Shown: piece by piece, positions 1 to 36,043 of the stretch | Layout of the letters: each line of letters opens with the position of its first letter | Numbering within the stretch: the first letter of the stretch is position 1 | Origin: a virus | Lineage: Duplodnaviria; Heunggongvirae; Uroviricota; Caudoviricetes | IMG/VR virus record: IMGVR_UViG_2693429599_000012 | Span: 1-36,043 of that record | Direction: 5' to 3' (one strand) | Length of the DNA: 36,043 nucleotides | The notes under the pieces: generated by a model | Database searches by the model: none | The model's input: the letters and a program-made list of their open reading frames with translations, nothing else | Told to the model about the DNA's origin: nothing | Position numbers and translations under genes: made by a program

Positions 1-351
1 ATGCGAGAGACAGTCGAAATTATGCGTTATCCCGTCACTCTTACACCCGCGCCGGAAGGCGGTTATATGGTTTCTTTTGTGGATATCCCTGAAGCGTTGA
101 CCCAGGGCGAAACTGTCGCTGAAGCGATGGAAGCGGCAAAAGATGCTTTACTGACCGCATTTGATTTTTATTTTGAAGATAACGAGCTTATCCCTTTACC
201 TTCGCCATTAAATAGTCACGATCACTTTATTGAAGTACCTTTGAGCGTCGCCTCTAAGGTATTGCTGTTAAATGCTTTTTTACAGTCAGAAATCACTCAG
301 CAAGAGTTAGCCAGGCGAATTGGCAAACCTAAATGTTGTAAACCCCAATAA
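1..351 (+). CDS. hicB: HicB-family antitoxin-like protein, C-terminally truncated or divergent
   Basis: ORF from ATG at 1 (alternative ATG at 22, MRYPVTLTPAPEGGYMVSF...). The first ~105 aa match my recollection of enterobacterial HicB through ...ITQQELARRIGKPK, then the ORF ends with CCKPQ-stop instead of continuing through the C-terminal DNA-binding region. No hicA is in the window. Confidence 0.6.
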   Translation: MRETVEIMRYPVTLTPAPEGGYMVSFVDIPEALTQGETVAEAMEAAKDALLTAFDFYFEDNELIPLPSPLNSHDHFIEVPLSVASKVLLLNAFLQSEITQQELARRIGKPKCCKPQ

Positions 352-362
352 CTAAAATTTTT

Positions 363-396
363 GCAATAAAAAAGCCCCATCACAAGGACAGGGCTA
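363..396 (-). terminator. Putative rho-independent terminator for the 415-720 minus-strand gene
   Basis: On the minus strand a short GC stem (AGCCC...GGGCT) is followed by TTTTTTATTG, immediately downstream of the stop of the minus gene. Confidence 0.35.
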
Positions 397-414
397 TAGA
401 ATCAATCACTTACA

Positions 415-720
415 TCACTTAATATCTTTCATTTTACGGATACGCGCGCTTGCTTCCGGTAGTTCATCCAGTGTTACGTGATAAGCAAGCATACAGACAG
501 GAGTCGGATCGAATCCCTCATGAGTATTGATCAGATGGCTATTCCCGCCTTTAAATTCATCCTGTCCATCCCACATAGCGTACACGTCATCTTCTGCTAC
601 ATAGATAATCAATCCAATAGGGGAGTTAGTAAGCTGGAAGATGCAGCCAGTAGAATCAATACGATGTTCCCGAACGTCATCAACAGTTTCAAATTCAATC
701 TTAATATCTTTAGTCTTCAT
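415..720 (-). CDS. Hypothetical protein (101 aa)
   Basis: Intact ORF with a GAGGG Shine-Dalgarno 6 nt upstream of the ATG and a terminator-like hairpin downstream. No family recognised. Confidence 0.5.
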   Translation of the reverse strand: MKTKDIKIEFETVDDVREHRIDSTGCIFQLTNSPIGLIIYVAEDDVYAMWDGQDEFKGGNSHLINTHEGFDPTPVCMLAYHVTLDELPEASARIRKMKDIK

Positions 721-1019
721 GATTTGCCCTCGCGTGAAAAATATTTTCGATTATTTATAAAAAAGACTTGACAAAATCAAAAGGTACTGTTCCACGGGTG
801 AAATAAAGCGAGTTTTCGGCACCCCGGTATTTGATGTGCGTGTGAGATTTCAAAACAGGTGCAGTGCAGCCCACCAGCGCGGTCGCTACGCGACTATTAA
901 CACCAGCCAATCCCTTTCCCTGCCTCGATCTTTCCCTTCGTTATAAAGCGTTTTAGGCGCTCTCCTGAATGCGCAGATCAGATAAATAATTTTACGCAAA
1001 TTTAATGGAGGATAACCGG

Positions 1020-1574
1020 ATGAAAGAAGAATTAACCCTTACAGAAATTTCCCGCTTATACGGCTATACAATTAACGCCGCTAAGAAATGGTTAGAAAGG
1101 GGTCTACCCTATAATACCAATAGCCGTCGCGTGCCAGCCAAAGAAGGAACAGAATGGGTCCTAAAGAACATCATCAACCCGCTTAAAGAAACTACGGTCA
1201 AGGAACAAATCGACGTAGAGAAATTGCGACGGGAAAGAGCATTAGCAGATGCAGCCGAACGAGAGAACCAGGAAGCGATGAATCTCCTGATTCCCGTCGG
1301 GTATGTGGAGCAGGAGCTAGCGGAATACTGCGGGAAAGTGAAGCAGACTATTTTGCAGATCGCCACAATCGACGCTTTAGAAATTCTCGAATCTGCGAGT
1401 GACCAGAAAACATTAAAGAATAAGCTAAGGGAGATTATCGAGCGTCGTTTAAATGAAGTAGGTGACTTGTTCGAAAATGCAGATTTGGGAGAAGACGAGG
1501 AAGAAGAATTACCATTAATGGATGAACCGGAAGAACAAGAACCAGAAGAAGACGATGAATTTGATGTGTCTTAA
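1020..1574 (+). CDS. Nu1-like DNA-binding protein, candidate terminase small subunit, with acidic C-terminal tail
   Basis: GGAGGA RBS 7 nt upstream of the ATG at 1020 (ORF track starts at 1005). N-terminal HTH-like LTLTEISRLYGYTINAAKKWLERGLPY and a following EKLRRE segment resemble lambda Nu1 architecture. C-terminus is strongly acidic (EDEEEELPLMDEPEEQEPEEDDEFD). Confidence 0.45.
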   Translation: MKEELTLTEISRLYGYTINAAKKWLERGLPYNTNSRRVPAKEGTEWVLKNIINPLKETTVKEQIDVEKLRRERALADAAERENQEAMNLLIPVGYVEQELAEYCGKVKQTILQIATIDALEILESASDQKTLKNKLREIIERRLNEVGDLFENADLGEDEEEELPLMDEPEEQEPEEDDEFDVS

Positions 1575-1624
1575 AACGCGTTATAAATAAATGTATGAAA
1601 GATGTTGAACGGGTCAACGTCTAC

Positions 1625-1650
1625 GGGGGAGAACATCCCCCGCTTAACTT
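1625..1650 (+). terminator. Weak hairpin downstream of the Nu1-like gene
   Basis: GGGGGA-gaaca-TCCCCC stem followed by GCTTAACTTTT; the T-tract is weak. Confidence 0.25.
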
Positions 1651-1668
1651 TTAAGAGGATATAAAACT

Positions 1669-1953
1669 ATGGCTACTTTTATTACCTATGCTGTCATCAT
1701 TACTATTCTGGCTGCTATCTCTGCTTATAAACTCGGAACCGAACCGAAAGAACGAGGCGAATTATTCTTAGGTGCGTTTGTTGCATTTGCTAGCCTTGCG
1801 TTAATTGTCGAAGGGATTTCTTATATTGTTGGCCTAGTTAGTATGACACTTTTTAACTTCCATCCGGCTATTTCTATGCATCTACTGCTTACTGTATGCT
1901 GGGTATATTGCTTAATCGAATTTTTAACGTTTGTTTTCAAACAGACTAAATAA
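1669..1953 (+). CDS. Small integral membrane protein (94 aa, about 3 predicted TM segments)
   Basis: AAGAGGA RBS; three hydrophobic stretches (FITYAVIITILAAISAY, LFLGAFVAFASLALIVEGISYIVGLV, LLLTVCWVYCLIEFLTFVF); followed by two strong terminators. Confidence 0.55.
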   Translation: MATFITYAVIITILAAISAYKLGTEPKERGELFLGAFVAFASLALIVEGISYIVGLVSMTLFNFHPAISMHLLLTVCWVYCLIEFLTFVFKQTK

Positions 1954-2112
1954 TATTGTAATCTGCCTTTTCTCCTTATGTGGTTTTAACAGGGAATTTT
2001 CGAAAGAGAGTTCCCGATTAAAAGCCATAAAACACATTCAGTACAGTGTTTTCATAGTCAGTGATCTATACAACATAAAAACATAACAAGTATAGATTGA
2101 GTATTAATCCTC

Positions 2113-2138
2113 CCGCCCCTTCGGGGGCGGTTATTTTT
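2113..2138 (+). terminator. Rho-independent terminator with TTCG tetraloop
   Basis: CCGCCCC-TTCG-GGGGCGG (7 bp stem) followed by TTATTTTT. Confidence 0.65.
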
Positions 2139-2215
2139 CTGGCTTTACTAGATAATGTAGCATTATGTTCATTATAACCTCATCTTTGTTGTGCAAACCT
2201 AACCTAAACTTACTA

Positions 2216-2240
2216 GGGACTCTTCGGAGTCCCTTTTTTT
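2216..2240 (+). terminator. Rho-independent terminator with TTCG tetraloop, possibly bidirectional
   Basis: GGGACTC-TTCG-GAGTCCC followed by TTTTTTT; it abuts the stop codon of the convergent minus-strand gene. Confidence 0.65.
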
Positions 2241-3180
2241 ATTGGCAGTAAGAAAAGTTAGTACCGTACATTTCATCATGAAGCATTGCAGCATTGCGTT
2301 TCTGTTCTTCTTCCTCATCTTCTACATCACTAGAAAAATGAGATTTGCCCTTAAAAGAACGAAGTAATTGCAGTGCAGCCATCGGATCACGCATCACATC
2401 GATTTTCACTTCTACTTCATCATTTGCGGCCTCATCAGCCGCGTTTTCAACTACTGCCACCGGAGCAACTTCTTTAGCTTTCAGTTCTTCAATTTCAGCT
2501 TTCTGGGCTTCGATAATCTGGTCTTTTTCTTCCAGTGCAGCTTTCAGTTCTGCGATCTGTGCTTCCAGTGCAGCAAAGCGATCTTCAACAACCGGAGAAA
2601 CAGCATTCACCTGTGCTTCCAGTTCCAGAAATGCTTCGCAAGATTCAATACGTTCTTTCTCTTCACCTTCATAAGCAACCAGTTCTACAACTTCTTTTTC
2701 GGTAGCGTGGCTGTTAAAGAAAACAGCAAAGTAAGGATTGCCGGATTTAGTGAAGTTCAGTTTAGCTTTTCCGGTAACTTCTTTACGACGACCGAAGGTG
2801 ATCTGGCAATCAGCGGTATCCTGAAAATCCATGTTAGGAGCGGAAACGATAGCAGTATCACCAGCAATAACCAGGTGGAACAGTTCAGAAGAGTTCTTAA
2901 CGGTAAAAGTAACGATGTGGTCTACTGCAACGTCTTTAGCAGGTTTAACGCGGTCGATTGCTTTACGAATGCCGTTAGGCAGTTTACCGTCAACACCAAA
3001 GCCAGCCGCGATCAGTGCTTCACGATGTGCTTTAAAGCCAGCGAAAGCGGATTTCTGCTGTGCAAAGGAAACATGAGCAACAACTTTCGGCTGAATCTTC
3101 TTGTTTGCTTCGGTGCCAAATTTGATAACTGCTTTAGCGTTGGTTACTTCGTTAGTGAAAAAGTTAGCGGAAAATAACAT
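2239..3180 (-). CDS. Hypothetical protein (~313 aa): N-terminal globular region, central coiled coil, acidic C-terminal tail
   Basis: GGAG RBS upstream of the ATG at complement 3178-3180 (the ORF track extends to 3243 but the internal start has the RBS). Heptad-like segment AALEAQIAELKAALEEKDQIIEAQKAEIEELKAKE and acidic DVEDEEEEQ tail. No family assigned. Confidence 0.55.
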   Translation of the reverse strand: MLFSANFFTNEVTNAKAVIKFGTEANKKIQPKVVAHVSFAQQKSAFAGFKAHREALIAAGFGVDGKLPNGIRKAIDRVKPAKDVAVDHIVTFTVKNSSELFHLVIAGDTAIVSAPNMDFQDTADCQITFGRRKEVTGKAKLNFTKSGNPYFAVFFNSHATEKEVVELVAYEGEEKERIESCEAFLELEAQVNAVSPVVEDRFAALEAQIAELKAALEEKDQIIEAQKAEIEELKAKEVAPVAVVENAADEAANDEVEVKIDVMRDPMAALQLLRSFKGKSHFSSDVEDEEEEQKRNAAMLHDEMYGTNFSYCQ

Positions 3181-3291
3181 TATAAATACTCCGTGGAAAG
3201 TTAGTTTTAATTGTTCATCGCAAAAGCCTCCTTGTTGCCGCAAGGGGGCTTTTTTATTTTTAAAGCCATCATATAATTCTCAGTCAAAGTA

Positions 3292-3474
3292 TCAGTAAAC
3301 CTCGGCGGTAATCTTTACTTTAATGTCATACTTCTTTAAGAGTTTATGAAAGGTTGATTTATCGATACCCTCATTTTTAAACCACTCTTCAATTCTCACA
3401 CCCGGCGTTAACTCAAAGTAGCGTTTAGCCATTTCTAAGATGATTTCGCGAGTGAACTTAACAGGTCGTGCCAT
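3292..3474 (-). CDS. Small HTH DNA-binding protein (60 aa), resolvase/Hin-type HTH-like
   Basis: Sequence MARPVKFTREIILEMAKRYF...GIDKSTFHKLLKKYDIKV; paralogous to the 6619-6852 product and to the C-terminus of the 6881-7483 product. Confidence 0.55.
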   Translation of the reverse strand: MARPVKFTREIILEMAKRYFELTPGVRIEEWFKNEGIDKSTFHKLLKKYDIKVKITAEVY

Positions 3475-3514
3475 CTCGAATCCTCCTACAATGTGGATTA
3501 ATGATTTCTTAAAA

Positions 3515-3529
3515 AAGAGCGTTAACCGC
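3515..3529. promoter_or_regulatory. Perfect palindrome GAGCGTTAACCGCTC upstream of the small HTH gene; candidate operator
   Basis: 5-bp inverted arms around TTAAC, about 40 bp upstream of the minus-strand start codon at 3474. Confidence 0.3.
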
Positions 3530-3993
3530 TCACTATTATTTATATGGGGATTGTATTTTATTTTTCAACCCCTCACATTTATCTCTTATATATGTATTTA
3601 TAACAGAGATATGTTAAAATGTTATTCAGATGTTATCAGACGTGTTAAATGTGTTAAACCGCAGCACGAATTGCTAAAGAGAAGAACACGAATTAACCAA
3701 ATTGATGTTTATTCAATCAATTTAGAAAAATGCATAGCACTTTTTGCTAAAGCGGTGAGCATTAATTGAGCTATGAATTGTAAAGATTTGTTACAAGATT
3801 TTCTCTCAGATCCAAATCTTAACAGACATATAACAATTTAACATGGTGATAACAATAGGAAGGAAAATCGGTAAATTTTCACTTTCAATACAAATATTAT
3901 AACATATTTATCTCGAATTGTCAAGTATACCACCGATCCTACACAGTGTCAACAAAGGATTTTCAAACCTACACTAACCCTACACTATGAAAA

Positions 3994-4233
3994 TTGCCCC
4001 CGAATTTTTGCCCCCGAACAAAATCCCCAAGATTCTACTATCCCATTTTTGCCCCTGAAACCCTATATTTTTGCCCCTGAAATTCTGGGACACGGTGATT
4101 TTGCCCCTCATTTTTGCCCCTGAAATGCCAATAATTGCCCCTGAAAATCTAATTTTTGCCCCTGAAATTTGCCCCCGAAAAGGATTGGTGAGAAAAACTC
4201 TTTATAAAACATTAACTTAGCGAGGGGCAAAAG
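3994..4233. repeat. Iteron-like array: 9 direct copies of TTGCCCC(T/C)GAA(A) plus one inverted copy
   Basis: Direct copies start at about 3994, 4008, 4049, 4071, 4101, 4114, 4135, 4156 and 4169; inverted copy GAGGGGCAAAAG at 4222-4233. Spacings are 13-14, 21-22, 30 and 41 bp. Confidence 0.8.
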
Positions 4234-4320
4234 CGGGGATCGGGCGTGCATAGATATTATATAACACATTCGCTACGCTCATGTGTAAAACCAAAAACAA
4301 CAAATAACCAAAAAGATATT

Positions 4321-4368
4321 AGGAGGGCGTAGCCCGACTGCGCGAAGCGCCAACCAATTACTTCTAGT
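4321..4368. repeat. Copy 1 of a duplicated ~45 bp element (GGAGG..CG.AGCC.GACTG ... CCAAT.ACTTC)
   Basis: AGGAGGGCGTAGCCCGACTG...CCAACCAATTACTTC, related to 4751-4795 (AGGAGGCGAAGCCGACTG...ACCAATCACTTCC). Confidence 0.5.
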
Positions 4369-4381
4369 AACACTAATTTAA

Positions 4382-4604
4382 ACTAGATGATACTAGATGG
4401 TCTTAGAAGGAATTAACTAGTTTGCTCGCTCGCTTCGCTCACTCTCAAACGTCTGCGACGCCACTGCGTGGCATCGAGAATCACTTTTGAAAGGATTTTC
4501 TTAGAAAGGGATTTTAAACTAGTTACTAACTGATTCTAGAAAGATAGTAATAATCACTTTGAAGATAATAGTAGTTAACTGGTTACTAGATGATTCTAGA
4601 TCAC
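4382..4604. repeat. CTAG-rich repeat family (ACTAGATGAT(A/T)CTAGA and ~27 bp units AACT(A/G)GTTACTA..TGATTCTAGA)
   Basis: ACTAGATGATACTAGATGG at 4382-4400; units at 4517-4543 and 4577-4604; palindromic AACTAGTT at 4414-4421. Confidence 0.6.
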
Positions 4605-4750
4605 TTTAATGATCATGAAAGGTATTGGTATCCCTTCGGGATTGCAACCTTCGGTTGCTAAATTGCTTCCTGATTATAATTTCTCCAAAAGAAAGATTCT
4701 TATATTCTAAAGATACTTCTTCGTTTTGATGATGATTTAATCAAAATCTA

Positions 4751-4795
4751 TGAAGGAGGCGAAGCCGACTGAATACCAATCACTTCCAAATTAGA
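4751..4795. repeat. Copy 2 of the duplicated ~45 bp element
   Basis: See 4321-4368; lies about 70 bp upstream of the 4863 gene. Confidence 0.5.
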
Positions 4796-4862
4796 CAAAA
4801 ATTTCTCGTTATAAATAATAGTGAACTTACTTTGATTCACTTTCTTTTAGAGGATTACCACT

Positions 4863-5315
4863 ATGATCAATACTAAAACTCCTTTCGTACTTCTGGGTCT
4901 GAACCATGATGATAATCTGGATATGATGCATGTTTTCGCTAATCGTGGTTATAACATCATTCGTCATTCCGAAGACTCCAATTTCTCAACTGCTTTCTAT
5001 GCTTTTAAACGTAATGGACGCCCTACGGTGATCGTAGACTGCTTTACTGATGAAGGTCGTGAACAATACAACAACATTCCGGCAATTATTGTTCGTGATG
5101 ACCTGCCTTTTGATGTTCGTGAATATGACGTTGATTTAGGCTCTTACTACGGGATCGCGGATCTTGACCAGATTATGGCTGATTATGGTAAACAACCCGC
5201 TCAGGAAGCCCCAGAACACGATGAACAAGACGAAGATGACGACGACTACACACCAATCTGTTTCTCTTCTCACGGTGGCTTCTACGGTTACGATGAAGGC
5301 TTAGATATGCTGTAA
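4863..5315 (+). CDS. Hypothetical acidic protein (150 aa)
   Basis: GAGGA RBS; C-terminal acidic run QEAPEHDEQDEDDDDY; first plus-strand gene after the repeat region. Confidence 0.55.
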   Translation: MINTKTPFVLLGLNHDDNLDMMHVFANRGYNIIRHSEDSNFSTAFYAFKRNGRPTVIVDCFTDEGREQYNNIPAIIVRDDLPFDVREYDVDLGSYYGIADLDQIMADYGKQPAQEAPEHDEQDEDDDDYTPICFSSHGGFYGYDEGLDML

Positions 5316-5337
5316 TTTAGGTCAACCCTTTGGCGTC

Positions 5338-5379
5338 TTGTCAAGGGGTATTGACAAAATTTTCTGACTTTTTTATGAT
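5338..5379 (+). promoter_or_regulatory. Sigma70-type promoter (TTGACA-N17-TATGAT) with overlapping perfect inverted repeat TTGTCAA-N6-TTGACAA
   Basis: -35 TTGACA at 5351-5356, 17-nt spacer, -10 TATGAT at 5374-5379; palindrome arms at 5338-5344 and 5351-5357. Confidence 0.6.
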
Positions 5380-5437
5380 TATCGCACTTGACAACTTTGA
5401 ACCTATTTGACCTAGATTTGTAAAGAGGATGTTAATT

Positions 5438-5584
5438 ATGAACACTACTAAGAAAGTTGATGGACGTAAAAACCCGAACCGCAAACCGTGGACCCCAAAC
5501 CTGAATTTCTCAATGGTTGACTTCCATGAACGCCAGCGTCGCATTCAAGAAGAAATTGATCGCGCGATTGCTGAATCTAAATGA
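5438..5584 (+). CDS. Small basic protein (48 aa), hypothetical
   Basis: AAGAGGA RBS 8 nt upstream of the ATG; sits between the promoter and the Rha gene. Not in the ORF track because it is under 60 aa. Confidence 0.4.
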   Translation: MNTTKKVDGRKNPNRKPWTPNLNFSMVDFHERQRRIQEEIDRAIAESK

Positions 5585-5672
5585 GATAAAAACTTCTTAT
5601 AAATAAAATTGTTCCGGTAGTGATGCCGGAACTAGGAGGATCATCACTAAACCGTTTAAGGGGGATTTTACT

Positions 5673-6500
5673 ATGAATACTGTTACTACTATGAATACCG
5701 CTGTTAAAACTGCTTCCGTGTCTCTGGTTGTTGATAACACCAAACCGCTGACCATGTCTTCTCGTCAGATTGCTGAATTTACCGATAAGAAGCACAGCAA
5801 TGTAATGCGCGATATTCGCGAAATGTACGAATCTTTAGGTATTATCGATCAGCTCAAAACTGAATTTGTCGAGAGAATCAATAACTTAGGATATGCTGTT
5901 AAAGAACCAGTATATCACTTAGACGAAGAAATGACGCTGACTCTTGTCACTGGTTACGATGTTAAGCGTCGAATGGTTGTTATTCAGGAATGGAAGCGAC
6001 TGAAAGAAGAAAATGAAAAACTGCGTCAGGAACGTTTAGCCGTTAACCCGTATGCAGACTTTGAAGAAACCGACTGGATCGAACTGGCATTAAAGAAAAC
6101 TCGCGAAAATAAAAAGCTGATTGAACTTCATGTTCGCAAATCAGTAGATAGCCATTCAATGACCCGTCTGTTAGGCGCTAAAAAGGGCGCTACGAAGGTT
6201 AAAGAAGCACTAACGGCCTTGCGTACTGCTGGCTACATTGAGCGCGTCTACGATGAAAATAACAAGCCGTGTGGGTATGTTGCTAATGACTCTTCTCTGT
6301 CTTTCTGCCGCATGAATGCTCACTACCAACTTGAATTTACTGTTGATGTTCTTCCTGTGTTGGTTGAATTGGGTATTCTGGAAGAAGAACAAAAAGCAAC
6401 TCTGAATCTTCCTAAGCCGAACAACACTATTCTGATTCAAAACAAAGCGGCTGAACGTCTCCGCCAGAATGTTGGATCACTGGAAGTCTTCGGACTGTGA
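5673..6500 (+). CDS. Rha-family phage regulatory protein / antirepressor
   Basis: N-terminal motif LTMSSRQIAEFTDKKHSNVMRDIREM is typical of the phage pRha domain; AGGGGGA RBS; terminator downstream. Confidence 0.75.
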   Translation: MNTVTTMNTAVKTASVSLVVDNTKPLTMSSRQIAEFTDKKHSNVMRDIREMYESLGIIDQLKTEFVERINNLGYAVKEPVYHLDEEMTLTLVTGYDVKRRMVVIQEWKRLKEENEKLRQERLAVNPYADFEETDWIELALKKTRENKKLIELHVRKSVDSHSMTRLLGAKKGATKVKEALTALRTAGYIERVYDENNKPCGYVANDSSLSFCRMNAHYQLEFTVDVLPVLVELGILEEEQKATLNLPKPNNTILIQNKAAERLRQNVGSLEVFGL

Positions 6501-6506
6501 TTAATC

Positions 6507-6537
6507 GCCCGGCGCATAATTGCGCTGGGCTTTTTGT
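6507..6537 (+). terminator. Rho-independent terminator after the Rha gene
   Basis: GCCCGGCGC-ataatt-GCGCTGGGC followed by TTTTTGTAT. Confidence 0.55.
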
Positions 6538-6580
6538 ATCTGGTGATCTAACCAATTTTGCTCAGATTGTTTTACATACA

Positions 6581-6603
6581 AAAAAGCCACTCCGAAGAGT
6601 GGC
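6581..6603 (-). terminator. Rho-independent terminator for the minus-strand HTH operon
   Basis: On the minus strand GCCACTC-TTCG-GAGTGGC followed by TTTTTT. Confidence 0.55.
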
Positions 6604-6618
6604 AAAGAGAATCAAAAC

Positions 6619-6852
6619 TCAAAAACCTGTTGCTTCTACGATCTGACCATCACCGATCTGAACATAGAATTTAATGTCTAACTTCTTCATATTCTTATAG
6701 AATTGGGCGATTGAGATCCCATGTTCACTAAGAATCTGTTCTTTCGCTTCCTTACCACGATCCGCTGTATAGTAAGCGTAGGCAATATCAGCCATCTGTT
6801 CAGCGTTAAAACGGGCAGGACGACCGCGAGTAGCTTTAGTAGTCATAGTCAT
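6619..6852 (-). CDS. Small HTH DNA-binding protein (77 aa), paralog of the 3292-3474 product
   Basis: RGRPARF motif plus HTH GISIAQFYKNMKKLDIKF aligning with GIDKSTFHKLLKKYDIKV. Confidence 0.55.
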   Translation of the reverse strand: MTMTTKATRGRPARFNAEQMADIAYAYYTADRGKEAKEQILSEHGISIAQFYKNMKKLDIKFYVQIGDGQIVEATGF

Positions 6853-6880
6853 TTCTCCAAATTAAAGTGAATGTTCACCT

Positions 6881-7483
6881 TTATTTAGAGGACTTACATT
6901 TTATCGGAAAAAGTTCTCCATCGTCAATACTCATAAAGAACTCTGCCTTAATCCCGTACTTCTTCAACCGTGAATAGTATGTACCCCGACTTATATCAAC
7001 CTTGCGAAGCACTTCAAAGAACCCTTTAGGATCGTTGTAATAGTGGCTATAACGCACGTTAGCGAGTTCTACAAACAATTCCCTTGTATCACCATAGCCT
7101 TTCTTGAATGCCTCGTTACGATAGCGTGTAACAGCGTGATTCAATCTCTTCTGTTTCAACACTTCTCGGATCGGCTTCCATTGCAACCGATAGACCGGAC
7201 CGTCATCAATCCTGTAAAACCGCTTGATATCAAAATCAAACCAATCTCGGACTCTCTGGAACTCTGTATGTGATGTTCTATGCTTCTTAAAGAAGTTGTG
7301 AACGTCTGTATAACCATTATCGCGGTAAAACTCTATTAAAATCTCTTTCGCTTCCTCACGACTAAAGCCAGATGTTGTGTAGTCGGTTTTTAAATGCTTA
7401 TGCTTAACTGGTAAACGATATTCATGATCGGTACAAGACAAGGCTAATTCTAATTCATCTCTTTGTTGTTGATTAATTAGCAT
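6881..7483 (-). CDS. Hypothetical protein (200 aa) with C-terminal HTH of the same family
   Basis: C-terminal ISRGTYYSRLKKYGIK matches the HTH of the two small paralogs; N-terminal domain unassigned. Confidence 0.5.
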   Translation of the reverse strand: MLINQQQRDELELALSCTDHEYRLPVKHKHLKTDYTTSGFSREEAKEILIEFYRDNGYTDVHNFFKKHRTSHTEFQRVRDWFDFDIKRFYRIDDGPVYRLQWKPIREVLKQKRLNHAVTRYRNEAFKKGYGDTRELFVELANVRYSHYYNDPKGFFEVLRKVDISRGTYYSRLKKYGIKAEFFMSIDDGELFPIKCKSSK

Positions 7484-7570
7484 ACAACCCCCTTAAATCT
7501 TAATACCCGTATTTATCAAAAAATCAACAATTTAATAAATACCTTCATATTTCGTAATGAGGGTAATTAC

Positions 7571-9475
7571 ATGAAACTAATTTCTAATAAGGCCAAATTA
7601 AAAAAGATTCTTAAAAATATCTCTGCTGCAATTCGACCGCCTAAAGCCATGAAACCTAGCGAATGGGTAGAGGCTAATGTAGTTGCTACCGATGGTGTTA
7701 AAGCCGGATCGCTAATTAAATTGCATCCCTTCCAACGTGGAATGATGGACGCGATCACCGAAGACCGTAGAAAAATTGTGTTTAAATGTTCGGCGCAGTT
7801 GGGTAAGACCATGATTCTTAACGGAATTATCTTCCATCGGATCGCGAGTAACCCTACTAATATTGGGGTCTTGCAAAGTAACGTTAGGGAACTAAATTCT
7901 TGGATCGCTGGTAAGGTGAAGCCAGTATTAGAGGCAACGCCAGAATTAAAAGCGATGATCACCGACAAATCAGATCGCAATGCCGTTAACAACTCATCGA
8001 TTATTCAGCTTCGTAACGGATCGTTTATGTATTTCATGTCGTTGAATAGTCCGTCACATCTTCGCGGTAAAACACTCCCTTTGATTATTCTTGATGAAGT
8101 TGATGCGGCTGATGAGTCAGACGAAGGGAACCCGATCCAGCTAGCGGAACAACGCGCAACCACTTTCGGGGAAGATGCAAGGATCGTAATTGCTTCCACT
8201 CCAACCGCTCGTGATGGGGCGATTAACCAACAATGGGAACTCTCGGATAAGAGAAAATATCATGTCGTTTGCCAGCATTGCGGACACAAGCACGTAATGG
8301 AATGGAGTAACGTACATTTCGATTGGCATACGATTAACGGTAAATCATTACCCAACCCAGATACAGCCGTTTACCGTTGCCCTGAATGTGAAACCGACTG
8401 GACCGAAGGGGATCGCCTCCGTGCTGTTGCTCAGGGAGAATGGGTCGCCACCGAACCTAATGCGGAAGTAATCGGTTTTCATGCTAACCGCCTTATGTCT
8501 CCGTTTAGTTCTATCCGTGCGTGTGTGGTGGACTTTGCTGATAGCTACGCGAATATGTCGCTGGCAACGTTCTATAATGTGGTGCTCGGTGAAACCTTCG
8601 ATGATCTTAACGAAGATCGCACAGCCGACGAACTGGAAACGCTGAAAACTGATATTAGCCTAGACAATATTCCTGATGATGTACTGGCTCTGGTAGGTGG
8701 AGTTGACCAGCAAAAAGACCGTCTGGAATCTACCTTGCTGGGTATCTCTCGTAAGGGGATATGCGTAGTTGATCACCGATCATTCTATGATGTGAACTGC
8801 GAACGCCACGAATCGCCAGCATATGACCAGCTTTATAACTTCCTGAAAGCGAAATTCTATACCCGATCCGGTGAACGAATCCCGATGCTATCTGCTTTCG
8901 TGGACTCATCGAACGGACGAGCTACAAACGTGATCTACCGTTTTTGCACTAGGTGGCAAAACCTATGCGCCATTAAAGGCGCAAGTAATGCTGATGCTCC
9001 AATCCTTCCGGCTAAGGACACAAGAACGGGTGGTTTTACCCTTAAAATTCTGGGCGTAAACAACCTTAAAACGATGATCCGTGAAATGATTAACCGGAAC
9101 TTGAGAGACAGCGATCCTCATACGGTCTTCCAGATTGGCGACGTTCCTGATGACTATTGCGAGCAATTGCTTTCTGAACAGTTGAAACGGCAGGGTAATA
9201 CCACACGTTGGGTAAAAGTTGGTCAGCAACGAAACGAGGCTCTCGACTGCCTGGCTTATTCCTATGCTGCTTCTCGCCATGTACTCAATAAAATGTCATG
9301 GGAAAAACTCGAAGCCATCAAAGATAGTTTGAACCGTGAACCAGAAGAATCCGTAGAAGCTCCTAAATCGCAATCTGACGAGAAAATAGAAGAAACTAAG
9401 CCAATCACACGACCACAACGTAAAAACATCGCCAGACGCCCAAATAGAGGCCGTAGCTGGGTAACATCGTTCTAA
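7571..9475 (+). CDS. Terminase large subunit (lambda GpA-like)
   Basis: Walker A-like KCSAQLGKT and Walker B-like LIILDEVD; HPFQRGMMDAI near the N-terminus; 634 aa; positioned upstream of the portal gene. Confidence 0.85.
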   Translation: MKLISNKAKLKKILKNISAAIRPPKAMKPSEWVEANVVATDGVKAGSLIKLHPFQRGMMDAITEDRRKIVFKCSAQLGKTMILNGIIFHRIASNPTNIGVLQSNVRELNSWIAGKVKPVLEATPELKAMITDKSDRNAVNNSSIIQLRNGSFMYFMSLNSPSHLRGKTLPLIILDEVDAADESDEGNPIQLAEQRATTFGEDARIVIASTPTARDGAINQQWELSDKRKYHVVCQHCGHKHVMEWSNVHFDWHTINGKSLPNPDTAVYRCPECETDWTEGDRLRAVAQGEWVATEPNAEVIGFHANRLMSPFSSIRACVVDFADSYANMSLATFYNVVLGETFDDLNEDRTADELETLKTDISLDNIPDDVLALVGGVDQQKDRLESTLLGISRKGICVVDHRSFYDVNCERHESPAYDQLYNFLKAKFYTRSGERIPMLSAFVDSSNGRATNVIYRFCTRWQNLCAIKGASNADAPILPAKDTRTGGFTLKILGVNNLKTMIREMINRNLRDSDPHTVFQIGDVPDDYCEQLLSEQLKRQGNTTRWVKVGQQRNEALDCLAYSYAASRHVLNKMSWEKLEAIKDSLNREPEESVEAPKSQSDEKIEETKPITRPQRKNIARRPNRGRSWVTSF

Positions 9476-9481
9476 TAACTC

Positions 9482-9505
9482 GCCGTCCTTCGGGGCGGCT
9501 TACTC
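9482..9505 (+). terminator. Weak hairpin with TTCG loop after the terminase gene
   Basis: GCCGTCC-TTCG-GGGCGGC stem with one G-U pair; poor T-tract. Confidence 0.3.
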
Positions 9506-9547
9506 CTAAATATTGTTAATCCAATAACAATTAAATAAGGGGTAATT

Positions 9548-10042
9548 ATGAGTTTAGAACTAATTCCCTTAGTAATTCGTAAAGGCGAAAAAATCACGCT
9601 GGCGAATGAAGAGGGTGTAACAATTCAGGTAGGTAATAGCAAAGGCATTGTCTATCGGGTCGATGATGCACCGGAAAATCACGAGATTAAAACGTTAGAC
9701 TTTCCAGAAGGGAAGATGACCATTGTTATTACTCTTGATGAAGAACTGGTATCAATGCAGGAATTAACTGTATTGCCAGTATTCGCCAAACAATCCAAAA
9801 AAGAACATCTGCGGGAAACTATCGCCTTAATCGAGCAAGTTATTTTCGCCCGTTTATCTGGGGACGAAGCCGCATTATCTCAAATGACCGTGAAAGGGAA
9901 TACTTTCGCTTATGAGTCATTGGGTGTTCTCCAGCAATTAAAGACTGATTATGAACGTCAGTTATCAAAATTAATTCAAGCCGAACGACGTAAACAGGGA
10001 ATTAGCCCGATTAAAAATATCAAATTACGTCTTACGCGATAA
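9548..10042 (+). CDS. Hypothetical protein (164 aa) between terminase and portal
   Basis: AAGGGG RBS; position analogous to a head completion gene. No motif recognised. Confidence 0.5.
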   Translation: MSLELIPLVIRKGEKITLANEEGVTIQVGNSKGIVYRVDDAPENHEIKTLDFPEGKMTIVITLDEELVSMQELTVLPVFAKQSKKEHLRETIALIEQVIFARLSGDEAALSQMTVKGNTFAYESLGVLQQLKTDYERQLSKLIQAERRKQGISPIKNIKLRLTR

Positions 10043-10052
10043 GGGGTAAAAC

Positions 10053-11564
10053 ATGTTTAATCTTTTTCGACGCAAAAAGGCGGTAGAAACTCCAGTTAAA
10101 ACTAATCACCGCCAGCAACAACCAAAAATTTTCATCGACAAACAAGTAGAAAAATTCCAGAAAGATTTGTCTAAGCGTTCTTTGGGCTTGGTCGGTGATC
10201 GCATTGATGGATCACTTCAACAAGACACCATTACAGGAACCTTCAATAAGGCTCTCAAATCGAACGGTAAGCGTCTTTATGATCAGGGTCGTACTCTGGC
10301 CTTAAACACTTCCGTTGGCAGTCGCTACACGCAATACATCACCGATATGGTGGTTGCTACTGGCCTAGATCCTAAGCCGTCAATCGTTAAATCAAATGGC
10401 AAACTTGATAGCGCACTGAATAAGCAGATCGAGAATGCTTTCTGGAAGTGGGCGCAGAACGCTAAACGCTTCTCTCGTAACGGTCGTTTTAACTTCCGTG
10501 AACTGCTGGTAATGGCTGAACGTGAGCGCGTTATGGGTGGTGAGTGCTTCATCGTTTTAACCAAAGAAAACAATGAGTTAAATGTTTCTATCCTGTCTGC
10601 TGATAAGTGCGACTGGTCGCTCAACCGTGAAGTAAGCAAAGACCGTGCGATATTTCAGGGGATTGAGTATGACGTAGAAACAATGCGCCCTGTTGCATAC
10701 TGGTTTCGTAAAGTCAATCTACTGACTCAGACCTACACAGGTGATAACTATCGTGTCGAGGCTTCGCAAGTATGCCATTATTATCAACCACTTACGGCTG
10801 AATCTCTGCGTGGTGTGACTGACTTCCTACCAGTGATCAAGGATATCGCACATCAAGACGCATTCCGCGAAACTGCAATTATCCAGAAACGCATTGCAGC
10901 TAGCTCTATGGGCTTTATCGAACGTCCGAAAGATTCTGGTGACGATTTTGATACTGGCGAAGATGAAGACCAATATCAAGTGCCGGAAGTAGTACAGGAT
11001 TTTGCACCGGGTACTATTCAGGAATTGCCGGAAGGGGCAACGATTAAATCAATCCAAGCTACTCAATCAGGCGATGACTTTAACAGCTTCAATGATGCGA
11101 TGTTCACTAGCGTATCAATGGGCTTAGGCGTGTTTAAACAGGGCTTGACTGGTGATACTTCCCAGATCAACTACAGCGCCGCGCGTTTTGGTGAATTAAC
11201 TCAGCGTAACCGCGTTAAAGCACTGCAAAACAAATTAATTGAAACAGTGGTATTGCCAATTTTCGAAGCATATCTACGCCATTATTCCGCGCGTGGTATT
11301 GTTCCGATTCGTATTACTGCAATTCCGCATATTATCGATAACACTACTATTATTCGTCCGCGTTTTGAATCCGTCGATCCATTTAAAGACGTAAGCGCCG
11401 AGATTGCTTTAATTGATAACGGACTTAAATCACGTACTGCCGTTATTCTTGAACGTGGTGATGATCCTGAAAAAGTATTCTCAGAGATTCAAGCCGAAAA
11501 GAGCGCACTAAATATTATCGTTAATGGCGAGGGTGAAGAAAAAAATTCCCCAGCCGATCCCTAA
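10053..11564 (+). CDS. Portal protein
   Basis: 503 aa; immediately downstream of the terminase large subunit and upstream of the protease-capsid gene; acidic segment DSGDDFDTGEDEDQYQ. Called mainly from size and synteny. Confidence 0.7.
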   Translation: MFNLFRRKKAVETPVKTNHRQQQPKIFIDKQVEKFQKDLSKRSLGLVGDRIDGSLQQDTITGTFNKALKSNGKRLYDQGRTLALNTSVGSRYTQYITDMVVATGLDPKPSIVKSNGKLDSALNKQIENAFWKWAQNAKRFSRNGRFNFRELLVMAERERVMGGECFIVLTKENNELNVSILSADKCDWSLNREVSKDRAIFQGIEYDVETMRPVAYWFRKVNLLTQTYTGDNYRVEASQVCHYYQPLTAESLRGVTDFLPVIKDIAHQDAFRETAIIQKRIAASSMGFIERPKDSGDDFDTGEDEDQYQVPEVVQDFAPGTIQELPEGATIKSIQATQSGDDFNSFNDAMFTSVSMGLGVFKQGLTGDTSQINYSAARFGELTQRNRVKALQNKLIETVVLPIFEAYLRHYSARGIVPIRITAIPHIIDNTTIIRPRFESVDPFKDVSAEIALIDNGLKSRTAVILERGDDPEKVFSEIQAEKSALNIIVNGEGEEKNSPADP

Positions 11565-11609
11565 TAACCAACGGGGGCGCAATGCCCCCAATTAATTAAA
11601 GGTGATTAA

Positions 11610-13610
11610 ATGCTTAAATTTCGCCGCGAACTTAACGGTTACGGTGGAGTTATTAACGAAGGGCATAACGATCAATACGAATTTGAAATTGCTTTCTCCA
11701 GTGAACAGCCTTATCAGCGCCAATTCTGGGATGAGCAAAATCAAGAAATGGTGGTATTAGATGAAATTCTGGTACATACACCGGAAGCGGTTGATCTGTC
11801 TCGTCTGAATAATAACGCTCCGTTGCTGTTTAATCATAATTTCGATAATCACATTGGCGTCGTTTGTAACGCTCGAATCGATGCGGATAAAGTAGGCCGT
11901 GCGACCGTTAGATTCTCTAAGCATGGCACTTTGGCTAATGATATTCGCAATAAAGTCATTGAAGGTACGATGGAAAAAATTTCTGTCGGTTATGACATTA
12001 AAGAATATCACATCGATTATGCCAAAGGACAATTGATTGTTACTAAGTTTGTTCCTTTCGAATTAAGTTTTGTTACGGTCCCGGCGGACGATTCGGTCGG
12101 TTTAAATCGCTCTCTAAATACTATCACAGTTAATTTGGAGGCTAAACGCGATATGACTAAAGAACAAATTGAAGAAATCAAAGAAGAACAAGAATCCGCT
12201 CAGGTTGAAGAAACTCCGGTAGAAGAAAATAAAGAATCGGAAGTAGAAGAAACTCAAGAGCGCCAAGTTGAAGAGAATGAAGAAAATGAAAATCTCGAAG
12301 ACGGAAAAGACGCTGAACATCCTGAAAGTGTTGATGATGATAGTTCAACTGTTCGGGAAGCAGAAGAAGTAAAAGAAGAACGTGAAGCCGCTCCGGTTGA
12401 AGAAGAAAAAACCGAGGAAGTGGCTGAACGTTCCGAAGAAGACGAATTAGAAATCCGCGAGATCGCGCGGGAACTAAATATTGACGACGAAGAATTAAAA
12501 CGCGCATTGGCAATTAAAGACATGACGCCGGAAGCATTCCGCACTAAGGCACTAAATAACATTACCAATGCTCAACGTAATAACGAACAAATTAAGGAAT
12601 CTAAAATGGAAAAAACTTTTGACCTGAACAACGTAATTCGCTCTCTGGTAGATGGTGCTGCTCTGGGTGCTAACGAAGCCGAGTTTTCTGCTATGGCTGC
12701 TGGTGCTGCAATGCAGCGTGGTCGTGCTGCTCGTGGTGGCTCTGTATTCGTTCCGACTGCTGCTATGCGTGCTGCTGCTGATGGTAACACCAAAACTACT
12801 CTGGAAGCTGTAACCGACGAAAAACTGCTGAATGATTCCTATGTAGCGATGCTGTTACCGGAATCCGTTCTGGGTCGTCTTGGTGTGAAAGTCCTGTCTG
12901 GTCTGACTTCGCCGACTGCTATTCCGAAAATGACCGCTTCCAGCGTTGAATCTTTCGGCTTCGTTGATGAAAACGGTGCTGCACCGGAAGGTAAAGCAGA
13001 ATTTGCAAACGTGAAAATGGCTCCGAAAACTTTTGCTGGTGGCAACCCGATCAGCCGTCAGTCTCTGAAAACCGTTCCGGGCATCGCTACCCTGATCACT
13101 GATCACATTAACCAGGCTGTTCGCATCAAACTGGAACAACTGATTCTGTCTGATAAAGATAATGCTCGTGGTCCGGCTGGTGTGATTAAACAACTGGTTG
13201 ATGCAAGCCGTGTTGAGAAGAAAGCTGCTTTCTCTTACAAAGACTTCCTGAAAGAAATCGCTAAACTGACCGACGCTGGCGTTCCTGCTCAGGCGATCAA
13301 GTTTGCGATGAGCGGTGCAACTGCTGCTGAACTGGAATCTACCCTGAAAGATAACGGCGTTTCCGGTTATATCATCGAAAACGGTAAACTGGCTGGTTAC
13401 GAAGTAGTTACTTCTGGTGTTATTCCGGTAGACCACATCGTTCTGGGTGACTTCTCCGCTATTACCATCGGTGAATGGGGCGGTCTTGAGCTAGATCTGG
13501 ACGATTCAACCTACAGAGCACAGGGCGCGATCGTTCCGCGTATCTGGGTAGATCTGGATTATGTTGTTACTCAGCCGGAAGCTCTGAAAGTTCTTCACAT
13601 CTCCGAATGA
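11610..13610 (+). CDS. Fused prohead protease (HK97/U35-like), acidic scaffold-like linker and major capsid protein
   Basis: N-terminal ~170 aa carry protease-like motifs (ISVGY, ELSFVTVPADDSVG); residues ~180-300 are a highly acidic, repetitive linker; the C-terminal ~350 aa look like an HK97-fold capsid protein. Confidence 0.75.
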   Translation: MLKFRRELNGYGGVINEGHNDQYEFEIAFSSEQPYQRQFWDEQNQEMVVLDEILVHTPEAVDLSRLNNNAPLLFNHNFDNHIGVVCNARIDADKVGRATVRFSKHGTLANDIRNKVIEGTMEKISVGYDIKEYHIDYAKGQLIVTKFVPFELSFVTVPADDSVGLNRSLNTITVNLEAKRDMTKEQIEEIKEEQESAQVEETPVEENKESEVEETQERQVEENEENENLEDGKDAEHPESVDDDSSTVREAEEVKEEREAAPVEEEKTEEVAERSEEDELEIREIARELNIDDEELKRALAIKDMTPEAFRTKALNNITNAQRNNEQIKESKMEKTFDLNNVIRSLVDGAALGANEAEFSAMAAGAAMQRGRAARGGSVFVPTAAMRAAADGNTKTTLEAVTDEKLLNDSYVAMLLPESVLGRLGVKVLSGLTSPTAIPKMTASSVESFGFVDENGAAPEGKAEFANVKMAPKTFAGGNPISRQSLKTVPGIATLITDHINQAVRIKLEQLILSDKDNARGPAGVIKQLVDASRVEKKAAFSYKDFLKEIAKLTDAGVPAQAIKFAMSGATAAELESTLKDNGVSGYIIENGKLAGYEVVTSGVIPVDHIVLGDFSAITIGEWGGLELDLDDSTYRAQGAIVPRIWVDLDYVVTQPEALKVLHISE

Positions 13611-13807
13611 ACTAACGTAGAACCTTCTGAACCTTCCCCCGATTTGGGGGAAGAAAATCTGATTCCATCTCAGGAAGAAGAATCCCAGACGGTTACGGCG
13701 AAAGCCCCAGCTAAAAAGGTGGGACGTCCACCGAAAGCAAAATAATAATTAGCCCTGCCTAACGGTGGGGCTTTTTTGTATGTAAATACTCCATAAAGGG
13801 GGTAACT

Positions 13808-14098
13808 ATGTTCAAATTATCAGAATCACAATTATCAAGAATGTTCCGAAGTGCTCCTGTATTTTCGGTGGAAGGTGGTAAATCAATTCGTGCTTATCAT
13901 GAAATTACTACTACCGACGAACAAGGGGTAATGACAGAGACAGAATTTCTATTTTGTCGTGAGGGAGACTTAAAGCAGGGTGATATTGTCATTGTAGAAA
14001 ATCAGCGTTTCAAAGTTCAATACGTTAAGCGCAATGGTGACAATACAACTGATTGCTTTATCACTCTGGCAGGGGGTACACATGCTCGCTACCGTTAA
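13808..14098 (+). CDS. Putative head-tail connector / head completion protein (96 aa)
   Basis: AAGGGGG RBS; small gene right after the capsid gene. Function from position only. Confidence 0.4.
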   Translation: MFKLSESQLSRMFRSAPVFSVEGGKSIRAYHEITTTDEQGVMTETEFLFCREGDLKQGDIVIVENQRFKVQYVKRNGDNTTDCFITLAGGTHARYR

Positions 14099-14504
14099 TA
14101 ACATGCCTAGACTGAAAATCAAACGCGCCTTGCAAGATATTATCGAACAAGATTTAGGTCTGGCTTTAAACGTAGAACAAACTCAGCAAGGCTTTAGTGA
14201 TGATGTGGTTTGTTGGATTACTGGCATGAATGAGACTTACACAAGGGTCCGTGGTGGTAATGCAATGCAAGCTGAATGCGTTATCGAAATGCAATTATAT
14301 TCCCAAATTCATGAAACCAAAATCCATGAGGGTATTTGCCAGATAATCCAGATTCAGCCGGATAACCCACGTTTTAAAGATTTGGGCTTCGCTATTTCAG
14401 ATATCACTCCAGTAGCTTCTAACACCGATTATGACGATGATTCTAGTGATGGGGGTATCGTTGGGACACTTAGCCTTAAATTTTCTTATGTAGCGCGTTT
14501 TTAA
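14082..14504 (+). CDS. Putative head-tail connector / tail completion protein (140 aa)
   Basis: AGGGGGT RBS 5 nt upstream of the ATG at 14082; overlaps the previous gene by 17 nt (translational coupling). Confidence 0.4.
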   Translation: MLATVNNMPRLKIKRALQDIIEQDLGLALNVEQTQQGFSDDVVCWITGMNETYTRVRGGNAMQAECVIEMQLYSQIHETKIHEGICQIIQIQPDNPRFKDLGFAISDITPVASNTDYDDDSSDGGIVGTLSLKFSYVARF

Positions 14505-14513
14505 GGGGTAATA

Positions 14514-15347
14514 ATGAATATTACACAAGATAACTTAGACATTTTCACGGGGTCACATGTTGAAGTCTCCGTGTCTACTATGGTGGATAACCAGCCGGAC
14601 TTTTTCGATCCTGCATTTAGTCCTATCGAGAACATCGCAGCATTCCCTACGATCACCGAATCTACAGAGATCCAGACGTTAGAAGAGTATGACCAGGACG
14701 CTACGGGGAAACTTGCTGGTTATCGTAAACTGGAACCGACAACACTCACGTTAAACCGTGTTCTGGATGACGAACATCAAGACATGTTGATGAAAGCGGT
14801 GAATGATAAAACACCTTTACGCTTCCGAATGTTCTATGTTGTGAACTCTGGCTATAGTGCTGCTAACACTGGTTACTATGTCATCTATGATGCTTACGTC
14901 ACATCACATAAAACCCGTGGTAGCGATAACAAAGTTACTACCATCGAATTTAAATTAGATCCTGATGGTGGGATTCTCGACCGTGGTATTGCCACCGAAG
15001 GCCGGATCTTACGTCAAGGTGATTTTGGTTTGGGTGCTGGTGTACATCCATTCACAGGTCCGATTGATAGCGAAGCATTAGCCGGAAACCGTTTCGTAAC
15101 TTATCAGGGATCGAGCGCATCTAATCCATTTAGTGCTGATACTTCACTAATTCACGTTCAACCTAATGAAGATGGTGGATGGCAATTAACTTGCACCGCT
15201 TCCGGCGCACCACGTTTACGAGTTCGCACAGTCCAGAAAGACGGTAATTCTGGATGGGTGAAAGTGTATTCCACAGAAGAAAAACCGACACCAGCCGAGA
15301 TTGAAGCCGTTTCTATCCATGACCGGATCGACTTCGGGGAATACTGA
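14514..15347 (+). CDS. Tail protein with lambda gpV-like N-terminal pattern and C-terminal extension (candidate major tail protein)
   Basis: The N-terminal ~140 aa follow a major-tail-protein-like pattern; the C-terminus carries EEKPTPAEIEAVS, shared with the downstream fiber (GDKPTPAEIGAYS). Confidence 0.4.
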   Translation: MNITQDNLDIFTGSHVEVSVSTMVDNQPDFFDPAFSPIENIAAFPTITESTEIQTLEEYDQDATGKLAGYRKLEPTTLTLNRVLDDEHQDMLMKAVNDKTPLRFRMFYVVNSGYSAANTGYYVIYDAYVTSHKTRGSDNKVTTIEFKLDPDGGILDRGIATEGRILRQGDFGLGAGVHPFTGPIDSEALAGNRFVTYQGSSASNPFSADTSLIHVQPNEDGGWQLTCTASGAPRLRVRTVQKDGNSGWVKVYSTEEKPTPAEIEAVSIHDRIDFGEY

Positions 15348-15373
15348 TTGCTTCTCTAAATAAAACATGACGC

Positions 15374-15405
15374 GGGAGGTTAACGCCTCCCTTATTCCTG
15401 TTTTA
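15374..15405 (+). terminator. Putative terminator after the V-like gene
   Basis: GGGAGG-ttaacg-CCTCCC followed by TTATTCCTGTTTTAT. Confidence 0.45.
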
Positions 15406-15420
15406 TAGTGAGGTGATTCG

Positions 15421-18400
15421 ATGCAGTCGATCCAATTTAAACGAACTAATGTTTCTGGCAAAAAGCCAACGCCGGAACAATTACAGGTCGGTGAGGTGGC
15501 AATCAACCTTAAAGACCATGTTATTTTTACCAAAGACCGAGATCATGAAGTAGTTCAAATCTCTGTTTCTCCTGAAACTCACGCGGCACTAGAATCTAAA
15601 GTTGATGCTAACAAACAAGAATTGGATAGCACAATTGCAGTAAATGACCGCAATATTCACGCTAAAGTAGATGAAATTAAACAAACTACTGATTCTACTA
15701 TCGCAGCAAATCATGCAGAAATTAACAATAAAGTTGATGTAATTAAACGCGAAACCGACGCGACAATCGAAGCTAATAAAAATAAAGCTGCTTCCGATCT
15801 TGCTGGTGTTAAAGCTGAATTGTCGGATACCATCAACGCTAATAAAAATGCGGCTGCTGTAGCAACTCAGGAACTGGACACCCGCATCAATAAAAAAGTT
15901 GATGATATTAAATCCCGTACAGATGCAACCATCGCAAGCAATGACAAAGCAATCAATGACAAAGTTGATTTGATTAAGACAGAAACTGACCGCACTATCG
16001 CAGCAAATAAAGTCTATGCGGAAAATCAGTTAACTGACACCTACAATAACCTTACTGGTGTGATTGCAGCCAATAAGCAAGAGGCAGCGGATAACGTTGC
16101 GGCATTAACCCGTGATGTTGAAGCCAAAAATACAGCAATTCATAGCAAAGTTGACAATAACAAGTCTTACACTGATTCTGAACTGGCACGTTTAGAAAGC
16201 CGTATTGATGCAGCCGATGGATCTGCTGATGGCAAGTACATCAAAAAACACGTAAACACTTATACTGATGGTTATTTGCTGTCTAAGACCGCAAACTATT
16301 TTGATGATCCAAATGCGCGTAATCTTGATTACTTTGGTGCATTCCGCATGAATGACCTGGCGGGTCATATTGCAATGATCTTGCATGTTCCGCATCCATC
16401 TGGTGTTAATCATGCTCGTGGCTTTGAGTTCACTTATGGGTCTAATCCGGTTCATACGGTAAGAACATACGGCTATGATGAATTGGGTCATTTGGCATAT
16501 TCTCACCGCATGTATCATGAAGGTGATAAACCTACTCCTGCCGAAATTGGCGCATATTCGAAAGCAGAAATTGACCGACTGTTCCAGAAGACGCTTAATT
16601 TTGGGATCGAGGGTGGTTGGTTTAAACTAGGCACTTTGACAATGCCACAGCAACACGGTCGTAGTGCTAAGATCCGCTTAGTTGGTGGTAACGGTTATAA
16701 CGTCGGGATGAATGGACAAGCCAATATTATCGAATTGGTGATTCGATGCGGCAACAATAGCCCGAAAGGTGTTGTATTCAATGCGTATTATACTATTTGG
16801 CATTATGAACAACATTTTTGCGCTATTCCAACCGATGGCGACAATTACGATCTTTACGCTTACTACGGTGCACATACAGGATTTGTTTTAGCAGAATATC
16901 AAGTTTCTTCCGGTGGTGTTTCTTTAAACCTGTTGGATACTCCTGAATATCTGGGTGGTGAAAAACCTGTTGCAGATGAAATTTTTGATGCTCTTAACAT
17001 TTCATCGTTCAATAACTTTAGCAACCGTGGAACGTTAAATTTTGCGGGAAACCATCAAGGCCAATACGACATTGAGCATTTGAACGAACAACAAACAAAT
17101 GCTAAGAAAATGTTGCGTCGCTTCCGTAGTTCTGCTCCTGCCACTATCTGGCACGAAAGTGTTGATGACCAAAATTATCGTCTTGCTACTGGATATACCG
17201 ATGTAAACCAACAATTATTGCTTTCAGTTGCGACCGGTTTGCATATTCGTAGATTGACCATCGATGGTGGCTTAGGTTCCGGTTCTAATGCTGGTATTGA
17301 TATTCGTCGAGGACCAAACGAAGCAAGCCATTTTAATTTCATGGATTATCGCACTGGACAAGATGTTCGTAATGGCTGGTTTGGTTTTGGTGATTTGACG
17401 ACCAAAGATTTTATTTGGTGGAACGATAACGGTCAAAACTCTATAAACCTGATTGAAGATGGTGAATTACATATTACTGGTGGTAAAGGCCAGAAAATTG
17501 TAATGAATAGCGAAGTTGCATTATCTGAAAATGCTCGTTTGGCTGTCAAAGGCGGTAACTATGGTTTGATGTTACGCAATGATGGTTCTAGCTTCCATAT
17601 TCTTACTACCGATTTAAAAGATTCTTTTGGTAGTTGGAATAATCGCAGACCATTTAGTTATGATTTCGCCGAAGGTGGATTAGATCTAGGTGGTACTGAA
17701 ACTGCTCGTTGTTTGCATCTGGGGATCGATGGTAGTACCCGCATCGAAGATAACTTAGTTTTCAGAGCGGGATCACGTCAATCAATGGACTATATTGAAA
17801 TGATCCATTGGGGTAACAGTAATACAGGACGCAACAACGTTTTGAGTATGCGGGATTCCAAAGGATTCTTGGCTGAATTTGAACGTGTAGGCGGGACCAA
17901 CGGCGTTAAAACCAGATTCTTTGGTGAAACCTTCACTGACGGTACATTATACCTAAATCAGATGAATAATAGCTCTGAACGATTCTCTATCAATAATTGG
18001 GGAAATTCAGAAGTTGGTCGCGCGGCAGTGATGGAAGTCGGTGATTCCAAAGGTTATCACTTCTATACGGAACGTAGGACAGATGACACCGTTTTGTTTG
18101 ATGTATCCGGTTCTTTGACCGTGCATGGACCTAACGGAATAACCGTCAAAAACTCAACTGGTGCACGCCATATCTGGTTTAGAGATGATAGCGATACGGA
18201 AAAGGCTGTTATCTGGGCTACAGATGAGGGTATGTTACATATACGAAATAATCATGAGGGTTCATTTGCTCATCACTTCCAGGGCGCAATGATTAAACTG
18301 GAAGGGCGTGTTCCTTATGCCGCAGATCAAGGACTTATCCGTGGTGAGGTTTCTGGTGGTGCATATGTTGCATGGAGAGACCGACCTGCTGGTTTGTTGG

Positions 18401-18951
18401 TTGACTGTCAACAAAGCGTTGATAGTGCTCATGCTATTTGGAAAGCGGTTGATTGGGGTCGTCAATATATCGCAGCAATGGATGTGCATTGTCCCGGTGA
18501 TGGTAATAATACTGCGGCAGCGGTTCTTCATGTTCAGGCTGCTGATTATCAATTCCATGCAAGCGGAGAATTTCATGCCAGTGGCAACGGAAACTTTAAC
18601 GATGTGTATATTCGTTCTGACCGTCGTCTGAAAATTAACGTTGAAGACTACGAAGAAAATGCGGTAGATAAGGTAAATAAACTCAAAGTTAAAACCTACG
18701 ATAAAGTTAAATCTCTTAATGACCGAGAAGTTATAGGTCATGAGATTGGTATTATCGCACAGGATTTACAAGAGGTATTACCGGAAGCTGTTAAAACCGC
18801 AAAAATTGGTGGTCTTGATAACCCAGAAGAAATTTTAACAATTTCAAACTCCGCAGTGAACGCGCTTTTAATTAAAGCGGTCCAAGAAATGAGCGAAGAA
18901 AATAAACTTCTTCGTGAACGTCTTGCTGCAATTGAAGCTAAATTAGGGTAA
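15421..18951 (+). CDS. Side (L-shaped type) tail fiber protein with C-terminal intramolecular chaperone / peptidase S74 domain
   Basis: 1176 aa; N-terminal KRTNVSGKKPTPEQLQVGEVAINLKD; internal ~20-aa tandem repeats (KVDxIKxxTDxTIAAN, 4-5 copies); C-terminal ~120 aa YIRSDRRLKINVEDYEENAVDKVNKLKVKTYD...LLRERLAAIEAKLG is typical of S74 autoproteolytic chaperone domains. Confidence 0.8.
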   Translation: MQSIQFKRTNVSGKKPTPEQLQVGEVAINLKDHVIFTKDRDHEVVQISVSPETHAALESKVDANKQELDSTIAVNDRNIHAKVDEIKQTTDSTIAANHAEINNKVDVIKRETDATIEANKNKAASDLAGVKAELSDTINANKNAAAVATQELDTRINKKVDDIKSRTDATIASNDKAINDKVDLIKTETDRTIAANKVYAENQLTDTYNNLTGVIAANKQEAADNVAALTRDVEAKNTAIHSKVDNNKSYTDSELARLESRIDAADGSADGKYIKKHVNTYTDGYLLSKTANYFDDPNARNLDYFGAFRMNDLAGHIAMILHVPHPSGVNHARGFEFTYGSNPVHTVRTYGYDELGHLAYSHRMYHEGDKPTPAEIGAYSKAEIDRLFQKTLNFGIEGGWFKLGTLTMPQQHGRSAKIRLVGGNGYNVGMNGQANIIELVIRCGNNSPKGVVFNAYYTIWHYEQHFCAIPTDGDNYDLYAYYGAHTGFVLAEYQVSSGGVSLNLLDTPEYLGGEKPVADEIFDALNISSFNNFSNRGTLNFAGNHQGQYDIEHLNEQQTNAKKMLRRFRSSAPATIWHESVDDQNYRLATGYTDVNQQLLLSVATGLHIRRLTIDGGLGSGSNAGIDIRRGPNEASHFNFMDYRTGQDVRNGWFGFGDLTTKDFIWWNDNGQNSINLIEDGELHITGGKGQKIVMNSEVALSENARLAVKGGNYGLMLRNDGSSFHILTTDLKDSFGSWNNRRPFSYDFAEGGLDLGGTETARCLHLGIDGSTRIEDNLVFRAGSRQSMDYIEMIHWGNSNTGRNNVLSMRDSKGFLAEFERVGGTNGVKTRFFGETFTDGTLYLNQMNNSSERFSINNWGNSEVGRAAVMEVGDSKGYHFYTERRTDDTVLFDVSGSLTVHGPNGITVKNSTGARHIWFRDDSDTEKAVIWATDEGMLHIRNNHEGSFAHHFQGAMIKLEGRVPYAADQGLIRGEVSGGAYVAWRDRPAGLLVDCQQSVDSAHAIWKAVDWGRQYIAAMDVHCPGDGNNTAAAVLHVQAADYQFHASGEFHASGNGNFNDVYIRSDRRLKINVEDYEENAVDKVNKLKVKTYDKVKSLNDREVIGHEIGIIAQDLQEVLPEAVKTAKIGGLDNPEEILTISNSAVNALLIKAVQEMSEENKLLRERLAAIEAKLG

Positions 18952-18989
18952 TTGGAAAGCGGGGAGAAATCTCCGCTAAGGATTCTTAT

Positions 18990-19286
18990 ATGGGATATTG
19001 GGTAAGTAGTGAAATTAATACTAAAATCGATGCTTTAAAATGGCATGTATTTGATATTCCTAACGGCTATGGTACTGCTCGTGCTGGTGTCGCTGTAATG
19101 CGTCATAATGCTGGTGGTGGGTGGTCTGATGCACATATTAACGTAGATGGTTTGACCGTTGCTCGTCGTCGTGGTGGGACCAATTGGGGATCTACTATAA
19201 ATTCGTTTGTTCCTGCTGGCTGCACCGTCTCCTTTGGTTTAGGGGGTGAAGGTGGTGTTGAATATTTTAAATTCATGGAGTTTTAA
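18990..19286 (+). CDS. Small protein, paralog 1 of 3 (98 aa), unknown function
   Basis: AAGGA RBS; shares W..FDIPNG(Y/W) and a C-terminal TVSF.LG...YFKF motif with the next two genes. Confidence 0.6.
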   Translation: MGYWVSSEINTKIDALKWHVFDIPNGYGTARAGVAVMRHNAGGGWSDAHINVDGLTVARRRGGTNWGSTINSFVPAGCTVSFGLGGEGGVEYFKFMEF

Positions 19287-19288
19287 TT

Positions 19289-19594
19289 ATGGCTGGATGG
19301 ATAAATCAAAGAATGTCAAACGCTATTAGTATTTGGGCTAATGGTGGATATTTTGATATCCCCAACGGTTGGGTCACTGATTCATGCGGAATTGTCTTTG
19401 CTCATATGGAAGCCATTAACGGTGCTGGTGATCTTGATTCTGAATTGGCTGTAAATGGATTGATTGAATCAGGCCATCATGCTGGTGATGCTGGGAGTTG
19501 GGGTGCTAGTTCTTTAGTTGGCGCTGGTGCTACCGTTAGCTTTACATTGGGTAAAGGTAGTTTGCATTATTTCAAATTCAGGAGAATGCACTAA
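19289..19594 (+). CDS. Small protein, paralog 2 of 3 (101 aa), unknown function
   Basis: GGAG RBS; start 3 nt after the stop of paralog 1; YFDIPNGW and ATVSFTLGKGSLHYFKF. Confidence 0.6.
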   Translation: MAGWINQRMSNAISIWANGGYFDIPNGWVTDSCGIVFAHMEAINGAGDLDSELAVNGLIESGHHAGDAGSWGASSLVGAGATVSFTLGKGSLHYFKFRRMH

Positions 19595-19896
19595 TGGCAT
19601 TTTGGGTAGATGGCGCTTTGGGGAATAGGGCGGGTAAAGCAAATCAAGGATGGTTTGATATTCCTAACGGTTGGACAGCCGACGCTTTCGGGACTATTTC
19701 ATTCTGTGCTCATTCTTCCGGTGGTGGCGGCGGTGACTCTGAATTGTTTATTCATGGTTTTTGTGTTTCTGGAAGCCATAAGGGTCATGATTGGGGACAG
19801 ATCCATTCTTGTATTGCACCGCAAGGAGCAGTAATTACAGTTAGCACAAATAGGGGGATCGCTCATCTTCGTTATAGACGTTTGAGCAATCGCTAA
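19594..19896 (+). CDS. Small protein, paralog 3 of 3 (100 aa), unknown function
   Basis: AGGAGA RBS; start overlaps the stop of paralog 2 (TAATG); WFDIPNGW motif; Gly-rich SSGGGGGD. Confidence 0.6.
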   Translation: MAFWVDGALGNRAGKANQGWFDIPNGWTADAFGTISFCAHSSGGGGGDSELFIHGFCVSGSHKGHDWGQIHSCIAPQGAVITVSTNRGIAHLRYRRLSNR

Positions 19897-19950
19897 ATAA
19901 ATAGAATTACGGGTATGTACCCTATTGTTTAAAATAGAAGGAAAAGAATA

Positions 19951-20424
19951 ATGACTACTAAATTTGATATTTTTTCTGGTGGCCTCGTTGGTCTGTTTCT
20001 GCAAGAAGACGTAAGCAATAAAGACCTTGATGCTGAAACCTATCTGGAAATCCCAGAATGCGCAGCGTTCCCGGAAACTGGTGTAGAACGTTCTACTATC
20101 GATGTTCCTAACTTCTCTGGTGCTTATAACCGTAAGCTGGTTGGTCGTATGTCTGTACCTGATATCGAACTTTCGATCAACTACATTCCGGGTAACGAAG
20201 TACACGAAAAACTGATTAAAGCAACCGAAGACGGTAAGCGCGTACAGCTTAAAATTGCTTACTACATCGATGCTACGAAAAAATCTGGTGTACATATCGC
20301 TTATAACGGCTTCCTGTCTAAAACTACCATGACTGGTGGTGAGGATGCTGTAGTAGGCCGTACCTTCACCTTTGTAGTAGATGGTGCTCCGGTTAAACAA
20401 GCTGTTTTCCAGAAAGTCGTCTAA
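19951..20424 (+). CDS. Tail tube-like protein (157 aa), second candidate major tail protein
   Basis: Strong RBS; immediately upstream of the G/G-T chaperone genes; followed by a strong terminator, as expected of a highly expressed structural gene. Confidence 0.5.
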   Translation: MTTKFDIFSGGLVGLFLQEDVSNKDLDAETYLEIPECAAFPETGVERSTIDVPNFSGAYNRKLVGRMSVPDIELSINYIPGNEVHEKLIKATEDGKRVQLKIAYYIDATKKSGVHIAYNGFLSKTTMTGGEDAVVGRTFTFVVDGAPVKQAVFQKVV

Positions 20425-20431
20425 TATTATC

Positions 20432-20457
20432 TAGCCATCCTTCGGGGTGGCTTTTTT
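20432..20457 (+). terminator. Rho-independent terminator with TTCG tetraloop
   Basis: AGCCATCC-TTCG-GGGTGGCT followed by TTTTTT. Confidence 0.65.
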
Positions 20458-20506
20458 GTTTCCAATTCTAAATAAACATATCTAATTAACTTAAGAGGAA
20501 ACAAGA

Positions 20507-20815
20507 ATGAACATTAGCGAAATGTTAGCCGCACTCTCTCCGAAACGCGAATCTCTGACCATCGGTGGATTCACTTTCTATGCTCGCCCTATGTCAGTAA
20601 AAGAATTTAACGAACATGTTTTCAATACTGATAAAGAAGACCGTGATGAACGTTCTATTCTTCGTTGTATTGAAGATGAAGACGGTAAACCAGTATTTGA
20701 ATCTATGGAACAAGTTAAGGCACTGTATACTAACGTTCGAAGTGAATTAATCGGTTTGGTTGCTCAAGCGTCATTGATGCAAGATCCGGCGGTAATTGAA
20801 AACGAGGTAAAGTAA
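20507..20815 (+). CDS. Tail assembly chaperone (gpG-like)
   Basis: 102-aa ORF directly upstream of the tape measure gene, with a downstream ORF in the -1 frame (canonical G/G-T arrangement). Confidence 0.6.
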   Translation: MNISEMLAALSPKRESLTIGGFTFYARPMSVKEFNEHVFNTDKEDRDERSILRCIEDEDGKPVFESMEQVKALYTNVRSELIGLVAQASLMQDPAVIENEVK

Positions 20816-21195
20816 ACCCGCTTCTGAATTTCTATTTCCGGCAAATGATGAGATCGGGGCTTAGTAAAGATGAAATGGATAATATGCCAATCACTCTGTT
20901 TTGGAAATTATACATTTTCGACACCTACTTAGAACCACAAAGCCCCGCGTTTCATGATATGCAGAATGCGATGTTGCAATATTCCATGTATATGACGTCG
21001 CAAGGAATGACACGCGAAACTGCAAAGAAACTCAAGCCTAGCCAATTCCAATTAATTAGAGAAGAAAAACTCTTTAAAACTAAAGAAGAACTGGAAGAAC
21101 TTGCACGCAAGAAAGAAGAAGAGCGTAAAGCTGCAACATTGAGCATGTTCGATCCATCTTTGCTTGAGAAACTCAGAAGCGCACAAACGGGGTAA
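20800..21195 (+). CDS. Tail assembly chaperone T segment, probably expressed as a G-T fusion by -1 frameshift
   Basis: The -1 frame opens at 20800, overlaps the last 16 nt of the G ORF and runs to 21195. The first ATG at 20845 has no good RBS. No canonical slippery heptamer seen. Confidence 0.45.
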   Translation, partial: KRGKVNPLLNFYFRQMMRSGLSKDEMDNMPITLFWKLYIFDTYLEPQSPAFHDMQNAMLQYSMYMTSQGMTRETAKKLKPSQFQLIREEKLFKTKEELEELARKKEEERKAATLSMFDPSLLEKLRSAQTG

Positions 21196-21198
21196 TTT

Positions 21199-23628
21199 AT
21201 GACAAGACATATAGTAACAATAGAAGGGGATAATAAAGGTCTAAGGAGAAGTACCCATGAAGCCGCCGACCTTCTCGATAGTTTGTCTGAAAAGGCAAGT
21301 AATATTGATTTTGGTGGTGGCTTATCTGGTCTGACTGGATCTCTTCGTGGTATTGCTGGCTCTGCTGGTTTGGCTGCTGGTGGTATTGGCTTAGTTGCGA
21401 CCGCAGTGGTTGCAGCCGCTAAAGCTGGTGCGGAATACGTTAAACAGTATTCAGAAGTATCTAAGGCGACCGGACTCTCGATTGAATCCCTTCAAAGACT
21501 GGAAAAGGAATTTTCTGGCACTGGCTTAACAGTTGAAAAATTTGGCGATATCAACAAAGACACCTTAGATAAAATGGGTGATGCGTGGGCTAATGGTGGT
21601 GGTATTGCTGATGACTTAGAATCGGTTGGTCTTAAGTTAGAAAACTATGCTCACTTCATGACCGATCCGCAAGGTGGTATGAAAGCGGCGATCCAAGTGT
21701 TCTATGACATGAAGAAAGCCGGAAAATCAATGGCTGAAATCAAGTTCATGATGGAATCTTTAGCCAGTGATTCAAGCCATATGACCAGCCAGCTTGAGAA
21801 ATATAATAGTGCTCAAGAGGCGATGATCGCTATTCAGAATCAATCTGTTAACGTCACCGAAGAAAACGCTAAAAAATATGATAAATTTTCTCAGAATATT
21901 AATAAGCTGGAAAATAACCTGAAAGGTGTCGGTATGACCATTTCTGGTCCGCTGGTTGATAGTTTAAACTGGTTATTTGACTGGTTTAATATTGATTGGG
22001 AAAAGAGTTCTCTATTCAGGGCATTAGACCGACTGAATAAAGAAGGTGCGACCGCTACGGGTGGTATTCTTAACGCCAACCATAAAGACGCTCAAAAGAT
22101 TATTGACAAGTACAATAAAGAAAAGCGTTGGAATAATCTAGCAGATTGGGAAAAGGCCGCGATCCGTGGTGCTGGTGTCGATCCTCGTACTGCTGGCTTT
22201 GATGTAGAAGCATATAAGAAACGTTTTGGTAATTCTTATAAGAAAAATGGCTCTCTGATTGTAGTCGATAACGGGGAACATCTAACCCGCAAGGCAGATC
22301 CTAACACTGATTTGACTATCCCTACTACACCAACTCGACCAGAATCATTGGGTCCATCTGCCAAAGAGAAGAAAGAAGAGGAAGAAGCCAAGAAGAAAGC
22401 GGAAGAGAAAGCTAAAAAGGCTAAGGAAGCCGCAGAAAAAGCACAGAAAGAACGTGAGGATGCAATCAAGCGTCTGAATGCACTTGATGTTAAATTGCAA
22501 GGACAGGTCGCCGCGTCTATTGCTTCTCAAAACAAGCAATTAGAAACCAGCTTAAAAGATCTGGATAATGCTGTTAAGTTGGGGCTTATTTCTCAGCAAG
22601 ACGCAGCCGCGAAACGCCAATCATTAATCGATCAGAATACTGAAAACGTATACAAAATGGTTTTAGGTGCTGATCCGGTTGATGCTCTGAATGCTTTAAC
22701 ACAATTGCAACAAATCAGGGACAACGAGTTAGAAAGCCATAAACGGTTACTTGATGGTAAAGCTATCTCCTACGAAGAATATATGCGTCGTGTGAACGAT
22801 ACCGAGCAAAACTATTCTCAGATTGAAAATTCTTTACAGGGAATGGATGGTTTTAAAACCAATCAGTTGACCAATGGTTTAGATTATCAGGACTCGAATA
22901 ACCCGTTTGCTAAATTTAATGCAATCGATAAAGAGAAATCGGACGCTGAACAAGATTATAAAACCGATAAACTCAAGATTGATGGGATCACCGATCCGGC
23001 TAAACGGATGGAAGCATTAGAAAAACTCAATGAAAACCATCAAAAACGAATGGCTGCAATTGAGAAGAAATATGCTGATGCTCGACAGTCAATAGCCGAT
23101 GATATGTATGGCGGTTTTGCTGCTGCAATGACTCTCTTCGGGCAGGAAAACACTAAAGCTATGCAGATGGCTTTCACTGCTCATAAAGCATTCTCCATTG
23201 GACAAGCGACGGTGAACATGTGGACGGCTGCTACCGATGCATGGAACGATCCGACCAACGTAACCACAGGTCAAAAAATCGCTGCTGCTGCATTGGCTGT
23301 TTCTCAGAACATGGGGAACATCGCAAACATCAAGTCTACTAACGTTAGCGGTATGGCTCACGATGGTATTGATAACATCCCTCGTGAGGGTACATGGTTG
23401 CTTGATAAGGGTGAACGAGTAGTTGATCAGCGTACTAACGGTGATTTGAAAGACTTCTTATCTGCTCAAAAATCAGGCGGTGGTAACTCTCAGCCGATTG
23501 AAGTTAACGCACCTTTGAACATTAACGGCAACGTTAATAGCTCAGACAAGATGGTCATGGATGCTATCAAACGTCACGCTAAGTTAGTTGCTCAGGCGGT
23601 AGAAGACGCACAGCGCCGTAAGATGTAA
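21199..23628 (+). CDS. Tail tape measure protein
   Basis: 809 aa; N-terminal Gly/Ala-rich hydrophobic segment; long coiled-coil and charged repeats (KKEEEEAKKKAEEKAKKAKEAAEKAQKE); position between the chaperones and the minor tail genes. Confidence 0.8.
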   Translation: MTRHIVTIEGDNKGLRRSTHEAADLLDSLSEKASNIDFGGGLSGLTGSLRGIAGSAGLAAGGIGLVATAVVAAAKAGAEYVKQYSEVSKATGLSIESLQRLEKEFSGTGLTVEKFGDINKDTLDKMGDAWANGGGIADDLESVGLKLENYAHFMTDPQGGMKAAIQVFYDMKKAGKSMAEIKFMMESLASDSSHMTSQLEKYNSAQEAMIAIQNQSVNVTEENAKKYDKFSQNINKLENNLKGVGMTISGPLVDSLNWLFDWFNIDWEKSSLFRALDRLNKEGATATGGILNANHKDAQKIIDKYNKEKRWNNLADWEKAAIRGAGVDPRTAGFDVEAYKKRFGNSYKKNGSLIVVDNGEHLTRKADPNTDLTIPTTPTRPESLGPSAKEKKEEEEAKKKAEEKAKKAKEAAEKAQKEREDAIKRLNALDVKLQGQVAASIASQNKQLETSLKDLDNAVKLGLISQQDAAAKRQSLIDQNTENVYKMVLGADPVDALNALTQLQQIRDNELESHKRLLDGKAISYEEYMRRVNDTEQNYSQIENSLQGMDGFKTNQLTNGLDYQDSNNPFAKFNAIDKEKSDAEQDYKTDKLKIDGITDPAKRMEALEKLNENHQKRMAAIEKKYADARQSIADDMYGGFAAAMTLFGQENTKAMQMAFTAHKAFSIGQATVNMWTAATDAWNDPTNVTTGQKIAAAALAVSQNMGNIANIKSTNVSGMAHDGIDNIPREGTWLLDKGERVVDQRTNGDLKDFLSAQKSGGGNSQPIEVNAPLNINGNVNSSDKMVMDAIKRHAKLVAQAVEDAQRRKM

Positions 23629-23678
23629 TTAAAAGCCCCCATAGTCATAAATAATCATAAAACTATGGGGGCTTTTCT

Positions 23679-24239
23679 ATGTTCAAATCCAAAAATATTA
23701 AAATCACAGATTTTACTCTTAAATCAAAACAGCCTTTCTTCAAGGCGCAATCTATTTCTGGTAAATTTCAACGTCGCTTTACTGGCATTCATTTTTATGA
23801 AGCAGAATTTACAGCTAATTTCATGGCTCAGGATATTAACGAAGTAAAAGAATTTGTAGCACGTCACCTTTTTGGTCGTCCTTTCAGTGTGCCACTGTCT
23901 TACTTTTCAAAATATACAGGTGATGTACGCCAGATGGTTACGGCTGCTGCTGGTACTGCTCGCGGTGGGCGTAAGGTAAGACTCTCCAACTTCGCCGGAA
24001 CACTGAAAGCGGGAACTATCATCCAGTTTGAGAACCACAAGAAAATCTACACGATCACCGAAGATGTGAAATCAGGTGGTGAAATGAAACTCTTCCCTAA
24101 CTTGCGTCAGAACGTCCTAGCGGGTGAGGTGATCAAGTATCAGAACGTAGAAGGTGAATTTGTTCTCAAAACTGAAAATATCGATTGGAAGATCGCTCAG
24201 ATTGGCAAGATGAAATTCGAATTAGTGGAGAATGTATAA
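23679..24239 (+). CDS. Minor tail protein (distal tail / gpM position)
   Basis: 186 aa, immediately after the tape measure gene. Called from synteny. Confidence 0.5.
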   Translation: MFKSKNIKITDFTLKSKQPFFKAQSISGKFQRRFTGIHFYEAEFTANFMAQDINEVKEFVARHLFGRPFSVPLSYFSKYTGDVRQMVTAAAGTARGGRKVRLSNFAGTLKAGTIIQFENHKKIYTITEDVKSGGEMKLFPNLRQNVLAGEVIKYQNVEGEFVLKTENIDWKIAQIGKMKFELVENV

Positions 24240-24892
24240 TGGCAACTATTCAAGAATCATTCAGCAAACTATGCACTAATCTGGACTTCATCGAGGTCTA
24301 CAACGACCAGACAGGTCAGAATGTGTCTAGATTGACGCTACCGCAGCTTTTCTCCACAGGATCGATGTTTCACATTATCGAAGTGATAACAGCGTCAGGG
24401 GACGTTCTACGGCTTACAGATGGGTATTTCGATTTGGACTATAACGGATTTACGTATCTCGCAACGGGTGATTTTCTTCAAATCTCATCGAATACCGAAG
24501 AGAAGGAGATTAACAACAACGGGATTAACGTAACCGTTTCTAACGTTCGCGAGGAATACATTACCCTGATTCGAAACAAGCAATTCGATAAATCAGATGT
24601 GAAAATCGAAATGGTGTTCCTGAACCCTAACACGGGCAAGGTTGAAACCACTTACCCTGTTTTCCGTGGGGTAGTCGATTCCATCGGGATTAACATCGAA
24701 CATGAAGATGATGAGTGTAAAAACGAATCAGAATTTCAGCTTAATAGTATCTGGGAAGTTCTAGATAAAAACGCTCGTAGTCATGCCTCCGATGGTATCC
24801 ACCGTTCCTATGTTGGAAACGAGAACGATCTATTCTTCTCAAGGACGGGTCGCTGGAATAGCGAAAGCAAGTGGCATTCATCGAAGAAATAA
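24239..24892 (+). CDS. Minor tail protein (gpL-like position)
   Basis: ATG overlaps the upstream stop (TAATG). A TVSNV segment weakly resembles lambda L (TLTVSNL); mostly synteny-based. Confidence 0.5.
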   Translation: MATIQESFSKLCTNLDFIEVYNDQTGQNVSRLTLPQLFSTGSMFHIIEVITASGDVLRLTDGYFDLDYNGFTYLATGDFLQISSNTEEKEINNNGINVTVSNVREEYITLIRNKQFDKSDVKIEMVFLNPNTGKVETTYPVFRGVVDSIGINIEHEDDECKNESEFQLNSIWEVLDKNARSHASDGIHRSYVGNENDLFFSRTGRWNSESKWHSSKK

Positions 24893-24938
24893 TCCCTTCT
24901 CCCTAAGCCTAGTAAATAACAGCATGGAGGTATTCAAC

Positions 24939-25358
24939 ATGCTAAAAACTAGGCTTATCACCGATTATATCAATTCTTTAATAGGTCAGGAGTTCGTTCA
25001 AGGCGAGAATGATTGCAATCTCATTGCATGTAAGATCATCGATATTCTCGCTGGTACTGACCTATATAATTCTCTTTATAAAAAATATTCAACTAAAGAA
25101 GAAGGCTTGAAAATCTGCAAAGAATTAAGCGGGTATTCAAATATCCTTCAACCAATTAAGAAACATTTCAAATTAGTCACTGATGACTTACAGGACGGCG
25201 ACTTACTGGTCACAGCCCACAAATTAGGAAACCGCAAATATTATTCCGTAGTTCCTCATTATTCCGGTTATGGCCTCGTTGAAGAAGATGGTATCTGGAT
25301 GACCATTCCTGTTTCAGACATTGACTATGAACAAGTTTATAGATTCGGGGGTGAATAA
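24939..25358 (+). CDS. Tail assembly protein with NlpC/P60-like motif (gpK-like)
   Basis: GGAGG RBS; QGENDCNLIA resembles the NlpC/P60 catalytic Cys motif of lambda K (HGVTDCYTLF), with downstream His-containing HYSGYG. Confidence 0.5.
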   Translation: MLKTRLITDYINSLIGQEFVQGENDCNLIACKIIDILAGTDLYNSLYKKYSTKEEGLKICKELSGYSNILQPIKKHFKLVTDDLQDGDLLVTAHKLGNRKYYSVVPHYSGYGLVEEDGIWMTIPVSDIDYEQVYRFGGE

Positions 25359-28300
25359 TGGGATTTGAAGTATTGGTAGGCGCGGTTATTGCTGGTGCGT
25401 CTGCTGGGATGGCTGCTGCTGCAACATTTTCTGTTATGACCGCAGTCGCTATCGGTATGGCTGCTGGTGCAATGACCTTGATTGCTTCCACTGTAGGCGC
25501 ACCAAAAACACCGAAAGTACAAAGCCCGGATAATGCGGTGACACTAGGAACATCAAACGATCCGAAGACAGTATTACCCGTTCTTTTCGGTACTACCCGA
25601 ACTGGTGCAATCTGCGTTTACAAAGCAATTTCACAGCGTGAAAATAACAAACTGGTACAAATTTTTGCTATTGCCGAAGGTGAGATCGATCACTTTAAAG
25701 CACTGCACATCGATAATAAAAATGTTCTCATTAGTCAGAATATGACAATTCGTGATGGCATTCTCGATAAAGGAAACATTAAAGACGAATATCGCAAAGT
25801 GTTAGAAGTCGAGTTTCGCACGGGTAAAAATCCTAACACTGCATTAGATCTTGCTAAACATCATTTGGGCGCTGATTGGGATGATCGGTATCAGGGTAAC
25901 GGCATTGCGACCATGTGTATTGTTTTACGTCGTGATGACAAATCTTTGGCTGCTGGTGTTGATATTCTCCAGCCTAATAGCCAGGTAGCGGTCGATGTTA
26001 TGGGCTTAAAAATCCGTAACCTTGAAACCAATGCTATTGAGGCAAGCACTAACGGCGTGGACCAGATTTTCCACTACCTAACAAATGAAAAATATGGCTT
26101 ATCCGTACCAATTGAAAACATCAACGTTGATTCATTCCTGAAAGTACGTAAACAAGTACGCCAGATGGACCTACATTCAAACGGTGCATGTGATCCGAAC
26201 GCCAGCTTTAAAGAGAACTTAACTAGCCTTATGCAGACTTTCGGCGGGGTAATGTTCGAATCCTTCGGAAGAATTACTCTGAAACTGGATGCTCCTGATA
26301 TTGTTAAGCATACCTTCAATGAAGACAATATCATGATGGGAAAAGTATCACTGAAAACAGGTGGCACTAACGGTTATTTCAATACCATTAACGCGATGTA
26401 TCAAGAACCATCAATCGACTATTCAGAGCAAATGCTACGTTATCCGGCTGATGCTGAAAACGATGCTACTATTCGTCAAGATGGTCGAATTATCGCTAAA
26501 GATATTGAATATCGTTTTGTTAAGTCTAAAGCCCAGATTGATAAACTTGCGAGTATTGAACGAAATAAATCTCGTATCACTCAGGTTATCAGCTTTATGA
26601 CTACTGACGCATTCACTGCCGAAGTTTGGGACGTTATCAGCGTAACCTATGATGAATTAAAACTGAATAATTCACTTTGGCGTATTACTGCAATTGATCG
26701 CTCGATTGATTCTGGTATTGCTGGGATGATGACTATCACCGCCACAGAATATAATTCTCAGGTTTATACTGACCTGAACTATGCGGCGACTCCAGACAAT
26801 AGACCTACTGGTTTACCGGATTCAATGACAGTACAGAAACCGACTAATTTCAGAATTAAGGCAACTGGTGAGACAATCCACGGTAAAAACGTAACTTTGA
26901 CATGGGATGCACCGGAAGATTTTAACCGCTACGGTTTCCAGATTGATTATCGTGTGAGTGGATCACCTAACTGGATTAAGCTGGGACAGACTTCACAGCA
27001 AATTTTCAATATCAATGCACTGGCAAAAGATCGCTCCTACGATTACCGCGTTTGTGCTTTCGGTATTATTGCTCGTTCCGAATGGGTGGAACTGGTTAAC
27101 CAGAATCCAGAAGTTACCTATGAACTGCCTACGCCAGTGATCCGCATCAAAAATCAGGGGAGCACACCAGGAACTTTTGAAGGCAATGATCTGATTATCG
27201 AATGGGAAAATCAGCAAGCCTTAGATGTGGTTATCAACGGTGAAGCTAACAAGTTTAGTGACCTGTTTGAAGCATACATTATCAAGGTAACTAACAAGGC
27301 TGGTAAGTCTATTCAGTACCGTACCCGCGACCCTGAATCATGGATTTATACGCTTGATATGAACCAGTTTAACGGCCTTTCCCGTGAATTGACGGTAGAA
27401 GTATCCGTTAAGGGCTATAACAACTCAGAGAGCGCCCCAGCGCGTTTAGTGGCTATTAACCCACAACATAAGCCAATGAAAGGTTTTAGTGCGCGTGGTG
27501 GCTTTAATACTGCGTTTGTTAGCTGGGCGGATGACGTAGAACATGACTATGCAGGGTCAATCATCCAGTATGCAACCGATAATACTTTCTCCGATGCAAG
27601 GGCAGTGACTACCAATAGCGTTAGTCATACTTCCTTTGATTTGGCTGACGGTGATTATTATATCCGTGGTGCTCACTATGATATTTTCGGTATGGATGAT
27701 GCTGTTTGGTCTGAACCGTATTTCATGCAAATGAAATCTACCATTAGCTGGGACGATCAGGACAAAGAAGCACTGGAAGACCTGATTGGTTTACAAGACC
27801 GCTTAGATGAAACTATCGCGGATGCTATTGCTCAAGCTGGCGCTAATGCCGATGCTAAAATTGATGCAATGCATAAGCAAATCACTACCGAAACAGGGCA
27901 GACGGTCCAAGCCTCAGCCAATACCTTAAAGAGTCTGATTGCTACCAGCGAGCAAGCTAGCTCCACTAAGATTGATCAGGTTAAAGCTGAACTGAAAGGC
28001 GATATCACCAAAGAAGTTAGCGCATCCGCTACTACCCTGAAACAAGCAATTGCTACCAGTGAGGCAGCAAGCGCAAGTAAGATTGATCAAGTTCGGGTAG
28101 AAATGGATGGCAAGATTGCTGGTGTGAATCAGGAAGCAGATGTAAAAATCGATGCTTTGAAGGGAACCATTAACAGCAAATATAATCTGGCAGTTAATGC
28201 AGATGGTCGCGTGGCTGGTATTCATATGAGCGCAACCAATGATCCGGCAGAACCGACGAGAATCATCTTTACGGCTGATAAAATCGCGGTAGCTCCACAA

Positions 28301-29134
28301 GACGGATCCGAAGTTTGTCCGTTTGGCATCGAAGATAACAAGGTTTATCTCGATAATGCAATGATTCGTAATGCTGCAATTGGCACAGCCCAGATTAGTG
28401 ATGCGGCTATTACCACGGCTAAGATCGGCACAGCCCAGATTAACGGTGCTCACATCCAGCACGCACAGATCGGAACAGGTCATATTATTGATGGCTCTAT
28501 CGATAATGCTAAAATTGGTAACTATATCCAGTCTTATAACTGGAATGGTAACGATGGATGGTATATCGGGAAGGATGGCACTTGTCATTTTAGACACGCT
28601 AACATTCGTGGTCATTTGGTGGCTGATTCCGGCGAAATGAACAACGTAACGATTAATTCAAGTTGCCGCATTTTGGGTATGCTTGATGCTAATCAGGTGC
28701 GTGGTGACTTCGTGAAAGCTATTGGTCGTCGATTCCCACATTGGGACGAAAACCCATCATTGGGCTATCCCGGTTATCCGCAAGGTACAATCACTGTTCG
28801 AATTGAAGATGATCACCCGTTTGATCGTCAGATTATCGTTCCGGCTATTAGCTTTGGTGGTCTTAATGCGCGTGAAGGCTCGAATAACAATACTTACTAT
28901 GATAACTGTCGCTTGATTGTTCGCAAGAACGGTGCTGAATTATATAACCGTGCATATGGTAGACAGACTGGATTGTATAGTGCTGTTATTGATATGCCAG
29001 CCGGACACGGACCAGTTACGCTAACTTTTGAAGTAAGTTCAAGCGCAATCAACAACTGGACTCCCAGCACATGGATCAGCGATCTTTCTGTAATTGTTAC
29101 TAAGAAAGCCGCTACGGGTATTTCTGTTTCTTAA
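25358..29134 (+). CDS. Tail tip host-specificity protein (lambda J-like), N-terminally fused to a gpI-like segment
   Basis: 1258 aa. C-terminus (DDHPFDRQIIVP...DMPAGHG...KKAATGISVS) parallels the lambda J C-terminus (DDHPFDRQIVV...DMPAGRG...KKQALGISVV). N-terminal 90 aa (Gly/Ala-rich hydrophobic, then APKTPKVQ...VLPVLFG) resemble the C-terminal part of lambda gpI. Confidence 0.85.
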   Translation: MGFEVLVGAVIAGASAGMAAAATFSVMTAVAIGMAAGAMTLIASTVGAPKTPKVQSPDNAVTLGTSNDPKTVLPVLFGTTRTGAICVYKAISQRENNKLVQIFAIAEGEIDHFKALHIDNKNVLISQNMTIRDGILDKGNIKDEYRKVLEVEFRTGKNPNTALDLAKHHLGADWDDRYQGNGIATMCIVLRRDDKSLAAGVDILQPNSQVAVDVMGLKIRNLETNAIEASTNGVDQIFHYLTNEKYGLSVPIENINVDSFLKVRKQVRQMDLHSNGACDPNASFKENLTSLMQTFGGVMFESFGRITLKLDAPDIVKHTFNEDNIMMGKVSLKTGGTNGYFNTINAMYQEPSIDYSEQMLRYPADAENDATIRQDGRIIAKDIEYRFVKSKAQIDKLASIERNKSRITQVISFMTTDAFTAEVWDVISVTYDELKLNNSLWRITAIDRSIDSGIAGMMTITATEYNSQVYTDLNYAATPDNRPTGLPDSMTVQKPTNFRIKATGETIHGKNVTLTWDAPEDFNRYGFQIDYRVSGSPNWIKLGQTSQQIFNINALAKDRSYDYRVCAFGIIARSEWVELVNQNPEVTYELPTPVIRIKNQGSTPGTFEGNDLIIEWENQQALDVVINGEANKFSDLFEAYIIKVTNKAGKSIQYRTRDPESWIYTLDMNQFNGLSRELTVEVSVKGYNNSESAPARLVAINPQHKPMKGFSARGGFNTAFVSWADDVEHDYAGSIIQYATDNTFSDARAVTTNSVSHTSFDLADGDYYIRGAHYDIFGMDDAVWSEPYFMQMKSTISWDDQDKEALEDLIGLQDRLDETIADAIAQAGANADAKIDAMHKQITTETGQTVQASANTLKSLIATSEQASSTKIDQVKAELKGDITKEVSASATTLKQAIATSEAASASKIDQVRVEMDGKIAGVNQEADVKIDALKGTINSKYNLAVNADGRVAGIHMSATNDPAEPTRIIFTADKIAVAPQDGSEVCPFGIEDNKVYLDNAMIRNAAIGTAQISDAAITTAKIGTAQINGAHIQHAQIGTGHIIDGSIDNAKIGNYIQSYNWNGNDGWYIGKDGTCHFRHANIRGHLVADSGEMNNVTINSSCRILGMLDANQVRGDFVKAIGRRFPHWDENPSLGYPGYPQGTITVRIEDDHPFDRQIIVPAISFGGLNAREGSNNNTYYDNCRLIVRKNGAELYNRAYGRQTGLYSAVIDMPAGHGPVTLTFEVSSSAINNWTPSTWISDLSVIVTKKAATGISVS

Positions 29135-29152
29135 AATTTAATTTTTATAATT

Positions 29153-29194
29153 AATCCCGCTTAATTCTTTGTGGTTAGGCGGGATTATTTTTAT
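29153..29194 (+). terminator. Putative terminator after the J-like gene
   Basis: AATCCCGC-18 nt loop-GCGGGATT followed by ATTTTTAT. Confidence 0.45.
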
Positions 29195-29239
29195 CTAAAT
29201 AATTCTGCCATTAAACTATATAAAAATATCGGGGGCGTA

Positions 29240-29518
29240 ATGACTGAAATTATATATGGCGGTATCGGTGTTATCGCCTTAATTTGTGGTGGGCTTTGGA
29301 GACTCCACCGAAATCAATTAGCAACTGAAAATAGATTGTCGAAATTGGAATCCAGCGACGCATTGTTAAACCAGAAGTTTGAGACGATGCAGAATAACCA
29401 TACTCAGATTGCTGAACGTGTTTACCAAATGGAACAAACACTACACGGTATAGAGAAGAAAGTGGTTGCGATGGACGCCAAATTTGACCAAGTTCTCGAC
29501 ATACTCAAACAAAAATAA
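29240..29518 (+). CDS. Single-pass membrane protein with coiled-coil C-terminus (93 aa); holin or i-spanin-like candidate
   Basis: ATG at 29240 (ORF track begins at GTG 29171); N-terminal hydrophobic segment IIYGGIGVIALICGGLW followed by a heptad-rich region. Confidence 0.4.
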   Translation: MTEIIYGGIGVIALICGGLWRLHRNQLATENRLSKLESSDALLNQKFETMQNNHTQIAERVYQMEQTLHGIEKKVVAMDAKFDQVLDILKQK

Positions 29519-29536
29519 TAATAAAGGGGTGAATAT

Positions 29537-29707
29537 ATGAAGAATAAACTTAAGAAATATTTTGGTTATCTCTTGATTGTCGCCCTCACTTATAACGTAG
29601 CTATTAGACCTCTGCTAACGTCCTTTGGGCTTGAACTCCCGGCTATGACCGTGGATGAACAATTGCTAAGGACACTGGCGGGGGTCTTTTCGTTATTAGG
29701 GGGCTAA
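29537..29707 (+). CDS. Small hydrophobic protein (56 aa), holin-like candidate
   Basis: AAGGGGTGA RBS; hydrophobic YFGYLLIVALTYNVAI and LAGVFSLLGG; stop 1 nt before the next start. Below the 60-aa ORF track cutoff. Confidence 0.35.
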   Translation: MKNKLKKYFGYLLIVALTYNVAIRPLLTSFGLELPAMTVDEQLLRTLAGVFSLLGG

Positions 29708-29708
29708 C

Positions 29709-30392
29709 ATGGCAACCAGTACCAATAAACGAAACGCTCTAAGGACTAAGAAAGCGTTACGGCAATGGTCTGAAAAGGCAACCGATACATTCGAAAGGGC
29801 ACTAGGGGAAGGGGCGATCTTTGCTTCTCGTGCACTCCAGAAGAAGATTAACAAGAATGTTGATAGACCTACTCGATGGACTCAGCAAGCTGTAGGTAAT
29901 ACCAACTACAAGAACCGATCAGGGACGAGACACCAAATCTTCATCAAGGGCGCAAGGGATAAGGACAAGAAGATCGGCAGTCAGGATGACTATCTGAAAC
30001 ACTATTTCGATGGGGGAAAAATCAATAAGCTAGTTCCAATCGCCAACGGTAAGGTCTTAGACGCCCACGGGAACATTAAGGCCATCAAAGGCGGTAAGAT
30101 GATGCGTAACCTCGAAAACGGCAACTTCATCAAGGTAGAGAACAAGGAAGGGACTTTTATCATGAAGAAGTACAAGCCTAAGAAATCCCGAACCAAACGC
30201 GCTAGGAATGGATCGGCGGTGGCAAAACGTCGCTTAGAGAAACGCATACAGAAACAGAGCAAGCGAATTGTTGCCGTTAAATCGGATAAAATTTCTACTC
30301 GTTATTCGACGCTAGGATCGTGGGAAAGCAACGAAGCAATGATGCTTGAAAACATCAATAAGCACATTAAATCGCGCATGAAATACGTTTAA
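29709..30392 (+). CDS. Hypothetical highly basic protein (227 aa)
   Basis: Lys/Arg-rich throughout (KKYKPKKSRTKRARNGSAVAKRRLEKRIQKQSKR); no family recognised. Confidence 0.5.
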   Translation: MATSTNKRNALRTKKALRQWSEKATDTFERALGEGAIFASRALQKKINKNVDRPTRWTQQAVGNTNYKNRSGTRHQIFIKGARDKDKKIGSQDDYLKHYFDGGKINKLVPIANGKVLDAHGNIKAIKGGKMMRNLENGNFIKVENKEGTFIMKKYKPKKSRTKRARNGSAVAKRRLEKRIQKQSKRIVAVKSDKISTRYSTLGSWESNEAMMLENINKHIKSRMKYV

Positions 30393-30430
30393 TCCATAAA
30401 TACCCTCATAGAAACTTATGGGGGTATAAC

Positions 30431-30778
30431 ATGGCTAAAAATATTTTCACTGAATTTCCTACTTATCCGGTCGATCAGCTTTCCGGTATTTTTATTAATG
30501 GCATTAGCCCAGAATCAATGACACATGATTTTGAGGCGAAGAGAGTTAAACATAAACAATATAAAGAATGTATCCGCGATCATGAAAAAGGGACCGTGTT
30601 TTGTGTCGCTACATTGGCTAAACGTCCTAAGTATCGTTTTCGTGTAGGACAAGAAGTCGATGTAGTTAATCCTTATAGCTTTAACTGTCTGGGTGATGCA
30701 CGCGCGGTGTGTGTAGGCACTGCTCCTTATTATATCAAGGGTATGCGCTTTATTGGTTATATCTTCGAAATGATCTAA
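30431..30778 (+). CDS. Hypothetical protein (115 aa)
   Basis: GGGGGT RBS; no recognisable motif. Confidence 0.5.
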   Translation: MAKNIFTEFPTYPVDQLSGIFINGISPESMTHDFEAKRVKHKQYKECIRDHEKGTVFCVATLAKRPKYRFRVGQEVDVVNPYSFNCLGDARAVCVGTAPYYIKGMRFIGYIFEMI

Positions 30779-30787
30779 GGGGGTAAT

Positions 30788-31141
30788 ATGTTAAGTAAGC
30801 ATTTTTCTCGCAAGGAATTTAAATGTAAATGCGGAAAATGTGATTATGATACAATCGACGCTGAATTACTGGTGATTCTTGAGGATGTACGCGAACACTT
30901 CGGGAAACCAGTAATTATTAACAGTGGGAACCGTTGTCCGACTCATAACAAGAATGTAGGCGGTGCAACCAACAGCTATCACGTTCGAGGTCGTGCGGCT
31001 GACATTGTGGTCAAGGGTGTCTCCCCTGATATTGTCCATGCTTATCTTGATGGGAAATATCCTACTCAATACGGCTTAGGAAAATATAAAACCTTTACGC
31101 ATATTGATTCCAGATCGAAAAAATCACGATGGAATGGATAA
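30788..31141 (+). CDS. Peptidase M15-family peptidoglycan hydrolase (putative endolysin)
   Basis: Motif FSRKEF.C.CG.C......SGNRCPTHNKNVGGATNSYHVRGRAADI matches the zinc D-Ala-D-Ala carboxypeptidase-like (M15_3-type) signature. Confidence 0.65.
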   Translation: MLSKHFSRKEFKCKCGKCDYDTIDAELLVILEDVREHFGKPVIINSGNRCPTHNKNVGGATNSYHVRGRAADIVVKGVSPDIVHAYLDGKYPTQYGLGKYKTFTHIDSRSKKSRWNG

Positions 31142-31148
31142 AATTAAA

Positions 31149-31172
31149 GCGCCTCTAGTGGGCGCTTTTTTG
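31149..31172. terminator. Bidirectional terminator between convergent genes
   Basis: AAA-GCGCC-tctagtg-GGCGC-TTTTTTG. Confidence 0.55.
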
Positions 31173-31754
31173 TTAGAATATGCTGGCGACGTTAGCTATA
31201 TTTCTGACCATTTTTTCATTATAAACAAACGTTTCTGTAGCACCTTCTTTAATATCAAAATCACCTTTTACTAGGTTTTTCTTGATAAACAATTCTGCCG
31301 CGTATGCGTCTTTTTCGTCTTGAAATTCGAAAGTCTCGATGATATCAAATTTCATCTTATTCTGGCATCTTAGCTTATGTTTTCTCGTCAACACATTGTG
31401 ACTTACTCCAACCTTACCCACATCACCACACCGCATAACATATAATACTGGTTGCCCATTTTTATATTTGTTGTCATATTTGCTACGATTACACGGGCAC
31501 ACAGTAGGATTATGTAAGAATTGTTTTGCTGTTATATCTCTGATTCTTGCGCAGCTTTCACACTCTAGCACAATACGGCTATTGATTGATTTATACTCAC
31601 CTTTGAATCCGTGATAAATCAAGGGTAAACCCTCGTTTTCAATACGGGTCACGATCCTTGCTTCCATATCAATTGGATGTGATGGCGCTTTGCCATTTTT
31701 GGTGCGGATAAAATTGAACGGGATATCACATGCTTTGCGCACATCATTCATCAT
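31173..31754 (-). CDS. GIY-YIG / T5orf172-like domain protein with Cys-rich N-terminus (homing-endonuclease-like)
   Basis: GTGAGG RBS then ATGATG start at complement 31752-31754. Cys cluster CESCARIRDITAKQFLHNPTVCPC; C-terminal YVMRCGDVGKVGVS...GATETF resembles GIY-YIG motifs. Paralog of the 32283-33281 product. Confidence 0.5.
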   Translation of the reverse strand: MMNDVRKACDIPFNFIRTKNGKAPSHPIDMEARIVTRIENEGLPLIYHGFKGEYKSINSRIVLECESCARIRDITAKQFLHNPTVCPCNRSKYDNKYKNGQPVLYVMRCGDVGKVGVSHNVLTRKHKLRCQNKMKFDIIETFEFQDEKDAYAAELFIKKNLVKGDFDIKEGATETFVYNEKMVRNIANVASIF

Positions 31755-31794
31755 AAAAAACCTCACTTAATTTATCTTATAGGCATTACCTTTA

Positions 31795-32247
31795 ATGTTG
31801 ATGATCGAGTTCGTAGAAACCGAATTAACTAAACTGGCTTCCGAAATGGAAGAAGAAACTCCGGCAGAAGGAACCAGTATTAACGATCTTATTCTGGCAG
31901 CAGACACCGCAGATGATAAAGTGGTATTCGACGAAGTTGATCCGTCTCTGGTTGAAGCAATGAAAGAACCTGAGATCGTCATTGAAGAAACAAAAGAAGA
32001 ATCTCCAGCAGTTGAACCAGTGGTCGAAGAAGTTAAGTCAGATGTTGAAGAAGCACCGGAAGTTAAAGTGGAATCTCCGGTAGCCAACATTTTCTCTGAC
32101 GAAGCAGAGCATCGTTCCCCAGCACATGACACTGATTCATTTTGCGATCTTACTGGCTTCCGTCCGACCATTTGTTTGATCGGTGGCGGTCGTGGTTACT
32201 ACTCCTGCCCGTGGTCTTCAACCATTACAACAAATTTTTCTCAATAA
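31795..32247 (+). CDS. Hypothetical acidic protein (150 aa)
   Basis: Glu/Asp/Pro/Val-rich (EETKEESPAVEPVVEEVKSDVEEAPEVKVE); start codon choice uncertain. Confidence 0.4.
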   Translation: MLMIEFVETELTKLASEMEEETPAEGTSINDLILAADTADDKVVFDEVDPSLVEAMKEPEIVIEETKEESPAVEPVVEEVKSDVEEAPEVKVESPVANIFSDEAEHRSPAHDTDSFCDLTGFRPTICLIGGGRGYYSCPWSSTITTNFSQ

Positions 32248-32282
32248 ATAGTAGTGAACTTATTATTTTCGAGGACACTACT

Positions 32283-33281
32283 ATGAATACTACTTTAGCA
32301 AAGGATATCGAATTTACCGCAAAAAGCAAACGTGCGACCCCTCCGGTCGAATATGAAACCAGAATCATTAAAGTTTGTCAAGCGTATGGATGGTTATACA
32401 GTGGTTTTGTGCTTCCTGTAAAGAAACCATTCCAGAACACCAAAGTTTGCATAGAAGTTAACGGAAAGGTTAAAACGCCATGTATTAGTCATGTTCTAAC
32501 TGGTCAGTTTACTGGCAAAGATAGAGTATCACCGCCTAAGAAGAAGTTTAGATTTACCGAAGAAGAACACTTAGAAAACGCTCGCAAGTTCTACAAGCCG
32601 ATAGGGTGGGATGTGTTAGGTCTGGCTGAACCTTATCAGGGTGTTGACACTAAACTAATTCTTCGTTGTAAGTGCCACGGAAAGATTCACAAGAAAGGTG
32701 ATTTACACAATAACCGCAGACAAGGCGGGTTAACATGCCCTTTGGTTAGGGGTGTACTTAAATCAATTCAGAATGGTAGAAAACAGGTTATCAGAAACAA
32801 GTTTGCACAGCGCCCTATGCACTTTTATCTAATTCGTGTTGGCGAGAAGTTTTTCAAATATGGAATTACCACTCGCAAAGATCCGATGCAACGGGTAAGA
32901 GAACACCAGAAGCACACCAGCGAGAAAATCACCTTTGAATGCTCACATTTGTTTAACATTGGATGGAAAGCTGGTGATTTAGAAATGGGGATTAAAAAGA
33001 ATATTCAGGGCAAGAAAATCCCACGTAAGGTAATGAATAGCGGATTCACAGAAACGCTACCGATTAGCAAGCTGAAAGATGTTAAATCATTCATCAATGA
33101 ATACATCCACACCAACCCATCTAAGCCAATGTATTTTGATGATACCAACGCAATCAATCTGAACAACTACATTAGTGATGAAGACATAGAACGAGATTTA
33201 TCGCAGTGGATGAATGCACCGTTAGCTGATTTAACACCGGAAAACTTAGAACTCGATTTAAGCCCTTTAGAGGCTCTCTAA
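32283..33281 (+). CDS. GIY-YIG / T5orf172-like domain protein (homing-endonuclease-like), paralog of the 31173-31754 product
   Basis: GAGGA RBS before the ATG at 32283 (ORF track extends upstream to 32142). FYLIRVGEKFFKYGIT...GFTETL aligns with YVMRCGDVGKVGVS...GATETF; Cys/His cluster RCKCHGKIHKKGDLHNNRRQGGLTCP. Confidence 0.5.
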   Translation: MNTTLAKDIEFTAKSKRATPPVEYETRIIKVCQAYGWLYSGFVLPVKKPFQNTKVCIEVNGKVKTPCISHVLTGQFTGKDRVSPPKKKFRFTEEEHLENARKFYKPIGWDVLGLAEPYQGVDTKLILRCKCHGKIHKKGDLHNNRRQGGLTCPLVRGVLKSIQNGRKQVIRNKFAQRPMHFYLIRVGEKFFKYGITTRKDPMQRVREHQKHTSEKITFECSHLFNIGWKAGDLEMGIKKNIQGKKIPRKVMNSGFTETLPISKLKDVKSFINEYIHTNPSKPMYFDDTNAINLNNYISDEDIERDLSQWMNAPLADLTPENLELDLSPLEAL

Positions 33282-33296
33282 CGCAATTAAATTCAA

Positions 33297-33326
33297 AAGG
33301 GGTACGAATGTACCCCTTAACTGTTT
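33297..33326. terminator. Putative bidirectional terminator
   Basis: AAGGGGTAC-gaat-GTACCCCTT followed by AACTGTTTTAG. Confidence 0.5.
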
Positions 33327-33354
33327 TAGCTCGTTATACGTCGATTTAGGCCGC

Positions 33355-35034
33355 TTAAATTCCAAATTCCTGTAATGGACCTGGTATTTCCTCTTCTGGT
33401 TTCCAGTTCTTATCTGTCAGCATGTCTAAACATGGATGCAAAACAAGCCCGTTACTTTCCAGAATCTGTCTATCATTGATAGTTTTCAAATCAACGAAGA
33501 TCCGGCCTTTCCTCGGTCCTCTTGAATTTTCTATTACAACTCTCTGGGTCTTGCCATCGATGTATTCCAGTACAAACAAGTTTTTGTACTTGTCAATCCT
33601 GCTACACCCGATCCGTTTTAGAGCTTGCTTAATCTTAAACCGGACCTTAATGCGATCCTCGTTGTAAACATCTTCTAAATCAAATTCTGCGAGCTTCTCC
33701 CAGCCTTGAGAGTCAACAGAATACATTTCCTCTTCTGCCATCTTAATTTGATTGTAGAGTGTTTCACGCTCGCTATTGAGGGTAGTAATCTGATCGGCTA
33801 GCTCCTTCGTTGCTCCTGTCATAGCAGAAAGGGTAATCAGGTTATCAATCTTGCGTGATATTTCATCAATCTGTACTTTCAAAGCCGGAACCGGATTAGC
33901 CTTATCCTCAGCAATCCAGATTTTATCAGCCAGCAATTGCAATACAGCTTTCTCTAATTGATCACCTCGAAAACTCCAGTTTGTATGCACACATGCAATA
34001 CGACTAGAGCGCATTGCATCGCATGAATAACGATATTGGTTAGGACGTTTGTTAGTTCCTTTCACCTTAACCATAGCGGAACCGCAATGTTCACATTTCA
34101 ATAGACCAACACCACTAAGCAAGGGAATAGGTTTAACTTCTTCCTTGTCTCCATAGTTACATGCTCTAACACCAATGCTTTTCTTAAGGTGATAAAACTC
34201 AGCGTCATCTAGCACACGAGGATAATAATCCTTTAACTCATACTTAACGCCATCTACAGAGATTTCCTTGATACCAATCAAAGCGCGGGTATGGAACAAC
34301 CTTTCAATCATTGCCCGTGACCAGTTTGAATGCCTCTTGTGACTTGCGGCTGGTGGTGGTGTGTATGTCGCGTTAAGGTGATCCAGTATCTCGGCGGTTG
34401 ACCGTCCATTCCTGCGTAATTCCACAACTTCCTGAACAATAGGGAAGAAGACCGGATGAGGAAGCACATAACCAGATGTGGTATCAGTCCACCACATATT
34501 CTTTCCAATTTCCTCGATTGCAACAGCCGGATTTTGTGGATTTTCTTGATGAGCTTTAATCTTAATCAATGCGCTTGAGTTAGTACGATTGCGCTTAGTC
34601 TGACTTTCCTCGTTAGCTCTCGCAAACAACATGACACTCAACAGCAAATCAATAGGATTGGCATTAACCGATTCCTTGCTATAGACCTTACCATCCATGC
34701 CAGTTACGATAGTTATTCCCCTACGGATAATCGAGAGAAATAGCTCTTGTGCTTCAATGATGGATTGGCGAGAGATACGGTCTAAGTTTTCCACAACCAG
34801 CCAGCTACCAACCGGAACGGATCGACCAATCTCATCCAGAAAGCGAGATAGTGCACCTGTTCTACTGTTAGCCCCTTTGAATGCAGATACACCAAAATCC
34901 TGATAGCTTGTAACTAGCTCAAGATCATATTTTGCGGCTATCTCTGCGGCTGTTCTCTTCTGGCGTTCATAAGAACTACCATCCGCTTGCTTCATAGACG
35001 AGAAGCGAATATACGAATACAGTTTAGTTTTCAT
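33355..35034 (-). CDS. Large serine recombinase (integrase-type)
   Basis: N-terminal resolvase-type catalytic motif YSYIRFSSMKQADGSSYERQ (catalytic Ser in FSS); recombinase domain; zinc-ribbon-like CEHCGS...YRYSCDAMRSSRIAC; C-terminal coiled coil. Start placed at ATG complement 35032-35034 (the track's 35049 start is TTG). Confidence 0.85.
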   Translation of the reverse strand: MKTKLYSYIRFSSMKQADGSSYERQKRTAAEIAAKYDLELVTSYQDFGVSAFKGANSRTGALSRFLDEIGRSVPVGSWLVVENLDRISRQSIIEAQELFLSIIRRGITIVTGMDGKVYSKESVNANPIDLLLSVMLFARANEESQTKRNRTNSSALIKIKAHQENPQNPAVAIEEIGKNMWWTDTTSGYVLPHPVFFPIVQEVVELRRNGRSTAEILDHLNATYTPPPAASHKRHSNWSRAMIERLFHTRALIGIKEISVDGVKYELKDYYPRVLDDAEFYHLKKSIGVRACNYGDKEEVKPIPLLSGVGLLKCEHCGSAMVKVKGTNKRPNQYRYSCDAMRSSRIACVHTNWSFRGDQLEKAVLQLLADKIWIAEDKANPVPALKVQIDEISRKIDNLITLSAMTGATKELADQITTLNSERETLYNQIKMAEEEMYSVDSQGWEKLAEFDLEDVYNEDRIKVRFKIKQALKRIGCSRIDKYKNLFVLEYIDGKTQRVVIENSRGPRKGRIFVDLKTINDRQILESNGLVLHPCLDMLTDKNWKPEEEIPGPLQEFGI

Positions 35035-35052
35035 ACCATTTCCAAACAAAAA

Positions 35053-35083
35053 CGCCCCTACCGCGTATTATAACGATAGGGGC
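35053..35083 (-). terminator. Terminator-like hairpin between the secreted-protein gene and the recombinase gene
   Basis: On the minus strand GCCCCTA-16 nt-TAGGGGC followed by GTTTTTGTTT; the loop contains TATAAT. Confidence 0.4.
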
Positions 35084-35099
35084 ATTGGTTAGTAAGTCA

Positions 35100-35345
35100 T
35101 TAATATTTCTTTCCAGTTAGTTTTGCATCACGTTTATTAATATCCTCGATATGACTCCATACACACGCAGTAATAAAGTCGTCATCGTCACCAACTCCGG
35201 CAACCTGTGCTAATTCAGTACACAGTTGATTTAAAGAAGGTGCAACGGCAGCACGTTTGACACTATCACCCTGTACATATTGTTCGGCATTCGCAGCACC
35301 AACCAAACCCAGAGCAAGAACAACACCCGCGATAATCTTTTTCAT
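35100..35345 (-). CDS. Small secreted protein (81 aa) with Sec-type signal peptide
   Basis: AAGAGGA RBS; MKKIIAGVVLALGLVGAANA then AEQ (signal peptidase I-like site, no lipobox); mature ~61 aa with two Cys and a DDDD run. Confidence 0.6.
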   Translation of the reverse strand: MKKIIAGVVLALGLVGAANAEQYVQGDSVKRAAVAPSLNQLCTELAQVAGVGDDDDFITACVWSHIEDINKRDAKLTGKKY

Positions 35346-35390
35346 AGTAGAATTTCCTCTTGTTATTTGAATTACGATATATTTATATCG

Positions 35391-35516
35391 TTAAAAGTTA
35401 ATACTAATAATCAGACCAAACACAACCGCGCCAATCAAATCCATCCAGTTAATACACAATCCGCTATATTCTTTCTTGAATGTCTTAGATGAAATGCCAT
35501 CATGAAATTGTTTCAT
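35391..35516 (-). CDS. Tiny hydrophobic peptide ORF (41 aa)
   Basis: MKQFHDGISSKTFKKEYSGLCINWMDLIGAVVFGLIISINF; weak SD-like GGGGTGAG upstream. Below the ORF track cutoff. Confidence 0.3.
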   Translation of the reverse strand: MKQFHDGISSKTFKKEYSGLCINWMDLIGAVVFGLIISINF

Positions 35517-35519
35517 TGC

Positions 35520-35600
35520 TCACCCCATACTAACGACAAGATAAGAAAGACTAATCATAGTTGTGAGACTACCTCCCACGAATGAGATAAAAGCTAACAT
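35520..35600 (-). CDS. Tiny hydrophobic peptide ORF (26 aa)
   Basis: MLAFISFVGGSLTTMISLSYLVVSMG; GGAGAA RBS 7 nt upstream; directly downstream of a terminator-like hairpin. Confidence 0.3.
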   Translation of the reverse strand: MLAFISFVGGSLTTMISLSYLVVSMG

Positions 35601-35614
35601 GTTTGATTCTCCAT

Positions 35615-35642
35615 TTAAAAAGCGGTGGGAATTACACCCACC
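35615..35642 (-). terminator. Terminator-like hairpin downstream of the 35657-36043 gene
   Basis: On the minus strand GGTGGG-7 nt loop-CCCACC followed by GCTTTTTAAAT. Confidence 0.45.
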
Positions 35643-35656
35643 AAATTAGAAATTAA

Positions 35657-36043
35657 TTAAGCGCGAACGATGGTCAGAGTATCCAGCAAACCTTTTTCGT
35701 ATAATTCGAAACACGTTTTATATTGCTCAATCTGGAAACCATAGCGGGTGATCTTATTCAGTAGAATAATCACGGTATTCTCATCTAGGTATTGTCCTTG
35801 CTTACCAATTACATATGACTCGCGGGATAGTCTCAGCTTACGGAAACCTTTAACACCTAATTCCTTAGCCACCGCTTTAATCTCTTTAATCTCACCCTCA
35901 GCAGCTACATATTCAGCGTCGATAATCTCAGGTGATGATCTCAGTGCTACCAGAACTAAGGCCATTGCTTCTTCTTCGGTACGAGCAACACCAGCTTTCT
36001 CGAAAGTCATCTCGCCAAATTTACGAATCATGATATTGAACAT
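35657..36043 (-). CDS. Hypothetical protein (128 aa or longer; may extend past the window edge)
   Basis: ORF reaches the last base of the window with an ATG at the edge; no motif recognised. Confidence 0.45.
   Translation of the reverse strand: MFNIMIRKFGEMTFEKAGVARTEEEAMALVLVALRSSPEIIDAEYVAAEGEIKEIKAVAKELGVKGFRKLRLSRESYVIGKQGQYLDENTVIILLNKITRYGFQIEQYKTCFELYEKGLLDTLTIVRA

What the first reader, a model, noticed from the sequence alone, without database searches (positions are those of the whole stretch)
1..360. HicB antitoxin ORF ends prematurely: candidate host/prophage junction inside hicB
The N-terminal ~105 aa look like a HicB-family antitoxin up to ...ITQQELARRIGKPK, then the frame ends with CCKPQ-stop, whereas full-length HicB continues ~30 aa through a C-terminal DNA-binding region. 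Everything downstream is phage-like. That is the signature of integration into the 3' end of a host gene, which is common for serine-integrase elements, and a large serine recombinase is encoded at 33355-35034. If so, the antitoxin would lose its DNA-binding domain while keeping the toxin-neutralising domain. The alternative is that the phage itself carries a truncated hicB-like gene.
Basis: partly seen in the sequence, partly recalled or inferred. Interest (0 to 1): 0.65.

Follow-up and report, generated by a model that had tools for sequence, protein, structure and literature searches.

The report
Prophage junction inside antitoxin gene hicB
The short hicB reading frame at the start of the window is the left junction (attL) of a ~35.8-kb E. 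coli prophage that a large serine integrase inserted into the chromosomal antitoxin gene hicB, removing its DNA-recognition helix: a familiar kind of event at an attachment site I could not find described.

Summary
Window 1-333 is 100% identical to E. coli K-12 hicB, and identity stops abruptly after codon K104 of 138. Five phage-derived codons (CCKPQ) and a stop follow. Assemblies that carry the window's exact last gene show, 42 nt past the window's end, the same 9-bp core (AAACCTAAA), the missing 34 hicB codons and then ydcR. Excision would therefore rebuild hicB exactly. The element encodes a 559-aa large serine recombinase (Resolvase + Recombinase + Zn-ribbon). The reconstructed attP has its dyad centre on an AA dinucleotide (window 325-326). 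A sister prophage, whose integrase is 87% identical, splits ycdX and shares only that AA with its attB, which points to AA as the crossover. The truncation keeps the HicA-neutralising N-terminal domain. It deletes HTH helix 3 and the C-terminal dimerising strand. Loss of hicO/P2 autorepression is inferred, not shown. The same attL is in 35 of 5,426 complete E. coli genomes, and the exact chimeric protein is on about 600 contigs (E. coli, Shigella sonnei). hicA is annotated intact in 27 of the 35. No isolated phage is close, no attP form was found, and no paper was found naming this site. Verdict: real, correctly read, a new member of a known kind, of moderate interest.

The parts
1..333 (+). 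Host-derived 5' part of hicB (annotated start codon at 22; last native codon is K104 at 331-333)
   Evidence: 100% identical to K-12 b1438 through 333, unrelated afterwards; annotated as partial hicB in near-identical genomes
1..351 (+). Chimeric ORF HicB': native residues up to K104, then phage-derived CCKPQ and TAA (349-351)
   Evidence: exact protein on 592 contigs (116-aa call) and 23 contigs (109-aa call); Pfam keeps HicB_lk_antitox and loses HTH_3
325..333 (.). 9-bp block AAACCTAAA shared by attL, attR, attB and the reconstructed attP; the probable 2-bp crossover is AA at 325-326
   Evidence: Overlap analysis of attL/attR against attB; attP dyad centre falls on AA at 325-326; the sister ycdX-type sites overlap by AA only
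327..352 (.). attP-derived right half-site (ACCTAAATGTTGTAAACCCCAATAAC); supplies the CCKPQ-stop tail
   Evidence: Matches the reverse complement of the left half-site seen at attR in 14 of 26 positions, best of all centres tested
373..395 (-). Terminator-like hairpin plus T-run ending the first prophage gene (convergent with hicB')
   Evidence: on the + strand the hairpin is weak, z = -1.3, with no T-run
415..720 (-). First prophage gene, 101 aa, unknown function; this is a variable cargo slot next to attL
   Evidence: No Pfam, PHROG or PADLOC hit; in O55:H7 DEC5A an LprI-family gene occupies the slot; the AF2 model is unusable
1005..1574 (+). Terminase small subunit
   Evidence: phrog_57, E = 3.6e-14
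5673..6500 (+). Rha/anti-repressor-like regulator
   Evidence: Pfam Phage_pRha, E = 3e-12; anti-repressor PHROGs
7571..9475 (+). Terminase large subunit, full length (lambda gpA type)
   Evidence: GpA_ATPase, E = 5e-62, plus GpA_nuclease, E = 2.5e-46
10053..11564 (+). Portal protein (lambda family)
   Evidence: Phage_portal_2, E = 1.7e-62
11610..13610 (+). Prohead protease - major capsid fusion
   Evidence: Peptidase_S78 plus Phage_capsid
25358..29134 (+). J-like tail tip protein
   Evidence: Ig_GpJ_C and Phage_Tail_Tip
33355..35034 (-). Large serine recombinase (integrase), 559 aa; N-terminus MKTKLYSYIRFSSMKQ
   Evidence: Resolvase 11-158, Recombinase 203-291, Zn_ribbon_recom 315-373; the exact protein is on 385 contigs
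35657..36043 (-). Last prophage gene (128 aa). In near-identical assemblies attR (core plus the displaced hicB 3' end) begins 42 nt beyond the window's end, so it is outside the window

Best explanation
Window 1-351 is the attL junction of a ~35.8-kb siphovirus-like prophage integrated in the chromosomal hicB gene of E. coli. The prophage's own large serine recombinase (33355-35034, minus strand) recombined a ~54-bp imperfectly palindromic attP with a related sequence inside hicB. The attP is GTTATTGTGGGGGCATTATATTAGGG-AA-ACCTAAATGTTGTAAACCCCAATAAC. The hicB sequence is ...GAATTGGC-AA-ACCTAAACAGGAG..., at codons 102-104. The crossover most likely lies at the AA dinucleotide, window 325-326. 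The gene is split conservatively, with no duplication and no loss. The 5' 104 codons stay behind hicA and pick up five phage codons and a stop. The 3' 34 codons are moved ~35.8 kb away, next to ydcR. Shown: the junctions, the split, the recombinase domain architecture, the recurrence of the event in many strains, and that the sequences allow exact restoration on excision. Inferred: the product HicB' keeps the N-terminal partial RNase-H domain whose helix alpha1 blocks HicA, so it probably still neutralises the toxin. It has lost HTH helix 3, the later helices and the C-terminal beta-strand through which E. coli HicB dimerises. It should therefore no longer bind the hicO operator, leaving the HicB-repressed P2 promoter constitutively open. 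The choice of hicB appears to be driven by sequence, not function, because a sister integrase targets a similar motif in the unrelated gene ycdX.
For: Identity to K-12 hicB is 333/333 and then collapses. ETEC1717 carries a copy that is 99.7% identical over the window's last 5 kb and about 96% identical over most of the rest. Its gene order is rlhA-yncJ-hicA-hicB'(partial)-prophage-hicB 3' fragment-ydcR, and its attR sequence is ...TTATATTAGGGAAACCTAAA|CAGGAGATT.... Seven of eight assemblies carrying the window's exact last gene show, after the window-end sequence, 42 nt, the core, then QEITRLFNLHHATKIDAVQLAAKALGKELSLVMV* and ydcR. The attL/attR/attB overlap is AAACCTAAA. The best attP dyad centre is AA at 325-326 (14 of 26 arm matches), and in the ycdX-type attP it is the homologous AA (16 of 26). 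The ycdX-type attL and attR share only AA with K-12 ycdX. The integrase has the Resolvase + Recombinase + Zn_ribbon_recom architecture. HTH_3 spans residues 88-134 of HicB and is lost from the truncated form. The E. coli HicB structures 6HPB, 6HPC and 6U0I have the same sequence. Domain roles come from the literature: the N-terminal domain neutralises HicA, the C-terminal HTH binds hicO at P2, and dimerisation uses the strand after the HTH (PMC11594946). Neutralisation does not depend on the DNA-binding domain, and HicBs without one are the commonest classes (PMC10865869). The junction occurs in 35 of 5,426 complete genomes whose flanks differ (93-100% identity, both hicA alleles), which indicates independent integrations. 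hicA is annotated intact in 27 of the 35.
Against: attR is not inside the window, so the right junction is taken from near-identical assemblies and not from the source genome itself. No free or circular attP form was found in IMG/VR, JGI metagenomes or GTDB genomes. All IMG/VR relatives are prophage cut-outs. Activity of the phage and its integrase is therefore unproven. No repressor, replication gene or recombination directionality factor was recognised. The crossover dinucleotide in the hicB pair cannot be read directly, because 9 bp are identical. It rests on dyad symmetry and on the sister site. Whether HicB' is stable, still binds HicA, or derepresses P2 is untested. An intact hicA in lysogens does not prove neutralisation, because hicB (ydcQ) null mutants of K-12 are viable (my own knowledge of Button 2007 and Daimon 2015; cited indirectly in PMC11481867).
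Confidence: 0.93

Rival explanations
1. The phage itself carries a truncated hicB-like gene as cargo, so positions 1-351 are phage DNA and not a junction.
For: Phages and prophages do carry hicAB modules, for example Cyrano of LF82 (PMC9928086). HicBs without a DNA-binding domain are common (PMC10865869).
Against: There is 333/333 identity to chromosomal hicB and then an abrupt break. The upstream neighbours in complete genomes are chromosomal (rlhA, yncJ, hicA). The missing 3' end sits at the other end of the element, followed by ydcR. Sister prophages at ycdX share the sequence only from window ~325-360 onward, so window 1-324 is not part of the element.
Confidence: 0.02
2. A natural short HicB allele, or an ordinary nonsense or frameshift mutation, unrelated to the prophage.
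For: Truncated hicB pseudogenes exist in databases (PMC10865869). Various partial HicB proteins are members of the same 90% cluster.
Against: Downstream of 333 the DNA is not hicB at all. The tail codons belong to the attP arm, which is also seen next to ycdX in sister prophages. The intact 3' end is displaced, not mutated.
Confidence: 0.01
3. The insertion is real but was made by another mechanism, such as a tyrosine integrase, transposition or illegitimate recombination. On this view the serine recombinase is a bystander, for example an invertase.
For: Catalysis was not tested. One database name for a cluster member is 'site-specific invertase'.
Against: No other recombinase was recognised among the ORFs scanned. 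The recombinase lies about 1 kb from attR, as is typical for integrases. The reconstructed attP is dyad-symmetric around a 2-bp centre, and there is no target-site duplication. Where the integrase differs by 13% the target gene differs too, and the changes are concentrated in the N-terminal 375 residues (catalytic, Recombinase and Zn-ribbon domains at 81-84% identity, against 96% for the C-terminal part).
Confidence: 0.03
4. An assembly or chimeric-contig artefact joins hicB to phage DNA.
For: None specific.
Against: The same junction is present in 35 independent complete genomes, in hundreds of draft contigs and in one metagenome contig.
Confidence: 0.01

Closest known systems
Listeria phages A118 / phi10403S integrated in comK (large serine integrase)
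   Same: A temperate phage uses a large serine recombinase to insert inside a host ORF with a very short crossover core. The gene is split and can be rebuilt exactly on excision.
   Different: The integrase is not detectably close to any large serine recombinase in the PDB; the only hit is a resolvase domain at E = 2.7e-05. For phi10403S, excision acts as a regulatory switch (my knowledge). Nothing of that kind is shown here. The target here is a toxin-antitoxin gene and the truncated product may stay partly functional.
Bacillus subtilis SPbeta in spsM (SprA) and the skin element in sigK (SpoIVCA)
   Same: Large-serine-recombinase elements that interrupt a coding gene, with precise reconstitution on excision.
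   Different: Those excisions are developmentally programmed and have known directionality factors (my knowledge). No such factor or trigger was identified here.
Sister E. coli prophage integrated in ycdX (e.g. strain PEC41, NZ_CM168023.1)
   Same: It has the same prophage backbone, the same position of the integrase and a homologous attP architecture. The attB motifs are related: GGC-AA-ACCTAAA against GGA-AA-TCCCAAA.
   Different: The integrase is only 87% identical, with changes concentrated in the first 375 residues. It splits ycdX and shares only AA with its attB, against 9 bp for hicB.
Class 1/2 HicB antitoxins that naturally lack a DNA-binding domain (Gerdes 2024, PMC10865869)
   Same: These are HicBs consisting essentially of the HicA-neutralising partial RNase-H domain. 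HicB' would work like them if it is stable.
   Different: Those are 60-90-aa proteins evolving under selection. HicB' is a class-3 HTH-type HicB truncated by an insertion. It still carries two orphan HTH helices and a five-residue foreign tail.
Large serine recombinases of isolated phages (Burkholderia Bcep176/JC1; YbcK-like recombinases of E. coli lambdoid phages such as Perceval)
   Same: Same domain family. These are the best matches among 50,697 deposited phage genomes.
   Different: Only about 30% identity over about 82-85% of the protein. No deposited phage genome resembles this prophage except in a T4-like tail-fibre segment.

Membership tests
Large serine recombinase (phage integrase type) | N-terminal resolvase/invertase catalytic domain with the serine-nucleophile motif | tested here: met
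   Pfam Resolvase, residues 11-158, E = 7.7e-15. The N-terminus reads YSYIRFSSMKQ...ERQ, which fits the Y-x-R-x-S...Q pattern (my knowledge).
Large serine recombinase (phage integrase type) | Large C-terminal extension with a Recombinase domain and a zinc-ribbon domain | tested here: met
   Recombinase 203-291 and Zn_ribbon_recom 315-373; total length 559 aa.
Large serine recombinase (phage integrase type) | Short (<60 bp) attP with imperfect dyad symmetry around a 2-bp non-palindromic crossover; conservative exchange without target duplication | tested here: met
   The best dyad centre is AA (14 of 26 and 16 of 26 arm matches). The ycdX-type sites overlap by AA only. attL-left plus attR-right equals intact hicB. 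In the hicB pair the exact crossover is inferred, because 9 bp are identical.
Large serine recombinase (phage integrase type) | Demonstrated attP x attB recombination; excision dependent on a directionality factor | not testable with these tools
   This needs an in vivo or in vitro assay. No directionality-factor candidate was recognised.
HicB antitoxin, HTH type (class 3; E. coli HicB) | N-terminal partial RNase-H-like HicA-binding domain | tested here: met
   HicB_lk_antitox, E = 5.6e-08. Residues 1-104 are identical to the 138-aa K-12 HicB, whose sequence matches PDB 6HPB over its full length.
HicB antitoxin, HTH type (class 3; E. coli HicB) | C-terminal HTH DNA-binding and dimerisation domain | tested here: not met
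   There is no HTH_3 hit in the 116-aa product, whereas the full-length protein has it at 88-134. The cut falls between helix 2 and helix 3. The lost part lies at attR.
HicB antitoxin, HTH type (class 3; E. coli HicB) | Encoded directly downstream of hicA in one operon | tested here: met
   hicA lies outside the window, which starts 21 nt before the hicB start. It is present 45 nt upstream of hicB' in lysogens.
Phage regulatory switch ('active lysogeny') | A prophage interrupts a host gene and precise excision can restore it | tested here: met
   At the sequence level only.
Phage regulatory switch ('active lysogeny') | Regulated, non-lytic excision and reintegration that switches the host gene on and off | not testable with these tools
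   No attP or restored-attB molecules could be looked for within lysogen data. The attP junction is absent from the collections scanned.
Complete (inducible) temperate phage | Full packaging, head, tail and lysis modules | tested here: met
   TerS, full TerL, portal, protease-capsid and J-like tip are present. Relatives annotate a tail tube and a D-Ala-D-Ala carboxypeptidase-type lysin.
Complete (inducible) temperate phage | Recognisable repressor/immunity and replication genes; virions or free genomes observed | tested here: inconclusive
   Only a Rha-like regulator and a CapR-homology protein were recognised. No close isolated phage exists and no attP form was found.

The most novel reading that the evidence does not exclude
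The insertion is more than a neutral landing. By deleting only the operator-binding and dimerising part of HicB, the prophage would convert the autoregulated hicAB module into an unregulated form without a DNA-binding domain. That would change the HicA/HicB balance, and excision by the serine integrase would reverse it. The lysogen would then show HicA-dependent phenotypes of the kind reported for hicB/ydcQ loss (bypass of sigma-E essentiality, an altered envelope-stress response), or an altered HicAB-based anti-phage response. In effect this would be a phage regulatory switch acting on a toxin-antitoxin system in E. coli and Shigella.
Probability: 0.12. Interest if true: 0.65.

Novelty: new member of a known kind. 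Interest (0 to 1): 0.35.

Why it matters
Three points give this some value.

(1) It defines a recurrent prophage attachment site inside hicB that I could not find described. It also defines the att sites of an uncharacterised E. coli/Shigella prophage lineage with a large serine integrase, a type of integrase I believe to be uncommon among characterised coliphages.

(2) The hicB-type and ycdX-type integrases are 87% identical, and their attP and attB pairs are related but distinct. They are a natural specificity-switch pair, which could be useful for working out how large serine recombinases read DNA and for genome engineering.

(3) Hundreds of sequenced E. coli and Shigella sonnei isolates carry a HicB that lacks its DNA-binding half next to a mostly intact hicA. 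Studies of hicAB regulation, persistence, the sigma-E requirement or phage defence in such strains should not assume K-12 behaviour. Annotation pipelines currently label the fragment either a pseudogene or a 'HicB family protein'.

Tried and rejected
- **Free or circular phage form.** An exact attP 25-mer in IMG/VR and a degenerate attP 26-mer in JGI metagenomes and GTDB genomes gave no hits. As a positive control, attL was found once in metagenomes and not at all in the species-representative genomes. This absence is weak evidence, because E. coli phage DNA is sparse in those collections.
- **IMG/VR relatives of the integrase**. All are prophage cut-outs that end at gene boundaries or in host DNA. 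None crosses an attP. None is the exact source of the window.
- **Close isolated phage.** None found. Only a T4-like tail-fibre segment matches at the DNA level, and the integrase has at most about 31% identity to any phage-encoded protein.
- **Compensatory loss of hicA in lysogens.** Rejected. Eight of 35 lysogens carry a frameshifted hicA with a 22-bp deletion. The same allele is in about 814 of 5,426 genomes that mostly have intact hicB. Fisher p = 0.23.
- **** (hicB-ydcR junction query). It cannot count intact sites, because only about 20 nt of the query lie left of the core. It was not used.
- **The 101-aa gene next to attL (415-720).** It has no Pfam, PHROG or PADLOC hit. The single-sequence AlphaFold model had pLDDT 39, so no fold search was run.
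- **RNA scans of the window.** Rfam and tRNA scans found nothing.
- **Literature.** Searches for hicB/ydcQ/ycdX with prophage, integration site, attB or serine recombinase, and for the att sequences themselves, found no description of this site. Subscription journals and supplementary tables of large recombinase catalogues are not covered. The Structure 2019 paper on E. coli HicB could not be read.

Full report
**What is in the sequence.** Window 1-351 is an ORF of 116 aa ending ...ITQQELARRIGKPKCCKPQ*. Aligned to the uninterrupted hicAB locus of E. coli K-12 MG1655, it is identical at every base from 1 to 333, and from 334 on the two sequences are unrelated. The RefSeq start of hicB corresponds to window 22, because the window begins at an in-frame ATG 21 nt upstream. 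In standard numbering the product therefore has 104 native residues, ending at K104, plus five foreign ones. The full protein has 138 residues. Pfam finds the HicB_lk_antitox domain in both forms. It finds HTH_3 (residues 88-134) only in the full-length protein. The break falls in ...TQQELARRIGK-PK|QEITRLFN..., between the second helix and the recognition helix of the helix-turn-helix.

**The surroundings are a prophage.** Downstream lie the following genes:
- a small terminase subunit (1005-1574);
- a Rha-like regulator (5673-6500);
- a full-length lambda-type large terminase (7571-9475);
- a lambda-family portal (10053-11564);
- a protease-capsid fusion (11610-13610);
- a J-like tail tip (25358-29134);
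- a 559-aa protein on the minus strand at 33355-35034, with Resolvase, Recombinase and zinc-ribbon domains, which makes it a large serine recombinase.

No tRNA or Rfam family is present.

**The other junction.** The window stops at the start codon of the last prophage gene (35657-36043, minus strand), so attR is not in it. E. coli ETEC1717 carries a copy that is 99.7% identical over the last 5 kb and about 96% identical over most of the rest. Its gene order is rlhA-yncJ-hicA-hicB (partial, missing C-terminus)-prophage-hicB fragment (missing N-terminus)-ydcR. The DNA after the last phage gene reads ...CATTGTTGTACCCCCTCGTGTTATTGTGGGGGCATTATATTAGGGAAACCTAAACAGGAGATT.... I then looked up contigs encoding the window's exact last protein. 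Seven of the eight places shown have the window-end sequence, then 42 nt, then AAACCTAAA and the 34 missing codons (QEITRLFNLHHATKIDAVQLAAKALGKELSLVMV*), followed by ydcR. The eighth sits at ycdX. Joining the host part of attL to the host part of attR regenerates hicB with nothing duplicated or lost. It also rules out a simple nonsense allele or an assembly artefact.

**Anatomy of the sites.** attL, attR and attB share the 9-bp block AAACCTAAA (window 325-333). The reconstructed attP is GTTATTGTGGGGGCATTATATTAGGG-AA-ACCTAAATGTTGTAAACCCCAATAAC. Its best dyad centre, among all centres tested, is the AA at window 325-326, with 14 of 26 arm positions complementary.

A sister prophage gave independent support. 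In strain PEC41 and others the same backbone splits ycdX. There, attL and attR overlap K-12 ycdX by only two bases, again AA. The ycdX-type attP (…TTAGGG-AA-CCCGAACGTAGTCAACCCC…) has its dyad centre on that AA, with 16 of 26 matches. A 2-bp non-palindromic crossover flanked by imperfect inverted half-sites is the hallmark of serine integrases. I therefore place the hicB crossover at 325-326. This is an inference, because the 9-bp identity hides it.

The two integrases are 87% identical. The differences are concentrated in the catalytic, Recombinase and zinc-ribbon regions (81-84% identity). The C-terminal 184 residues are 96% identical. The two attB sequences resemble each other (GGC-AA-ACCTAAA and GGA-AA-TCCCAAA). 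Target choice therefore looks sequence-driven and not aimed at toxin-antitoxin genes.

**How common it is.** A query spanning hicA, hicB' and 179 nt of phage DNA is at least 80% covered in 35 of 5,426 complete E. coli genomes, and all others stop at the junction. The host flanks of these 35 range from 93% to 100% identity and include two different hicA alleles, which argues for repeated independent integrations. The lysogens include pig ETEC, human isolates and O55:H7 DEC5A. In DEC5A the cargo gene next to attL is different, an LprI family gene. The exact 116-aa chimeric protein is recorded on 592 contigs and the 109-aa call on 23, from E. coli and Shigella sonnei. The exact integrase is on 385 contigs.

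Some copies are decayed. Strain rl0044 keeps only about 6 kb plus a deletion running into host genes. ETEC1717 lacks window 5316-8822, which includes the terminase ATPase. The window's own copy has a complete large terminase.

**What the split does to HicAB (inferred).** According to the literature read here:
- the N-terminal partial RNase-H domain of HicB neutralises HicA by covering its active site;
- the C-terminal HTH binds the hicO operator of promoter P2, which yields an antitoxin-only transcript;
- E. coli HicB dimerises through the beta-strand that follows the HTH (PMC11594946);
- neutralisation is independent of the DNA-binding domain, and HicBs lacking one are the most prevalent classes (PMC10865869).

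HicB' keeps residues 1-104 and loses helix 3 onward. It should therefore be a monomeric protein that can bind HicA but cannot bind the operator, and P2 should be derepressed.

hicA is annotated intact in 27 of the 35 lysogens. The other eight carry a frameshifted allele with a 22-bp deletion. That allele is a widespread lineage polymorphism, present in about 814 of 5,426 genomes, most with intact hicB. It is not significantly enriched among lysogens (p = 0.23), so there is no sign of compensatory toxin loss. This fits retained neutralisation but does not prove it. Loss of hicB (ydcQ) is tolerated in K-12 and is known for bypassing sigma-E essentiality through HicA activation (PMC11481867, plus my own knowledge of the primary papers).

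**Is the phage active?** This remains unknown. No deposited phage genome resembles it beyond a tail-fibre segment that is 87-89% identical to T4-like long tail fibre genes. The integrase has at most about 31% identity to any protein encoded in those genomes, and no PDB hit beyond a resolvase domain. The attP junction was not found in IMG/VR, JGI metagenomes or GTDB representative genomes. attL was found once in metagenomes. IMG/VR relatives are all prophage cut-outs. No repressor, replication protein or directionality factor was recognised.

**Comparison with what is known, and novelty.** Mechanistically this is the same kind of event as A118/phi10403S in Listeria comK, SPbeta in B. subtilis spsM, or the skin element in sigK: a large-serine-recombinase element inside a coding gene that can be rebuilt on excision. 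What is new is:
- the site, hicB codons 102-104;
- the uncharacterised E. coli/Shigella prophage lineage;
- the natural pair of 87%-identical integrases with different targets;
- the specific consequence, an HTH-type antitoxin cut down to its neutralising half.

Six literature searches and a search for the att sequences themselves found no description of this site. Subscription journals and supplementary catalogues of recombinases are not covered.

I rate it a new member of a known kind with interest 0.35. The most novel reading still open is that the insertion acts as a reversible switch on HicA/HicB balance, with envelope-stress or phage-defence phenotypes. I give that about a 12% chance.

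Noticed in passing
L005 2420-2620 and L006 7180-7330 (E. coli PEC41, NZ_CM168023.1); K-12 ycdX in L034 ~463-500: A sister prophage with an 87%-identical serine integrase splits ycdX in mid-gene. Its attL and attR overlap attB by AA only. The attP arms are homologous to the hicB type but diverged, so the two form a natural specificity-switch pair.
   Followed up: yes
window 16284-19912: The tail-fibre gene (15421-18951) and the small genes after it are 78-89% identical at the DNA level to long tail fibre distal-subunit regions of virulent T4-like phages (G37-3, phiS, KFS-EC, ECML-134). This suggests exchange of a host-range module between a temperate siphovirus-like prophage and T-even phages.
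   Followed up: no
L035 329-483 (E. coli 14EC029) and ~814 of 5,426 complete genomes: A hicA allele with a 22-bp deletion, annotated 'mRNA interferase, frameshifted', is carried by about 15% of complete E. coli genomes (e.g. O103:H2, O22:H8). Most of them have an intact hicB, which leaves HicB as an orphan antitoxin/repressor.
   Followed up: partly
window 1669-7483: The region between the small and large terminase genes is about 6 kb of mostly unassignable small ORFs, with a low-coding stretch at about 3300-4860. No repressor, replication or excision-factor gene was recognised anywhere in the element. Only a Rha-like regulator (5673-6500) and a CapR-homology protein (31173-31766, minus strand) were found.
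   Followed up: partly
window 415-720 (-); L046 20813-21592: The position next to attL is a variable cargo slot. The window has a 101-aa ORF with no family hit, and O55:H7 DEC5A has an LprI-family lysozyme-inhibitor gene. The AlphaFold model of the 101-aa protein was unusable (pLDDT 39).
   Followed up: partly
L003 (E. coli rl0044) 42923-49739; L004 (ETEC1717) 6466-7118: Decayed copies exist. Strain rl0044 keeps about 6 kb of the left end fused to a truncated aldehyde dehydrogenase gene, with ydcR to patD deleted. ETEC1717 lacks window 5316-8822, which includes the terminase ATPase domain. The window's own copy has a full-length terminase.
   Followed up: partly
window 334-351 and the 42 nt beyond the window end (L004 34800-34841): The motif TGTTGTA(A/C)(A)CCCC occurs in direct orientation on both sides of the reconstructed attP: immediately right of the core, and about 40 nt left of it, where it overlaps the ribosome-binding region of the last gene. 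Its significance is unknown.
   Followed up: no
window 11610-13610: The major capsid protein is fused to an S78 prohead protease domain in a single 666-aa ORF.
   Followed up: no

Follow-up and report, generated by a model that had tools for sequence, protein, structure and literature searches.

In phage lambda, the genes for the two terminase subunits belong to one late operon, in which nu1 (191-736) and A (711-) have 26 nt in common, and the gpA-type enzyme needs Nu1. In phage P2, the genes for the small (M) and large (P) subunits are non-adjacent and have different promoters. We describe here a prophage in which a gene for a Nu1-like small subunit (terS) and one for a gpA-type large subunit (terL) are 5,996 bp apart, counted between the end of terS at 1574 and the beginning of terL at 7571, and belong to separate transcription units with an early region between them. 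A sequence-only reading of this DNA had put the distance at about 6 kb, which is borne out, and had concluded that either the Nu1-like protein is not the packaging partner, or an accessory island has been inserted between the terminase genes. This either/or does not hold; as discussed below, neither of its alternatives is supported. Based on sequence and predicted structure, we think it probable that the locus encodes an unlinked lambda-type two-subunit terminase, with a regulatory region between the genes and with TerS as the partner of TerL.

The window (the whole stretch of DNA analysed, 36,043 nucleotides) corresponds nearly end to end to a single temperate siphophage genome of 35.7 kb, integrated into E. 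coli hicB by the large serine recombinase of the prophage, which matches PHROG 95 (integrase) at 9e-57. In ETEC1717, insertion of the same prophage has left hicB as an N-terminal pseudogene and, just past the window end, a C-terminal fragment. Prophage copies at ycdX begin to match the window only at about 325; the integration sites among relatives are hicB, ycdX and others. Segment 415-760 is swapped in many relatives, for example for an LprI-family gene, with homology returning at 759-767; the ORF found there in the window had no match in family searches.

Table 1. Features of the window discussed in the text
Feature	Position	Strand	Basis or remarks
Host hicB, 5' part	1-333	+	With prophage left junction attL at about 325-335
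101-aa ORF	415-720	-	Occupies cargo slot 415-760 (variable), flanked by attL and the conserved terS region
Conserved noncoding region, cos candidate (TerS site like cosB, perhaps with cosN)	764-1019		Alignment of 20 relatives
terS, 184 aa, divergent lambda-Nu1-family small terminase subunit	1020-1574	+	Profile and structure comparisons
Intrinsic terminator ending monocistronic terS unit	1624-1642	+	7-bp stem, 6 GC pairs, then T-rich tail
94-aa hydrophobic protein, variable slot	1669-1953	+	ORF list
313-aa coiled-coil protein	2239-3180 (3243)	-	Hairpin terminators on both sides, 2215-2234 and 3222-3253
60-aa HTH protein	3292-3474	-	Weak HTH_Tnp_1 match; belongs to a set of three small paralogous HTH regulators
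Two tandem near-consensus sigma-70 promoters	3896-3952	-	12/12 and 11/12 consensus matches; both extended -10 TG
Iteron array	3994-4237		8 exact TTGCCCCYGAA copies, one degenerate, one inverted
150-aa acidic protein	4863-5315	+	ORF list; conserved in all relatives
Rha-family regulator or anti-repressor	5673-6500	+	Pfam Phage_pRha E=3.2e-12; matches to PHROG anti-repressor families reach 3e-17
HTH-paralogue gene pair, 77 aa (6619-6852) and 200 aa (6881-7483)	6619-7483	-	ORF list; repeat family D4
terL, lambda gpA-type large terminase	7571-9475	+	First gene of + strand morphogenesis cluster (presumed late operon)
Large serine recombinase (integrase)	33355-35049	-	Right prophage end; Resolvase, Recombinase, Zn_ribbon_recom domains

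The terS ORF extends from 1005 to 1574, but the actual start is the ATG at 1020, which is preceded by GGAGGA; homologues start with MKEE. In the profile search against small-terminase families, the product matches PHROG 57 over its full length (positions 5-190 of 199; E=3.6e-14), and since lambda Nu1 itself matches this profile at 2.5e-76, PHROG 57 is Nu1's own family. Despite a sequence identity of only about 20%, profile-profile comparison with Nu1 (hhalign) gives a probability of 96.4% (E=1.3e-9), with a match that reaches residue 107, into the coiled-coil region. The earlier call of a Nu1-like gene at this position is thus upheld. The Nu1 DNA-binding domain structures 6hn7_B and 1j9i also match, at E about 1e-3. 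Pfam Phage_Nu1 matches 6 of 11 members of the TerS family and is the commonest family among homologues, although a search with this profile did not match the TerS protein of the window itself. The AF2 model has an N-terminal winged HTH, three long (coiled-coil) helices and a disordered acidic tail. Foldseek relates this model to 1j9i at a probability of 0.97 with weak E-values, and the winged-HTH fold is common to excisionases, BldC and RacA. RefSeq labels the gene "hypothetical protein" in nearly all carrier genomes. PHROG scans of about 40 prophage ORFs gave no second TerS candidate, so that the other small terminase which would have spoken against the call was not found among them.

The terL product matches Pfam GpA_ATPase (E=5e-62), GpA_nuclease (E=2.5e-46) and PHROG 15 (6e-143), and downstream of its gene come a head-tail joining gene, a portal gene of the lambda family and a protease-capsid fusion. 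The suggestion that the Nu1-like protein is not the packaging partner is unsupported on three counts: terS is the sole TerS-like gene, its Rouxiella homologue overlaps terL, and it is under strong purifying selection (dN/dS of 0.06-0.12). These comparisons indicate that the protein is most likely the packaging partner of TerL. DCP80, the only relative in the phage database, has both a terS-like gene and terL. TerS and TerL identities are uncoupled among relatives (96% for TerS vs 58% for TerL in L026), which means that the two genes are not strictly co-inherited. In our reading, terS is a monocistronic unit of its own at the attL-proximal prophage end, and terL opens the + strand morphogenesis cluster 6 kb further on; as the genes are unlinked, TerS would then act in trans on TerL. 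We infer that the two proteins form a holoenzyme, and the acidic C-terminal tail of TerS probably contacts the basic N-terminus of TerL.

The alternative that survives best, although we regard it as unlikely, is that the Nu1-like protein is a winged-HTH excisionase or recombination directionality factor that serves the serine recombinase nearby, or a regulator of transcription, and that TerL works alone or with an unrecognised partner. The gene does lie at the att-proximal end, in a transcription unit separate from the morphogenesis (presumed late) cluster, and in the relative L028 it and the recombinase gene diverge, separated by a 63-aa ORF alone; a fold search with TerS gave similar scores for Pukovnik Xis, RdfS, Tn916 Xis and BldC/RacA, and PHROG 66 (excisionase and regulator) is weakly matched by both lambda Nu1 and the DCP80 homologue. 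However, the similarity spans all 184 residues and not the winged HTH alone, with the Nu1 match continuing to residue 107, and the Rouxiella homologue overlaps terL just as Nu1 overlaps A. Moreover, no recombinase is annotated from terL to the terS-like gene of the DCP80 fragment, where most genes are only hypothetical, and the prophage has no other recognised TerS for its gpA-type enzyme.

If TerS is the packaging partner, its winged HTH most likely binds an element just 5' of its own gene, at the palindrome GTCGC-TAC-GCGAC (882-894) and the adjacent repeats. The ~250 bp 5' of terS are conserved among relatives: a 24-mer (877-900) that includes the palindrome is invariant in 18 of 20 aligned relatives, each of them of E. 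coli type, and an invariant 17-mer is found at 927-943. The palindrome is unchanged even in Salmonella, where GCGGTCGCTACGCGAC is perfectly conserved while its flanks are only about 68% identical. In type-II alleles, the upstream element is replaced jointly with the TerS N-terminal DNA-binding domain, with the junction at about residue 79, inside terS, which fits the expectation for a cosB-like site. Such a joint swap could also reflect physical linkage alone. The upstream repeats resemble the lambda cosB R sites, CGTTTCC(G/T)TTCT, and an Rfam search of the region matched no family. The earlier proposal of a cos/pac-type site at 880-940 draws support from this conservation and from the co-variation with the DNA-binding domain of TerS; as isolated motifs, the palindrome and CTTTCCCT, which occurs only twice in 36 kb (at 914 and 930), are statistically unremarkable, and it is their evolutionary conservation that is remarkable. 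A role as cos or cosB is thus plausible but unproven. The region probably also holds the terS promoter; a + strand scan found no sigma-70 consensus promoter for this gene. The DCP80 fragment begins within a homologous repeat-rich noncoding region that does not adjoin terS, and a cos site may thus lie in 4240-4860.

The terS region is present in 63 of 5,426 complete E. coli genomes and is chromosomal in every case. These 63 genomes and genomes of other genera share the split layout, with the element at several integration sites, which implies recent mobility. It is improbable, and somewhat more so than an excisionase role for TerS, that we are looking at a decaying or scrambled prophage whose unusual gene order has no functional meaning. 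Some copies are plainly defective, such as that of ETEC1717, which lacks window 5316-8822 and retains only a 633-bp terL remnant; others carry IS insertions, and a DNA-level search of a phage collection found no isolated phage of this type. Nevertheless, every morphogenesis gene is intact within the window, terS is under purifying selection, and this degree of recurrence argues against decay. In addition, DNA of a related element was found in a phage-lysate assembly, DCP80; the rest of the GenBank record ('Escherichia phage DCP80') is T4-like, which indicates that the record is chimeric.

The DNA between terS and terL is the core, mosaic early/regulatory region of the phage, which happens to sit between the two genes. 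The features that the sequence-only reading had described here, from a membrane protein to a minus-strand HTH operon, are all present where it had placed them, and the transcription units that they form are separate, marked by terminators and consensus promoters. Segment 1652-1945 is exchanged in most relatives; the hydrophobic protein encoded there and the acidic protein have no family match (Pfam and PHROG for the former), and the 313-aa protein is without a relative in Pfam, PHROG, NCBIfam and the PDB. A C-terminal motif and a DNA repeat (family D4) are common to the 60-aa HTH gene and the genes at 6619-6852 and 6881-7483; the latter pair is transcribed divergently from terL and has a terminator at 6603-6586. 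A 1.4-kb noncoding region (3475-4862) contains the tandem promoters, which point left, towards the genes for the 60-aa and 313-aa proteins, and the iterons, which are unique to this place within the window (8 exact copies vs about 0.9 expected in the whole window; none of 100 shuffles reached 9). Other alleles have CCTACACTA or GTAGCATTTGAA arrays in the same place, and presence or absence of the 313-aa gene co-varies with iteron type across relatives; iteron type does not track TerS type, as L006 has a 96% identical TerS, yet the other iterons. The array is probably an origin or operator, and the 313-aa protein, judging from this co-variation, a probable iteron-binding initiator or regulator. 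Together they would form an origin/initiator or operator/regulator module, in an early region that would also comprise Rha, the three HTH regulators and two variable slots. We infer that the block contains a replication origin; Pfam, PHROG and further family searches of the block recognised no replication protein family.

Every relative that was found in E. coli, Salmonella and Proteus (with a TerS 53-97% identical) has the same architecture, with terS-terL gaps of 5.6 kb in Proteus, 6.3-6.4 kb in Salmonella, and 6-8.6 kb in other E. coli prophages and IMG/VR contigs. The shared order is a small membrane gene, a 310-380-aa minus-strand gene, a 60-aa HTH gene, 1.4 kb of iteron noncoding DNA, a 150-aa acidic protein, Rha (in most, not all, relatives), an HTH gene and terL. 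Homologues of the acidic protein (151-155 aa) are encoded at the corresponding place in Proteus, Salmonella and L018, and directly 5' of terL there is a 201-aa HTH homologue in Proteus and a 200-aa ORF in L029. In the comparison with relatives, proposed earlier as a way to see whether the block is variable, its segments are mosaic and swappable, but its architecture is constant. As this order is kept at TerS identities of only 53-69%, the arrangement is old; compared with the Rouxiella-type layout, it was likely rearranged in an ancestor. The inserted accessory island, as it had been worded, is not supported, and a recent (moron or defence) island between once-adjacent terS and terL is the least probable explanation of all: the adjacent, overlapping pair in a distant relative, the swappable segments and a GC content falling to 0.35-0.38 at 3000-5500 would fit it, but the ordered block is common to all three genera at that divergence and has the genome's only recognisable regulators and only iteron array, only structural, lysis, nuclease and integrase genes are found outside it, and the true cargo slots lie outside the block, at 415-760 and in the right arm (31-33 kb).

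The split layout is an unusual but stable variation on a well-known packaging system; it is the gene arrangement that is new, and its interest is modest. The closest homologues outside the lineage are in Rouxiella sp. T17 (L004) and DCP80 (TerS 31-32%, TerL 38-43% identical), both with the same order of terL, head-tail joining gene, portal and protease-capsid. Rouxiella has a canonical terS-terL pair with an overlap of 86 nt (TerS 32%, terL 38% identical), whereas in DCP80 terS follows the endolysin gene, at the end of a 26-kb fragment. With lambda, the prophage shares the subunit families (PHROG 57/Phage_Nu1, and GpA_ATPase with GpA_nuclease), the portal family and, comparable to cosB within the lambda cos (cosQ-cosN-cosB), a noncoding element that is conserved and has short T/C-rich repeats, at most 150 bp 5' of the small-subunit gene; its TerS differs from Nu1 in having a long disordered acidic tail. 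In lambda and phage 21, cosB and Nu1 N-terminal specificities are matched, and the exchange of upstream element and DNA-binding domain as a unit may parallel this. The P2 terminase subunits are of different families, and M and P are only 2.2 kb apart, with scaffold and capsid genes between them inside the late morphogenesis cluster, while the spacer here is a regulatory, iteron-bearing early region.

The product of terS, which the sequence-only reading had called Nu1-like, is supported in that call by profile searches: it matches PHROG 57, lambda Nu1's own protein family, at E=3.6e-14, with residues 2-173 aligned to positions 5-190 of the 199 in the profile, and lambda Nu1 scores 2.5e-76 against the same family. 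A profile of 11 homologues aligns in hhalign with residues 2-125 of lambda Nu1 (probability 96.4%, E=1.3e-9), and with hmmsearch it finds the solved Nu1 DNA-binding domains 6hn7_B and 1j9i in the PDB at E ~1e-3. The Pfam family Phage_Nu1 (PF07471) is not matched by the window's TerS itself; six of the 11 homologues do match it, more often than any other family, with a best E=1.4e-4 that is below Pfam's cut-off. The gene starts with ATG at 1020 behind GGAGGA, its homologues begin MKEE, and its dN/dS against four relatives is 0.06-0.12. In the AF2 model (mean pLDDT 70; 79-86 over the first 50 residues), a strand, helices 7-13 and 18-26 and a strand at 37-39 form a winged HTH (wHTH), followed by helices 40-88, 93-125 and 129-152 and a disordered acidic tail, EDEEEELPLMDEPEEQEPEEDDEFDVS; as modelled, both the N-terminal wHTH and the helical self-assembly region expected of the gpNu1 family appear to be present. 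Foldseek ranked 1j9i second (probability 0.97, rmsd 2.3 A over 52 columns), and since the E-values are weak and excisionases, BldC and RacA are matched alongside, the fold alone does not discriminate. The evidence from the different methods is nonetheless consistent with TerS being the small terminase. The suggestion that this protein might not be the packaging partner, with another small terminase encoded elsewhere, is countered by PHROG scans of ~40 ORFs, among which no other TerS-like protein was seen. More generally, ORF, domain, terminator and motif scans found every feature named in the sequence-only reading where it had been placed.

TerL carries PF05876 (5.3e-62, residues 50-291) and PF20454 (2.5e-46, residues 301-571), both far above cut-offs, and matches PHROG 15 at 6e-143; judged by these domains, it fits the lambda gpA family, with predicted ATPase and endonuclease in one protein of ~640 aa. 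What sets the system apart is the distance between the two genes: 5,996 bp, holding several terminators and opposite-strand genes, lie between the terS stop (1574) and the terL start (7571). The same split was seen in every Escherichia, Salmonella and Proteus member of the lineage that we found, with gaps of 5.6 kb in Proteus columbae, 6.3-6.4 kb in Salmonella and 6-8.6 kb in IMG/VR contigs and other E. coli genomes. The gpNu1-type layout, with terS directly upstream of and overlapping terL, is thus absent from the window and from all lineage members; it does occur in Rouxiella sp. T17 (locus L004), where a TerS homologue 32% identical to that of the window (PHROG 57 at 1e-19) ends at 10531, and a gpA-type terL, 38% identical to the window's at the protein level, starts at 10446, an overlap of 86 nt. 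Overlap with terL is a property of how the genome is arranged rather than of the protein. In phage DCP80, a 26.3-kb fragment of a related element has terS after the endolysin gene. The DCP80 record (L001/L003, GenBank PQ671644.1) is itself chimeric: positions 1 to ~26,290 come as a fragment from a small phage of the gpA/Nu1 type that is a relative of the prophage, and the remainder is T4-like (motA, gp41, gp44 and two oppositely oriented copies of rIIA), with Straboviridae in the record's taxonomy line.

Homology to the relatives starts abruptly at 759-767, beyond a variable cargo slot, and continues through terS. In an alignment of 20 relatives, GCGCGGTCGCTACGCGACTATTAA and GATCTTTCCCTTCGTTA are invariant in 18, every one of them E. 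coli-type, and the sequences on either side are of two types; in Salmonella the upstream region is ~68% identical overall, with GCGGTCGCTACGCGAC intact and the palindrome conserved. The E. coli strain CFSAN061761 and the related locus L029 carry a different allele of the TerS N-terminal DNA-binding domain (YGYSLPAV.KW vs YGYT[IL]NAAKKW), and in both a different conserved sequence takes the place of the palindrome upstream of terS; within the terS of CFSAN061761, homology to the window picks up again at about residue 79. Since palindrome and N-terminal allele are replaced together, we take the exchangeable unit to be the upstream element plus the DNA-binding domain. Such joint exchange of site and DNA-binding domain is predicted by the precedent of cosB and Nu1 in lambda and phage 21, and the CTTTCCCT repeats found here resemble the lambda R sites, CGTTTCC(G/T)TTCT. 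The upstream element is thus compatible, at the level of sequence, with a cosB-like site. An operator through which TerS regulates its own gene would look the same as cosB, and linkage alone could also bring about the co-exchange of the element and the TerS N-terminal domain. Three further elements are common to all types, namely AAAGACTTGACAA, TTTCAAAAnnGGTnCAGTnnAGCC and TAAATAnnATTACGCAnATTT, and these could be cosN-like or parts of a promoter.

The packaging site may instead lie in the repeat-rich region at 4240-4860: the DCP80 fragment starts in a region of similar repeat-and-hairpin character, but blastn shows no significant homology. The terL-proximal intergenic stretch at 7484-7570 has no support as cos: its sequence is rich in AT, a GC-rich symmetric element is absent, and its conservation does not exceed that of the flanks. 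A metagenome scan for the invariant 17-mer gave 73 matches, 9 of them in loci homologous by blastn to the terS region of the window and 64 not. We also observed that contig ERZ781272 NODE-77 (143 kb; L062 1-170) starts exactly at window position 862, which lies 20 nt ahead of the palindrome and within the element that all TerS types conserve; this start could reflect a break in assembly due to strain variation and not an end of the DNA.

The two subunits also vary independently of each other. Identity to the window is 96% for TerS and 58% for TerL in the related locus L026, and 90% and 59% in L014, while TerL proteins 58% and 82% identical to the window's are encoded by two Salmonella prophages that share an identical TerS. 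Where the catalytic core belongs to an allele of 55-59% identity (L014, L026, L124, L125), the first ~14-16 and the last ~50 residues of TerL stay of the local type (7571-7618 and 9233-9475). The first 16 residues, MKLISNKAKLKKILKN, are basic, and remain constant when the core is swapped. In lambda, the N-terminus of gpA binds Nu1 and its C-terminus binds the portal. Taken with the acidic tail of TerS, the pattern suggests that the partner-binding ends are kept as conserved adaptors while the ATPase-nuclease core is exchanged, and it is suggestive of a contact between the C-terminal tail of TerS and the N-terminus of TerL.

The sequence-only reading had offered an accessory island as the cause of the split, and the composition of the intervening block speaks against this: hairpin terminators delimit several transcription units in it, and it contains iterons and the only regulators of the genome, the right arm having nuclease-like genes (variable GIY-YIG or helicase genes in relatives). 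All members of the split lineage share one order: a small membrane gene, a minus-strand gene of 310-380 aa, a 60-aa HTH gene, ~1.4 kb of noncoding DNA, a 150-aa acidic protein, Rha, one or more minus-strand HTH genes, and terL. Asked whether the block varies among relatives, we find that the order does not, that the pair of 313-aa protein and iterons differs, and that Rha, present in most relatives, is missing from some.

Relatives without the window's 313-aa gene are also without its TTGCCCCYGAA iterons and have CCTACACTA or GTAGCATTTGAA arrays in their position instead, adjoining a minus-strand protein with a different N-terminal half; three iteron sequences are paired with three N-terminal domains, which points to a module of protein/repeat specificity. 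The 313-aa gene and its iterons would form either an origin and its initiator or an operator and its regulator, two readings that are equally open. For the 313-aa protein, no relative was found in Pfam, PHROG, NCBIfam or the PDB, homology search returned near-identical hypothetical proteins only, and PDB and Pfam scans that included its allelic variants gave only coiled-coil noise; because of this lack of known relatives, replication is an inference. DnaA boxes are not enriched. The iterons were rejected as a pac- or cosB-type site for TerS, since their type tracks the 313-aa protein and not the TerS type: the related locus L006, whose TerS is 96% identical to that of the window, carries the other iteron type.

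Some further observations on the block were made. The coiled-coil protein of 310-380 aa co-varies with the sequence of an adjacent array of ~10 iterons in the window (array 3994-4237), in L018 (3235-4236 and 5097-5224) and in L028 (3596-4729 and 6484-6737), and it is probably a new family of initiators or regulators; it is far commoner in E. coli than terS, with one cluster on at least 1,000 contigs. Three HTH paralogues share a C-terminal ...F.K..KK.DIK motif, seen as a DNA repeat family (D4) at 3320, 6671 and 6948, and two copies of the module seem to be present in the 200-aa HTH protein. A repressor of the classical CI/Cro type was not recognised anywhere in the prophage. The motif TTATAAATAA recurs at 1581, 3535 (-), 3595 (-), 4809 and 5597, 45-120 bp upstream of several block genes, and the one located at 1579-1600 agrees over 20-22 nt with intergenic repeats from the T4-like portion of DCP80; these motifs are probably just -10-like promoter elements.

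Features of the prophage and their coordinates in the window
Feature	Position	Strand	Basis or remark
Host hicB, 5' part	1-333		E. coli; same element splits hicB in ETEC1717
AAAGACTTGACAA	764-776		common to all types
TTTCAAAAnnGGTnCAGTnnAGCC	~846-872		common to all types
GCGCGGTCGCTACGCGACTATTAA	877-900		24-mer
Palindrome	882-894		upstream of terS
GATCTTTCCCTTCGTTA	927-943		17-mer
TAAATAnnATTACGCAnATTT	near 975-1000		common to all types
terS	1020-1574	plus	Nu1-like small terminase
313-aa gene	2239-3180	minus	
HTH paralogue	3292-3474	minus	
Two tandem near-perfect sigma-70 promoters	3952-3896	leftward	promoter scan
TTGCCCCYGAA iterons	3994-4179		8 exact copies; none elsewhere in window
HTH paralogue	6619-6852	minus	
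HTH paralogue	6881-7483	minus	
terL	7571-9475	plus	gpA-type large terminase
Protease-capsid fusion	11610-13610		666-aa ORF
Tail-fibre-like gene	15421-18951		1,176 aa
Large serine recombinase	33355-35049	minus	Resolvase + Recombinase + Zn_ribbon_recom; right end of prophage

Between the prophage ends (GC of the window ~42%) lie terL, a head-tail joining gene, a lambda-family portal gene, the protease-capsid fusion, siphovirus tail genes and an endolysin gene. In the fusion, one ORF encodes the major capsid protein together with a prohead protease (Peptidase_S78). The tail-fibre-like gene, which is similar to that for the distal subunit of the T-even long tail fibre, is placed between the head genes and the tail-tube genes. 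The terS region was found in 63 of 5,426 complete E. coli genomes, chromosomal in every case, and no episomal copy was found among PLSDB plasmids. A megablast search with window 1-10000 matched none of 50,697 phage records; with tblastn, the chimeric DCP80 record was the only relative among phage records, and a scan of genome contigs with one genome per species yielded a single locus, that of Rouxiella. No Rfam RNA family was found in window 1-10000.

Phages of this type insert at hicB, ycdX and other sites. In the ETEC1717 copy of the same element, a C-terminal hicB fragment lies ~37 bp past the window end. The antitoxin gene hicB is interrupted with hicA intact upstream (window 1-351; L002, the ETEC1717 locus, 3710-4021 and 37336-37455), and the residual HicB is truncated with a new C-terminus, …GKPKCCKPQ; integration may thus alter control of the hicAB toxin-antitoxin pair. 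Other integration sites are used by the same phage type (window 325-760; L127 7506-8299; L123 8538-8975): ycdX is truncated in several E. coli genomes, in Proteus columbae the prophage adjoins a 145-aa PHP-domain (ycdX-like) gene, and Salmonella uses a different site. The variable cargo slot, at 415-760 just inside attL, is occupied in the window by a 101-aa ORF; elsewhere it carries an LprI-family gene. ETEC1717, otherwise the closest copy, has a 3.5-kb deletion corresponding to window 5316-8822 (L002 8513-9618); the loss of terL's first two-thirds, along with Rha and the HTH genes, makes that copy defective. ETEC1718 carries the terL deletion too; E. coli BS74R-D and KSC64 are examples of intact lysogens.

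The position of the Nu1-like protein near attP raises the idea of a dual-purpose wHTH, serving both as small terminase and as directionality or excision cofactor of the serine recombinase (or as a regulator). Were this so, the uncoupling of terS from the presumed late operon would tie excision to the start of packaging, but we consider such a double role very improbable. A weaker form of the idea is that the unlinking of terS from terL may have made the terminase into three freely reassorting modules: cosB with the TerS DNA-binding domain, the TerS tail with the TerL N-terminal adaptor, and the TerL catalytic core. Filing the protein simply as an excisionase or recombination directionality factor is unlikely to be right, as that family comprises small stand-alone wHTH proteins of 50-100 aa acting with an integrase, whereas TerS is 184 aa long, its wHTH being followed by a Nu1-like helical region of 110 residues, and its homologues occur in a terL context without a recognised recombinase in the partly scanned Rouxiella locus and in the DCP80 fragment, which encodes mostly hypothetical proteins.

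Starting from the observed family assignments and genome layout, we infer the holoenzyme, its cutting site and its timing as follows. TerS would be made from its own transcription unit and bind the element upstream of its gene via the wHTH; it would then recruit TerL, supplied by the morphogenesis (presumed late) gene cluster, by tail-to-N-terminus contacts, after which the gpA-type nuclease would cut near the upstream element. We suggest that lambda-type terminase genes need neither translational coupling nor co-transcription, and that exchange of the DNA-recognition module (upstream site and TerS N-terminal domain) can proceed independently of exchange of the TerL catalytic core. The lineage could serve as a natural system for finding the parts of Nu1/gpA-type enzymes that are responsible for partner specificity, and could show whether satellites that target Nu1-type TerS (RppC-type PICIs, PDB 6hn7) are able to exploit such phages. 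There is also an annotation gap: RefSeq/PGAP labels terS 'hypothetical protein' in nearly all of the 63 carriers (all but one of the genomes listed), searches for terS beside terL would miss it, and prophage-completeness tools may score such elements as being without a small terminase.

We found no description in the literature of this prophage or of Nu1/gpA-type genes split by an early region. The known mechanism of cos packaging is unchanged by these findings; the proposed mechanism is ordinary, and it is the gene organisation that is a variant. In lambda, nu1 occupies 191-736 and A starts at 711, and this canonical layout is the one seen in the Rouxiella overlap. Phage P2 also has non-adjacent terminase genes, M and P, which are 2.2 kb apart with late structural genes between them.

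Follow-up and report, generated by a model that had tools for sequence, protein, structure and literature searches.

The DNA between positions 4321 and 4795 of the window (the whole stretch of 36,043 nucleotides that was analysed) forms a genuine non-coding control region with strong conservation. In the reading we favour, it would function at the DNA level as an operator/promoter array in the early switch region of a phage; we assign this reading a probability of roughly 40%. The element that carries the region is an uncharacterised temperate siphovirus-type prophage of E. coli, with genes for a GpA-type large terminase, portal, capsid, tape measure, a T4 gp37-like fibre and a large serine recombinase. 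It integrates via the serine recombinase and is inserted in hicB in this window and in ycdX in strain KSC64 (the literature on ycdX combined with prophage yielded nothing relevant to this prophage). The conserved region is present in 58 of 5426 complete E. coli genomes, so the prophage family inhabits about 1% of these, and all its early genes are ORFans. Being the most conserved non-coding DNA of the family, the region is the obvious entry point to its regulation and, with early genes of this kind, the way in to its lysogeny switch and replication. It is set between the leftward genes (p60, p313) and the rightward genes (p150, p51, Rha/Ant) and constitutes the conserved half of a gene-free early region that spans 1.1-1.4 kb.

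The original prediction held that nothing here is coding, and this is borne out: the interval 4270-4826 is free of any ORF of at least 40 aa, and the longest of the ORFs of at least 20 aa encodes 33 aa (4609-4710) and overlaps the conserved core. The comparative check for a hidden conserved ORF uncovered none. In most relatives no start codon opens the 33-aa ORF, in others a 1-nt indel throws it out of frame, and a 14-codon ORF from the ATG at 4750 shifts frame among relatives, so that both were rejected. On the question of whether the repeats are conserved, the same comparison gave a clear answer, in that the region is strongly conserved, and its core (4615-4748) is 93-100% identical between loci despite the 150-aa gene being at 73-74% nucleotide and 61-64% amino acid identity.

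What had been described as a duplicated element of about 45 bp is in fact part of a larger family. The two related copies (4321-4368 and 4751-4795) are real, aligning as AGGAGGGCGTAGCCCGACTG / AGGA-GGCGAAG-CCGACTG in a first block, for which just 2 of 2000 shuffles gave as good a score, and as CCAATTACTTC / CCAATCACTTCC in a second, but they belong to at least five modules lying on both strands (A, plus; D, minus; B, minus; C, plus; and F). The modules share one plan, namely, one or two G+C mini-hairpins, mostly with C(GNA)G triloops, followed by an asymmetric 11-nt motif M, AATCMCTTYC. Module A (4321-4368, plus strand) consists of AGGAGG, the hairpin GGGC-GTA-GCCC (4325-4335), GACT, the hairpin GCGC-GAA-GCGC (4340-4350) and motif M in the form CCAATTACTTCTAG (4354-4367); both hairpins recur in the relatives, where loops or stem lengths differ (GTA, TTTA, TTT in the first; GAA, GTA, TTTA in the second). 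The inverted module D (4396-4473, minus strand) comprises GCCAC-GCA-GTGGC (4472-4460), GTC-GCA-GAC (4460-4450), GCGAAGC (4438-4432) and motif M as AATTCCTTCTA (4414-4404), and its stretch 4431-4444 is complementary to 4336-4349 of module A. At the position of module D, type-II relatives have ACGCC-GTA-GGCGT plus CCAATCCCTTTCG, and locus L004 has an inverted GGAGG-hairpin-GACTG. The palindrome GCCAC-TGC-GTGGC noticed earlier does exist, at 4460-4472 and not at 4456-4468; directly adjoining it, at 4450-4460, is another hairpin, CGTC-TGC-GACG.

Module B, also inverted (4613-4658, minus strand), reads GCAACC-GAA-GGTTGC, A, ATCCC-GAA-GGGAT, A, CCAATACCTTTCA, with the heptamer CCGAAGG in both hairpins; the two adjacent hairpins with TTC loops that had been noted are indeed found here (ATCCC-TTC-GGGAT at 4630-4642 and GCAACC-TTC-GGTTGC at 4644-4658). 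In the relatives L004, L012 and L030, module B is swapped for unrelated, perfectly paired hairpins (TGC-TTC-GCA; GACGCTC-TAGG/TGGA/TAGA-GAGCGTC). Module C (4749-4795, plus strand) is made up of the invariant (C/T)ATGAAGGAGG, the hairpin GGC-GAA-GCC (4758-4766), the invariant GACTGAATAC and motif M as CCAATCACTTCC (4776-4787), and its hairpin occurs in five forms, perfectly paired in 30 loci, with one compensated G-C to T-A change. Module F (882-921, plus strand), which lies outside the non-coding region and ahead of the TerS-like gene, shows GTCGC-TAC-GCGAC and then CCAATCCCTTTCC, about 30 nt upstream of TCGTTATAAAG. Altogether, the window has eight hairpins in which a stem of 4 bp or more carries a C(GNA)G triloop, and six of them fall within 4325-4658. 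The short local hairpins persist in relatives through changes of both stem and loop, with pairing kept and with loops that are often not GNA (TTTA, TTT, TAT, CCTA); such persistence could reflect a role as RNA, or as single-stranded or extruded DNA.

The CTAG-rich repeats are equally real. A first block (4364-4421) consists of the decamers ACTAGATGAT / ACTAGATGGT / CTTAGAAGGA / ATTAACTAGT, repeating about every 10 bp, and its spacer differs in type-II relatives; the predicted ACTAGATGAT(A/T)CTAGA repeats were found at 4382-4398 and 4585-4601 and are 94% identical. The stretch 4364-4599 holds 8 of the 54 CTAG sites of the window, where about 0.6 would be expected (Poisson P about 3e-7), AACTAGT occurs four times in the region and not at all in the other 35 kb, and CTAG words are enriched 20- to 450-fold by k-mer counts, with just 3-4 phased CTAG units per block. 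The two units of about 27 bp (4517-4540 and 4577-4600, 88% identical) hold up as well, as part of a tandem duplication of about 60 bp (4517-4576 and 4577-4636) that is present in some relatives only. Each of the longer units contains AACTnGTTACTAnnTGATTCTAGA and ATCACTTT (motif M), with CTAG boxes that read cTAGAAT on the minus strand, and the copy number of the unit varies from 1 to 2 among relatives, with recombination break-points within it. Between these repeats and module D, the block 4478-4514, nearly invariant across lineages, contains three copies of motif M, a palindromic pair AATCACTTTT|GAAAGGATT (4479+, 4488-) and AGAAAGGGATT (4503-), the best-scoring copy of all.

About ten strong copies of motif M are found in the region, in both orientations. 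Searches with a position weight matrix (PWM) gave 10 hits of at least 11 bits in the 1.1-kb region vs 11 in the other 35 kb, and 18 hits of at least 8 bits vs an average of 1.5 when the region was shuffled, an enrichment that is partly circular, the matrix having been trained on the same region. The spacing between motif M and promoters is a separate regularity: in 23 of 30 loci, motif M of module C lies 30-34 nt upstream of the invariant TTATAAATA box and, in all 30 relatives examined, a copy is found about 40 nt upstream of the expected start of the downstream 150-aa gene, with the remaining seven loci having the variant ATCACTCTTTTC in its place, three of them together with a 43-nt insertion. 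The same spacing recurs at module F before another gene. The 150-aa gene probably has its promoter and 5' UTR at 4792-4862 (plus strand), with TAGACA, 16 nt, and AATAAT in the invariant TTATAAATAAT (4809-4819), motif M at 4835-4845, a Shine-Dalgarno sequence AGAGGA and the ATG at 4863. Copies of motif M flank this promoter (4778, 4835) as well as the leftward side (3877, 3952), where two consensus promoters are located at 3896-3952. Within 4321-4790, there is no consistently placed strong sigma-70 promoter on either strand: PWM scores reach 8-11 bits vs about 17.6 for the consensus, at positions that are not conserved, and a near-perfect TTGACA-N17-TATAAT is absent, the sole match in or overlapping the region being TAGACA-16-AATAAT (4792-4819).

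Part of the region has a second home in virulent phages. Element E (4701-4748, minus strand) contains the dyad TTTTGAT-N9-ATCAAAA (4724-4746) and, on the minus strand, a flank CGAAGAAGTATCTT with the -10-like TAGAAT (4709-4704); next to it lies an A+T-rich conserved spacer (4659-4700) with TGATTATAAT (TGATTATTAT in most relatives), inside the stretch homologous to Krischvirus phages. Element E matches RB49 over 45 nt at 88.9% identity (E 1.4e-12), with 88-89% identity to the RB49-like intergenic element, and window positions 4670-4754 match 59 phage records at 77-85% identity; all of these matches that were listed or inspected are Krischvirus/RB49-like. Apart from this match of about 85 nt, no similar DNA was found in sequenced phages or plasmids, including a plasmid collection in which the region has no match. 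The element occurs at 1-3 places per Krischvirus genome and, in RB49, sits in the ORF165c-ORF164c spacer, where it follows a terminator and precedes ORF164c in the sense orientation; nothing homologous to RB49 ORF164c, ORF165c, 24.3 or ORF167c was found in the window. By its layout, element E resembles a promoter module without a -35 box, with the dyad followed by TAGAAT about 14 bp from the proximal arm, and it has been exchanged with RB49-like phages. Here a prophage of the temperate siphovirus type and virulent T4-like phages clearly have one non-coding regulatory cassette in common, a finding that bears on the movement of regulatory modules between unrelated phage groups.

The obvious comparison is with the PeSL cassettes, the promoter-early stem-loop units of RB49/phi1-type T4-like phages (Arbiol et al. 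2010, PMC2839356; Comeau et al. 2014, PMC4122927). Like PeSLs, the modules are short conserved intergenic units in which something promoter-like is joined to a G+C stem-loop (GGGC...GCCC in this region); they too sit ahead of ORFan genes and at recombination break-points, and element E plus the spacer is homologous to RB49 intergenic sequence. Nevertheless, membership in the PeSL family was rejected because the near-perfect TTGACA-N17-TATAAT promoter that defines the RB49 PeSLs is not present in the modules. The GGGC-loop-GCCC hairpins here are 35-90 nt from the -10-like box whereas PeSL hairpins lie within the promoter, and there are about 5-6 clustered copies (five modules in the window, four of them clustered) compared to about 50 dispersed ones. 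The matching RB49 spacer ORF165c-ORF164c goes unmentioned in the text of PMC2839356, where neither 164 nor 165 occurs.

So how could these features work together? Under the interpretation that we favour, the region would act mainly as double-stranded DNA, a dense array of candidate protein-binding sites in which motif M would be an asymmetric operator, and the phased CTAG decamers and the dyad of element E further sites. A phage regulator conserved across the family, for which the small HTH-like proteins p60, p77 and p200 are candidates, would bind these sites. The protein-DNA complex would determine how active the rightward promoter is that serves the 150-aa gene and the Rha/anti-repressor operon; the -40 site of this promoter would come from module C, and another copy of motif M lies near +15. 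The two consensus leftward promoters, likewise flanked by copies of motif M, would be under the control of this complex as well, and modules A, D and B might be auxiliary sites for cooperative binding or looping. The G+C mini-hairpins are under selection for pairing, perhaps as insulators or attenuators of read-through transcripts, or as extrudable DNA landmarks; this role is the least certain step of the scheme.

The operator cluster suggested in the original prediction is its best-fitting part, with the position between divergent early operons, some ten asymmetric copies of motif M including one palindromic pair, the phased CTAG decamers, the dyad and the motif copy kept at one position ahead of the 150-aa gene all speaking for it. 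Multi-operator switch regions are reportedly found in Mu (c-repressor O1-O3), P1 (asymmetric C1 operators) and 186 (CI flanking sites). The present region is like these in that many short asymmetric sites, in both orientations, occupy a stretch of several hundred bp that separates divergent early promoters, with some sites overlapping promoters and others distal; it differs in that the sites are coupled to mini-hairpins and show no sequence similarity to those operators. The centromere-like arrangement proposed alongside found no such backing: R1 parC is said to be a plasmid centromere of phased short repeats, which the CTAG decamers with their phasing of about 10 bp resemble, but the window has no ParA/ParM-type partner or other partition ATPase/adaptor gene, the element integrates into the chromosome, and the phased units number just 3-4 per block.

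An array of operators does not, however, explain why stems of 3-7 bp with loops of 3-4 nt stay paired while their sequence changes, a behaviour that points to nucleic-acid structure. Moreover, initiation sites are known to carry hairpins of the C(GNA)G type (PMC13037366), the iterons alongside, with the protein cognate to them, suggest replication functions nearby, and the early proteins (p60, p77, p200, p101, p94, p51, p150 and p313) are all ORFans, with no sequence match in Pfam, PHROGs, NCBIfam or PDB. Homologue searches returned only near-identical E. coli proteins. For p150, AlphaFold gives a generic alpha/beta domain whose acidic tail is disordered, and this model has no significant PDB neighbour.

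The main rival, possible if doubtful, is that the region is part of a replication origin, in which p313 would bind the iterons and open A+T-rich DNA, and the mini-hairpins on the two strands would fold once single strands are exposed, or extrude when the DNA is supercoiled, as single-strand initiation (ssi) signals, like G4-type DnaG sites or ssiA/ssiB of RSF1010 oriV. About ten direct TTTTGCCCCTGAAA iterons lie next door (3990-4235, plus strand), outside the region itself, with spacings of 13-43 bp (several 21-22 or 41-43) and one inverted copy (4222-4232); this array is the window's sole non-coding tandem repeat. The iterons are lineage-specific, with four types (AACCTACACTA in type II), and the type co-varies with the N-terminal domain of the 313-aa protein (2242-3180, minus strand), with the conserved p60 gene and leader in between. 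The concentration of the window's C(GNA)G hairpins in the region, as inverted pairs on opposite strands, also fits an origin, as does the lack of any other replication function recognisable among the genes of this phage. In modules A and C, an invariant CTG follows the hairpin after 2 nt on the 3' side, and at the G4 primase start a CTG is reportedly placed likewise relative to the hairpin, but no CTG follows the hairpins of modules B and D.

Mini-hairpins are known at the G4 primase origin, at RSF1010 ssiA (with CCGAAGG) and at the N4 hairpin promoters (PMC13037366). Those described here share with them the C(GNA)G triloops on 3-7 bp stems and, in module B, the ssiA heptamer; the inverted copies on opposite strands beside an iteron array recall RSF1010 oriV, and the hairpins at 4460-4472, 4630-4642 and 4644-4658 have stems of 5-6 bp and 3-nt loops as at N4 promoters, within the 5-7 bp stem and 3-nt loop of the N4-type definition (PMC13037366). 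Yet the modules are not homologous in sequence to known ssi sites, the loops of several natural variants are not GNA, and the window lacks both a RepB'-type primase and a gene for an N4-type virion RNA polymerase (about 3500 aa, T7-like), its largest ORFs, of 1258 and 1176 aa, encoding tail-fibre or tail-tip proteins. Against an origin, too, no primase or helicase family and no helicase loader were found among the window proteins, the helicase seen in some relatives is missing from this window, and p313 has no recognisable initiator fold, its single-sequence structure model being unusable (pLDDT 46). DnaA, IHF and Fis boxes show no enrichment over shuffle expectation, the GC-skew profile of the window is uninformative, and module F and the RB49 copy precede ordinary genes and are not beside iterons. 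If the C(GNA)G mini-hairpins are functional, mini-hairpin DNA, which has very few biological roles to its name, would gain a natural example. An intriguing but speculative and rather improbable extension is that the modules represent a new class of structure-specific DNA initiation signals, in which C(GNA)G hairpins would extrude from DNA that is supercoiled or unwound, would be read by a phage factor or by a host enzyme (primase or RNA polymerase, for example), would be portable between Krischvirus and the temperate siphovirus lineage, and would, together with the iterons and a novel coiled-coil initiator, form a new type of origin.

It is also conceivable, albeit unlikely, that the modules act as RNA, with element E or a weak promoter driving a leader or small RNA in which the twin triloops and a CCAAU..CUUUC tail would bind a protein or stabilise the transcript. 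The order of element E, spacer, twin hairpins and pyrimidine tail is the same on the minus strand of the window and on the coding strand of RB49; the -10-like flank of element E, found on the other side of the dyad in L012, L029 and L030, faces module C in L012 and L029; stems vary among module copies and loops and tails stay; and in the L027 variant, pairing is kept only as G-T on the module's own strand. The RNA fold prediction that had been proposed as a check lends partial support, as both strands fold better than shuffles (z -3.8, -3.5), but the long-range pairs come without covariation. Specifically, a long-range structure of paired inverted modules, which appears in single-sequence folds, was rejected given that the alignment fold lacks covariation for these helices (the RNAalifold covariation term is only -0.27 kcal/mol, with long-range pairs invariant or broken) and that paired inverted module copies change without compensation. 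These uncompensated copies, together with the occurrence of modules in both orientations, fit DNA sites better than RNA helices. The idea of small structured RNAs finds no support: in addition to the missing covariation and the mediocre, inconsistently placed promoters, the region contains no terminator, no match to Rfam 15 at the gathering score (only chance-level matches at E<=5) and no tRNA or tmRNA detectable by ARAGORN. Stems of 3-4 bp with triloops are thermodynamically marginal in RNA.

Two further candidates were discarded. An invertible switch between the inverted modules B and C is at odds with the genomes, in which the inverted orientation was not found: a chimeric query with 4659-4748 inverted gave no colinear high-identity match in 56 genomes, with full-length matches at 73.8%. 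A type III toxin-antitoxin system (ToxIN-like) does not fit degenerate repeats in both orientations, a promoter-like box without a terminator before the gene, and the generic alpha/beta fold of p150.

It seems quite improbable that the region has no unified function and is a patchwork of remnants of promoter/stem-loop cassettes, kept as homology for modular recombination as proposed for PeSLs of RB49 and phi1. To be sure, the relatives are mosaics with break-points inside the region (at about 4481, 4540-4615 and 4580) and show duplications, deletions, the 43-nt insertion and a flipped flank of element E, and the cassette is common to RB49-like phages, whose promoter/stem-loop cassettes reportedly mediate shuffling (PMC2839356). 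However, the core is near-identical even though the flanking genes have about 62% amino acid identity, and this, along with the invariant blocks ATGAAGGAGG and GACTGAATAC, the maintained pairing of the hairpins and the fixed spacing of motif M to promoters, indicates purifying selection on specific features. A cos/pac packaging recognition region for the lambda GpA-type terminase is very hard to credit, notwithstanding the type of the large terminase, the repeats and G+C islands, and several metagenomic contigs that end within the non-coding region, because neither the TerS-like gene (1005-1574) nor the gene for the large terminase (7571) is anywhere near, the iterons track p313 and no terminase subunit, and assembly breaks at repeats explain the contig ends equally well.

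All the repeats and hairpins that the original prediction listed for 4321-4795 are found in the sequence, the sole correction being that the GCCAC-TGC-GTGGC palindrome, placed at 4456-4468, actually lies at 4460-4472, where it is adjoined by a second hairpin (4450-4460). Chance is a very poor explanation for these features: over their first block, the two copies of the duplicated ~45 bp element align better than 1998 of 2000 shuffles, CTAG-containing words are enriched 20- to 450-fold relative to the rest of the window, 8 of the window's 54 CTAG sites fall within 4364-4599, and, counting C(GNA)G hairpins whose stems reach 4 bp or more, six of the window's eight fall within 4325-4658. The two related copies are real, yet they belong to a larger set of composite modules in which one or two G+C mini-hairpins precede a tail rich in pyrimidines, CCAATnnCTTyC. 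Modules A (4321-4368) and C (4749-4795) lie on the plus strand and modules D (4396-4473) and B (4613-4658) on the minus strand, forming two imperfect inverted repeats, A/D and B/C; a fifth, module F (882-921, plus strand; GTCGC-TAC-GCGAC ... CCAATCCCTTTCC), falls beyond the non-coding region, where it precedes the TerS-like gene and sits some 30 nt upstream of TCGTTATAAAG. When the modules are read on their own strands, almost all triloops are of the C(GNA)G type (GTA, GAA, GCA), the motif that marks DNA mini-hairpins of extraordinary stability (PMC13037366). The tail exemplifies an 11-nt motif, M (AATCMCTTYC), with 10 matches of at least 11 bits in the 1.1-kb region versus 11 in the other 35 kb, a figure that is partly circular given that the weight matrix was trained on the same region. 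Motif M occurs in both orientations, including one palindromic pair (4479/4488). The stretches separating the modules contain decamer repeats (ACTAGATGAT and similar), a tandem duplication of 60 bp, and element E (4701-4748), a TTTTGAT-N9-ATCAAAA dyad with the minus-strand flank CGAAGAA...TAGAAT.

A single prophage fills nearly the entire window, with positions 1-351 encoding what we take, from the sequence, to be the N-terminal part of HicB. The host genes interrupted by this prophage family differ, namely, a HicB-like ORF (window 1-400) versus ycdX in E. coli KSC64 (NZ_CP018840.1), and the sole recombinase is a large serine recombinase of 564 aa (33355-35049). Also encoded are a TerS-like protein, a lambda GpA-type large terminase (closest phage match 43% identical), a portal, a fused protease/capsid, a tail tube, a tape measure, a T4 gp37-like fibre, an M15 peptidase and GIY-YIG-type nucleases; a Megablast search matched no sequenced phage or plasmid. 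The only TerS-like gene (1005-1574; phrog_57, E 3.6e-14) lies 6 kb upstream of the large terminase gene (7571-9475), with the whole early region in between and two leftward genes directly preceding the latter.

The 1.8 kb around 4321-4795 is present in 58 of 5426 complete E. coli genomes, chromosomal every time. We compared 28 distinct versions, from E. coli genomes, IMG/VR and metagenomes; in every relative, 1.26-1.46 kb without an annotated gene separates a leftward 60-aa gene from a rightward ~150-aa gene, and 4321-4795, non-coding as originally proposed and with no conserved ORF, is the right-hand half of this stretch. From about 4481 rightward the region is common to all lineages; the non-coding region's left half is specific to individual lineages. 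The core (4615-4748) shows 93-100% identity at loci in which the 150-aa gene retains only 73-74% nucleotide and 61-64% amino acid identity. The hairpins are kept as structures: that of module C takes five forms (GGC-GAA-GCC, GGGC-TTTA-GCCC, GGGC-TTT-GCCC, GGGC-TAT-GCCC and TGGC-TTTA-GCCA), perfectly paired in 30 of 30 loci, those of module B are replaced by unrelated, perfectly paired stems in three lineages, and GCCAC/GTGGC of module D becomes ACGCC/GGCGT elsewhere, all this with the flanks ATGAAGGAGG and GACTGAATAC invariant. The 150-aa gene has an invariant TTATAAATA box, and in 23 of 30 loci motif M precedes this box by 30-34 nt, the other seven having a variant of the motif at the same place (three of them with a 43-nt insertion there), and module F repeats this spacing. 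Four independent metagenomic or viral contigs (L015, L021, L022, L030) stop within the non-coding region, 301-849 nt before the 150-aa gene, where either the assembly may have broken at the repeats or the genomes may truly end.

Part of the region is shared with T4-like phages: 4670-4754 matches, at 77-85% identity, intergenic DNA of 59 phage records, all Krischvirus (RB49-like) among the matches listed or inspected. In RB49, the site is the 410-nt spacer between ORF165c and ORF164c which, on the coding strand, consists of a terminator, a first copy of E, about 55 nt, twin hairpins (ACTCC-GTA-GGAGT and TCGC-GAA-GCGA) with the tail ATATCCTTTT, a second copy of E, a further hairpin and the gene's own promoter-like site; thus, E, spacer, twin hairpins and tail are arranged as on the minus strand of the window. 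The genes flanking the shared cassette in RB49 and in the window show no homology. These cassettes are alike in concept to the promoter-early stem-loop cassettes (PeSLs) of RB49 and phi1 but lack the consensus promoter that defines the latter. ORF164c (343-930 of the collected RB49 locus, L032), downstream of the shared cassette, carries by eye a DprA/Smf-like signature, GSR...SGGAYGMD.

So what might this region be? The best-supported reading, to which we assign a probability of roughly 40%, is a DNA-level early control region, and it is in this form that the originally proposed operator cluster survives. On this view, one or more conserved phage regulators would bind motif M, the CTAG decamers and the E dyad, and the distal and inverted modules would serve as auxiliary sites. 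Relative to the predicted rightward promoter, copies of motif M occupy positions of about -40 and +15, and others (3877, 3952) surround the leftward consensus promoters. Such a control region explains the location, the orientation-independence, the non-compensated drift of the inverted copies, the fixed spacing between M and the promoter, and conservation above that of neighbouring genes, but, taken alone, fails to account for the selection on hairpin pairing.

The chief alternative, compatible with a control region although doubtful, would make the region part of the replication origin. To its left lie iterons (3990-4235; about 10 direct TTTTGCCCCTGAAA copies and one inverted), of which relatives carry three other types at the same place, making four unrelated types in all. 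Iteron type and the N-terminal ~180 aa of an adjacent coiled-coil ORFan of 313-340 aa (2242-3180, minus strand) co-vary perfectly; the ORFan is 99% identical among loci with the window's iteron type (type I) and 18-29% identical elsewhere, with the same architecture. No such co-variation is seen with Rha or with p60, p150, p77 or p200, early-region proteins named by length. The coiled-coil protein probably binds DNA, with the iterons as its cognate array of sites. The rest of the phage shows nothing resembling a replication function, and for C(GNA)G mini-hairpins there is precedent at primase sites and in single-strand initiation (ssi) signals, CCGAAGG of RSF1010 ssiA among them (PMC13037366). 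However, host-factor boxes are not enriched, the phage encodes no primase or loader, and modules are found also ahead of ordinary genes.

Less probable than either is an RNA role for the unit from E to the hairpins, which we deem unlikely. The small structured RNAs of the original prediction fared poorly: the region has no Rfam match and no terminator, and its promoter-like sites are mediocre, their positions not conserved among relatives. Owing to the inverted modules, each strand folds more stably than shuffled sequence (z -3.8 and -3.5), but the alignment fold, with a covariation term of -0.27 kcal/mol, has no co-variation of the long-range B/C pairs. That the repeats are mere recombination scars is improbable, and a packaging site highly so. 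Separately, in three loci (L012, L029, L030) the E flank, with its -10-like hexamer reading TATAAT, lies on the opposite side of the dyad, and a phase-variable invertible switch was therefore considered; it was ruled out given that no genome carries the inverted arrangement at high identity, so the flip is an old rearrangement.

A phage switch or origin region made of repeats is of a familiar kind. In the literature, we found no description of mini-hairpin-plus-operator modules, of module sharing with Krischvirus phages, of lineage-specific iterons paired with a novel coiled-coil protein, or of the recurrent TTATAAATA box.

Several observations concern the neighbouring early genes. On the minus strand of 3475-3952, two consensus sigma-70 promoters (3952->3924 and 3924->3896) lie ahead of a ~370-nt leader and of an intrinsic terminator; the latter (GAGCGGTTAACGCTC plus a T-run, 3531->3510) precedes the start of the 60-aa gene (3474) and is kept there in other lineages with a different sequence (AGAGC-GAAA-GCTCT), which suggests an attenuated leader or a non-coding RNA. 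A box, (T)TATAAATA(A/C)T, which includes the T4 late-promoter core TATAAATA, has eight copies in the window: 752-760(-), 1580-1589(+), 3537-3544(-), 3595-3604(-), 4808-4817(+), 5597-5605(+), 35380-35387(-) and a variant at 939-948(+). Seven of these fall between genes or within a leader, run in the sense direction and precede early-region genes by 30-75 nt; the box may be a phage-specific promoter element. By eye, p60 (3292-3474, minus strand; weak HTH_Tnp_1 match, E 0.0015), p77 (6619-6852, minus strand) and the C-terminus of p200 (6881-7483, minus strand) share the motif ...S..TFY..LKKY.IK... and appear to be paralogous small HTH-like proteins. Finally, the 150-aa ORFan (4863-5315), confined to Escherichia and Shigella, is modelled as a confident alpha/beta domain followed by a disordered acidic linker and ends in an invariant ...YGYDEGLDML, which, speculatively, resembles a C-terminal docking peptide such as a sliding-clamp-binding motif.

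Follow-up and report, generated by a model that had tools for sequence, protein, structure and literature searches.

In the immI region of phage P22 (Pant, arc, and ant), a strong sigma70 promoter with overlapping operators precedes a very small first gene and a larger antirepressor-type gene. In T4-type phages, PeSL elements consist of a stem-loop that abuts a strong early-type sigma70 promoter and are conserved at the borders of exchangeable genes. The stoperator of cluster A mycobacteriophages is a 13-bp asymmetric site with the consensus GGTGGMTGTCAAG. For the P2-type C repressors (P2, P2 Hy dis, and W-phi), direct repeats 22 to 34 bp apart, center to center, flank the -10 or the -35 (PMC1904268). 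LexA-controlled antirepressor genes occur in the Gifsy prophages and in coliphage 186 (tum).

Here, a locus of an Escherichia coli prophage with 41% GC and a serine recombinase was compared with these systems; the window is the whole 36,043-nt stretch of this prophage DNA that was analyzed. Similar to immI, the predicted promoter of this locus, P_rha, precedes a very small first gene and then a larger regulatory gene. However, the first gene, p48, gave no ribbon-helix-helix match even at E <= 1 and is swapped for p110 or p59 in sister prophages, only the N-terminal domain of Rha was detected in the second gene, with neither Ant nor KilAC, and there is no divergent mnt-like gene. As with the P2-type C repressors, two identical TTGACAA sequences are placed 36 to 37 bp apart, at -35 and +3, but no P2 C-like protein was detected, one of the repeats is the -35 itself, and there is a third copy upstream in inverted orientation. 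As with the LexA-controlled antirepressors, induction of a prophage that has no cleavable CI-type repressor could go through a tightly repressed antirepressor promoter (PMC3121763). However, no LexA box (CTGT-N8-ACAG) lies in or near P_rha or in the other regulatory regions, and the only perfect one in the window is inside a gene at 2711.

P_rha resembles the PeSL elements in that a hairpin stands next to a strong promoter at the border of exchangeable genes. It differs in phage type and sequence and in its additional conserved TTGACAA copies. The arrangement also recalls the back-to-back divergent early promoters of temperate phages, as in lambda PR/PRM, with two -35 hexamers in opposite orientation a few base pairs apart, and the same 18- to 20-mer forms such a core in unrelated phage contigs. 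At P_rha, however, there is no leftward -10, and a gene coded on the opposite strand occupies the leftward side. The TGT-N12-ACA of P2 Ogr/P4 Delta late promoters can be found inside the palindrome at P_rha, but its center is at about -38.5 rather than about -55 and the -35 is consensus rather than poor; an Ogr-like zinc-finger activator was not found in family scans of the window proteins. Of the stoperator consensus, only TGTCAAG matches at the palindrome, and the preceding GCGTCT matches at 1/6 positions.

P_rha is predicted in a conserved island

The original prediction described a promoter close to the sigma70 consensus, TTGACA-N17-TATGAT at 5351-5379. The sequence is as claimed and scored 11/12 in the consensus scan. 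The -35 TTGACA (5351-5356, plus strand) agrees with the consensus at 6/6 positions, and the -10 TATGAT (5374-5379, plus strand) agrees at 5/6, with the A at position 2 and the T at position 6. RNA polymerase-sigma70 would use these two hexamers and the 17-nt spacer between them, with a transcription start predicted from the -10 at about 5386 (A5386).

Neither the -35 nor the -10 (0/6 columns) varied in 36 distinct E. coli/Shigella-type variants. In the Salmonella relatives, a promoter lies at the same place and consists of TTGACA, 17 to 18 nt, and TAnCAT preceded by TGn; the forms of the -10 after TGn were TAACAT, TAGCAT, and TATCAT. The promoter is also kept at the same position in a more distant relative, L207, and the spacer between -35 and -10 is 16 to 18 nt across the relatives. 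The E. coli and Salmonella relatives retain it, and a small ORF and a Rha-family gene follow it; the predicted P_rha is therefore very probably a real sigma70-type promoter. Within a mosaic region, it occupies the best-conserved island (5180-5435). On one flank of this island, the upstream gene p150 diverges to 55%, and on the other, p48, p110, and p59 are swapped.

The predicted transcript carries an exchangeable first gene and a Rha-family gene

The p48 ORF (5438-5584, plus strand) encodes a basic protein of 48 aa (pI 10.2) and has AGAGGA 8 nt upstream. No Pfam family was assigned to p48, and its motif KPWTPNLNF..MVDFHERQRR is conserved in E. coli and L207 and partly in Salmonella. In other members of the family, p48 is replaced by the unrelated p110 or p59 with the promoter unchanged, and the switch of the cargo gene falls exactly at the start codon. 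The P_rha region clearly exemplifies a promoter cassette that is conserved at a junction of cargo-gene exchange.

Between p48 and rha, a conserved hairpin, GTTCCGG-N8-CCGGAAC (5611-5632), is preceded by TTATAAATAAAATTG and is terminator-like on the minus strand only. It is followed by the Rha-family gene (5673-6500, plus strand; 275 aa), which matched Pfam Phage_pRha at E = 3e-12. Its TIGR02681 score was below the cutoff of that model, and its N- and C-terminal domains are mosaic and allelic. The original prediction had named this protein the Rha antirepressor. A Rha N-terminal domain is indeed present and was the only domain detected; "antirepressor" is just the annotation of distant homologues with 28 to 40% identity.

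Downstream of rha, an intrinsic terminator (6507-6530, plus strand) has a 10-bp stem with eight GC pairs followed by TTTTTGT. No plus-strand terminator lies between the promoter and rha, and this strong one lies after it, which agrees with the prediction that the promoter drives both the 48-aa ORF and the Rha gene. The transcript from P_rha would therefore contain the exchangeable small first gene, here p48, and the Rha-family gene, and would end at 6507-6530.

The palindrome overlaps the -35 and a GC-rich hairpin

The -35 also provides bases 1 to 6 of the right arm of a perfect 7-bp inverted repeat, TTGTCAA-N6-TTGACAA (5338-5357), which the original prediction had read correctly in the sequence. 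The left arm TTGTCAA occupies 5338-5344 (plus strand; -48 to -42 if the start is A5386), the spacer GGGGTA occupies 5345-5350, and the right arm TTGACAA occupies 5351-5357 (plus strand). Among the 36 variants, one of the seven columns of the left arm varied (first base, T to C). The right arm read TTGGCAA in one variant and TTGACAG in another. In the Salmonella relatives, TGTCAA of the left arm and the entire right arm were invariant. The arms varied far less than the spacer, in which 6/8 alignment columns varied in the 36 variants. The spacer also varied in length, being 7 nt instead of 6 nt in 4/36 E. coli variants and in three Salmonella relatives (L193, L194, and L205). A spacing of either 6 or 7 nt is unusual for a rigid dimer operator, and since this spacing and the promoter spacer (16 to 18 nt) shift without a compensating change, any multi-site complex would need to tolerate 1-bp shifts.

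The palindrome had been regarded as an obvious operator. This view is supported by the conserved arms and the drifting spacer, but it is weakened by the variable spacing, by a right arm that is the -35 itself, by the overlap with a stronger hairpin, and by the frequency of chance repeats. The window contains 25 perfect 7-bp inverted repeats with spacers of 4 to 8 nt versus about 16 in first-order Markov simulations; thus, the palindrome by itself is not improbable. Covariation analysis of the palindrome gave 98.7% paired positions and no compensatory pair, and 500/500 shuffles did as well. When the features of a dimeric HTH operator were examined, inverted half-sites were present, a fixed spacing among homologues was absent, and a cognate repressor gene was not found.

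The stronger hairpin, H1 (5325-5349, plus strand), lies just past the stop codon of p150 and is formed by ACCCTTTG (5325-5332) and CAAGGGGT (5342-5349), so that it overlaps the left palindrome arm and the spacer. It is the minimum-free-energy structure, at -14.8 kcal/mol (z = -3.1) versus -6 kcal/mol for the fold of the palindrome. In Salmonella, H1 is a perfect 8-bp ACCCCTTG-N9-CAAGGGGT at -14.6 kcal/mol or ACCCCC-TGTCAA-GGGGGT. Its positions were 93% paired with one compensatory change, which was not significant (120/500 shuffles did as well). As the CAA of the left arm lies in the H1 stem, the conservation of this arm is partly explained by H1. As an intrinsic terminator, H1 has no U-tract (its tail is AUUGACAAAA) and was absent from the terminator scan, but it may close the p150 message just upstream of the promoter. 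The p150 gene itself (4863-5315, plus strand) encodes 150 aa with an acidic C terminus, and its last ~130 nt are inside the conserved island. No match to p150 was found in Pfam, PHROGs, or NCBIfam, a search of genome contigs returned no relative, and members of the p150 family were found only in E. coli/Shigella.

A DNA pattern search of genome contigs returned more than 120 unrelated matches, mostly from Clostridia and none from the prophage family, which shows the layout of a palindrome plus a promoter to be generic. In phage genomes, strong promoters that have repeated -35-like sequences close by are in themselves ordinary. The same 18- to 20-mer is present in unrelated phages, and no neighboring protein is shared among those with the same 18-mer, which argues that the palindrome core can arise without a dedicated regulator. 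Among such cores, the spacer GGGGTA is overrepresented (6/14 versus 0.9 expected per spacer, about 10-fold; p = 1e-4). By this internal control, the 18-mer is enriched roughly 10-fold and not by orders of magnitude.

In the unrelated phage contigs, two divergent promoters usually have the 18- to 20-mer as their core, with -10 boxes on both sides in L034, L042, L043, L196, L197, L201, and L202. Together with the recurring GGGGTA spacer, this is consistent with a palindrome that is a relic or weak remnant of a divergent promoter pair, in which the left TTGACA (minus strand) was once a leftward -35 and could even now give rise to a weak RNA antisense to p150. We consider such an origin very doubtful. 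Neither E. coli nor Salmonella has an acceptable leftward -10 at 16 to 18 nt; the best ones (TAACTT/TAAATT) are at 19 nt and are not kept in Salmonella. The transcript would also enter a coding gene in the antisense direction, and invariance across genera is not expected of a relic.

The recurring 8-mer does not define a regulon

The original prediction further stated that a half-site recurs at 767-774, 3926-3933, and 5387-5394, all of them intergenic, and suggested that one regulator controls several loci. The copies at 767-774 and 5387-5394 were found as described, but the remaining one is really at 3918-3925. The copies are also not all intergenic, since a fifth one (32375-32382) is in a coding region. 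In a scan of the window for the motif, which had been proposed along with the prediction, the 8-mer TTGTCAAG was mildly enriched (5 copies versus 1.8 expected; 3/100 shuffles reached 5), but the 7-mer was not (10 copies versus 8.1 expected).

The copy at 3918-3925 (minus strand) is the -35 of a 12/12 promoter (3924..3896), which is in tandem with a second promoter (3952..3924). In relatives, it drifts to TTTTCAAG, TTGTCAAT, and TCGTCAAG, as a plain -35 does. The copy at 767-774 (plus strand) follows an A-tract and opens an invariant block of ~80 nt near the left end of the prophage. It has no -10 at 16 to 18 nt, and it is uninformative because the whole surrounding block is invariant. With an unconserved plain -35 at 3918, an uninformative copy at 767, and a coding copy at 32375, the claim of one regulator for several loci was not borne out. 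The multilocus signal consists mostly of the -35 boxes of other promoters and reveals no regulon.

These copies bear on the reading of the palindrome as the operator of a classical dimeric HTH repressor that also controls the sites at 767, 3918, and 5387 through the half-site TTGTCAAG. A perfect inverted repeat overlapping the -35, arms more conserved than their spacer, and the mild enrichment of the 8-mer are in line with it. However, no second half-site adjoins 767 or 3918, the 3918 copy is unconserved, the 7-mer is not enriched, and one 8-mer is coding. Given also the 6- or 7-nt spacing and the chance frequency of such repeats, an operator of this kind is improbable.

Conserved TTGACAA elements surround the promoter

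A third TTGACAA (5388-5394, plus strand; +3 to +9) lies within CTTGACAA at 5387-5394, 37 nt start to start from the -35 copy. One of its seven columns varied in the 36 variants. In all Salmonella relatives, it is found 36 to 37 nt from the -35 despite diverged flanks, and it is absent in L207, which is without rha. As far as the sequences tell, the conserved signal is local and consists of three TTGACAA, inverted at -48, at -35, and at +3.

Two outer hexamers were also found. The left one, GGTCAA (TTGACC on the minus strand; 5320-5325), is 19 nt from the left arm; 0/6 of its columns varied in the 36 variants, and of the Salmonella relatives, L205 and L208 retain it and L193 does not. The right one, TTGACC (5407-5412, plus strand), is 19 nt from the third TTGACAA and is confined to the E. 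coli subfamily; because the search pattern included it, its invariance in that set of sequences partly reflects how they were selected. Salmonella does not have the outer hexamers as a pair, as the right one is missing there. In L189, the most distant E. coli-type relative (p150 44% identical), every hexamer is kept and the linkers are changed; between the third TTGACAA and the outer right hexamer, 8/12 positions differ at constant length.

Five TTGAC[AC] hexamers thus fall within 93 nt (Poisson p ~5e-8). The window has just two matches to TTGAC-N14-TTGAC, one at 5321-5344 (minus strand) and one at 5388-5411 (plus strand), inverted around the core promoter. Inside the six elements, 4/39 columns vary versus 47/80 outside (Fisher p = 4e-7), and 2/20 vary in the three nonpromoter elements alone (p = 1e-4), although the close relationship among the family sequences means that the column counts are not independent. 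The extra hexamers were rejected as parts of leftward or second rightward promoters, as no -10 lies at 16 to 18 nt on either strand. The nearest ones are TAGATT, 19 nt past the +3 element, and TAACTT, 19 nt leftward, neither of which is present in Salmonella. An invertible promoter switch was also rejected, with only 43 bp between the inverted repeats and no inverted orientation in the 36 variants.

The pattern of variation also bears on whether the palindrome has a function. The segment 5180-5435 could owe its conservation to recent spread or to a role as a recombination linker where two modules meet, and the symmetry could be a coincidence of a -35 beside a hairpin. The position of the island between mosaic flanks, the cargo switch exactly at the start codon, and the expected chance frequency of 7-bp inverted repeats would fit. 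However, variation within the island is nonrandom and avoids the hexamers, and the elements are still present in Salmonella despite the divergence of the remaining intergenic sequence. A functionless palindrome is thus quite improbable.

The leader RNA had no significant structure (z = -0.9 and +0.8), which favors a role at the DNA level for the +3 element. Pairing of the leader with a trans-acting RNA, the minus-strand transcript of 3517-3896, was rejected, as no matching direct repeat was found.

A rival explanation is an unregulated "moron"-type cassette that is always on in the lysogen and has no dedicated repressor. The left arm would then be kept by the p150 stem-loop, and the +3 element would be kept for transcriptional or mRNA reasons (promoter escape, 5' end, or translation). 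This is possible but not probable. In its favor, the unit is complete in itself, having both a promoter and a terminator as well as exchangeable cargo, H1 is equally stable in E. coli and Salmonella, and no repressor gene was found. Moreover, the succession of a stem-loop and TATTGACA is generic among phage promoters; CAAGGGGTATTGACA was found in 65 unrelated contexts, half of them with a -10 at the right distance. However, the TGT of the left arm is in the H1 loop and yet invariant across genera, the spacer variants GGTATA and GGAGTA are tolerated although they weaken H1, and H1 has no U-tract. The +3 TTGACAA is identical to the -35 7-mer at a fixed distance of 36 to 37 nt, and the leader is unstructured.

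The explanation that we tentatively prefer, with somewhat less than even confidence, is that P_rha is a conserved cassette of a stem-loop and a strong sigma70 promoter at a mosaic junction, whose TTGACAA elements are bound by a phage repressor. The inverted element at -48 to -42, the -35 itself, and the direct element at +3 to +9 would be the contacts of a phage-encoded protein that occludes the -35 and the start site and thereby turns the promoter off. In the E. coli subfamily, the outer GGTCAA and TTGACC, 19 nt away on each side, may be added to this set. The perfect palindrome would be the inner left element plus the -35. If this model is true, the P_rha region offers a concrete way into the regulation of an uncharacterized prophage family.

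Candidate binding proteins and the prophage family

A putative local regulator likely acts on the TTGACAA elements. Rha is an unlikely binder, and autoregulation by Rha is unlikely as well, since its N-terminal DNA-binding domain has at least four alleles, in contrast to the constant promoter. An Arc-like autorepressor role of p48 is also unlikely, as the protein has no ribbon-helix-helix match and its gene is interchangeable. No CI/Cro-like or other recognizable repressor was found among the window proteins (Pfam, PHROGs, and NCBIfam), and no repressor of the CI/Cro/XRE type is annotated in one complete copy of the prophage.

The best candidates for the putative binder would be p200 or its single-domain paralogues p77 and hth60. 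It is conceivable, although unlikely, that the TTGACAA elements, with the outer TTGACC in E. coli, are the operator set of an unrecognized immunity regulator, such as p200/p77/hth60, in a prophage family without a CI/Cro switch. If so, P_rha would decide induction by releasing a Rha-type antirepressor, and the regulator would recognize a sequence identical to the -35 and compete directly with sigma region 4.

The p200 gene (6881-7483, minus strand) encodes a conserved tandem-repeat protein composed of two copies of the domain present in hth60 and p77. Fold assignment of p200 gave no significant match; its predicted model has two modules of three helices plus a hairpin (pLDDT 75). Within the E. 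coli family, p200 is 88 to 100% conserved.

Nothing specific on the prophage was found in the literature, no close relatives of the window were found in phage and plasmid collections, and Rfam and tRNA scans of the window gave no match. The family has no recognizable replication genes. Its members are ~38 kb, are inserted in ycdX or adjoining hicAB, and were found in E. coli, Shigella, and Salmonella, including ~1% of complete E. coli genomes.

Sequence elements of P_rha

The original prediction described a near-consensus promoter overlapped by a perfect palindrome, and both were read directly from the sequence. The palindrome TTGTCAA-N6-TTGACAA occupies 5338–5357, with the left arm TTGTCAA at 5338–5344, the spacer GGGGTA at 5345–5350, and the right arm TTGACAA at 5351–5357. 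The right arm contains the −35 element TTGACA (5351–5356), which is separated by a 17-nt spacer from the −10 element TATGAT (5374–5379); this core promoter, P_rha, scored 11/12 in a consensus scan. An additional copy, CTTGACAA, was found at 5387–5394. Downstream are a Shine-Dalgarno sequence, AGAGGA (5424–5429), the 48-aa open reading frame p48 (5438–5584; pI 10.2), and a Rha-family gene (5673–6500; Pfam Phage_pRha, E = 3e-12). A strong terminator lies at 6507–6530, and the terminator scan revealed no other on the plus strand between the promoter and that site.

Five TTGAC[AC] hexamers were clustered inside 93 nt at P_rha (p = 5e-8). The exact pattern TTGAC-N14-TTGAC had only two copies in 36 kb, at 5321–5344 (minus strand) and 5388–5411 (plus strand), which are mirror images about the core promoter. 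Given this cluster and the mirrored pair, the palindrome consists of the −35 element and the inner hexamer on its left.

A stronger dyad, ACCCTTTG (5325–5332) with CAAGGGGT (5342–5349), overlaps the palindrome. RNA folding gave −14.8 kcal/mol for this dyad versus −6 for the palindrome, and the Salmonella equivalent is a perfect 8-bp dyad of equal stability. It is located directly 3' of the stop codon of the upstream gene p150 and is not a canonical terminator because a U-tract is absent. Covariation counts favored neither the presence nor the absence of either hairpin.

Prophage family carrying the promoter

Phage promoters that are conserved and have repeated sites nearby are a known class, of which P_rha is an example, and the prophage family that carries it is uncharacterized; no close match was found among deposited phages and plasmids. 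The element was present in 58 of 5,426 complete Escherichia coli genomes and in at least 26 IMG/VR contigs, and the family also occurs in Shigella. Complete genomes carry it as a ~38-kb prophage (e.g., 2351–40262 at locus L171) with 41% GC (host, 51%), integrated within ycdX or adjoining hicAB. It encodes a large serine recombinase and a lambda-like module of gpA terminase, portal, and capsid, and no CI/Cro-type repressor, antiterminator, or replication genes were recognizable in the family. Salmonella relatives share the gene order, and Proteus relatives show partial synteny.

A small-terminase-like gene (1005–1574; PHROG 57, E = 4e-14) and the gene for the gpA-type large terminase (7571–9475) are 6 kb apart, and the entire regulatory region falls between them. 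Elsewhere, a perfect palindrome, ACGATAT-N4-ATATCGT, at 35374–35391 is intergenic, 5' of the gene for an 81-aa secreted protein (35100–35345, minus strand), and could be an operator.

Conservation of P_rha

Family members were gathered via a motif downstream of the promoter, with the palindrome kept out of the selection, and 36 distinct intergenic variants were compared. The stretch 5180–5435 was the most conserved island in a mosaic region. Upstream, the protein identity of p150 fell as low as 55%; downstream, the first gene was one of three unrelated genes (p48/p50, p110/p107, or p59), and the Rha gene was itself mosaic, no fewer than four alleles of its N-terminal part and two of its C-terminal part being seen. 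The unit that P_rha precedes, 5438–6500, is an exchange hot spot (loci L001–L026, L193, and L205–L208), and at L010 a deletion joins p150 to a p59-type gene and removes the promoter.

Variation affected 51 of the 119 columns in the intergenic alignment and avoided six short elements. No variable columns were found in GGTCAA (5320–5325), the −10 element, or TTGACC (5407–5412) (0/6 each), one of seven varied in both the left arm and the second TTGACAA (the +3 element, 5388–5394), and two of seven varied in the right arm with the −35 element. The corresponding values were 6/8 for the palindrome spacer, 10/17 for the promoter spacer, and 7/12 and 9/12 for the left and right linkers. Fisher's test of all six elements against the rest gave p = 4e-7, a value that includes TTGACC, whose invariance should be discounted since it belonged to the search pattern; for three elements outside the core promoter, p = 1e-4. 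L189, the E. coli-type relative at the greatest distance (p150 44% identical), retained all hexamers, and its 12-nt linker 5' of TTGACC was altered at eight positions and kept its length.

In Salmonella relatives (p200, 48 to 74% identical; Rha, ~55%), the intergenic region has diverged. These retain, in order, (T/C)TGTCAA, GGGG(G)T(A/GT), and TTGACAA, followed at 17 to 18 nt by a −10 element, TAnCAT, with a preceding TGn. The second TTGACAA is retained 36 to 37 nt beyond the first, the outer TTGACC is absent, and GGTCAA is kept in two of three types. In L207, a more distant relative that lacks rha, a good promoter (TTGACA-N17-TAGTAT) occupies the same position, and the left arm and the +3 element are both missing. 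The promoter is retained in Salmonella and L207 and is thus ancient in the prophage lineage. By sequence comparison, which supports the predicted promoter well, P_rha is very probably a real promoter, and the additional TTGACAA copies go with the rha-bearing versions.

The suggested role of the palindrome as an operator of a multilocus regulon

The palindrome had been regarded as an obvious operator, a reading that is plausible only when modified and confined to P_rha. The arm spacing was 7 rather than 6 nt in 4 of the 36 E. coli variants and in Salmonella L193, L194, and L205, which counts against a classical operator. The promoter spacer likewise ranged from 16 to 18 nt without a compensating change.

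The half-site 8-mer TTGTCAAG/CTTGACAA occurred five times in the window, at 767–774, 3918–3925, 5338–5345, 5387–5394, and 32375–32382. The predicted copies at 767–774 and 5387–5394 were thus found, the one placed at 3926–3933 belongs at 3918–3925, and the copies are not all intergenic, as one of the five is coding. In the window, the 8-mer was marginally enriched (five copies versus 1.8 expected, with five reached in 3 of 100 shuffles) and the 7-mer was not. Perfect 7-bp inverted repeats with 4- to 8-nt spacers were also marginally enriched (25 versus ~16 in simulations).

The copy at 3918–3925 serves as the −35 element of a minus-strand promoter that scores 12/12 and stands in tandem with another scoring 11/12, and in relatives the 8-mer has changed to TTTTCAAG, TTGTCAAT, or TCGTCAAG, the pattern expected of a plain −35. 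For the copy at 767–774, neither a partner half-site nor a −10 element was found, and its location in an invariant block fits either reading. Control of several loci by one regulator is therefore unsupported. The invariant block itself (~80 nt, 760–845) begins with AAAAAAGACTTGACAAAATC at the prophage left end, 3' of a variable cargo gene and 5' of the small-terminase-like gene. The block might be related to cos or act as a noncanonical promoter; ~800 to 920 is GC-rich and structured in appearance.

Binding by Rha is improbable, since the promoter stays unchanged among family members whereas the DNA-binding domain of Rha exists as different alleles. The p48 protein is also an unlikely regulator, its gene being interchangeable and a ribbon-helix-helix signature absent. 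No LexA box was found at P_rha. A perfect LexA-box core, CTGTTAAAGAAAACAG, at 2711–2726 falls within the conserved p334 gene and probably arose by chance (~0.5 expected in the window). Overall, the case for a classical operator and regulon is weak.

Occurrence of the layout in other genomes

The pattern TTGTCAA-N6/7-TTGACAA-N15/16-TATGAT had more than 120 matches in highly diverse bacteria. The exact 18- or 19-mer TGTCAAGGGG(G)TATTGACA was present in no fewer than 11 unrelated phage contigs (28 to 60% GC), in most of which it formed the core of two divergent promoters, and these contigs had no neighboring protein family in common. In the present prophage family, no leftward −10 element was found in the E. 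coli and Salmonella sequences. The spacer GGGGTA accounted for 6 of 14 distinct matches (p = 1e-4), an ~10-fold overrepresentation relative to an internal control of 16 spacers of similar composition. The 15-mer CAAGGGGTATTGACA was found in 65 unrelated contexts, with a correctly spaced −10 element in half and a CCCC-N4-GGGG mini-hairpin immediately upstream in several. Contexts of either sequence include IMG/VR loci L034, L042, L043, L196–L204, and L220–L295, and a single 414-kb contig contains five, with TATAAT or TATACT downstream of every copy. These occurrences point to a recurrent promoter context, a stem-loop and then TATTGACA, rather than a family-specific operator.

Proposed mechanism and candidate regulator

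None of the extra TTGACAA copies at P_rha forms part of another promoter, folding showed the leader RNA to be unstructured, and different genera keep the +3 TTGACAA at a constant distance from the −35 element. Hence, a DNA-binding regulator is the best single explanation. Such a regulator would cover the −35 element and the start site; we propose this complete model tentatively, as a possibility rather than an expectation. As a precedent, the P2-type C repressor uses direct repeats that flank core promoter elements, with sites 22 to 34 bp apart (PMC1904268).

We infer p200 (6881–7483, minus strand) to be a candidate binder of the P_rha elements. It is 88 to 100% conserved in the E. coli prophage family and consists of two tandem copies of a domain that is also present, as one copy each, in hth60 (3292–3474, minus strand) and p77 (6619–6852, minus strand). 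Its predicted structure has two three-helix-plus-hairpin modules (pLDDT 75), with fold matches to HTH domains that were weak and below significance. The domain (~60 aa; three helices plus a β-hairpin) is previously undescribed, had no match in Pfam or the PDB, and is kept in Salmonella and Proteus relatives.

Other features near P_rha

The 1.4-kb noncoding region 3475–4862 contains ~9 to 10 iteron-like repeats, (T)TTTTGCCCC(T/C)GAAA, at 3985–4185 with irregular spacing (13 to 43 nt). The array, which might serve as an origin of replication or as a site for partition or packaging, is conserved in a Salmonella relative, where a spurious open reading frame across it is 68% identical. Two tandem, near-perfect, leftward sigma70 promoters (3896–3952, minus strand; 12/12 and 11/12, both with TGn) feed ~380 nt of noncoding sequence (3517–3896), with a terminator (3531..3517, minus strand) just before hth60. 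The transcript may be an abundant noncoding RNA with a possible role in immunity. Just upstream of these promoters are three CCTACAC repeats (3938–3944, 3968–3974, and 3979–3985).

Two copies of the 15-mer TATAAATAATAGTGA, perfectly inverted relative to each other and separated by 1.27 kb, lie at 3530–3544 and 4810–4824, and a resembling copy, TTATAAATAAAATTG, is found 5' of rha at 5597–5611. Each copy adjoins a hairpin and is followed by a gene (hth60, p150, or rha); possible roles are promoters that have only a −10 element and a 5' stem-loop, or terminators oriented away from that gene. The 1.4-kb noncoding region also carries direct repeats, AACTAGTTACTAACTGATTCTAGA and ACTAGATGAT(A/T)CTAGAT, at 4381–4407, 4517–4540, and 4577–4600, and GC-rich dyads at 4336–4349/4431–4444 and 4620–4660.

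Follow-up and report, generated by a model that had tools for sequence, protein, structure and literature searches.

Organization of the locus

The stretch of DNA analysed here (the window; 36,043 nucleotides, IMG/VR record IMGVR_UViG_2693429599_000012) contains, directly after a lambda-type portal gene, a long ORF that is best explained as a gene for head maturation and the capsid in an uncharacterised, temperate prophage of E. coli. Its 666-aa product is laid out as protease, acidic linker, helical segment and capsid protein. The gene and the elements next to it are:

11572..11590, + strand: G+C-rich hairpin with the core GGGGGCGCAATGCCCCC, between the portal stop codon and the capsid-gene ribosome-binding site
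11600..11606, + strand: Shine-Dalgarno (SD) sequence AGGTGAT of the annotated start Met1 (ATG at 11610)
11610..13610, + strand: full-length ORF with ATG start, 666 aa, 73.4 kDa, pI 4.6, no internal stops
13751..13772, + strand: intrinsic terminator 3' of the capsid gene, 9-bp stem with 6 G-C pairs, T-run

The hairpin is terminator-like only on the - strand in the terminator scan and is part of the MFE fold, and no Rfam match was found in the window. The AGGTGAT of Met1 is essentially invariant among 32 variants, and the local RNA window at this start has an MFE of -5.8 kcal/mol, within the top 15% least structured.

The initial annotation had described a single 666-aa ORF joining protease, linker and capsid, and this description holds, the frame having an ATG start, no internal stop and both Pfam domains. 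An undetected stop or frameshift, which it had proposed to check, is not the source of the fusion, the same single ORF being found in the NCBI protein, in the homologues listed and in complete genomes. NCBI holds an identical entry for the 666-aa protein, and among the matches listed at least 120 homologues, 95-100% identical to it, are all 664-670 aa long with both Pfam domains. More than 100 E. coli/Shigella variants keep the single ORF, 48 complete E. coli genomes contain 80% or more of the 5 kb surrounding it, and 55 complete genomes of E. coli are counted as carrying the prophage. Of 136 related loci at which both domains could be detected, 134 have protease and capsid in one ORF, and this architecture is kept down to 24% identity in the 134 loci, which come from many phyla. 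Some copies show decay, with a frameshift in L037 and IS elements inserted in several genomes and beside P0146, as would agree with the long ORF being an artefact of sequencing or assembly, or two genes fused in a pseudogene; this explanation is refuted, with a negligible residual probability, by hundreds of independent assemblies that have the ORF in identical or near-identical form, by the 134 loci and by purifying selection on the catalytic residues across the family. P0146 (297 aa, protease and linker) was considered as a natural split version of the gene and rejected, this copy being truncated by an IS3-family insertion.

Protease domain

The N-terminal part of the product includes the following features:

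11610..12113, + strand: prohead serine protease domain, aa 1-168, with a folded core at aa ~21-165
11835..11837, 11982..11984 and 12060..12062, + strand: catalytic-type residues His76, Ser125 and Glu151, respectively

The HK97/U35-type protease motifs quoted in the initial annotation were located at aa 124-128 (ISVGY) and aa 151-164 (ELSFVTVPADDSVG), and the protease and capsid homology that it expected from a profile search was recovered, with Peptidase_S78 and Phage_capsid both above cut-off. Peptidase_S78 (PF04586) matches aa 40-162 with 41.4 bits (cut-off 21), while the narrower equivalog TIGR01543 scores 33.3 bits, under its cut-off of 59. His76 and Ser125, which are invariant in 129 family members, align with H65 and S114 of HK97 gp4 with an identical spacing of 49 aa, and the domain has an assemblin-like fold. 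No ClpP family match was found in the window protein, the protease being of the S78 type. Judging from its sequence, the N-terminal domain is an active-looking HK97/S78-family prohead serine protease.

Acidic linker and helical segment

The protease is followed by two segments:

12114..12434, + strand: acidic, predicted-disordered linker, aa 169-275, net charge -30, pI 4.05
12435..12605, + strand: conserved scaffold-like helical segment, aa 276-332, with AF2 helices at 276-288, 293-301 and 307-335

The AF2 pLDDT is below 50 over aa 169-182 and 191-272. Of the Glu-rich repetitive segment described initially, the Glu-richness stands (29% Glu over aa 171-332) and the repetitive character does not, the segment being of low complexity without a true tandem array; TRF gave only weak repeats of 9-24 nt in 2-3 copies. 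The proposal that the acidic DNA is recombination-prone or length-variable likewise does not hold among close relatives. Among at least 120 listed variants the linker holds most of the internal indels, which span aa 191-326; in close relatives these are of 1-2 codons only, so that a large length polymorphism was rejected at that level, whereas family-wide the length between anchors ranges from 46 to 195 aa (~four-fold). The linker is net acidic in 94% of family members. In the helical segment, the motif E-I-x-x-I-(A/G)...(T/S)-x-(E/D)-x-F-(R/K) is kept from E. coli to R4C and VP882.

Capsid domain and predicted maturation

The remainder of the frame corresponds to the capsid protein:

12606..13610, + strand: nested in-frame capsid-protein ORF, Met333-Glu666, 334 aa, 35.1 kDa, CAI 0.70
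12606..12800, + strand: short helical N-terminal extension of the nested product, predicted propeptide, aa 333-397
12801..13607, + strand: HK97-fold capsid domain, aa 398-666, 28.6 kDa

The capsid domain was matched by Phage_capsid (PF05065; aa 410-663, 89.5 bits, cut-off 24.2), by TIGR01554 major_cap_HK97 (71.6 bits, cut-off 27.5) and, with phmmer, by PDB 8gta (E 4e-24). Foldseek matched it to the R4C, phiXacJX1, RcGTA, D3 and HK97 capsids (E 1e-19 to 1e-11), with a probability of 1.00 for R4C, RcGTA, D3 and HK97. No equivalent of the HK97-type isopeptide chainmail (Lys169-Asn356) was found in the profile alignment, in which the crosslinking Lys169 of HK97 lies opposite Ala458 and Asn356 falls outside the aligned range; the Lys169-Asn356 chainmail defines HK97 proper, not the HK97 fold. 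The Lys103/Ser104 cleavage site of HK97 could not be mapped onto the window protein, the profile alignment stopping short of it and the pairwise alignment being too weak to trust.

In the extension, AF2 places helices at 339-348, 354-369 and 383-390, followed by low pLDDT at 392-408, and Arg387 is conserved in 123 of 129 proteins. The cleavage site and the beginning of the N-arm probably lie in the flexible stretch at 392-408, as suggested by the structural model. The mature capsid chain of R4C (8gta_A) consists of the C-terminal 268 aa of a 629-aa fusion ORF, and its first residue is equivalent to about aa 398 of the window protein. By analogy, a mature subunit of ~29 kDa, starting near residue 390-405, is predicted here, and the removal of the N-terminal ~300 aa proposed initially gives way to an expected trimming of ~385-405 aa.

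Codon adaptation along the gene

The codon adaptation index (CAI) of the ORF has a change-point at codon 329-330, with 0.354 upstream and 0.702 downstream, a step reached by 0 of 300 permutations; taken at Met333, it is from 0.36 to 0.70. When Glu and Lys codons are left out, the three segments delimited by the candidate internal starts have values of 0.27, 0.27 and 0.68, so that the step is absent at Met182 (0.269 vs 0.272). The CAI values depend on the E. coli weights used; the raw codon counts agree, the major-codon fractions on the two sides being 0.51 and 0.84 (p=5e-16). The sole other high-CAI ORF in the window is that of the major tail protein (0.60). In HK97, where less protease than capsid protein is made, the values are 0.33 for gp4, 0.49 for gp5 and 0.43 for the major tail protein, and CAI is read here as tracking abundance in both the window prophage and HK97.

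In all diverged alleles the capsid half has a CAI of 0.58-0.77 and the N-terminal half one of 0.34-0.39; because these levels persist, both are maintained and not recently imported. The two halves also have discordant genealogies and different synonymous divergence among variants, and modular recombination therefore contributes to their compositional difference. Extending the analysis to the ClpP-type composite gene of Gifsy-2 gave no interpretable CAI step; CAI is flat and low there, even for the major tail protein (0.32), and since codon adaptation is lacking even in that gene, the test is uninformative for Gifsy-2.

Candidate internal start sites

Two candidate internal initiation sites lie at the domain boundaries:

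12137..12155, + strand: candidate site 1, GGAGG at 12137-12141, 11-nt spacer, in-frame ATG at 12153 (Met182)
12593..12608, + strand: candidate site 2 (main), TAAGGA at 12593-12598, 7-nt spacer, in-frame ATG at 12606 (Met333)

Met333 is a conserved in-frame start codon inside the ORF and has a candidate ribosome-binding site of its own. The TAAGGA-N7-ATG is invariant in 32 distinct variants, in which the flanking nucleotides, amino acids and codon indels vary (0 of 9 variable columns in the site vs 22 of 49 in the flanks, Fisher p=0.01). Met333 itself is conserved in 120 of 120 proteins among the matches listed, and AAGGA-N7/N10-ATG occurs at the homologous position in nearly all relatives of 30-40% identity. 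The site is the least-structured RNA of the ORF, whose 20 least-structured 63-nt windows cluster only at codons 321-336 and 185-193. A start at Met182 would give a linker-capsid product of 485 aa and 52.7 kDa; its SD is GGAGG in 27 of 32 variants and GGGGG in the other 5, and the site is probably minor in the window prophage. The boundary homologous to Met182 has an SD-ATG in DCP80, L075-L082, R4C, VP882 and others, in three codon frames, and from sequence comparison a site of this type is apparently the chief internal start of the DCP80-like clade.

Across 129 proteins of the family, the frequency of SD sequences with an in-frame start is 10.9 per 1000 codons at one domain boundary and 17.3 at the other vs 1.65 elsewhere, an enrichment of 6.6- to 10.5-fold, and the boundary SD occurs in three codon frames, with different amino acids encoded around it. 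Relatives of 30-49% identity have the SD-ATG either at the linker/capsid or at the protease/linker boundary. In 38 of 38 diverged relatives the RNA around the internal SD-ATG sites has less structure than the mean of the ORF (p=7e-12). The position of the SD-ATG and that of the CAI step agree lineage by lineage, being 188 and 188 in L078, L079 and L082, 180 and 180 in DCP80, 348 and 347 in L081, ~297 and ~302 in L038 and L083-89, and 333 and 329 in the window.

In distant members (<30% identity, high-GC hosts) the SD-ATG is weakly enriched at the first boundary and hardly at all at the second. A capsid-boundary internal SD-ATG was not found in the distant phages VP882, phiHAP-1, Murka and R4C; several distant phages have one at the protease/linker boundary (GGAGG-N5-ATG188 in R4C, AGGTG-N5-ATG176 in VP882), where the enrichment is weak. 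The nesting may be clade-specific.

An internal sigma-70 promoter for the capsid part was not supported, a search having given 2 sites, with 3.5 expected by chance. A specific occlusion of the annotated start by RNA structure was also considered and is not proposed: in the window its SD could base-pair with the terminal part of the portal gene, but annotated and internal starts are equally open in the 38 relatives, their local RNA structure not being different. Because Met1 also has a strong SD and open RNA, the sequence gives no reason for its lower use.

Proposed expression of the gene

Here it is proposed, with a probability of about 0.6, that the gene works as nested in-frame genes and not as a simple polyprotein, a reading that rests on features of the nucleotide sequence and their comparison among relatives. 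Ribosomes would start at Met1 at a low rate, giving a 73-kDa protease-linker-capsid form, and much more frequently at the TAAGGA-N7-ATG of Met333, giving a 35-kDa capsid precursor without protease and linker; a start at Met182 may yield a minor 53-kDa linker-capsid form in the window prophage. The few full-length molecules, probably a minority species, would co-assemble with the bulk capsid protein through the shared capsid domain, so that protease and tether would be brought into the prohead at sub-stoichiometric levels. There, the protease would trim all N-terminal extensions, of ~390-405 aa in the full-length form and ~55-70 aa in the Met333 form. For the family as a whole, a fairly probable reading is that the capsid protein comes mostly from a conserved internal start, at the linker/capsid or the protease/linker boundary according to clade, the full-length polyprotein being a deliberately rare shell subunit by which the protease is tethered covalently within the prohead.

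The initial annotation had every subunit made as one polypeptide, which is probably wrong in view of the CAI step, the conserved internal SD-ATG, the open RNA and the comparative tracking. In its full form, this alternative would have each capsid subunit made as a 73-kDa chain, of which ~415 copies assemble with the proteases inside and are then cut autocatalytically. The single ORF at nearly all related loci, the good SD and open RNA of the annotated start, and the mostly missing clear internal SD-ATG at the capsid boundary of distant relatives agree with it, and the literature calls such genes autocatalytically cleaved capsid polyproteins, as for PAJU2 in a passage of PMC8306868. However, it leaves three things unexplained, namely a codon adaptation typical of a low-copy gene in 332 codons and of the most abundant virion protein in the other 334, the shift of the step with the internal SD-ATG from one lineage to another, and the invariance of TAAGGA-N7-ATG amid variable flanks. 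In addition, ~415 cargoes of 43 kDa would by our estimate fill roughly half of the interior of a T=7 prohead. It is considered a possible but doubtful explanation.

Alternatively, the internal signals may not be starts, the SD-like motifs at the boundaries being pause sites that aid folding, or relics of an old fusion, and the codon step marking a capsid module recombined from separate-gene lineages. The differing genealogy and synonymous divergence of the halves and the position of the motifs exactly at domain boundaries would fit this, but a pause site needs no in-frame ATG at canonical spacing, no A-rich unstructured context and no Met in 120 of 120 proteins, and relic signals that are still intact would still initiate translation. 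In all diverged alleles CAI stays high in the capsid half and low in the N-terminal half, and nearly all of the best 150 cluster representatives are also fusions, so that no nearby separate-gene donor is evident. This explanation is regarded as quite unlikely.

If the nested organization is true, it would answer the stoichiometry puzzle of shells whose subunits each drag a protease and a 40-kDa appendage, and many database entries would conflate two or three distinct gene products. It suggests that the annotation of the family (~400 clusters at E<=1e-30 among 50%-identity representatives) is incomplete and should be supplemented with nested CDS features. It would also be a natural counterpart of engineered capsid nanocontainers, with cargo attached to a minority of the shell subunits through a flexible acidic tether.

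Comparison with known systems

The protease/capsid fusion architecture is already known, through PHROG 617/4523, NCBIfam NF045541 and the term "capsid polyprotein" in the literature, and because it is catalogued, the fusion as first noted is an ordinary finding that only re-identifies it. The window protein matches PHROG 617 over its full length (E 3.7e-89, profile positions 24-621 of 626). To NF045541 (scaf_prot_MCP2, 'prohead protease/major capsid protein fusion protein') it is related without being a member, scoring 128.6 bits, with a cut-off of 525, over aa 22-349 only. With the catalogued fusions R4C gp6, VP882 gp07, phiHAP-1 ORF5 and Xanthomonas phage Murka gp5, which carry plain labels such as 'major capsid protein' or 'fusion', it shares the three-part layout and the invariant catalytic residues at 26-32% identity. 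No mention of internal initiation in protease-capsid fusions was found in the searchable full-text literature.

A similar layout occurs in Gifsy-2, for which a 'tripartite capsid gene' of ClpP-like protease, central domain and capsid protein was reportedly described by Effantin et al. in 2010. The ClpP/gpT-like fusions of Paracoccus prophages (PMC6536676) belong here as well. As in the window, these are composite ORFs after the portal gene, with an N-terminal protease, a central region of 150-200 aa and a C-terminal capsid protein; the Gifsy-2-type protease is of the ClpP/S14 type, in contrast to the S78 protease of the window, and without sequence homology the layout is analogous and the genes are not homologous.

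HK97 gp4 and gp5 have the same protease family, with the His and Ser 49 residues apart, and the same capsid fold as the window gene. The order of portal, hairpin/terminator, protease, capsid and terminator is also the same, HK97 having putative terminators at places equivalent to the 11572..11590 hairpin and after gp5. In HK97, too, the protease cuts off the N-terminal part of the capsid protein; this is the 103-aa delta domain, compared with a predicted ~65 aa on the abundant product of the window gene. HK97 differs in having two separate genes, with the protease recruited non-covalently, whereas the window has one frame with an acidic disordered tether.

In lambda C/Nu3, HSV-1 UL26/UL26.5 and HFTV1 gp17/gp17.5, a rare long form carries the protease and an abundant short form comes from an internal in-frame start, the common C-terminus targeting the protease into the procapsid. 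For HFTV1 the nesting has been shown by Ribo-seq. The nesting logic proposed for the window gene, where it is inferred, is the same as in these three systems. In all three the nested product is a scaffold and the capsid gene is separate, whereas in the window gene the nested product would be the capsid protein itself (scaffold and capsid in the DCP80-like clade), and the protease, unlike in lambda, HSV-1 and HFTV1, would be covalently anchored to shell subunits. The nested organization, if true, would widen the nesting principle of lambda C/Nu3 and herpesvirus UL26/UL26.5 to include the capsid protein.

Domain composition and distribution of the fusion gene

Head-gene features of the window:
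7571-9475, GpA-type large terminase, upstream of the fusion ORF
10053-11564, lambda-family portal gene (PF05136, E 2e-62), 45 nt upstream of the fusion ORF
11610-13610 (+), fusion ORF, ATG start, 666 codons without internal stop

The initial annotation of one 666-aa ORF joining prohead protease, acidic linker and capsid protein is exact, and the protease motifs that it quoted are present. By profile search, Peptidase_S78 (aa 40-162) and Phage_capsid (aa 410-663) both exceed their Pfam gathering scores. The catalytic residues are conserved. The protease-linker-capsid architecture is an ordinary one with several catalogue entries: PHROG 617 ("major head protein") aligns with the full length (E 4e-89), PHROG 4523 is a "major head and protease protein", NCBIfam has the curated "prohead protease/major capsid protein fusion protein" (NF045541, where the window protein scores below the cut-off), and the homologues of Xanthomonas phage Murka and Pseudomonas phage PPpW-3 carry capsid-plus-protease annotation. 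Given these precedents, the architecture and the polyprotein idea are existing knowledge. The best-studied analogue is reportedly the Gifsy-2 ClpP-type "tripartite capsid gene", said to have been described by Effantin et al. in 2010.

Five regions of the predicted full-length model (pLDDT 76):
aa 21-165, folded protease
aa 169-272, disordered stretch
aa 276-288, 293-301 and 307-335, helices
aa 339-348, 354-369 and 383-390, helices, then a flexible stretch (392-408)
from aa 409, capsid domain, confidently modelled

The middle of the protein holds 29% Glu across aa 171-332, with a net charge of -30 across aa 169-275. The acidity of the reported Glu-rich repetitive segment thus stands; the segment is of low complexity, and Tandem Repeats Finder detected just weak repeats in it (units of 9-24 nt, 2-3 copies). 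Linkers are net acidic in 94% of members, which makes this a trait of the family; measured between two conserved anchors, their length is 46 to 195 residues. The capsid domain has the HK97 fold, its top Foldseek matches being the capsids of roseophage R4C, phiXacJX1, RcGTA, D3 and HK97; Ala458 aligns with the crosslinking Lys169 of HK97, and therefore HK97-type chainmail is not expected.

The segment 11556-11609 hardly differs among 32 variants and contains a G+C-rich hairpin (11572-11590), placed after the portal stop codon and before the start of the capsid gene. In its minimum-free-energy fold, the Shine-Dalgarno (SD) sequence of the start, AGGUGAU (11600-11606), pairs with GAUCCCU at the portal-gene end, which hints at translational coupling of the two genes.

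A sequencing or assembly artefact was ruled out. NCBI holds an identical protein ("phage major capsid protein [Escherichia coli]"), and among the matches listed all 120 homologues with 95-100% identity have 664-670 aa and both domains. The region is present in 55 of 5,426 complete E. coli genomes (about 1%), chromosomal every time, and on 32 IMG/VR contigs at 88-96% identity. About 110 further loci, at 24-49% identity, come from enterobacteria, Prochlorococcus, Desulfovibrio, Aliarcobacter, Verrucomicrobia and many metagenomes. Both domains share one ORF in 134 of 136 loci; the two exceptions, with the domains in different, overlapping frames, look frameshifted. Among 1.84 billion cluster representatives, searched exhaustively, 402 clusters match at E<=1e-30; the best 150 of these have, with few exceptions, 560-700 aa.

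Several copies of the head region are decaying, with a frameshift within the capsid gene (L037) and IS1, IS903B and ISKpn26 insertions in three complete genomes (among copies H42, H44, H55 and L149-L152). In a 47%-identity relative, an IS3-family insertion cuts the gene off after the linker, leaving a 297-aa protein (P0146). A 27%-identity member (L044, NZVG01000010.1) comes from a MAG labelled "Methanobacteriota archaeon", on a contig of 27 kb; this contig was either wrongly binned or belongs to an archaeal virus that has the fusion. Escherichia phage DCP80 (L002, PQ671644.1), a 141-kb record filed under Straboviridae/Tevenvirinae, has at 1.7-13 kb a GpA-type terminase, a lambda-type portal and a 666-aa fusion homologue (43% identity), all annotated "hypothetical protein"; this record may be a chimeric assembly or mis-filed.

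Candidate internal start sites

Two in-frame SD-ATG sites lie at the domain boundaries:
12153 (+), ATG of Met182, GGAGG-N11-ATG, protease/linker (first) boundary
12606 (+), ATG of Met333, TAAGGA-N7-ATG, linker/capsid (second) boundary

Six independent lines of sequence evidence suggest that at least Met333 serves as a start of translation. All 32 distinct variants have an identical TAAGGA, 7-nt spacing and ATG, while the flanks vary in nucleotides, amino acids (KESKM, KDSKM, NKEQIM, NKEKNM, NKESIM) and codon indels just upstream; variable columns number 0/9 in the SD and ATG versus 22/49 in the flanks (Fisher p=0.01). Met333 is kept in 120 of 120 proteins among the matches listed. The Lys codon within its SD motif is AAG, in an ORF using AAA 35 times versus AAG 6 times. 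When the 2-kb ORF is scanned in 63-nt windows, the 20 with the least RNA structure all map to codons 321-336 or 185-193. Comparison of 38 diverged relatives shows weaker folding than the ORF average around each internal SD-ATG (p=7e-12), with an openness equal to that of annotated starts. In a set of 129 distinct proteins, the frequency of in-frame starts with a strong SD 3-12 nt upstream, per 1000 codons, is 10.9 for the first boundary, 17.3 for the second and 1.65 elsewhere. Clades encode the boundary SD differently (AAG-GAA, AAA-GGA, ACA-AGG-AAA, TTG-GAG-GCT, TCG-GAG-GAC, GAG-GAG-GCA), and this change of frame and amino-acid context argues for selection at the RNA level.

Codon adaptation

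The E. coli codon adaptation index (CAI) is 0.36 in codons 1-332 and 0.70 in codons 333-666. Its best change-point, codon 329-330, was reached by none of 300 permutations; there is no step at Met182, and without Glu and Lys codons the three segments score 0.27, 0.27 and 0.68. Raw counts, which need no weighting table, concur with the CAI: between the two parts, CTG for Leu changes from 4/20 to 25/30, GGT+GGC for Gly from 8/12 to 30/30, AAC for Asn from 7/26 to 10/12, and the major-codon fraction from 0.51 to 0.84 (p=5e-16). Translation from one start would give equal ribosome flux over the whole polypeptide, so that a two-fold step is unexpected.

The remaining phage genes of the window have CAI 0.23-0.41, except for a major tail protein with 0.60. 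In HK97, protease and capsid protein are separate genes known to differ in abundance, and CAI is 0.33 for gp4, 0.49 for gp5 and 0.43 for the major tail protein. On the basis of the tail-protein value and gp4/gp5, CAI is a valid proxy in this prophage. Two ORFs match the major tail protein family phrog_158, one at 14514-15347 (277 aa, N-terminal 150 aa matched, CAI 0.32) and one at 19951-20424 (157 aa, CAI 0.60), the sole other strongly codon-adapted gene; they may be paralogues of differing role.

In relatives scorable with E. coli weights, the change-point coincides with the lineage's own internal SD-ATG.

Internal SD-ATG and CAI step by lineage (codon positions)
L078, L079, L082: SD-ATG 188, step 188
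DCP80: SD-ATG 180, step 180
L081: SD-ATG 348, step 347
L038, L083-L089: SD-ATG about 297, step about 302
Window: SD-ATG 333, step 329

All 31 E. coli variants combine a low N-terminal CAI (0.34-0.39) with a high C-terminal one (0.58-0.77). Since the step persists although the capsid half differs by 13-22% in nucleotides, it is maintained rather than recently imported.

Variation within the gene

The suggestion that repetitive acidic DNA is recombination-prone or length-variable is weakly supported: among the matches listed, all internal indels of the 120 close variants are of 1-2 residues, within aa 191-326, and large linker-length differences appear only across the whole family. The linker is the most variable part as protein (31% variable columns versus 14% in the capsid). 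Among L006-L036, the capsid half (12810-13607) is the most conserved as protein and the most diverged as DNA, with a median pairwise identity of 0.87 versus 0.94-0.95 for protease and linker (11610-12605); the highest synonymous divergence falls in the most codon-adapted part. Half-by-half identities are discordant (0.99 and 0.85 in L017, 0.92 and 0.96 in L011), and therefore the halves recombine as separate modules.

Other regions of the prophage

The region at about 16507-19912 has 87-89% DNA identity to the long-tail-fibre distal-subunit region of T4-like phages (G37-3, phiS, KFS-EC and others), covering the distal part of a 1176-aa ORF (15421-18951) and the ORFs 18990-19286, 19289-19594 and 19594-19896; the rest of 5000-29900 matched no isolated phage. 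A T-even-type receptor-binding module appears to have been exchanged with this temperate prophage, in an unusual position between head genes and tail-tube gene. Close to the right end is a large serine-recombinase-type integrase (33355-35049, minus strand; phrog_95, E 1e-56), and the G+C content is about 42%, E. coli typically having roughly 51%; both are consistent with a prophage of foreign origin.

Predicted N-terminal processing and probable nested organisation

Roseophage R4C (L001) gives support, by analogy, for N-terminal removal in the fusion family. The fusion ORF of R4C, gp6, has 629 aa and a GGAGG-N5-ATG at codon 188; the deposited capsid chain (8gta_A) contains just the C-terminal 268 of these residues, beginning at the counterpart of about residue 398 in the window protein. 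The cryo-EM paper and PDB entry 8gta describe the capsid protein as a 268-aa chain, with no mention of the missing 361 residues, protease or cleavage. The predicted removal of the N-terminus is thereby backed, although its proposed size of about 300 aa should be about 385-405 aa from the full-length form.

The architecture of the one-polypeptide reading holds; from the internal SD-ATG sites and the codon step, it is proposed here that the gene probably has a nested organisation, extending a known principle. The full-length 73-kDa chain would rarely be made, and the bulk shell subunit would be the 35-kDa Met333 product. A 53-kDa Met182 product may be minor in this prophage because CAI has no step at 182; in the DCP80-like clade, the product of the protease/linker boundary appears to be the main internal form, and would look like HK97 gp5, carrying a long delta-like domain. 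Full-length chains would co-polymerise via the common capsid domain, thereby bringing the protease into the prohead on a flexible, acidic tether (about 105 aa). After that, the protease would strip all N-terminal extensions, leaving a subunit of about 29 kDa starting near residue 390-405.

The annotated start is a good initiation site, so the sequence gives no reason for a low rate at Met1; the pairing of its SD with the portal end, predicted in the window fold, does not generalise, since the first start is not generally occluded in relatives. Internal SD-ATG sites are scarce or absent at the capsid boundary, and just weakly enriched at the first, in members from high-GC hosts with less than 30% identity, so that nesting may be clade-specific. 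The Gifsy-2 analogue has no codon-adaptation signal, and even its major tail gene has a low CAI.

No description of capsid-protein nesting in fusion genes was found in the full-text literature, the coverage of which was incomplete. The proposed nesting follows the same logic as lambda C/Nu3, HSV-1 UL26/UL26.5 and, from recent Ribo-seq, HFTV1 gp17/17.5; unlike in these systems, the nested product here would be the capsid protein itself.

Follow-up and report, generated by a model that had tools for sequence, protein, structure and literature searches.

A diverged tail-tube paralogue as the probable anchor of a T4-type side fibre on a lambda-like tail

How is a T-even-type side fibre attached to a lambda-like tail when its gene lies between two genes with the tail-tube fold? 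The question is raised by a prophage of E. coli, a temperate lambda-like siphophage, of which we analysed a window of 36,043 nt (the whole stretch of DNA). Its locus encodes, in order, a 95-aa protein, a 140-aa protein, a 277-aa 'V-like' protein (14514..15347), a 1176-aa side tail fibre (15421..18951), the tail tube protein (19951..20424), G, T and the tape measure (TMP). The head-tail joining genes (13808-14504) precede the V-like gene, and a lambda-J-like central fibre is encoded at 25358-29134. The V-like, fibre and tube genes, with the domains and accessory genes described below, lie on the plus strand. The gene map agrees with an earlier, sequence-only reading of this DNA, which had pointed out the unusual position of the fibre between the V-like gene and the tail tube gene. 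We think it probable that the V-like and fibre genes together specify one two-piece side fibre, which follows the plan of the T4 long tail fibre's distal half but has a different anchorage.

The 277-aa protein had no match in Pfam or NCBIfam models. It matches phrog_158 (major tail protein; E 1.9e-8, aa 11-154), and BLASTP aligns it with the 157-aa tube protein of the same locus (E 1e-5, 20% identity). Its AF2 model retrieves lambda gpV (7t4f, Foldseek E 7e-8), and the best PDB matches of the tube-fold domain (aa 13-160; 14550..14993) are siphophage tube proteins (lambda V, YDC107, 80alpha); pLDDT is mostly 72-95 over aa 11-160, with disordered loops at aa 54-68 and 113-115 (pLDDT <50). The fold assigned to this protein by the earlier reading is thus upheld, and sequence comparison indicates paralogy with the tail tube protein. 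Could it be the tube subunit itself, major or minor and co-assembled, with fibres or knobs decorating the whole tail? Its fold is nearest to genuine tube proteins, not terminators, and C-terminal decorations are widespread among tube proteins (lambda gpV with its Ig domain, SPP1 gp17.1*, T5 pb6). We nevertheless consider this unlikely, because the canonical slot before G/T/TMP is taken by another, undecorated tube protein of 157 aa. The latter has better tube-family scores (phrog_158, E 5.8e-20, and weak Pfam matches, below the gathering score, to Phage_TTP_12, E 1.1e-4, and Phage_TTP_11, E 1.4e-4), its gene is directly 5' of the G/T chaperone and tape-measure genes, and a strong terminator-like hairpin follows it (20433-20452), as one does the capsid gene; on these grounds it is the real tube protein. 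The low identity between the two paralogues also argues against a shared role in the tube, as does the size of the family extensions. The family profile gathers 145 cluster representatives at E<=1e-10, and most of the best 150 representatives listed are long tube-domain-fibre fusions of 400-1650 aa, which is not plausible for a protein present ~200 times in each tail.

Beyond the tube fold, the 277-aa protein carries a knob-type fibre domain (aa 169-256, GDFGLGAG...WVKVY; 15018..15281), defined by family conservation, profile and alignment to the fibre, and a gp36-type C-terminal 'plug' (HDRIDFGEY and stop; 15318..15344). The knob is kept throughout the family, and profile positions ~190-269 recur 4-8 times within long fibres; AF2 confidence is low for the C-terminal half, knob included. 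The ORF terminates in ...VYSTEEKPTPAEIEAVSIHDRIDFGEY, and this terminus (…KPTPAEIEAVSIHDRIDFGEY) resembles the end of T-even gp36 (...DSVQDFGYY in T4). The similarity is based on ~28 residues: over its final 28 aa the protein shows 46% identity to the end of Krischvirus G37-3 gp36 (...AVIDFGTF; E 3e-5). Plug residues D273 and G275 are invariant across the family. Direct BLASTP of the full protein against T4 gp36 gives no significant match (E 0.12); family member P0114 is extended by a T4 gp36-like part (32% identity over 166 aa, E 1e-15), and P0105 is 42% identical to G37-3 gp36 over 73 aa (E 2e-13).

The fibre (phrog_1699, long tail fiber distal subunit, E 3.8e-138) opens with a gp37-type 'socket' domain (aa 1-50, MQSIQFKRTNVSGKKPTPEQLQVGEVAINLKDHVIFTKD...; 15421..15570) that is 45% identical to T4 gp37 aa 4-50 (E 2e-12) and 36% identical to G37-3 gp37 (E 5e-10). 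In T4, the gp36 trimer attaches to gp37 at the latter's N-terminal region (PMC3004832). Judging from these homologies, to the T-even gp36 C-terminus and gp37 N-terminus respectively, the docking elements are likely to be the C-terminal end of the anchor (..DRIDFGEY) and, on the fibre, the initial ~50 residues (IQFKR..GEVAINLKDHVIFTKD). Under strict patterns, plug and socket are found on adjacent genes in 52 of the 54 IMG/VR loci that carry both genes, the other two being one variant and one truncation. The two termini vary together from clade to clade (DFG with IQFKRT, DLGTF with IKFKRT, DLGYL with IQMRRT, DAG with VKHYRT), which could reflect an interface or, alternatively, the shared descent of adjacent genes. 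In a Proteus prophage the pair is used twice: a 198-aa connector has an N-terminal socket and a C-terminal plug (..LIMDFGTF), and the next gene opens with another socket. The fibre in our window corresponds to this connector fused to a gp37-like body. In the locus L011, the whole fibre is joined to the tube-like domain in a single 885-aa protein, at the same genomic slot. We found no solved structure of the gp36-gp37 joint for comparison. If the shared termini reflected only the common ancestry of fibre modules, the fibre would be anchored by another partner and the 277-aa protein would carry an independent short decoration. Such motifs are indeed promiscuous, KPTPAEI-type motifs occurring at many unrelated positions, but the strict adjacency of plug and socket, the reuse of the pair in Proteus and the covalent fusion that replaces the joint in relatives make this improbable, and no lambda-Stf-like or T5-p132-like collar domain was found by sequence. 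On these grounds the 277-aa protein would be the fibre's own anchor.

The earlier reading had proposed that a motif shared by the two proteins, KPTPAEI, marks a docking or recombination module. Its observation is confirmed and its interpretation partly supported. The motif occurs at anchor aa 257-263 (15282..15302), where K257, P258 and T259 are (nearly) invariant in the family, and at fibre aa 370-376 (16528-16548, within GDKPTPAEIGAYS), and these are the only two matches of the motif regex in the 14,408 aa of window ORFs. A generic low-complexity match had been envisaged as the way in which the idea might fail. The motif is not low complexity. When the 277-aa protein was shuffled 2000 times, just 27 of the shuffled versions had so much as a 6-mer in common with the fibre, and the match widens to an 81-aa alignment of the anchor knob with fibre aa 300-380 (E 0.008). 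KPTPAEI is generic: comparison with other fibres shows it to be the C-terminal edge of a T-even fibre-knob module, found again in T4 gp34 and gp36, in four copies in Krischvirus gp36 and in many in long fibres. A docking relationship is thus favoured by the linked termini, not by KPTPAEI. The two coding segments show no DNA similarity (39 of 84 nt identical) and differ at most synonymous sites, so they are no present-day recombination substrate; what stands of the recombination idea is that, on an evolutionary time scale, anchor length variants differ by whole modules with KPTPAEI-type motifs at their borders. GKKPTPEQL (fibre aa 13-21), taken earlier for a further copy, was rejected as part of the gp37-type N-terminal domain.

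The socket is followed by a hendecad/22-residue repeat region (aa 59-265; 15595..16215), presumably a trimeric coiled-coil shaft. In a BLOSUM autocorrelation, lags 22, 44 and 77 stand out, with weak peaks at 11, 33 and 55, in line with the tandem repeats described before; some 6-7 KVDxIKxxTDxTIxAN units are recognisable from aa 59 to ~200, and the hendecad register extends to ~aa 265. The region has a weak Pfam match to Apolipoprotein (11/22-mer) and is 42% identical to the Proteus connector. The units are 30-64% identical at the DNA level, and Tandem Repeats Finder detected no array. The repeats had been thought prone to length variation, but we found no variation in repeat number among 26 E. 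coli genomes, in which the region is of equal length. The gp37-like body and receptor-binding tip (aa 285-1065; 16273..18615) include the second KPTPAEI copy and a Gp34_trimer domain (aa 647-747; 17359-17661). The S74 intramolecular chaperone (aa 1066-1176; 18616..18951), likewise recognised earlier, matches PF13884 (E 5.4e-15, aa 1066-1125) and has the Ser1066/Lys1071 dyad (SDRRLK) and GIIAQ (aa 1110-1114). Given the Ser-Lys dyad rule for S74 chaperones (PMC3742440), self-cleavage is predicted at Ser1066. This part is an ordinary member of the endosialidase-type (Peptidase S74) fibres and spikes, with their C-terminal dyad and G(V/I)IAQ.

The two genes thus resemble T-even gp36 and gp37 in their adaptor-then-fibre order, in the homologous adaptor C-terminus (..DFGxY) and fibre N-terminus (IQFKR..GELAINLKD..IFTKD), in a fibre body (aa 285-1176) 78% identical to the Krischvirus G37-3 gp37-like protein, and in the KPTxx(D/E)(I/V)GA knob motif. 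Unlike in T4, the N-terminal part of gp36, which joins gp35/gp34, is replaced by a tube-fold domain and a knob, homologues of gp34 and gp35 are lacking, the virus is a temperate siphophage, a 200-residue hendecad coiled coil comes after the fibre's N-terminal domain, and an S74 chaperone takes the place of gp38/gp57. In the two-piece fibre that we favour, the tube-fold domain of the anchor would form or join a ring in the tail and its gp36-type end would bind the fibre's gp37-type domain as T4 gp36 binds gp37. The coiled-coil shaft would come next, then the Krischvirus-type body and tip, and the fibre would be folded by its own chaperone, leaving a predicted mature fibre of 1065 residues. It may serve reversible primary adsorption, with the lambda-J-like fibre acting in the terminal step. 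A hexameric ring with six arms and trimeric fibres would imply two fibres per ring or a symmetry mismatch.

The ring might lie at the tip end of the tube, as for T5 p140, or at the head end. In the latter case, under the tail terminator, the same two-piece fibre would form neck or collar fibres instead of tip-proximal ones, a possibility that we regard as real if rather doubtful. Gene order is often colinear with position, and the anchor gene is flanked by the head-tail joining genes and the tube gene, outside the tip genes; by contrast, the position of the T5 p140 gene has been read as marking a baseplate component (PMC10038345). Yet the fibre would measure ~80 nm (arithmetic from residue counts), against a tail of ~120 nm implied by the 809-aa tape measure, so that neck-anchored fibres could not reach the cell together with the tip, and known siphophage side fibres (lambda Stf, T5 pb1) are at the tube/tip junction (PMC12617516, PMC10038345).

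Two siphophage systems bear comparison with a tube-borne anchor. T5 (p140/p132/pb1) likewise has a diverged tube-protein duplicate dedicated to side fibres, the role that we infer here, and a fibre that matures with an S74 chaperone. However, T5 has an Ig-like dodecameric collar protein (p132) between ring and fibre, whereas here the ring protein itself would bear the fibre-binding arm, and the T5 p140 gene is among the baseplate genes whereas the anchor gene precedes the tube gene. The combination of p140 and p132 has been stated as a landmark of T5-like phages only (PMC10038345). Ur-lambda (Stf/Tfa) also combines side fibres and a J central fibre on a lambda-type tail; the distal parts of its side fibres are related to T-even gp37, and their role in adsorption is presumed to be accessory. 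In contrast to the present locus, stf/tfa follow J and no tube paralogue is involved in anchoring Stf, whose own N-terminus is a 12-mer collar around the V/M junction (PMC12617516). The PDB search gave no sequence match of our fibre to this collar domain. We found no description in the literature of side fibres attached to a lambda-like tail in this manner.

The fibre cassette had been described as inserted, which would make it a recent arrival between two tube genes that were already there. At its 3' end the fibre gene, like the three small genes that accompany it (18990..19896), is 96-99% identical to its counterpart in a T4-like phage, but we hold recent insertion of the cassette to be very improbable. 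Relatives from E. coli, Proteus, IMG/VR and metagenomes, as well as phage DCP80, keep the locus order, some with anchor and fibre as one gene (Salmonella, Providencia and Edwardsiella have protein homologues too), and there is no GC shift across the cassette. The conserved order, the linked plug/socket pair and its replacement by a single polypeptide in relatives indicate that the arrangement is ancestral to the lineage. Exchange is restricted to the distal fibre and the accessory genes, while the anchor gene and the fibre N-terminal domain stay. Fibre aa 285-1176 and the three small genes are 84% identical in nucleotides to a virulent Krischvirus overall and 96-99% at the 3' end, which points to recent acquisition of the latter part. 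Identity to G37-3 along the fibre gene is mosaic (87-95% at 17021-18220 bar one 74% bin; 59-77% at 18221-18670, the tip), and DNA homology with diverged E. coli prophages is limited to the socket domain, ending at ~nt 15581-15615 (~aa 54-65). The locus thus shows that temperate and T4-like phages exchange receptor-binding parts.

The spacer between the anchor and fibre genes contains a terminator-like hairpin (15374..15391; consensus scan only), and in some relatives it is occupied by a GIY-YIG nuclease gene. The three small genes are tandem paralogues (98, 101 and 100 aa) in the same order as in Krischvirus G37-3, and their products have a C1q/TNF-like jelly-roll fold (AF2 pLDDT 84), with Foldseek matches to C1q domains and phage fibre knobs.

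The window carries a structural module of lambda-type genes from a temperate siphophage that resides in Escherichia coli as a prophage. It encodes a gpA-type large terminase (7571-9475), a portal (10053-11564), a 666-aa ORF fusing an S78 protease to the major capsid protein (11610-13610; Peptidase_S78 at aa 40-162, capsid protein at aa 410-663), an FII-like protein (13808-14098), a 140-aa protein (14082-14504) and a 157-aa tail tube protein (19951-20424). The G and T chaperones, the tape measure and M/L/K-like proteins follow the tube gene and precede the gene of a J-like central fibre (25358-29134) with a lambda-type C-terminal receptor domain. A very acidic, Glu-rich linker connects the prohead protease to the capsid protein. 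At the window's right end lies a gene for a large serine recombinase on the minus strand (33355-35049; Resolvase, Recombinase and Zn_ribbon_recom domains); in strain 06-00048 (locus L005, 13479-16548) a homologue of this gene adjoins a truncated codB, which suggests the site of integration.

Between the 140-aa protein and the tube lie a 277-aa protein that we call the anchor (14514-15347, plus strand; previously termed V-like), a 1176-aa fibre (15421-18951, plus strand) and three small genes. Every feature described by the sequence-only reading is present in these ORFs where it had been placed, including a fibre gene that precedes the tube gene rather than following J. The same reading regarded the pair as a cassette inserted in the tail block. 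This part did not hold: the order (95-aa protein, protein of about 140 aa, anchor, one or more fibres with accessory genes, tube, G, T, tape measure) is kept in all relatives examined. There is also no compositional break.

The N-terminal 160 residues of the anchor have the tail-tube fold (match to phrog_158), and the similarity of the protein to the phage's own 157-aa tube protein (BLASTP E 1e-5) shows the two to be paralogues. The AlphaFold2 model of this domain has pLDDT values mostly between 72 and 95, except in two disordered loops, and its best Foldseek matches in the PDB are lambda gpV (7t4f, E 7e-8, probability 1.0) and other siphophage tube proteins. The anchor has no match in Pfam, the PDB sequence search with the anchor-family profile gave no meaningful match, and neither the anchor nor the fibre nor any of the three small proteins has an NCBIfam hit. 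The true tube subunit is the 157-aa protein, because it, and not the anchor, occupies the slot directly upstream of the G/G-T chaperone genes and the tape measure, scores better against tube families, and has a strong terminator-like hairpin after its gene (as the capsid gene also has at its 3' side). We also considered that the anchor might be the tail terminator, given its gpU-like position. We set this aside because its best fold matches are tube proteins and the preceding slot is taken by the separate 140-aa protein, for which only 9 close homologues were found.

The C-terminal 115 residues of the anchor consist of a knob-type fibre module, a KPT motif and the conserved end DRIDFGEY. This part shows no Ig-like (Big_2) decoration, with no Pfam match at E<=0.1; fibre knob modules matched instead. 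The end resembles that of T-even gp36, a homologue of which is encoded directly upstream of gp37 in Krischvirus vB_EcoM_G37-3 (G37-3): the last 28 residues are 46% identical (E 3e-5) to the end of the G37-3 gp36 homologue, which finishes in YHEGHKPTPAEVGAVPLNAVIDFGTF, and T4 gp36 terminates in DSVQDFGYY, giving a gp36-type terminal pattern ..DFG(Y/T)(Y/F). Direct comparison of the anchor with T4 gp36 gives a BLASTP E of 0.12. The homology is made secure by longer members of the anchor family: P0114 has a T4 gp36-like extension (32% identity over 166 aa, E 1e-15), and in P0105 a match of 42% identity (E 2e-13) covers the last 73 residues of G37-3 gp36. The N-terminal region of gp36 that joins gp35/gp34 (MADLK.GST.GGS.IW.QGN) is missing from the anchor, which has the tube-fold domain instead; the anchor is thus not a gp36 orthologue, but rather a fusion with a gp36-type end.

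The fibre gene opens with the counterpart of this end. Over its first 47 residues the fibre shares 45% identity with the T4 gp37 N-terminus (aa 4-50; E 2e-12), and we found no significant match to the body of T4 gp37 itself. In T4, the N-terminal region of gp37 is bound by trimeric gp36 (PMC3004832). We infer that the termini of anchor and fibre bind each other likewise, the gp36-type C-terminus acting as a plug and the gp37-type N-terminal domain (fibre aa 1-50) as a socket. We found no solved structure of T4 gp36, so this joint cannot be modelled by homology. Related loci support such a joint: among 54 IMG/VR loci with both genes, 52 have the plug pattern at the end of the upstream protein while the protein after it begins with the socket pattern. 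One of the remaining two is a sequence variant and one a truncated contig. Plug and socket types co-vary by clade across these loci: IDFGEY goes with IQFKRT, IDLGTF with IKFKRT, IDLGYL with IQMRRT, and LDAGVF with VKHYRT. In a Proteus prophage the joint appears to be used twice: after an anchor ending in IDFGEF comes a 198-aa coiled-coil connector that opens with a socket and ends in LIMDFGTF, and behind the connector lies a 675-aa fibre that opens with another socket. Residues 1-190 of the window's fibre are 42% identical to this connector and are fused in frame to a gp37-like body, so that a peptide bond would here stand in place of the second joint. In L011, a 111-kb contig with the same synteny, the whole fibre is a single 885-aa protein starting with a tube-like domain.

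The anchor belongs to a family with a broad range of lengths. A profile search of 1.84 billion representatives recovered 145 clusters at E<=1e-10. Among the best-scoring 150 family matches, the majority have 400-1650 aa, with an N-terminal tube-like domain and a knob followed by a long fibre. Anchors of different lengths are set apart by whole modules, inserted after the first KPT motif and ahead of the plug. The anchor of Escherichia phage DCP80 has 699 aa and ends in VIDFGLE.

The motif KPTPAEI is common to the anchor (aa 257-263) and the fibre (aa 370-376), and GKKPTPEQL lies at fibre aa 13-21. Sharing a 7-mer is above chance, as just 27 of 2000 shuffles share even a 6-mer, and the similarity around it spans 81 residues (E 0.008). 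KPT-type patterns also occur in T4 gp34 (FDGGNPPQPSDIGA) and T4 gp36 (YSEYNKPQAADNDF), four times in Krischvirus gp36 and once in Krischvirus gp37. KPTPAEI is the C-terminal edge of a recurrent fibre module, because the part of the family profile made of knob and motif recurs 4-8 times within other long fibres. The two copies are neither the product of a recent duplication nor a substrate of ongoing recombination, since their coding segments are identical at only 39 of 84 nt, with most synonymous sites differing, and the longest exact DNA match between the two genes (12 nt) lies inside the shuffle range. In an evolutionary sense the motif delimits the modules that vary among anchors, but its two copies in this genome cannot serve as a substrate for recombination.

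The tandem repeats attributed to the fibre are real at the protein level, with a period of 11/22 residues and 6-7 recognisable KVDxIKxxTDxTIxAN units; the hendecad register, which extends to about aa 265, fits an alpha-helical trimeric shaft. The claim that they are prone to length variation is unsupported. The units are 30-64% identical in DNA, Tandem Repeats Finder found no DNA array in the fibre gene save a trivial 15-nt 2-copy repeat, and when we compared relatives, the 953 nt that include the repeats (nt 15348-16300) aligned end to end in 26 E. coli genomes, spanning 946-955 nt, with no indels of 33 or 66 nt among them. The S74 chaperone is confirmed by a match to PF13884 at aa 1066-1125 (E 5.4e-15), which scores 55.9 bits where the cutoff is 22. 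Self-cleavage in this family requires a Ser, a Lys five residues on and a G(V/I)IAQ trimerisation motif (PMC3742440). The fibre has the dyad S1066-DRRL-K1071 and GIIAQ at 1110-1114, and the chaperone is predicted to cleave itself off at Ser1066 once the fibre has trimerised.

Beyond its N-terminal part, the fibre resembles that of a lytic phage. It matches phrog_1699 (E 3.8e-138), and residues 285-1176, together with the three small genes, match the virulent T4-like myophage G37-3 in identical gene order (84% nucleotide identity overall, 78% amino acid identity over 892 aa). Identity is mosaic, at 60-70% in the proximal fibre body (16271-17020), 87-95% in the shaft, with one bin at 74% (17021-18220), 59-77% in the receptor-binding tip (18221-18670), and 96-99% from the end of the S74 domain through the small genes (18821-19869). 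The latter are tandem paralogues of about 100 aa (18990-19286, 19289-19594 and 19594-19896) sharing the motif W..FDIPNGW, and the triplet is 96-99% identical in nucleotides to the one after gp37 in G37-3; the only other cultured phages with it are G2248 and UPWr_E1. AlphaFold2 models (pLDDT 84) show an N-terminal helix and a C1q/TNF-like jelly roll, like the C-terminal knobs of phage fibres, suggesting that three distinct C1q-like chains may form a heterotrimeric knob. In relatives, a gp38-type adhesin occupies the slot of the triplet. That the fibre's 3' end is nearly identical to its counterpart in a lytic Krischvirus shows that genes currently pass between prophages and phages of the therapeutic type, which bears on the prediction of host range.

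Among relatives, the part that is swapped is the fibre past about aa 54-65, or past aa ~245-285, together with the accessory genes, and the variants exchanged include the three small genes as well as gp38-type adhesins and pyocin-knob/S74 tips. Some relatives (genomes H62 and H68) have a free-standing 345-aa GIY-YIG nuclease gene between anchor and fibre genes (L073, E. coli OkiPb01713, 2379-3416), at the point matching the window's spacer 15348-15420. The nuclease may be a homing endonuclease like those of the T4 seg genes, and if so could promote exchange of the adjacent fibre DNA with T-even phages. In one clade of E. coli prophages the gene annotated as receptor recognizing protein Gp38 (168-aa ORF) follows the tube gene and not directly the fibre gene (L006 12974-13480 and most type-B IMG/VR loci), so that the tube gene is embedded in the fibre/adhesin unit.

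To our knowledge, the attachment of siphophage side fibres is known at the atomic level in two systems only, the collars of lambda (Stf) and of T5 (p140/p132). On the reading we favour, the window encodes a side fibre in two pieces. The anchor, a tube paralogue, would present a gp36-type arm into which a gp37-type fibre plugs, and this fibre would fold with the help of the S74 chaperone, predicted to cleave at Ser1066. The side fibre would serve primary adsorption, next to the J central fibre. In T5, too, a tube paralogue has diverged (p140), but there the fibre is held by a distinct Ig-like collar protein, p132. Here there is no p132-type collar gene between 13808 and 20424, where all ORFs are accounted for and none has an Ig-type Pfam or PHROG match. 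The authors of the T5 work state that p140/p132 are confined to T5-like phages, and noted that elsewhere anchoring must differ (PMC10038345). In Ur-lambda, the Stf N-terminus is itself the collar, a 12-mer around the V/M junction, and the gene follows J (PMC12617516). The window's fibre, in contrast, has a gp37-type N-terminus and a gene that precedes the tube gene, and a PDB search with its sequence did not recover the Stf collar domain (9MGH) at E<=1e-3. Unlike in both T5 and Ur-lambda, the ring protein would itself bear the adaptor, and such a fusion of tube paralogue and gp36-type adaptor would be a separate answer to the problem of anchoring. The limited literature searched yielded no account of this arrangement, nor anything relevant on a tube-domain–fibre fusion, on DCP80 or on gp36-like adaptors in siphophages.

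The anchor presumably forms a ring. Function and the lambda and T5 precedents favour the tube/tip junction as its place (in T5, p140 makes up one ring where the tube meets the distal tail protein; PMC10038345); gene order favours the head-proximal end. We tentatively propose, as a possible but doubtful extension of the two-piece fibre, a third means of attaching side fibres to a tail that does not contract, of which we found no description. A tube paralogue placed in line would display six C-terminal gp36-like arms, which would have to assemble as trimeric stubs, either two to a ring or in mismatched symmetry, and would accept any gp37-type fibre through a portable plug and socket. This joint can be chained, as in Proteus, or give way to a peptide bond, as in L011, and through it temperate siphophages and virulent T-even myophages would exchange receptor-binding modules nearly unchanged (96-99% nucleotide identity). 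In addition, the three C1q-like mini-proteins transferred along with the fibre end might build a heterotrimeric knob, as a cap or extension of the fibre tip after the S74 chaperone departs; if so, this would be a new kind of detachable adhesin. As a compact, transferable interface, plug and socket could serve to graft T-even receptor-binding fibres onto a lambda-like chassis, or the reverse.

The region was found in 55 of 5,426 complete E. coli genomes (about 1%), always on the chromosome, and no relatives were found in the one-genome-per-species collection. Anchor homologues are also present in Shigella, Salmonella, Providencia, Edwardsiella and Proteus. The family has 145 representatives at 50% identity, yet it is nearly missing from cultured phages: only DCP80, among 50,697 records, has a detectable anchor homologue, tblastn of the anchor included, and a distant long family member matches cultured phages exclusively at its receptor-binding end. 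DCP80 (PQ671644; 141 kb) is filed under Straboviridae/Gaprivervirus and has a lambda-type terminase, portal, protease–capsid fusion and siphophage tail module ordered like those of the window; either it is misclassified, or it represents a large siphophage of an unusual kind, or the assembly is chimeric. In four carrier genomes (H58, H63, H67 and H94), insertion sequences (IS421, IS3 family, IS903B, ISKpn26) interrupt the region from capsid to tube, some annotated next to a split fibre gene, and these copies of the prophage may be decaying.
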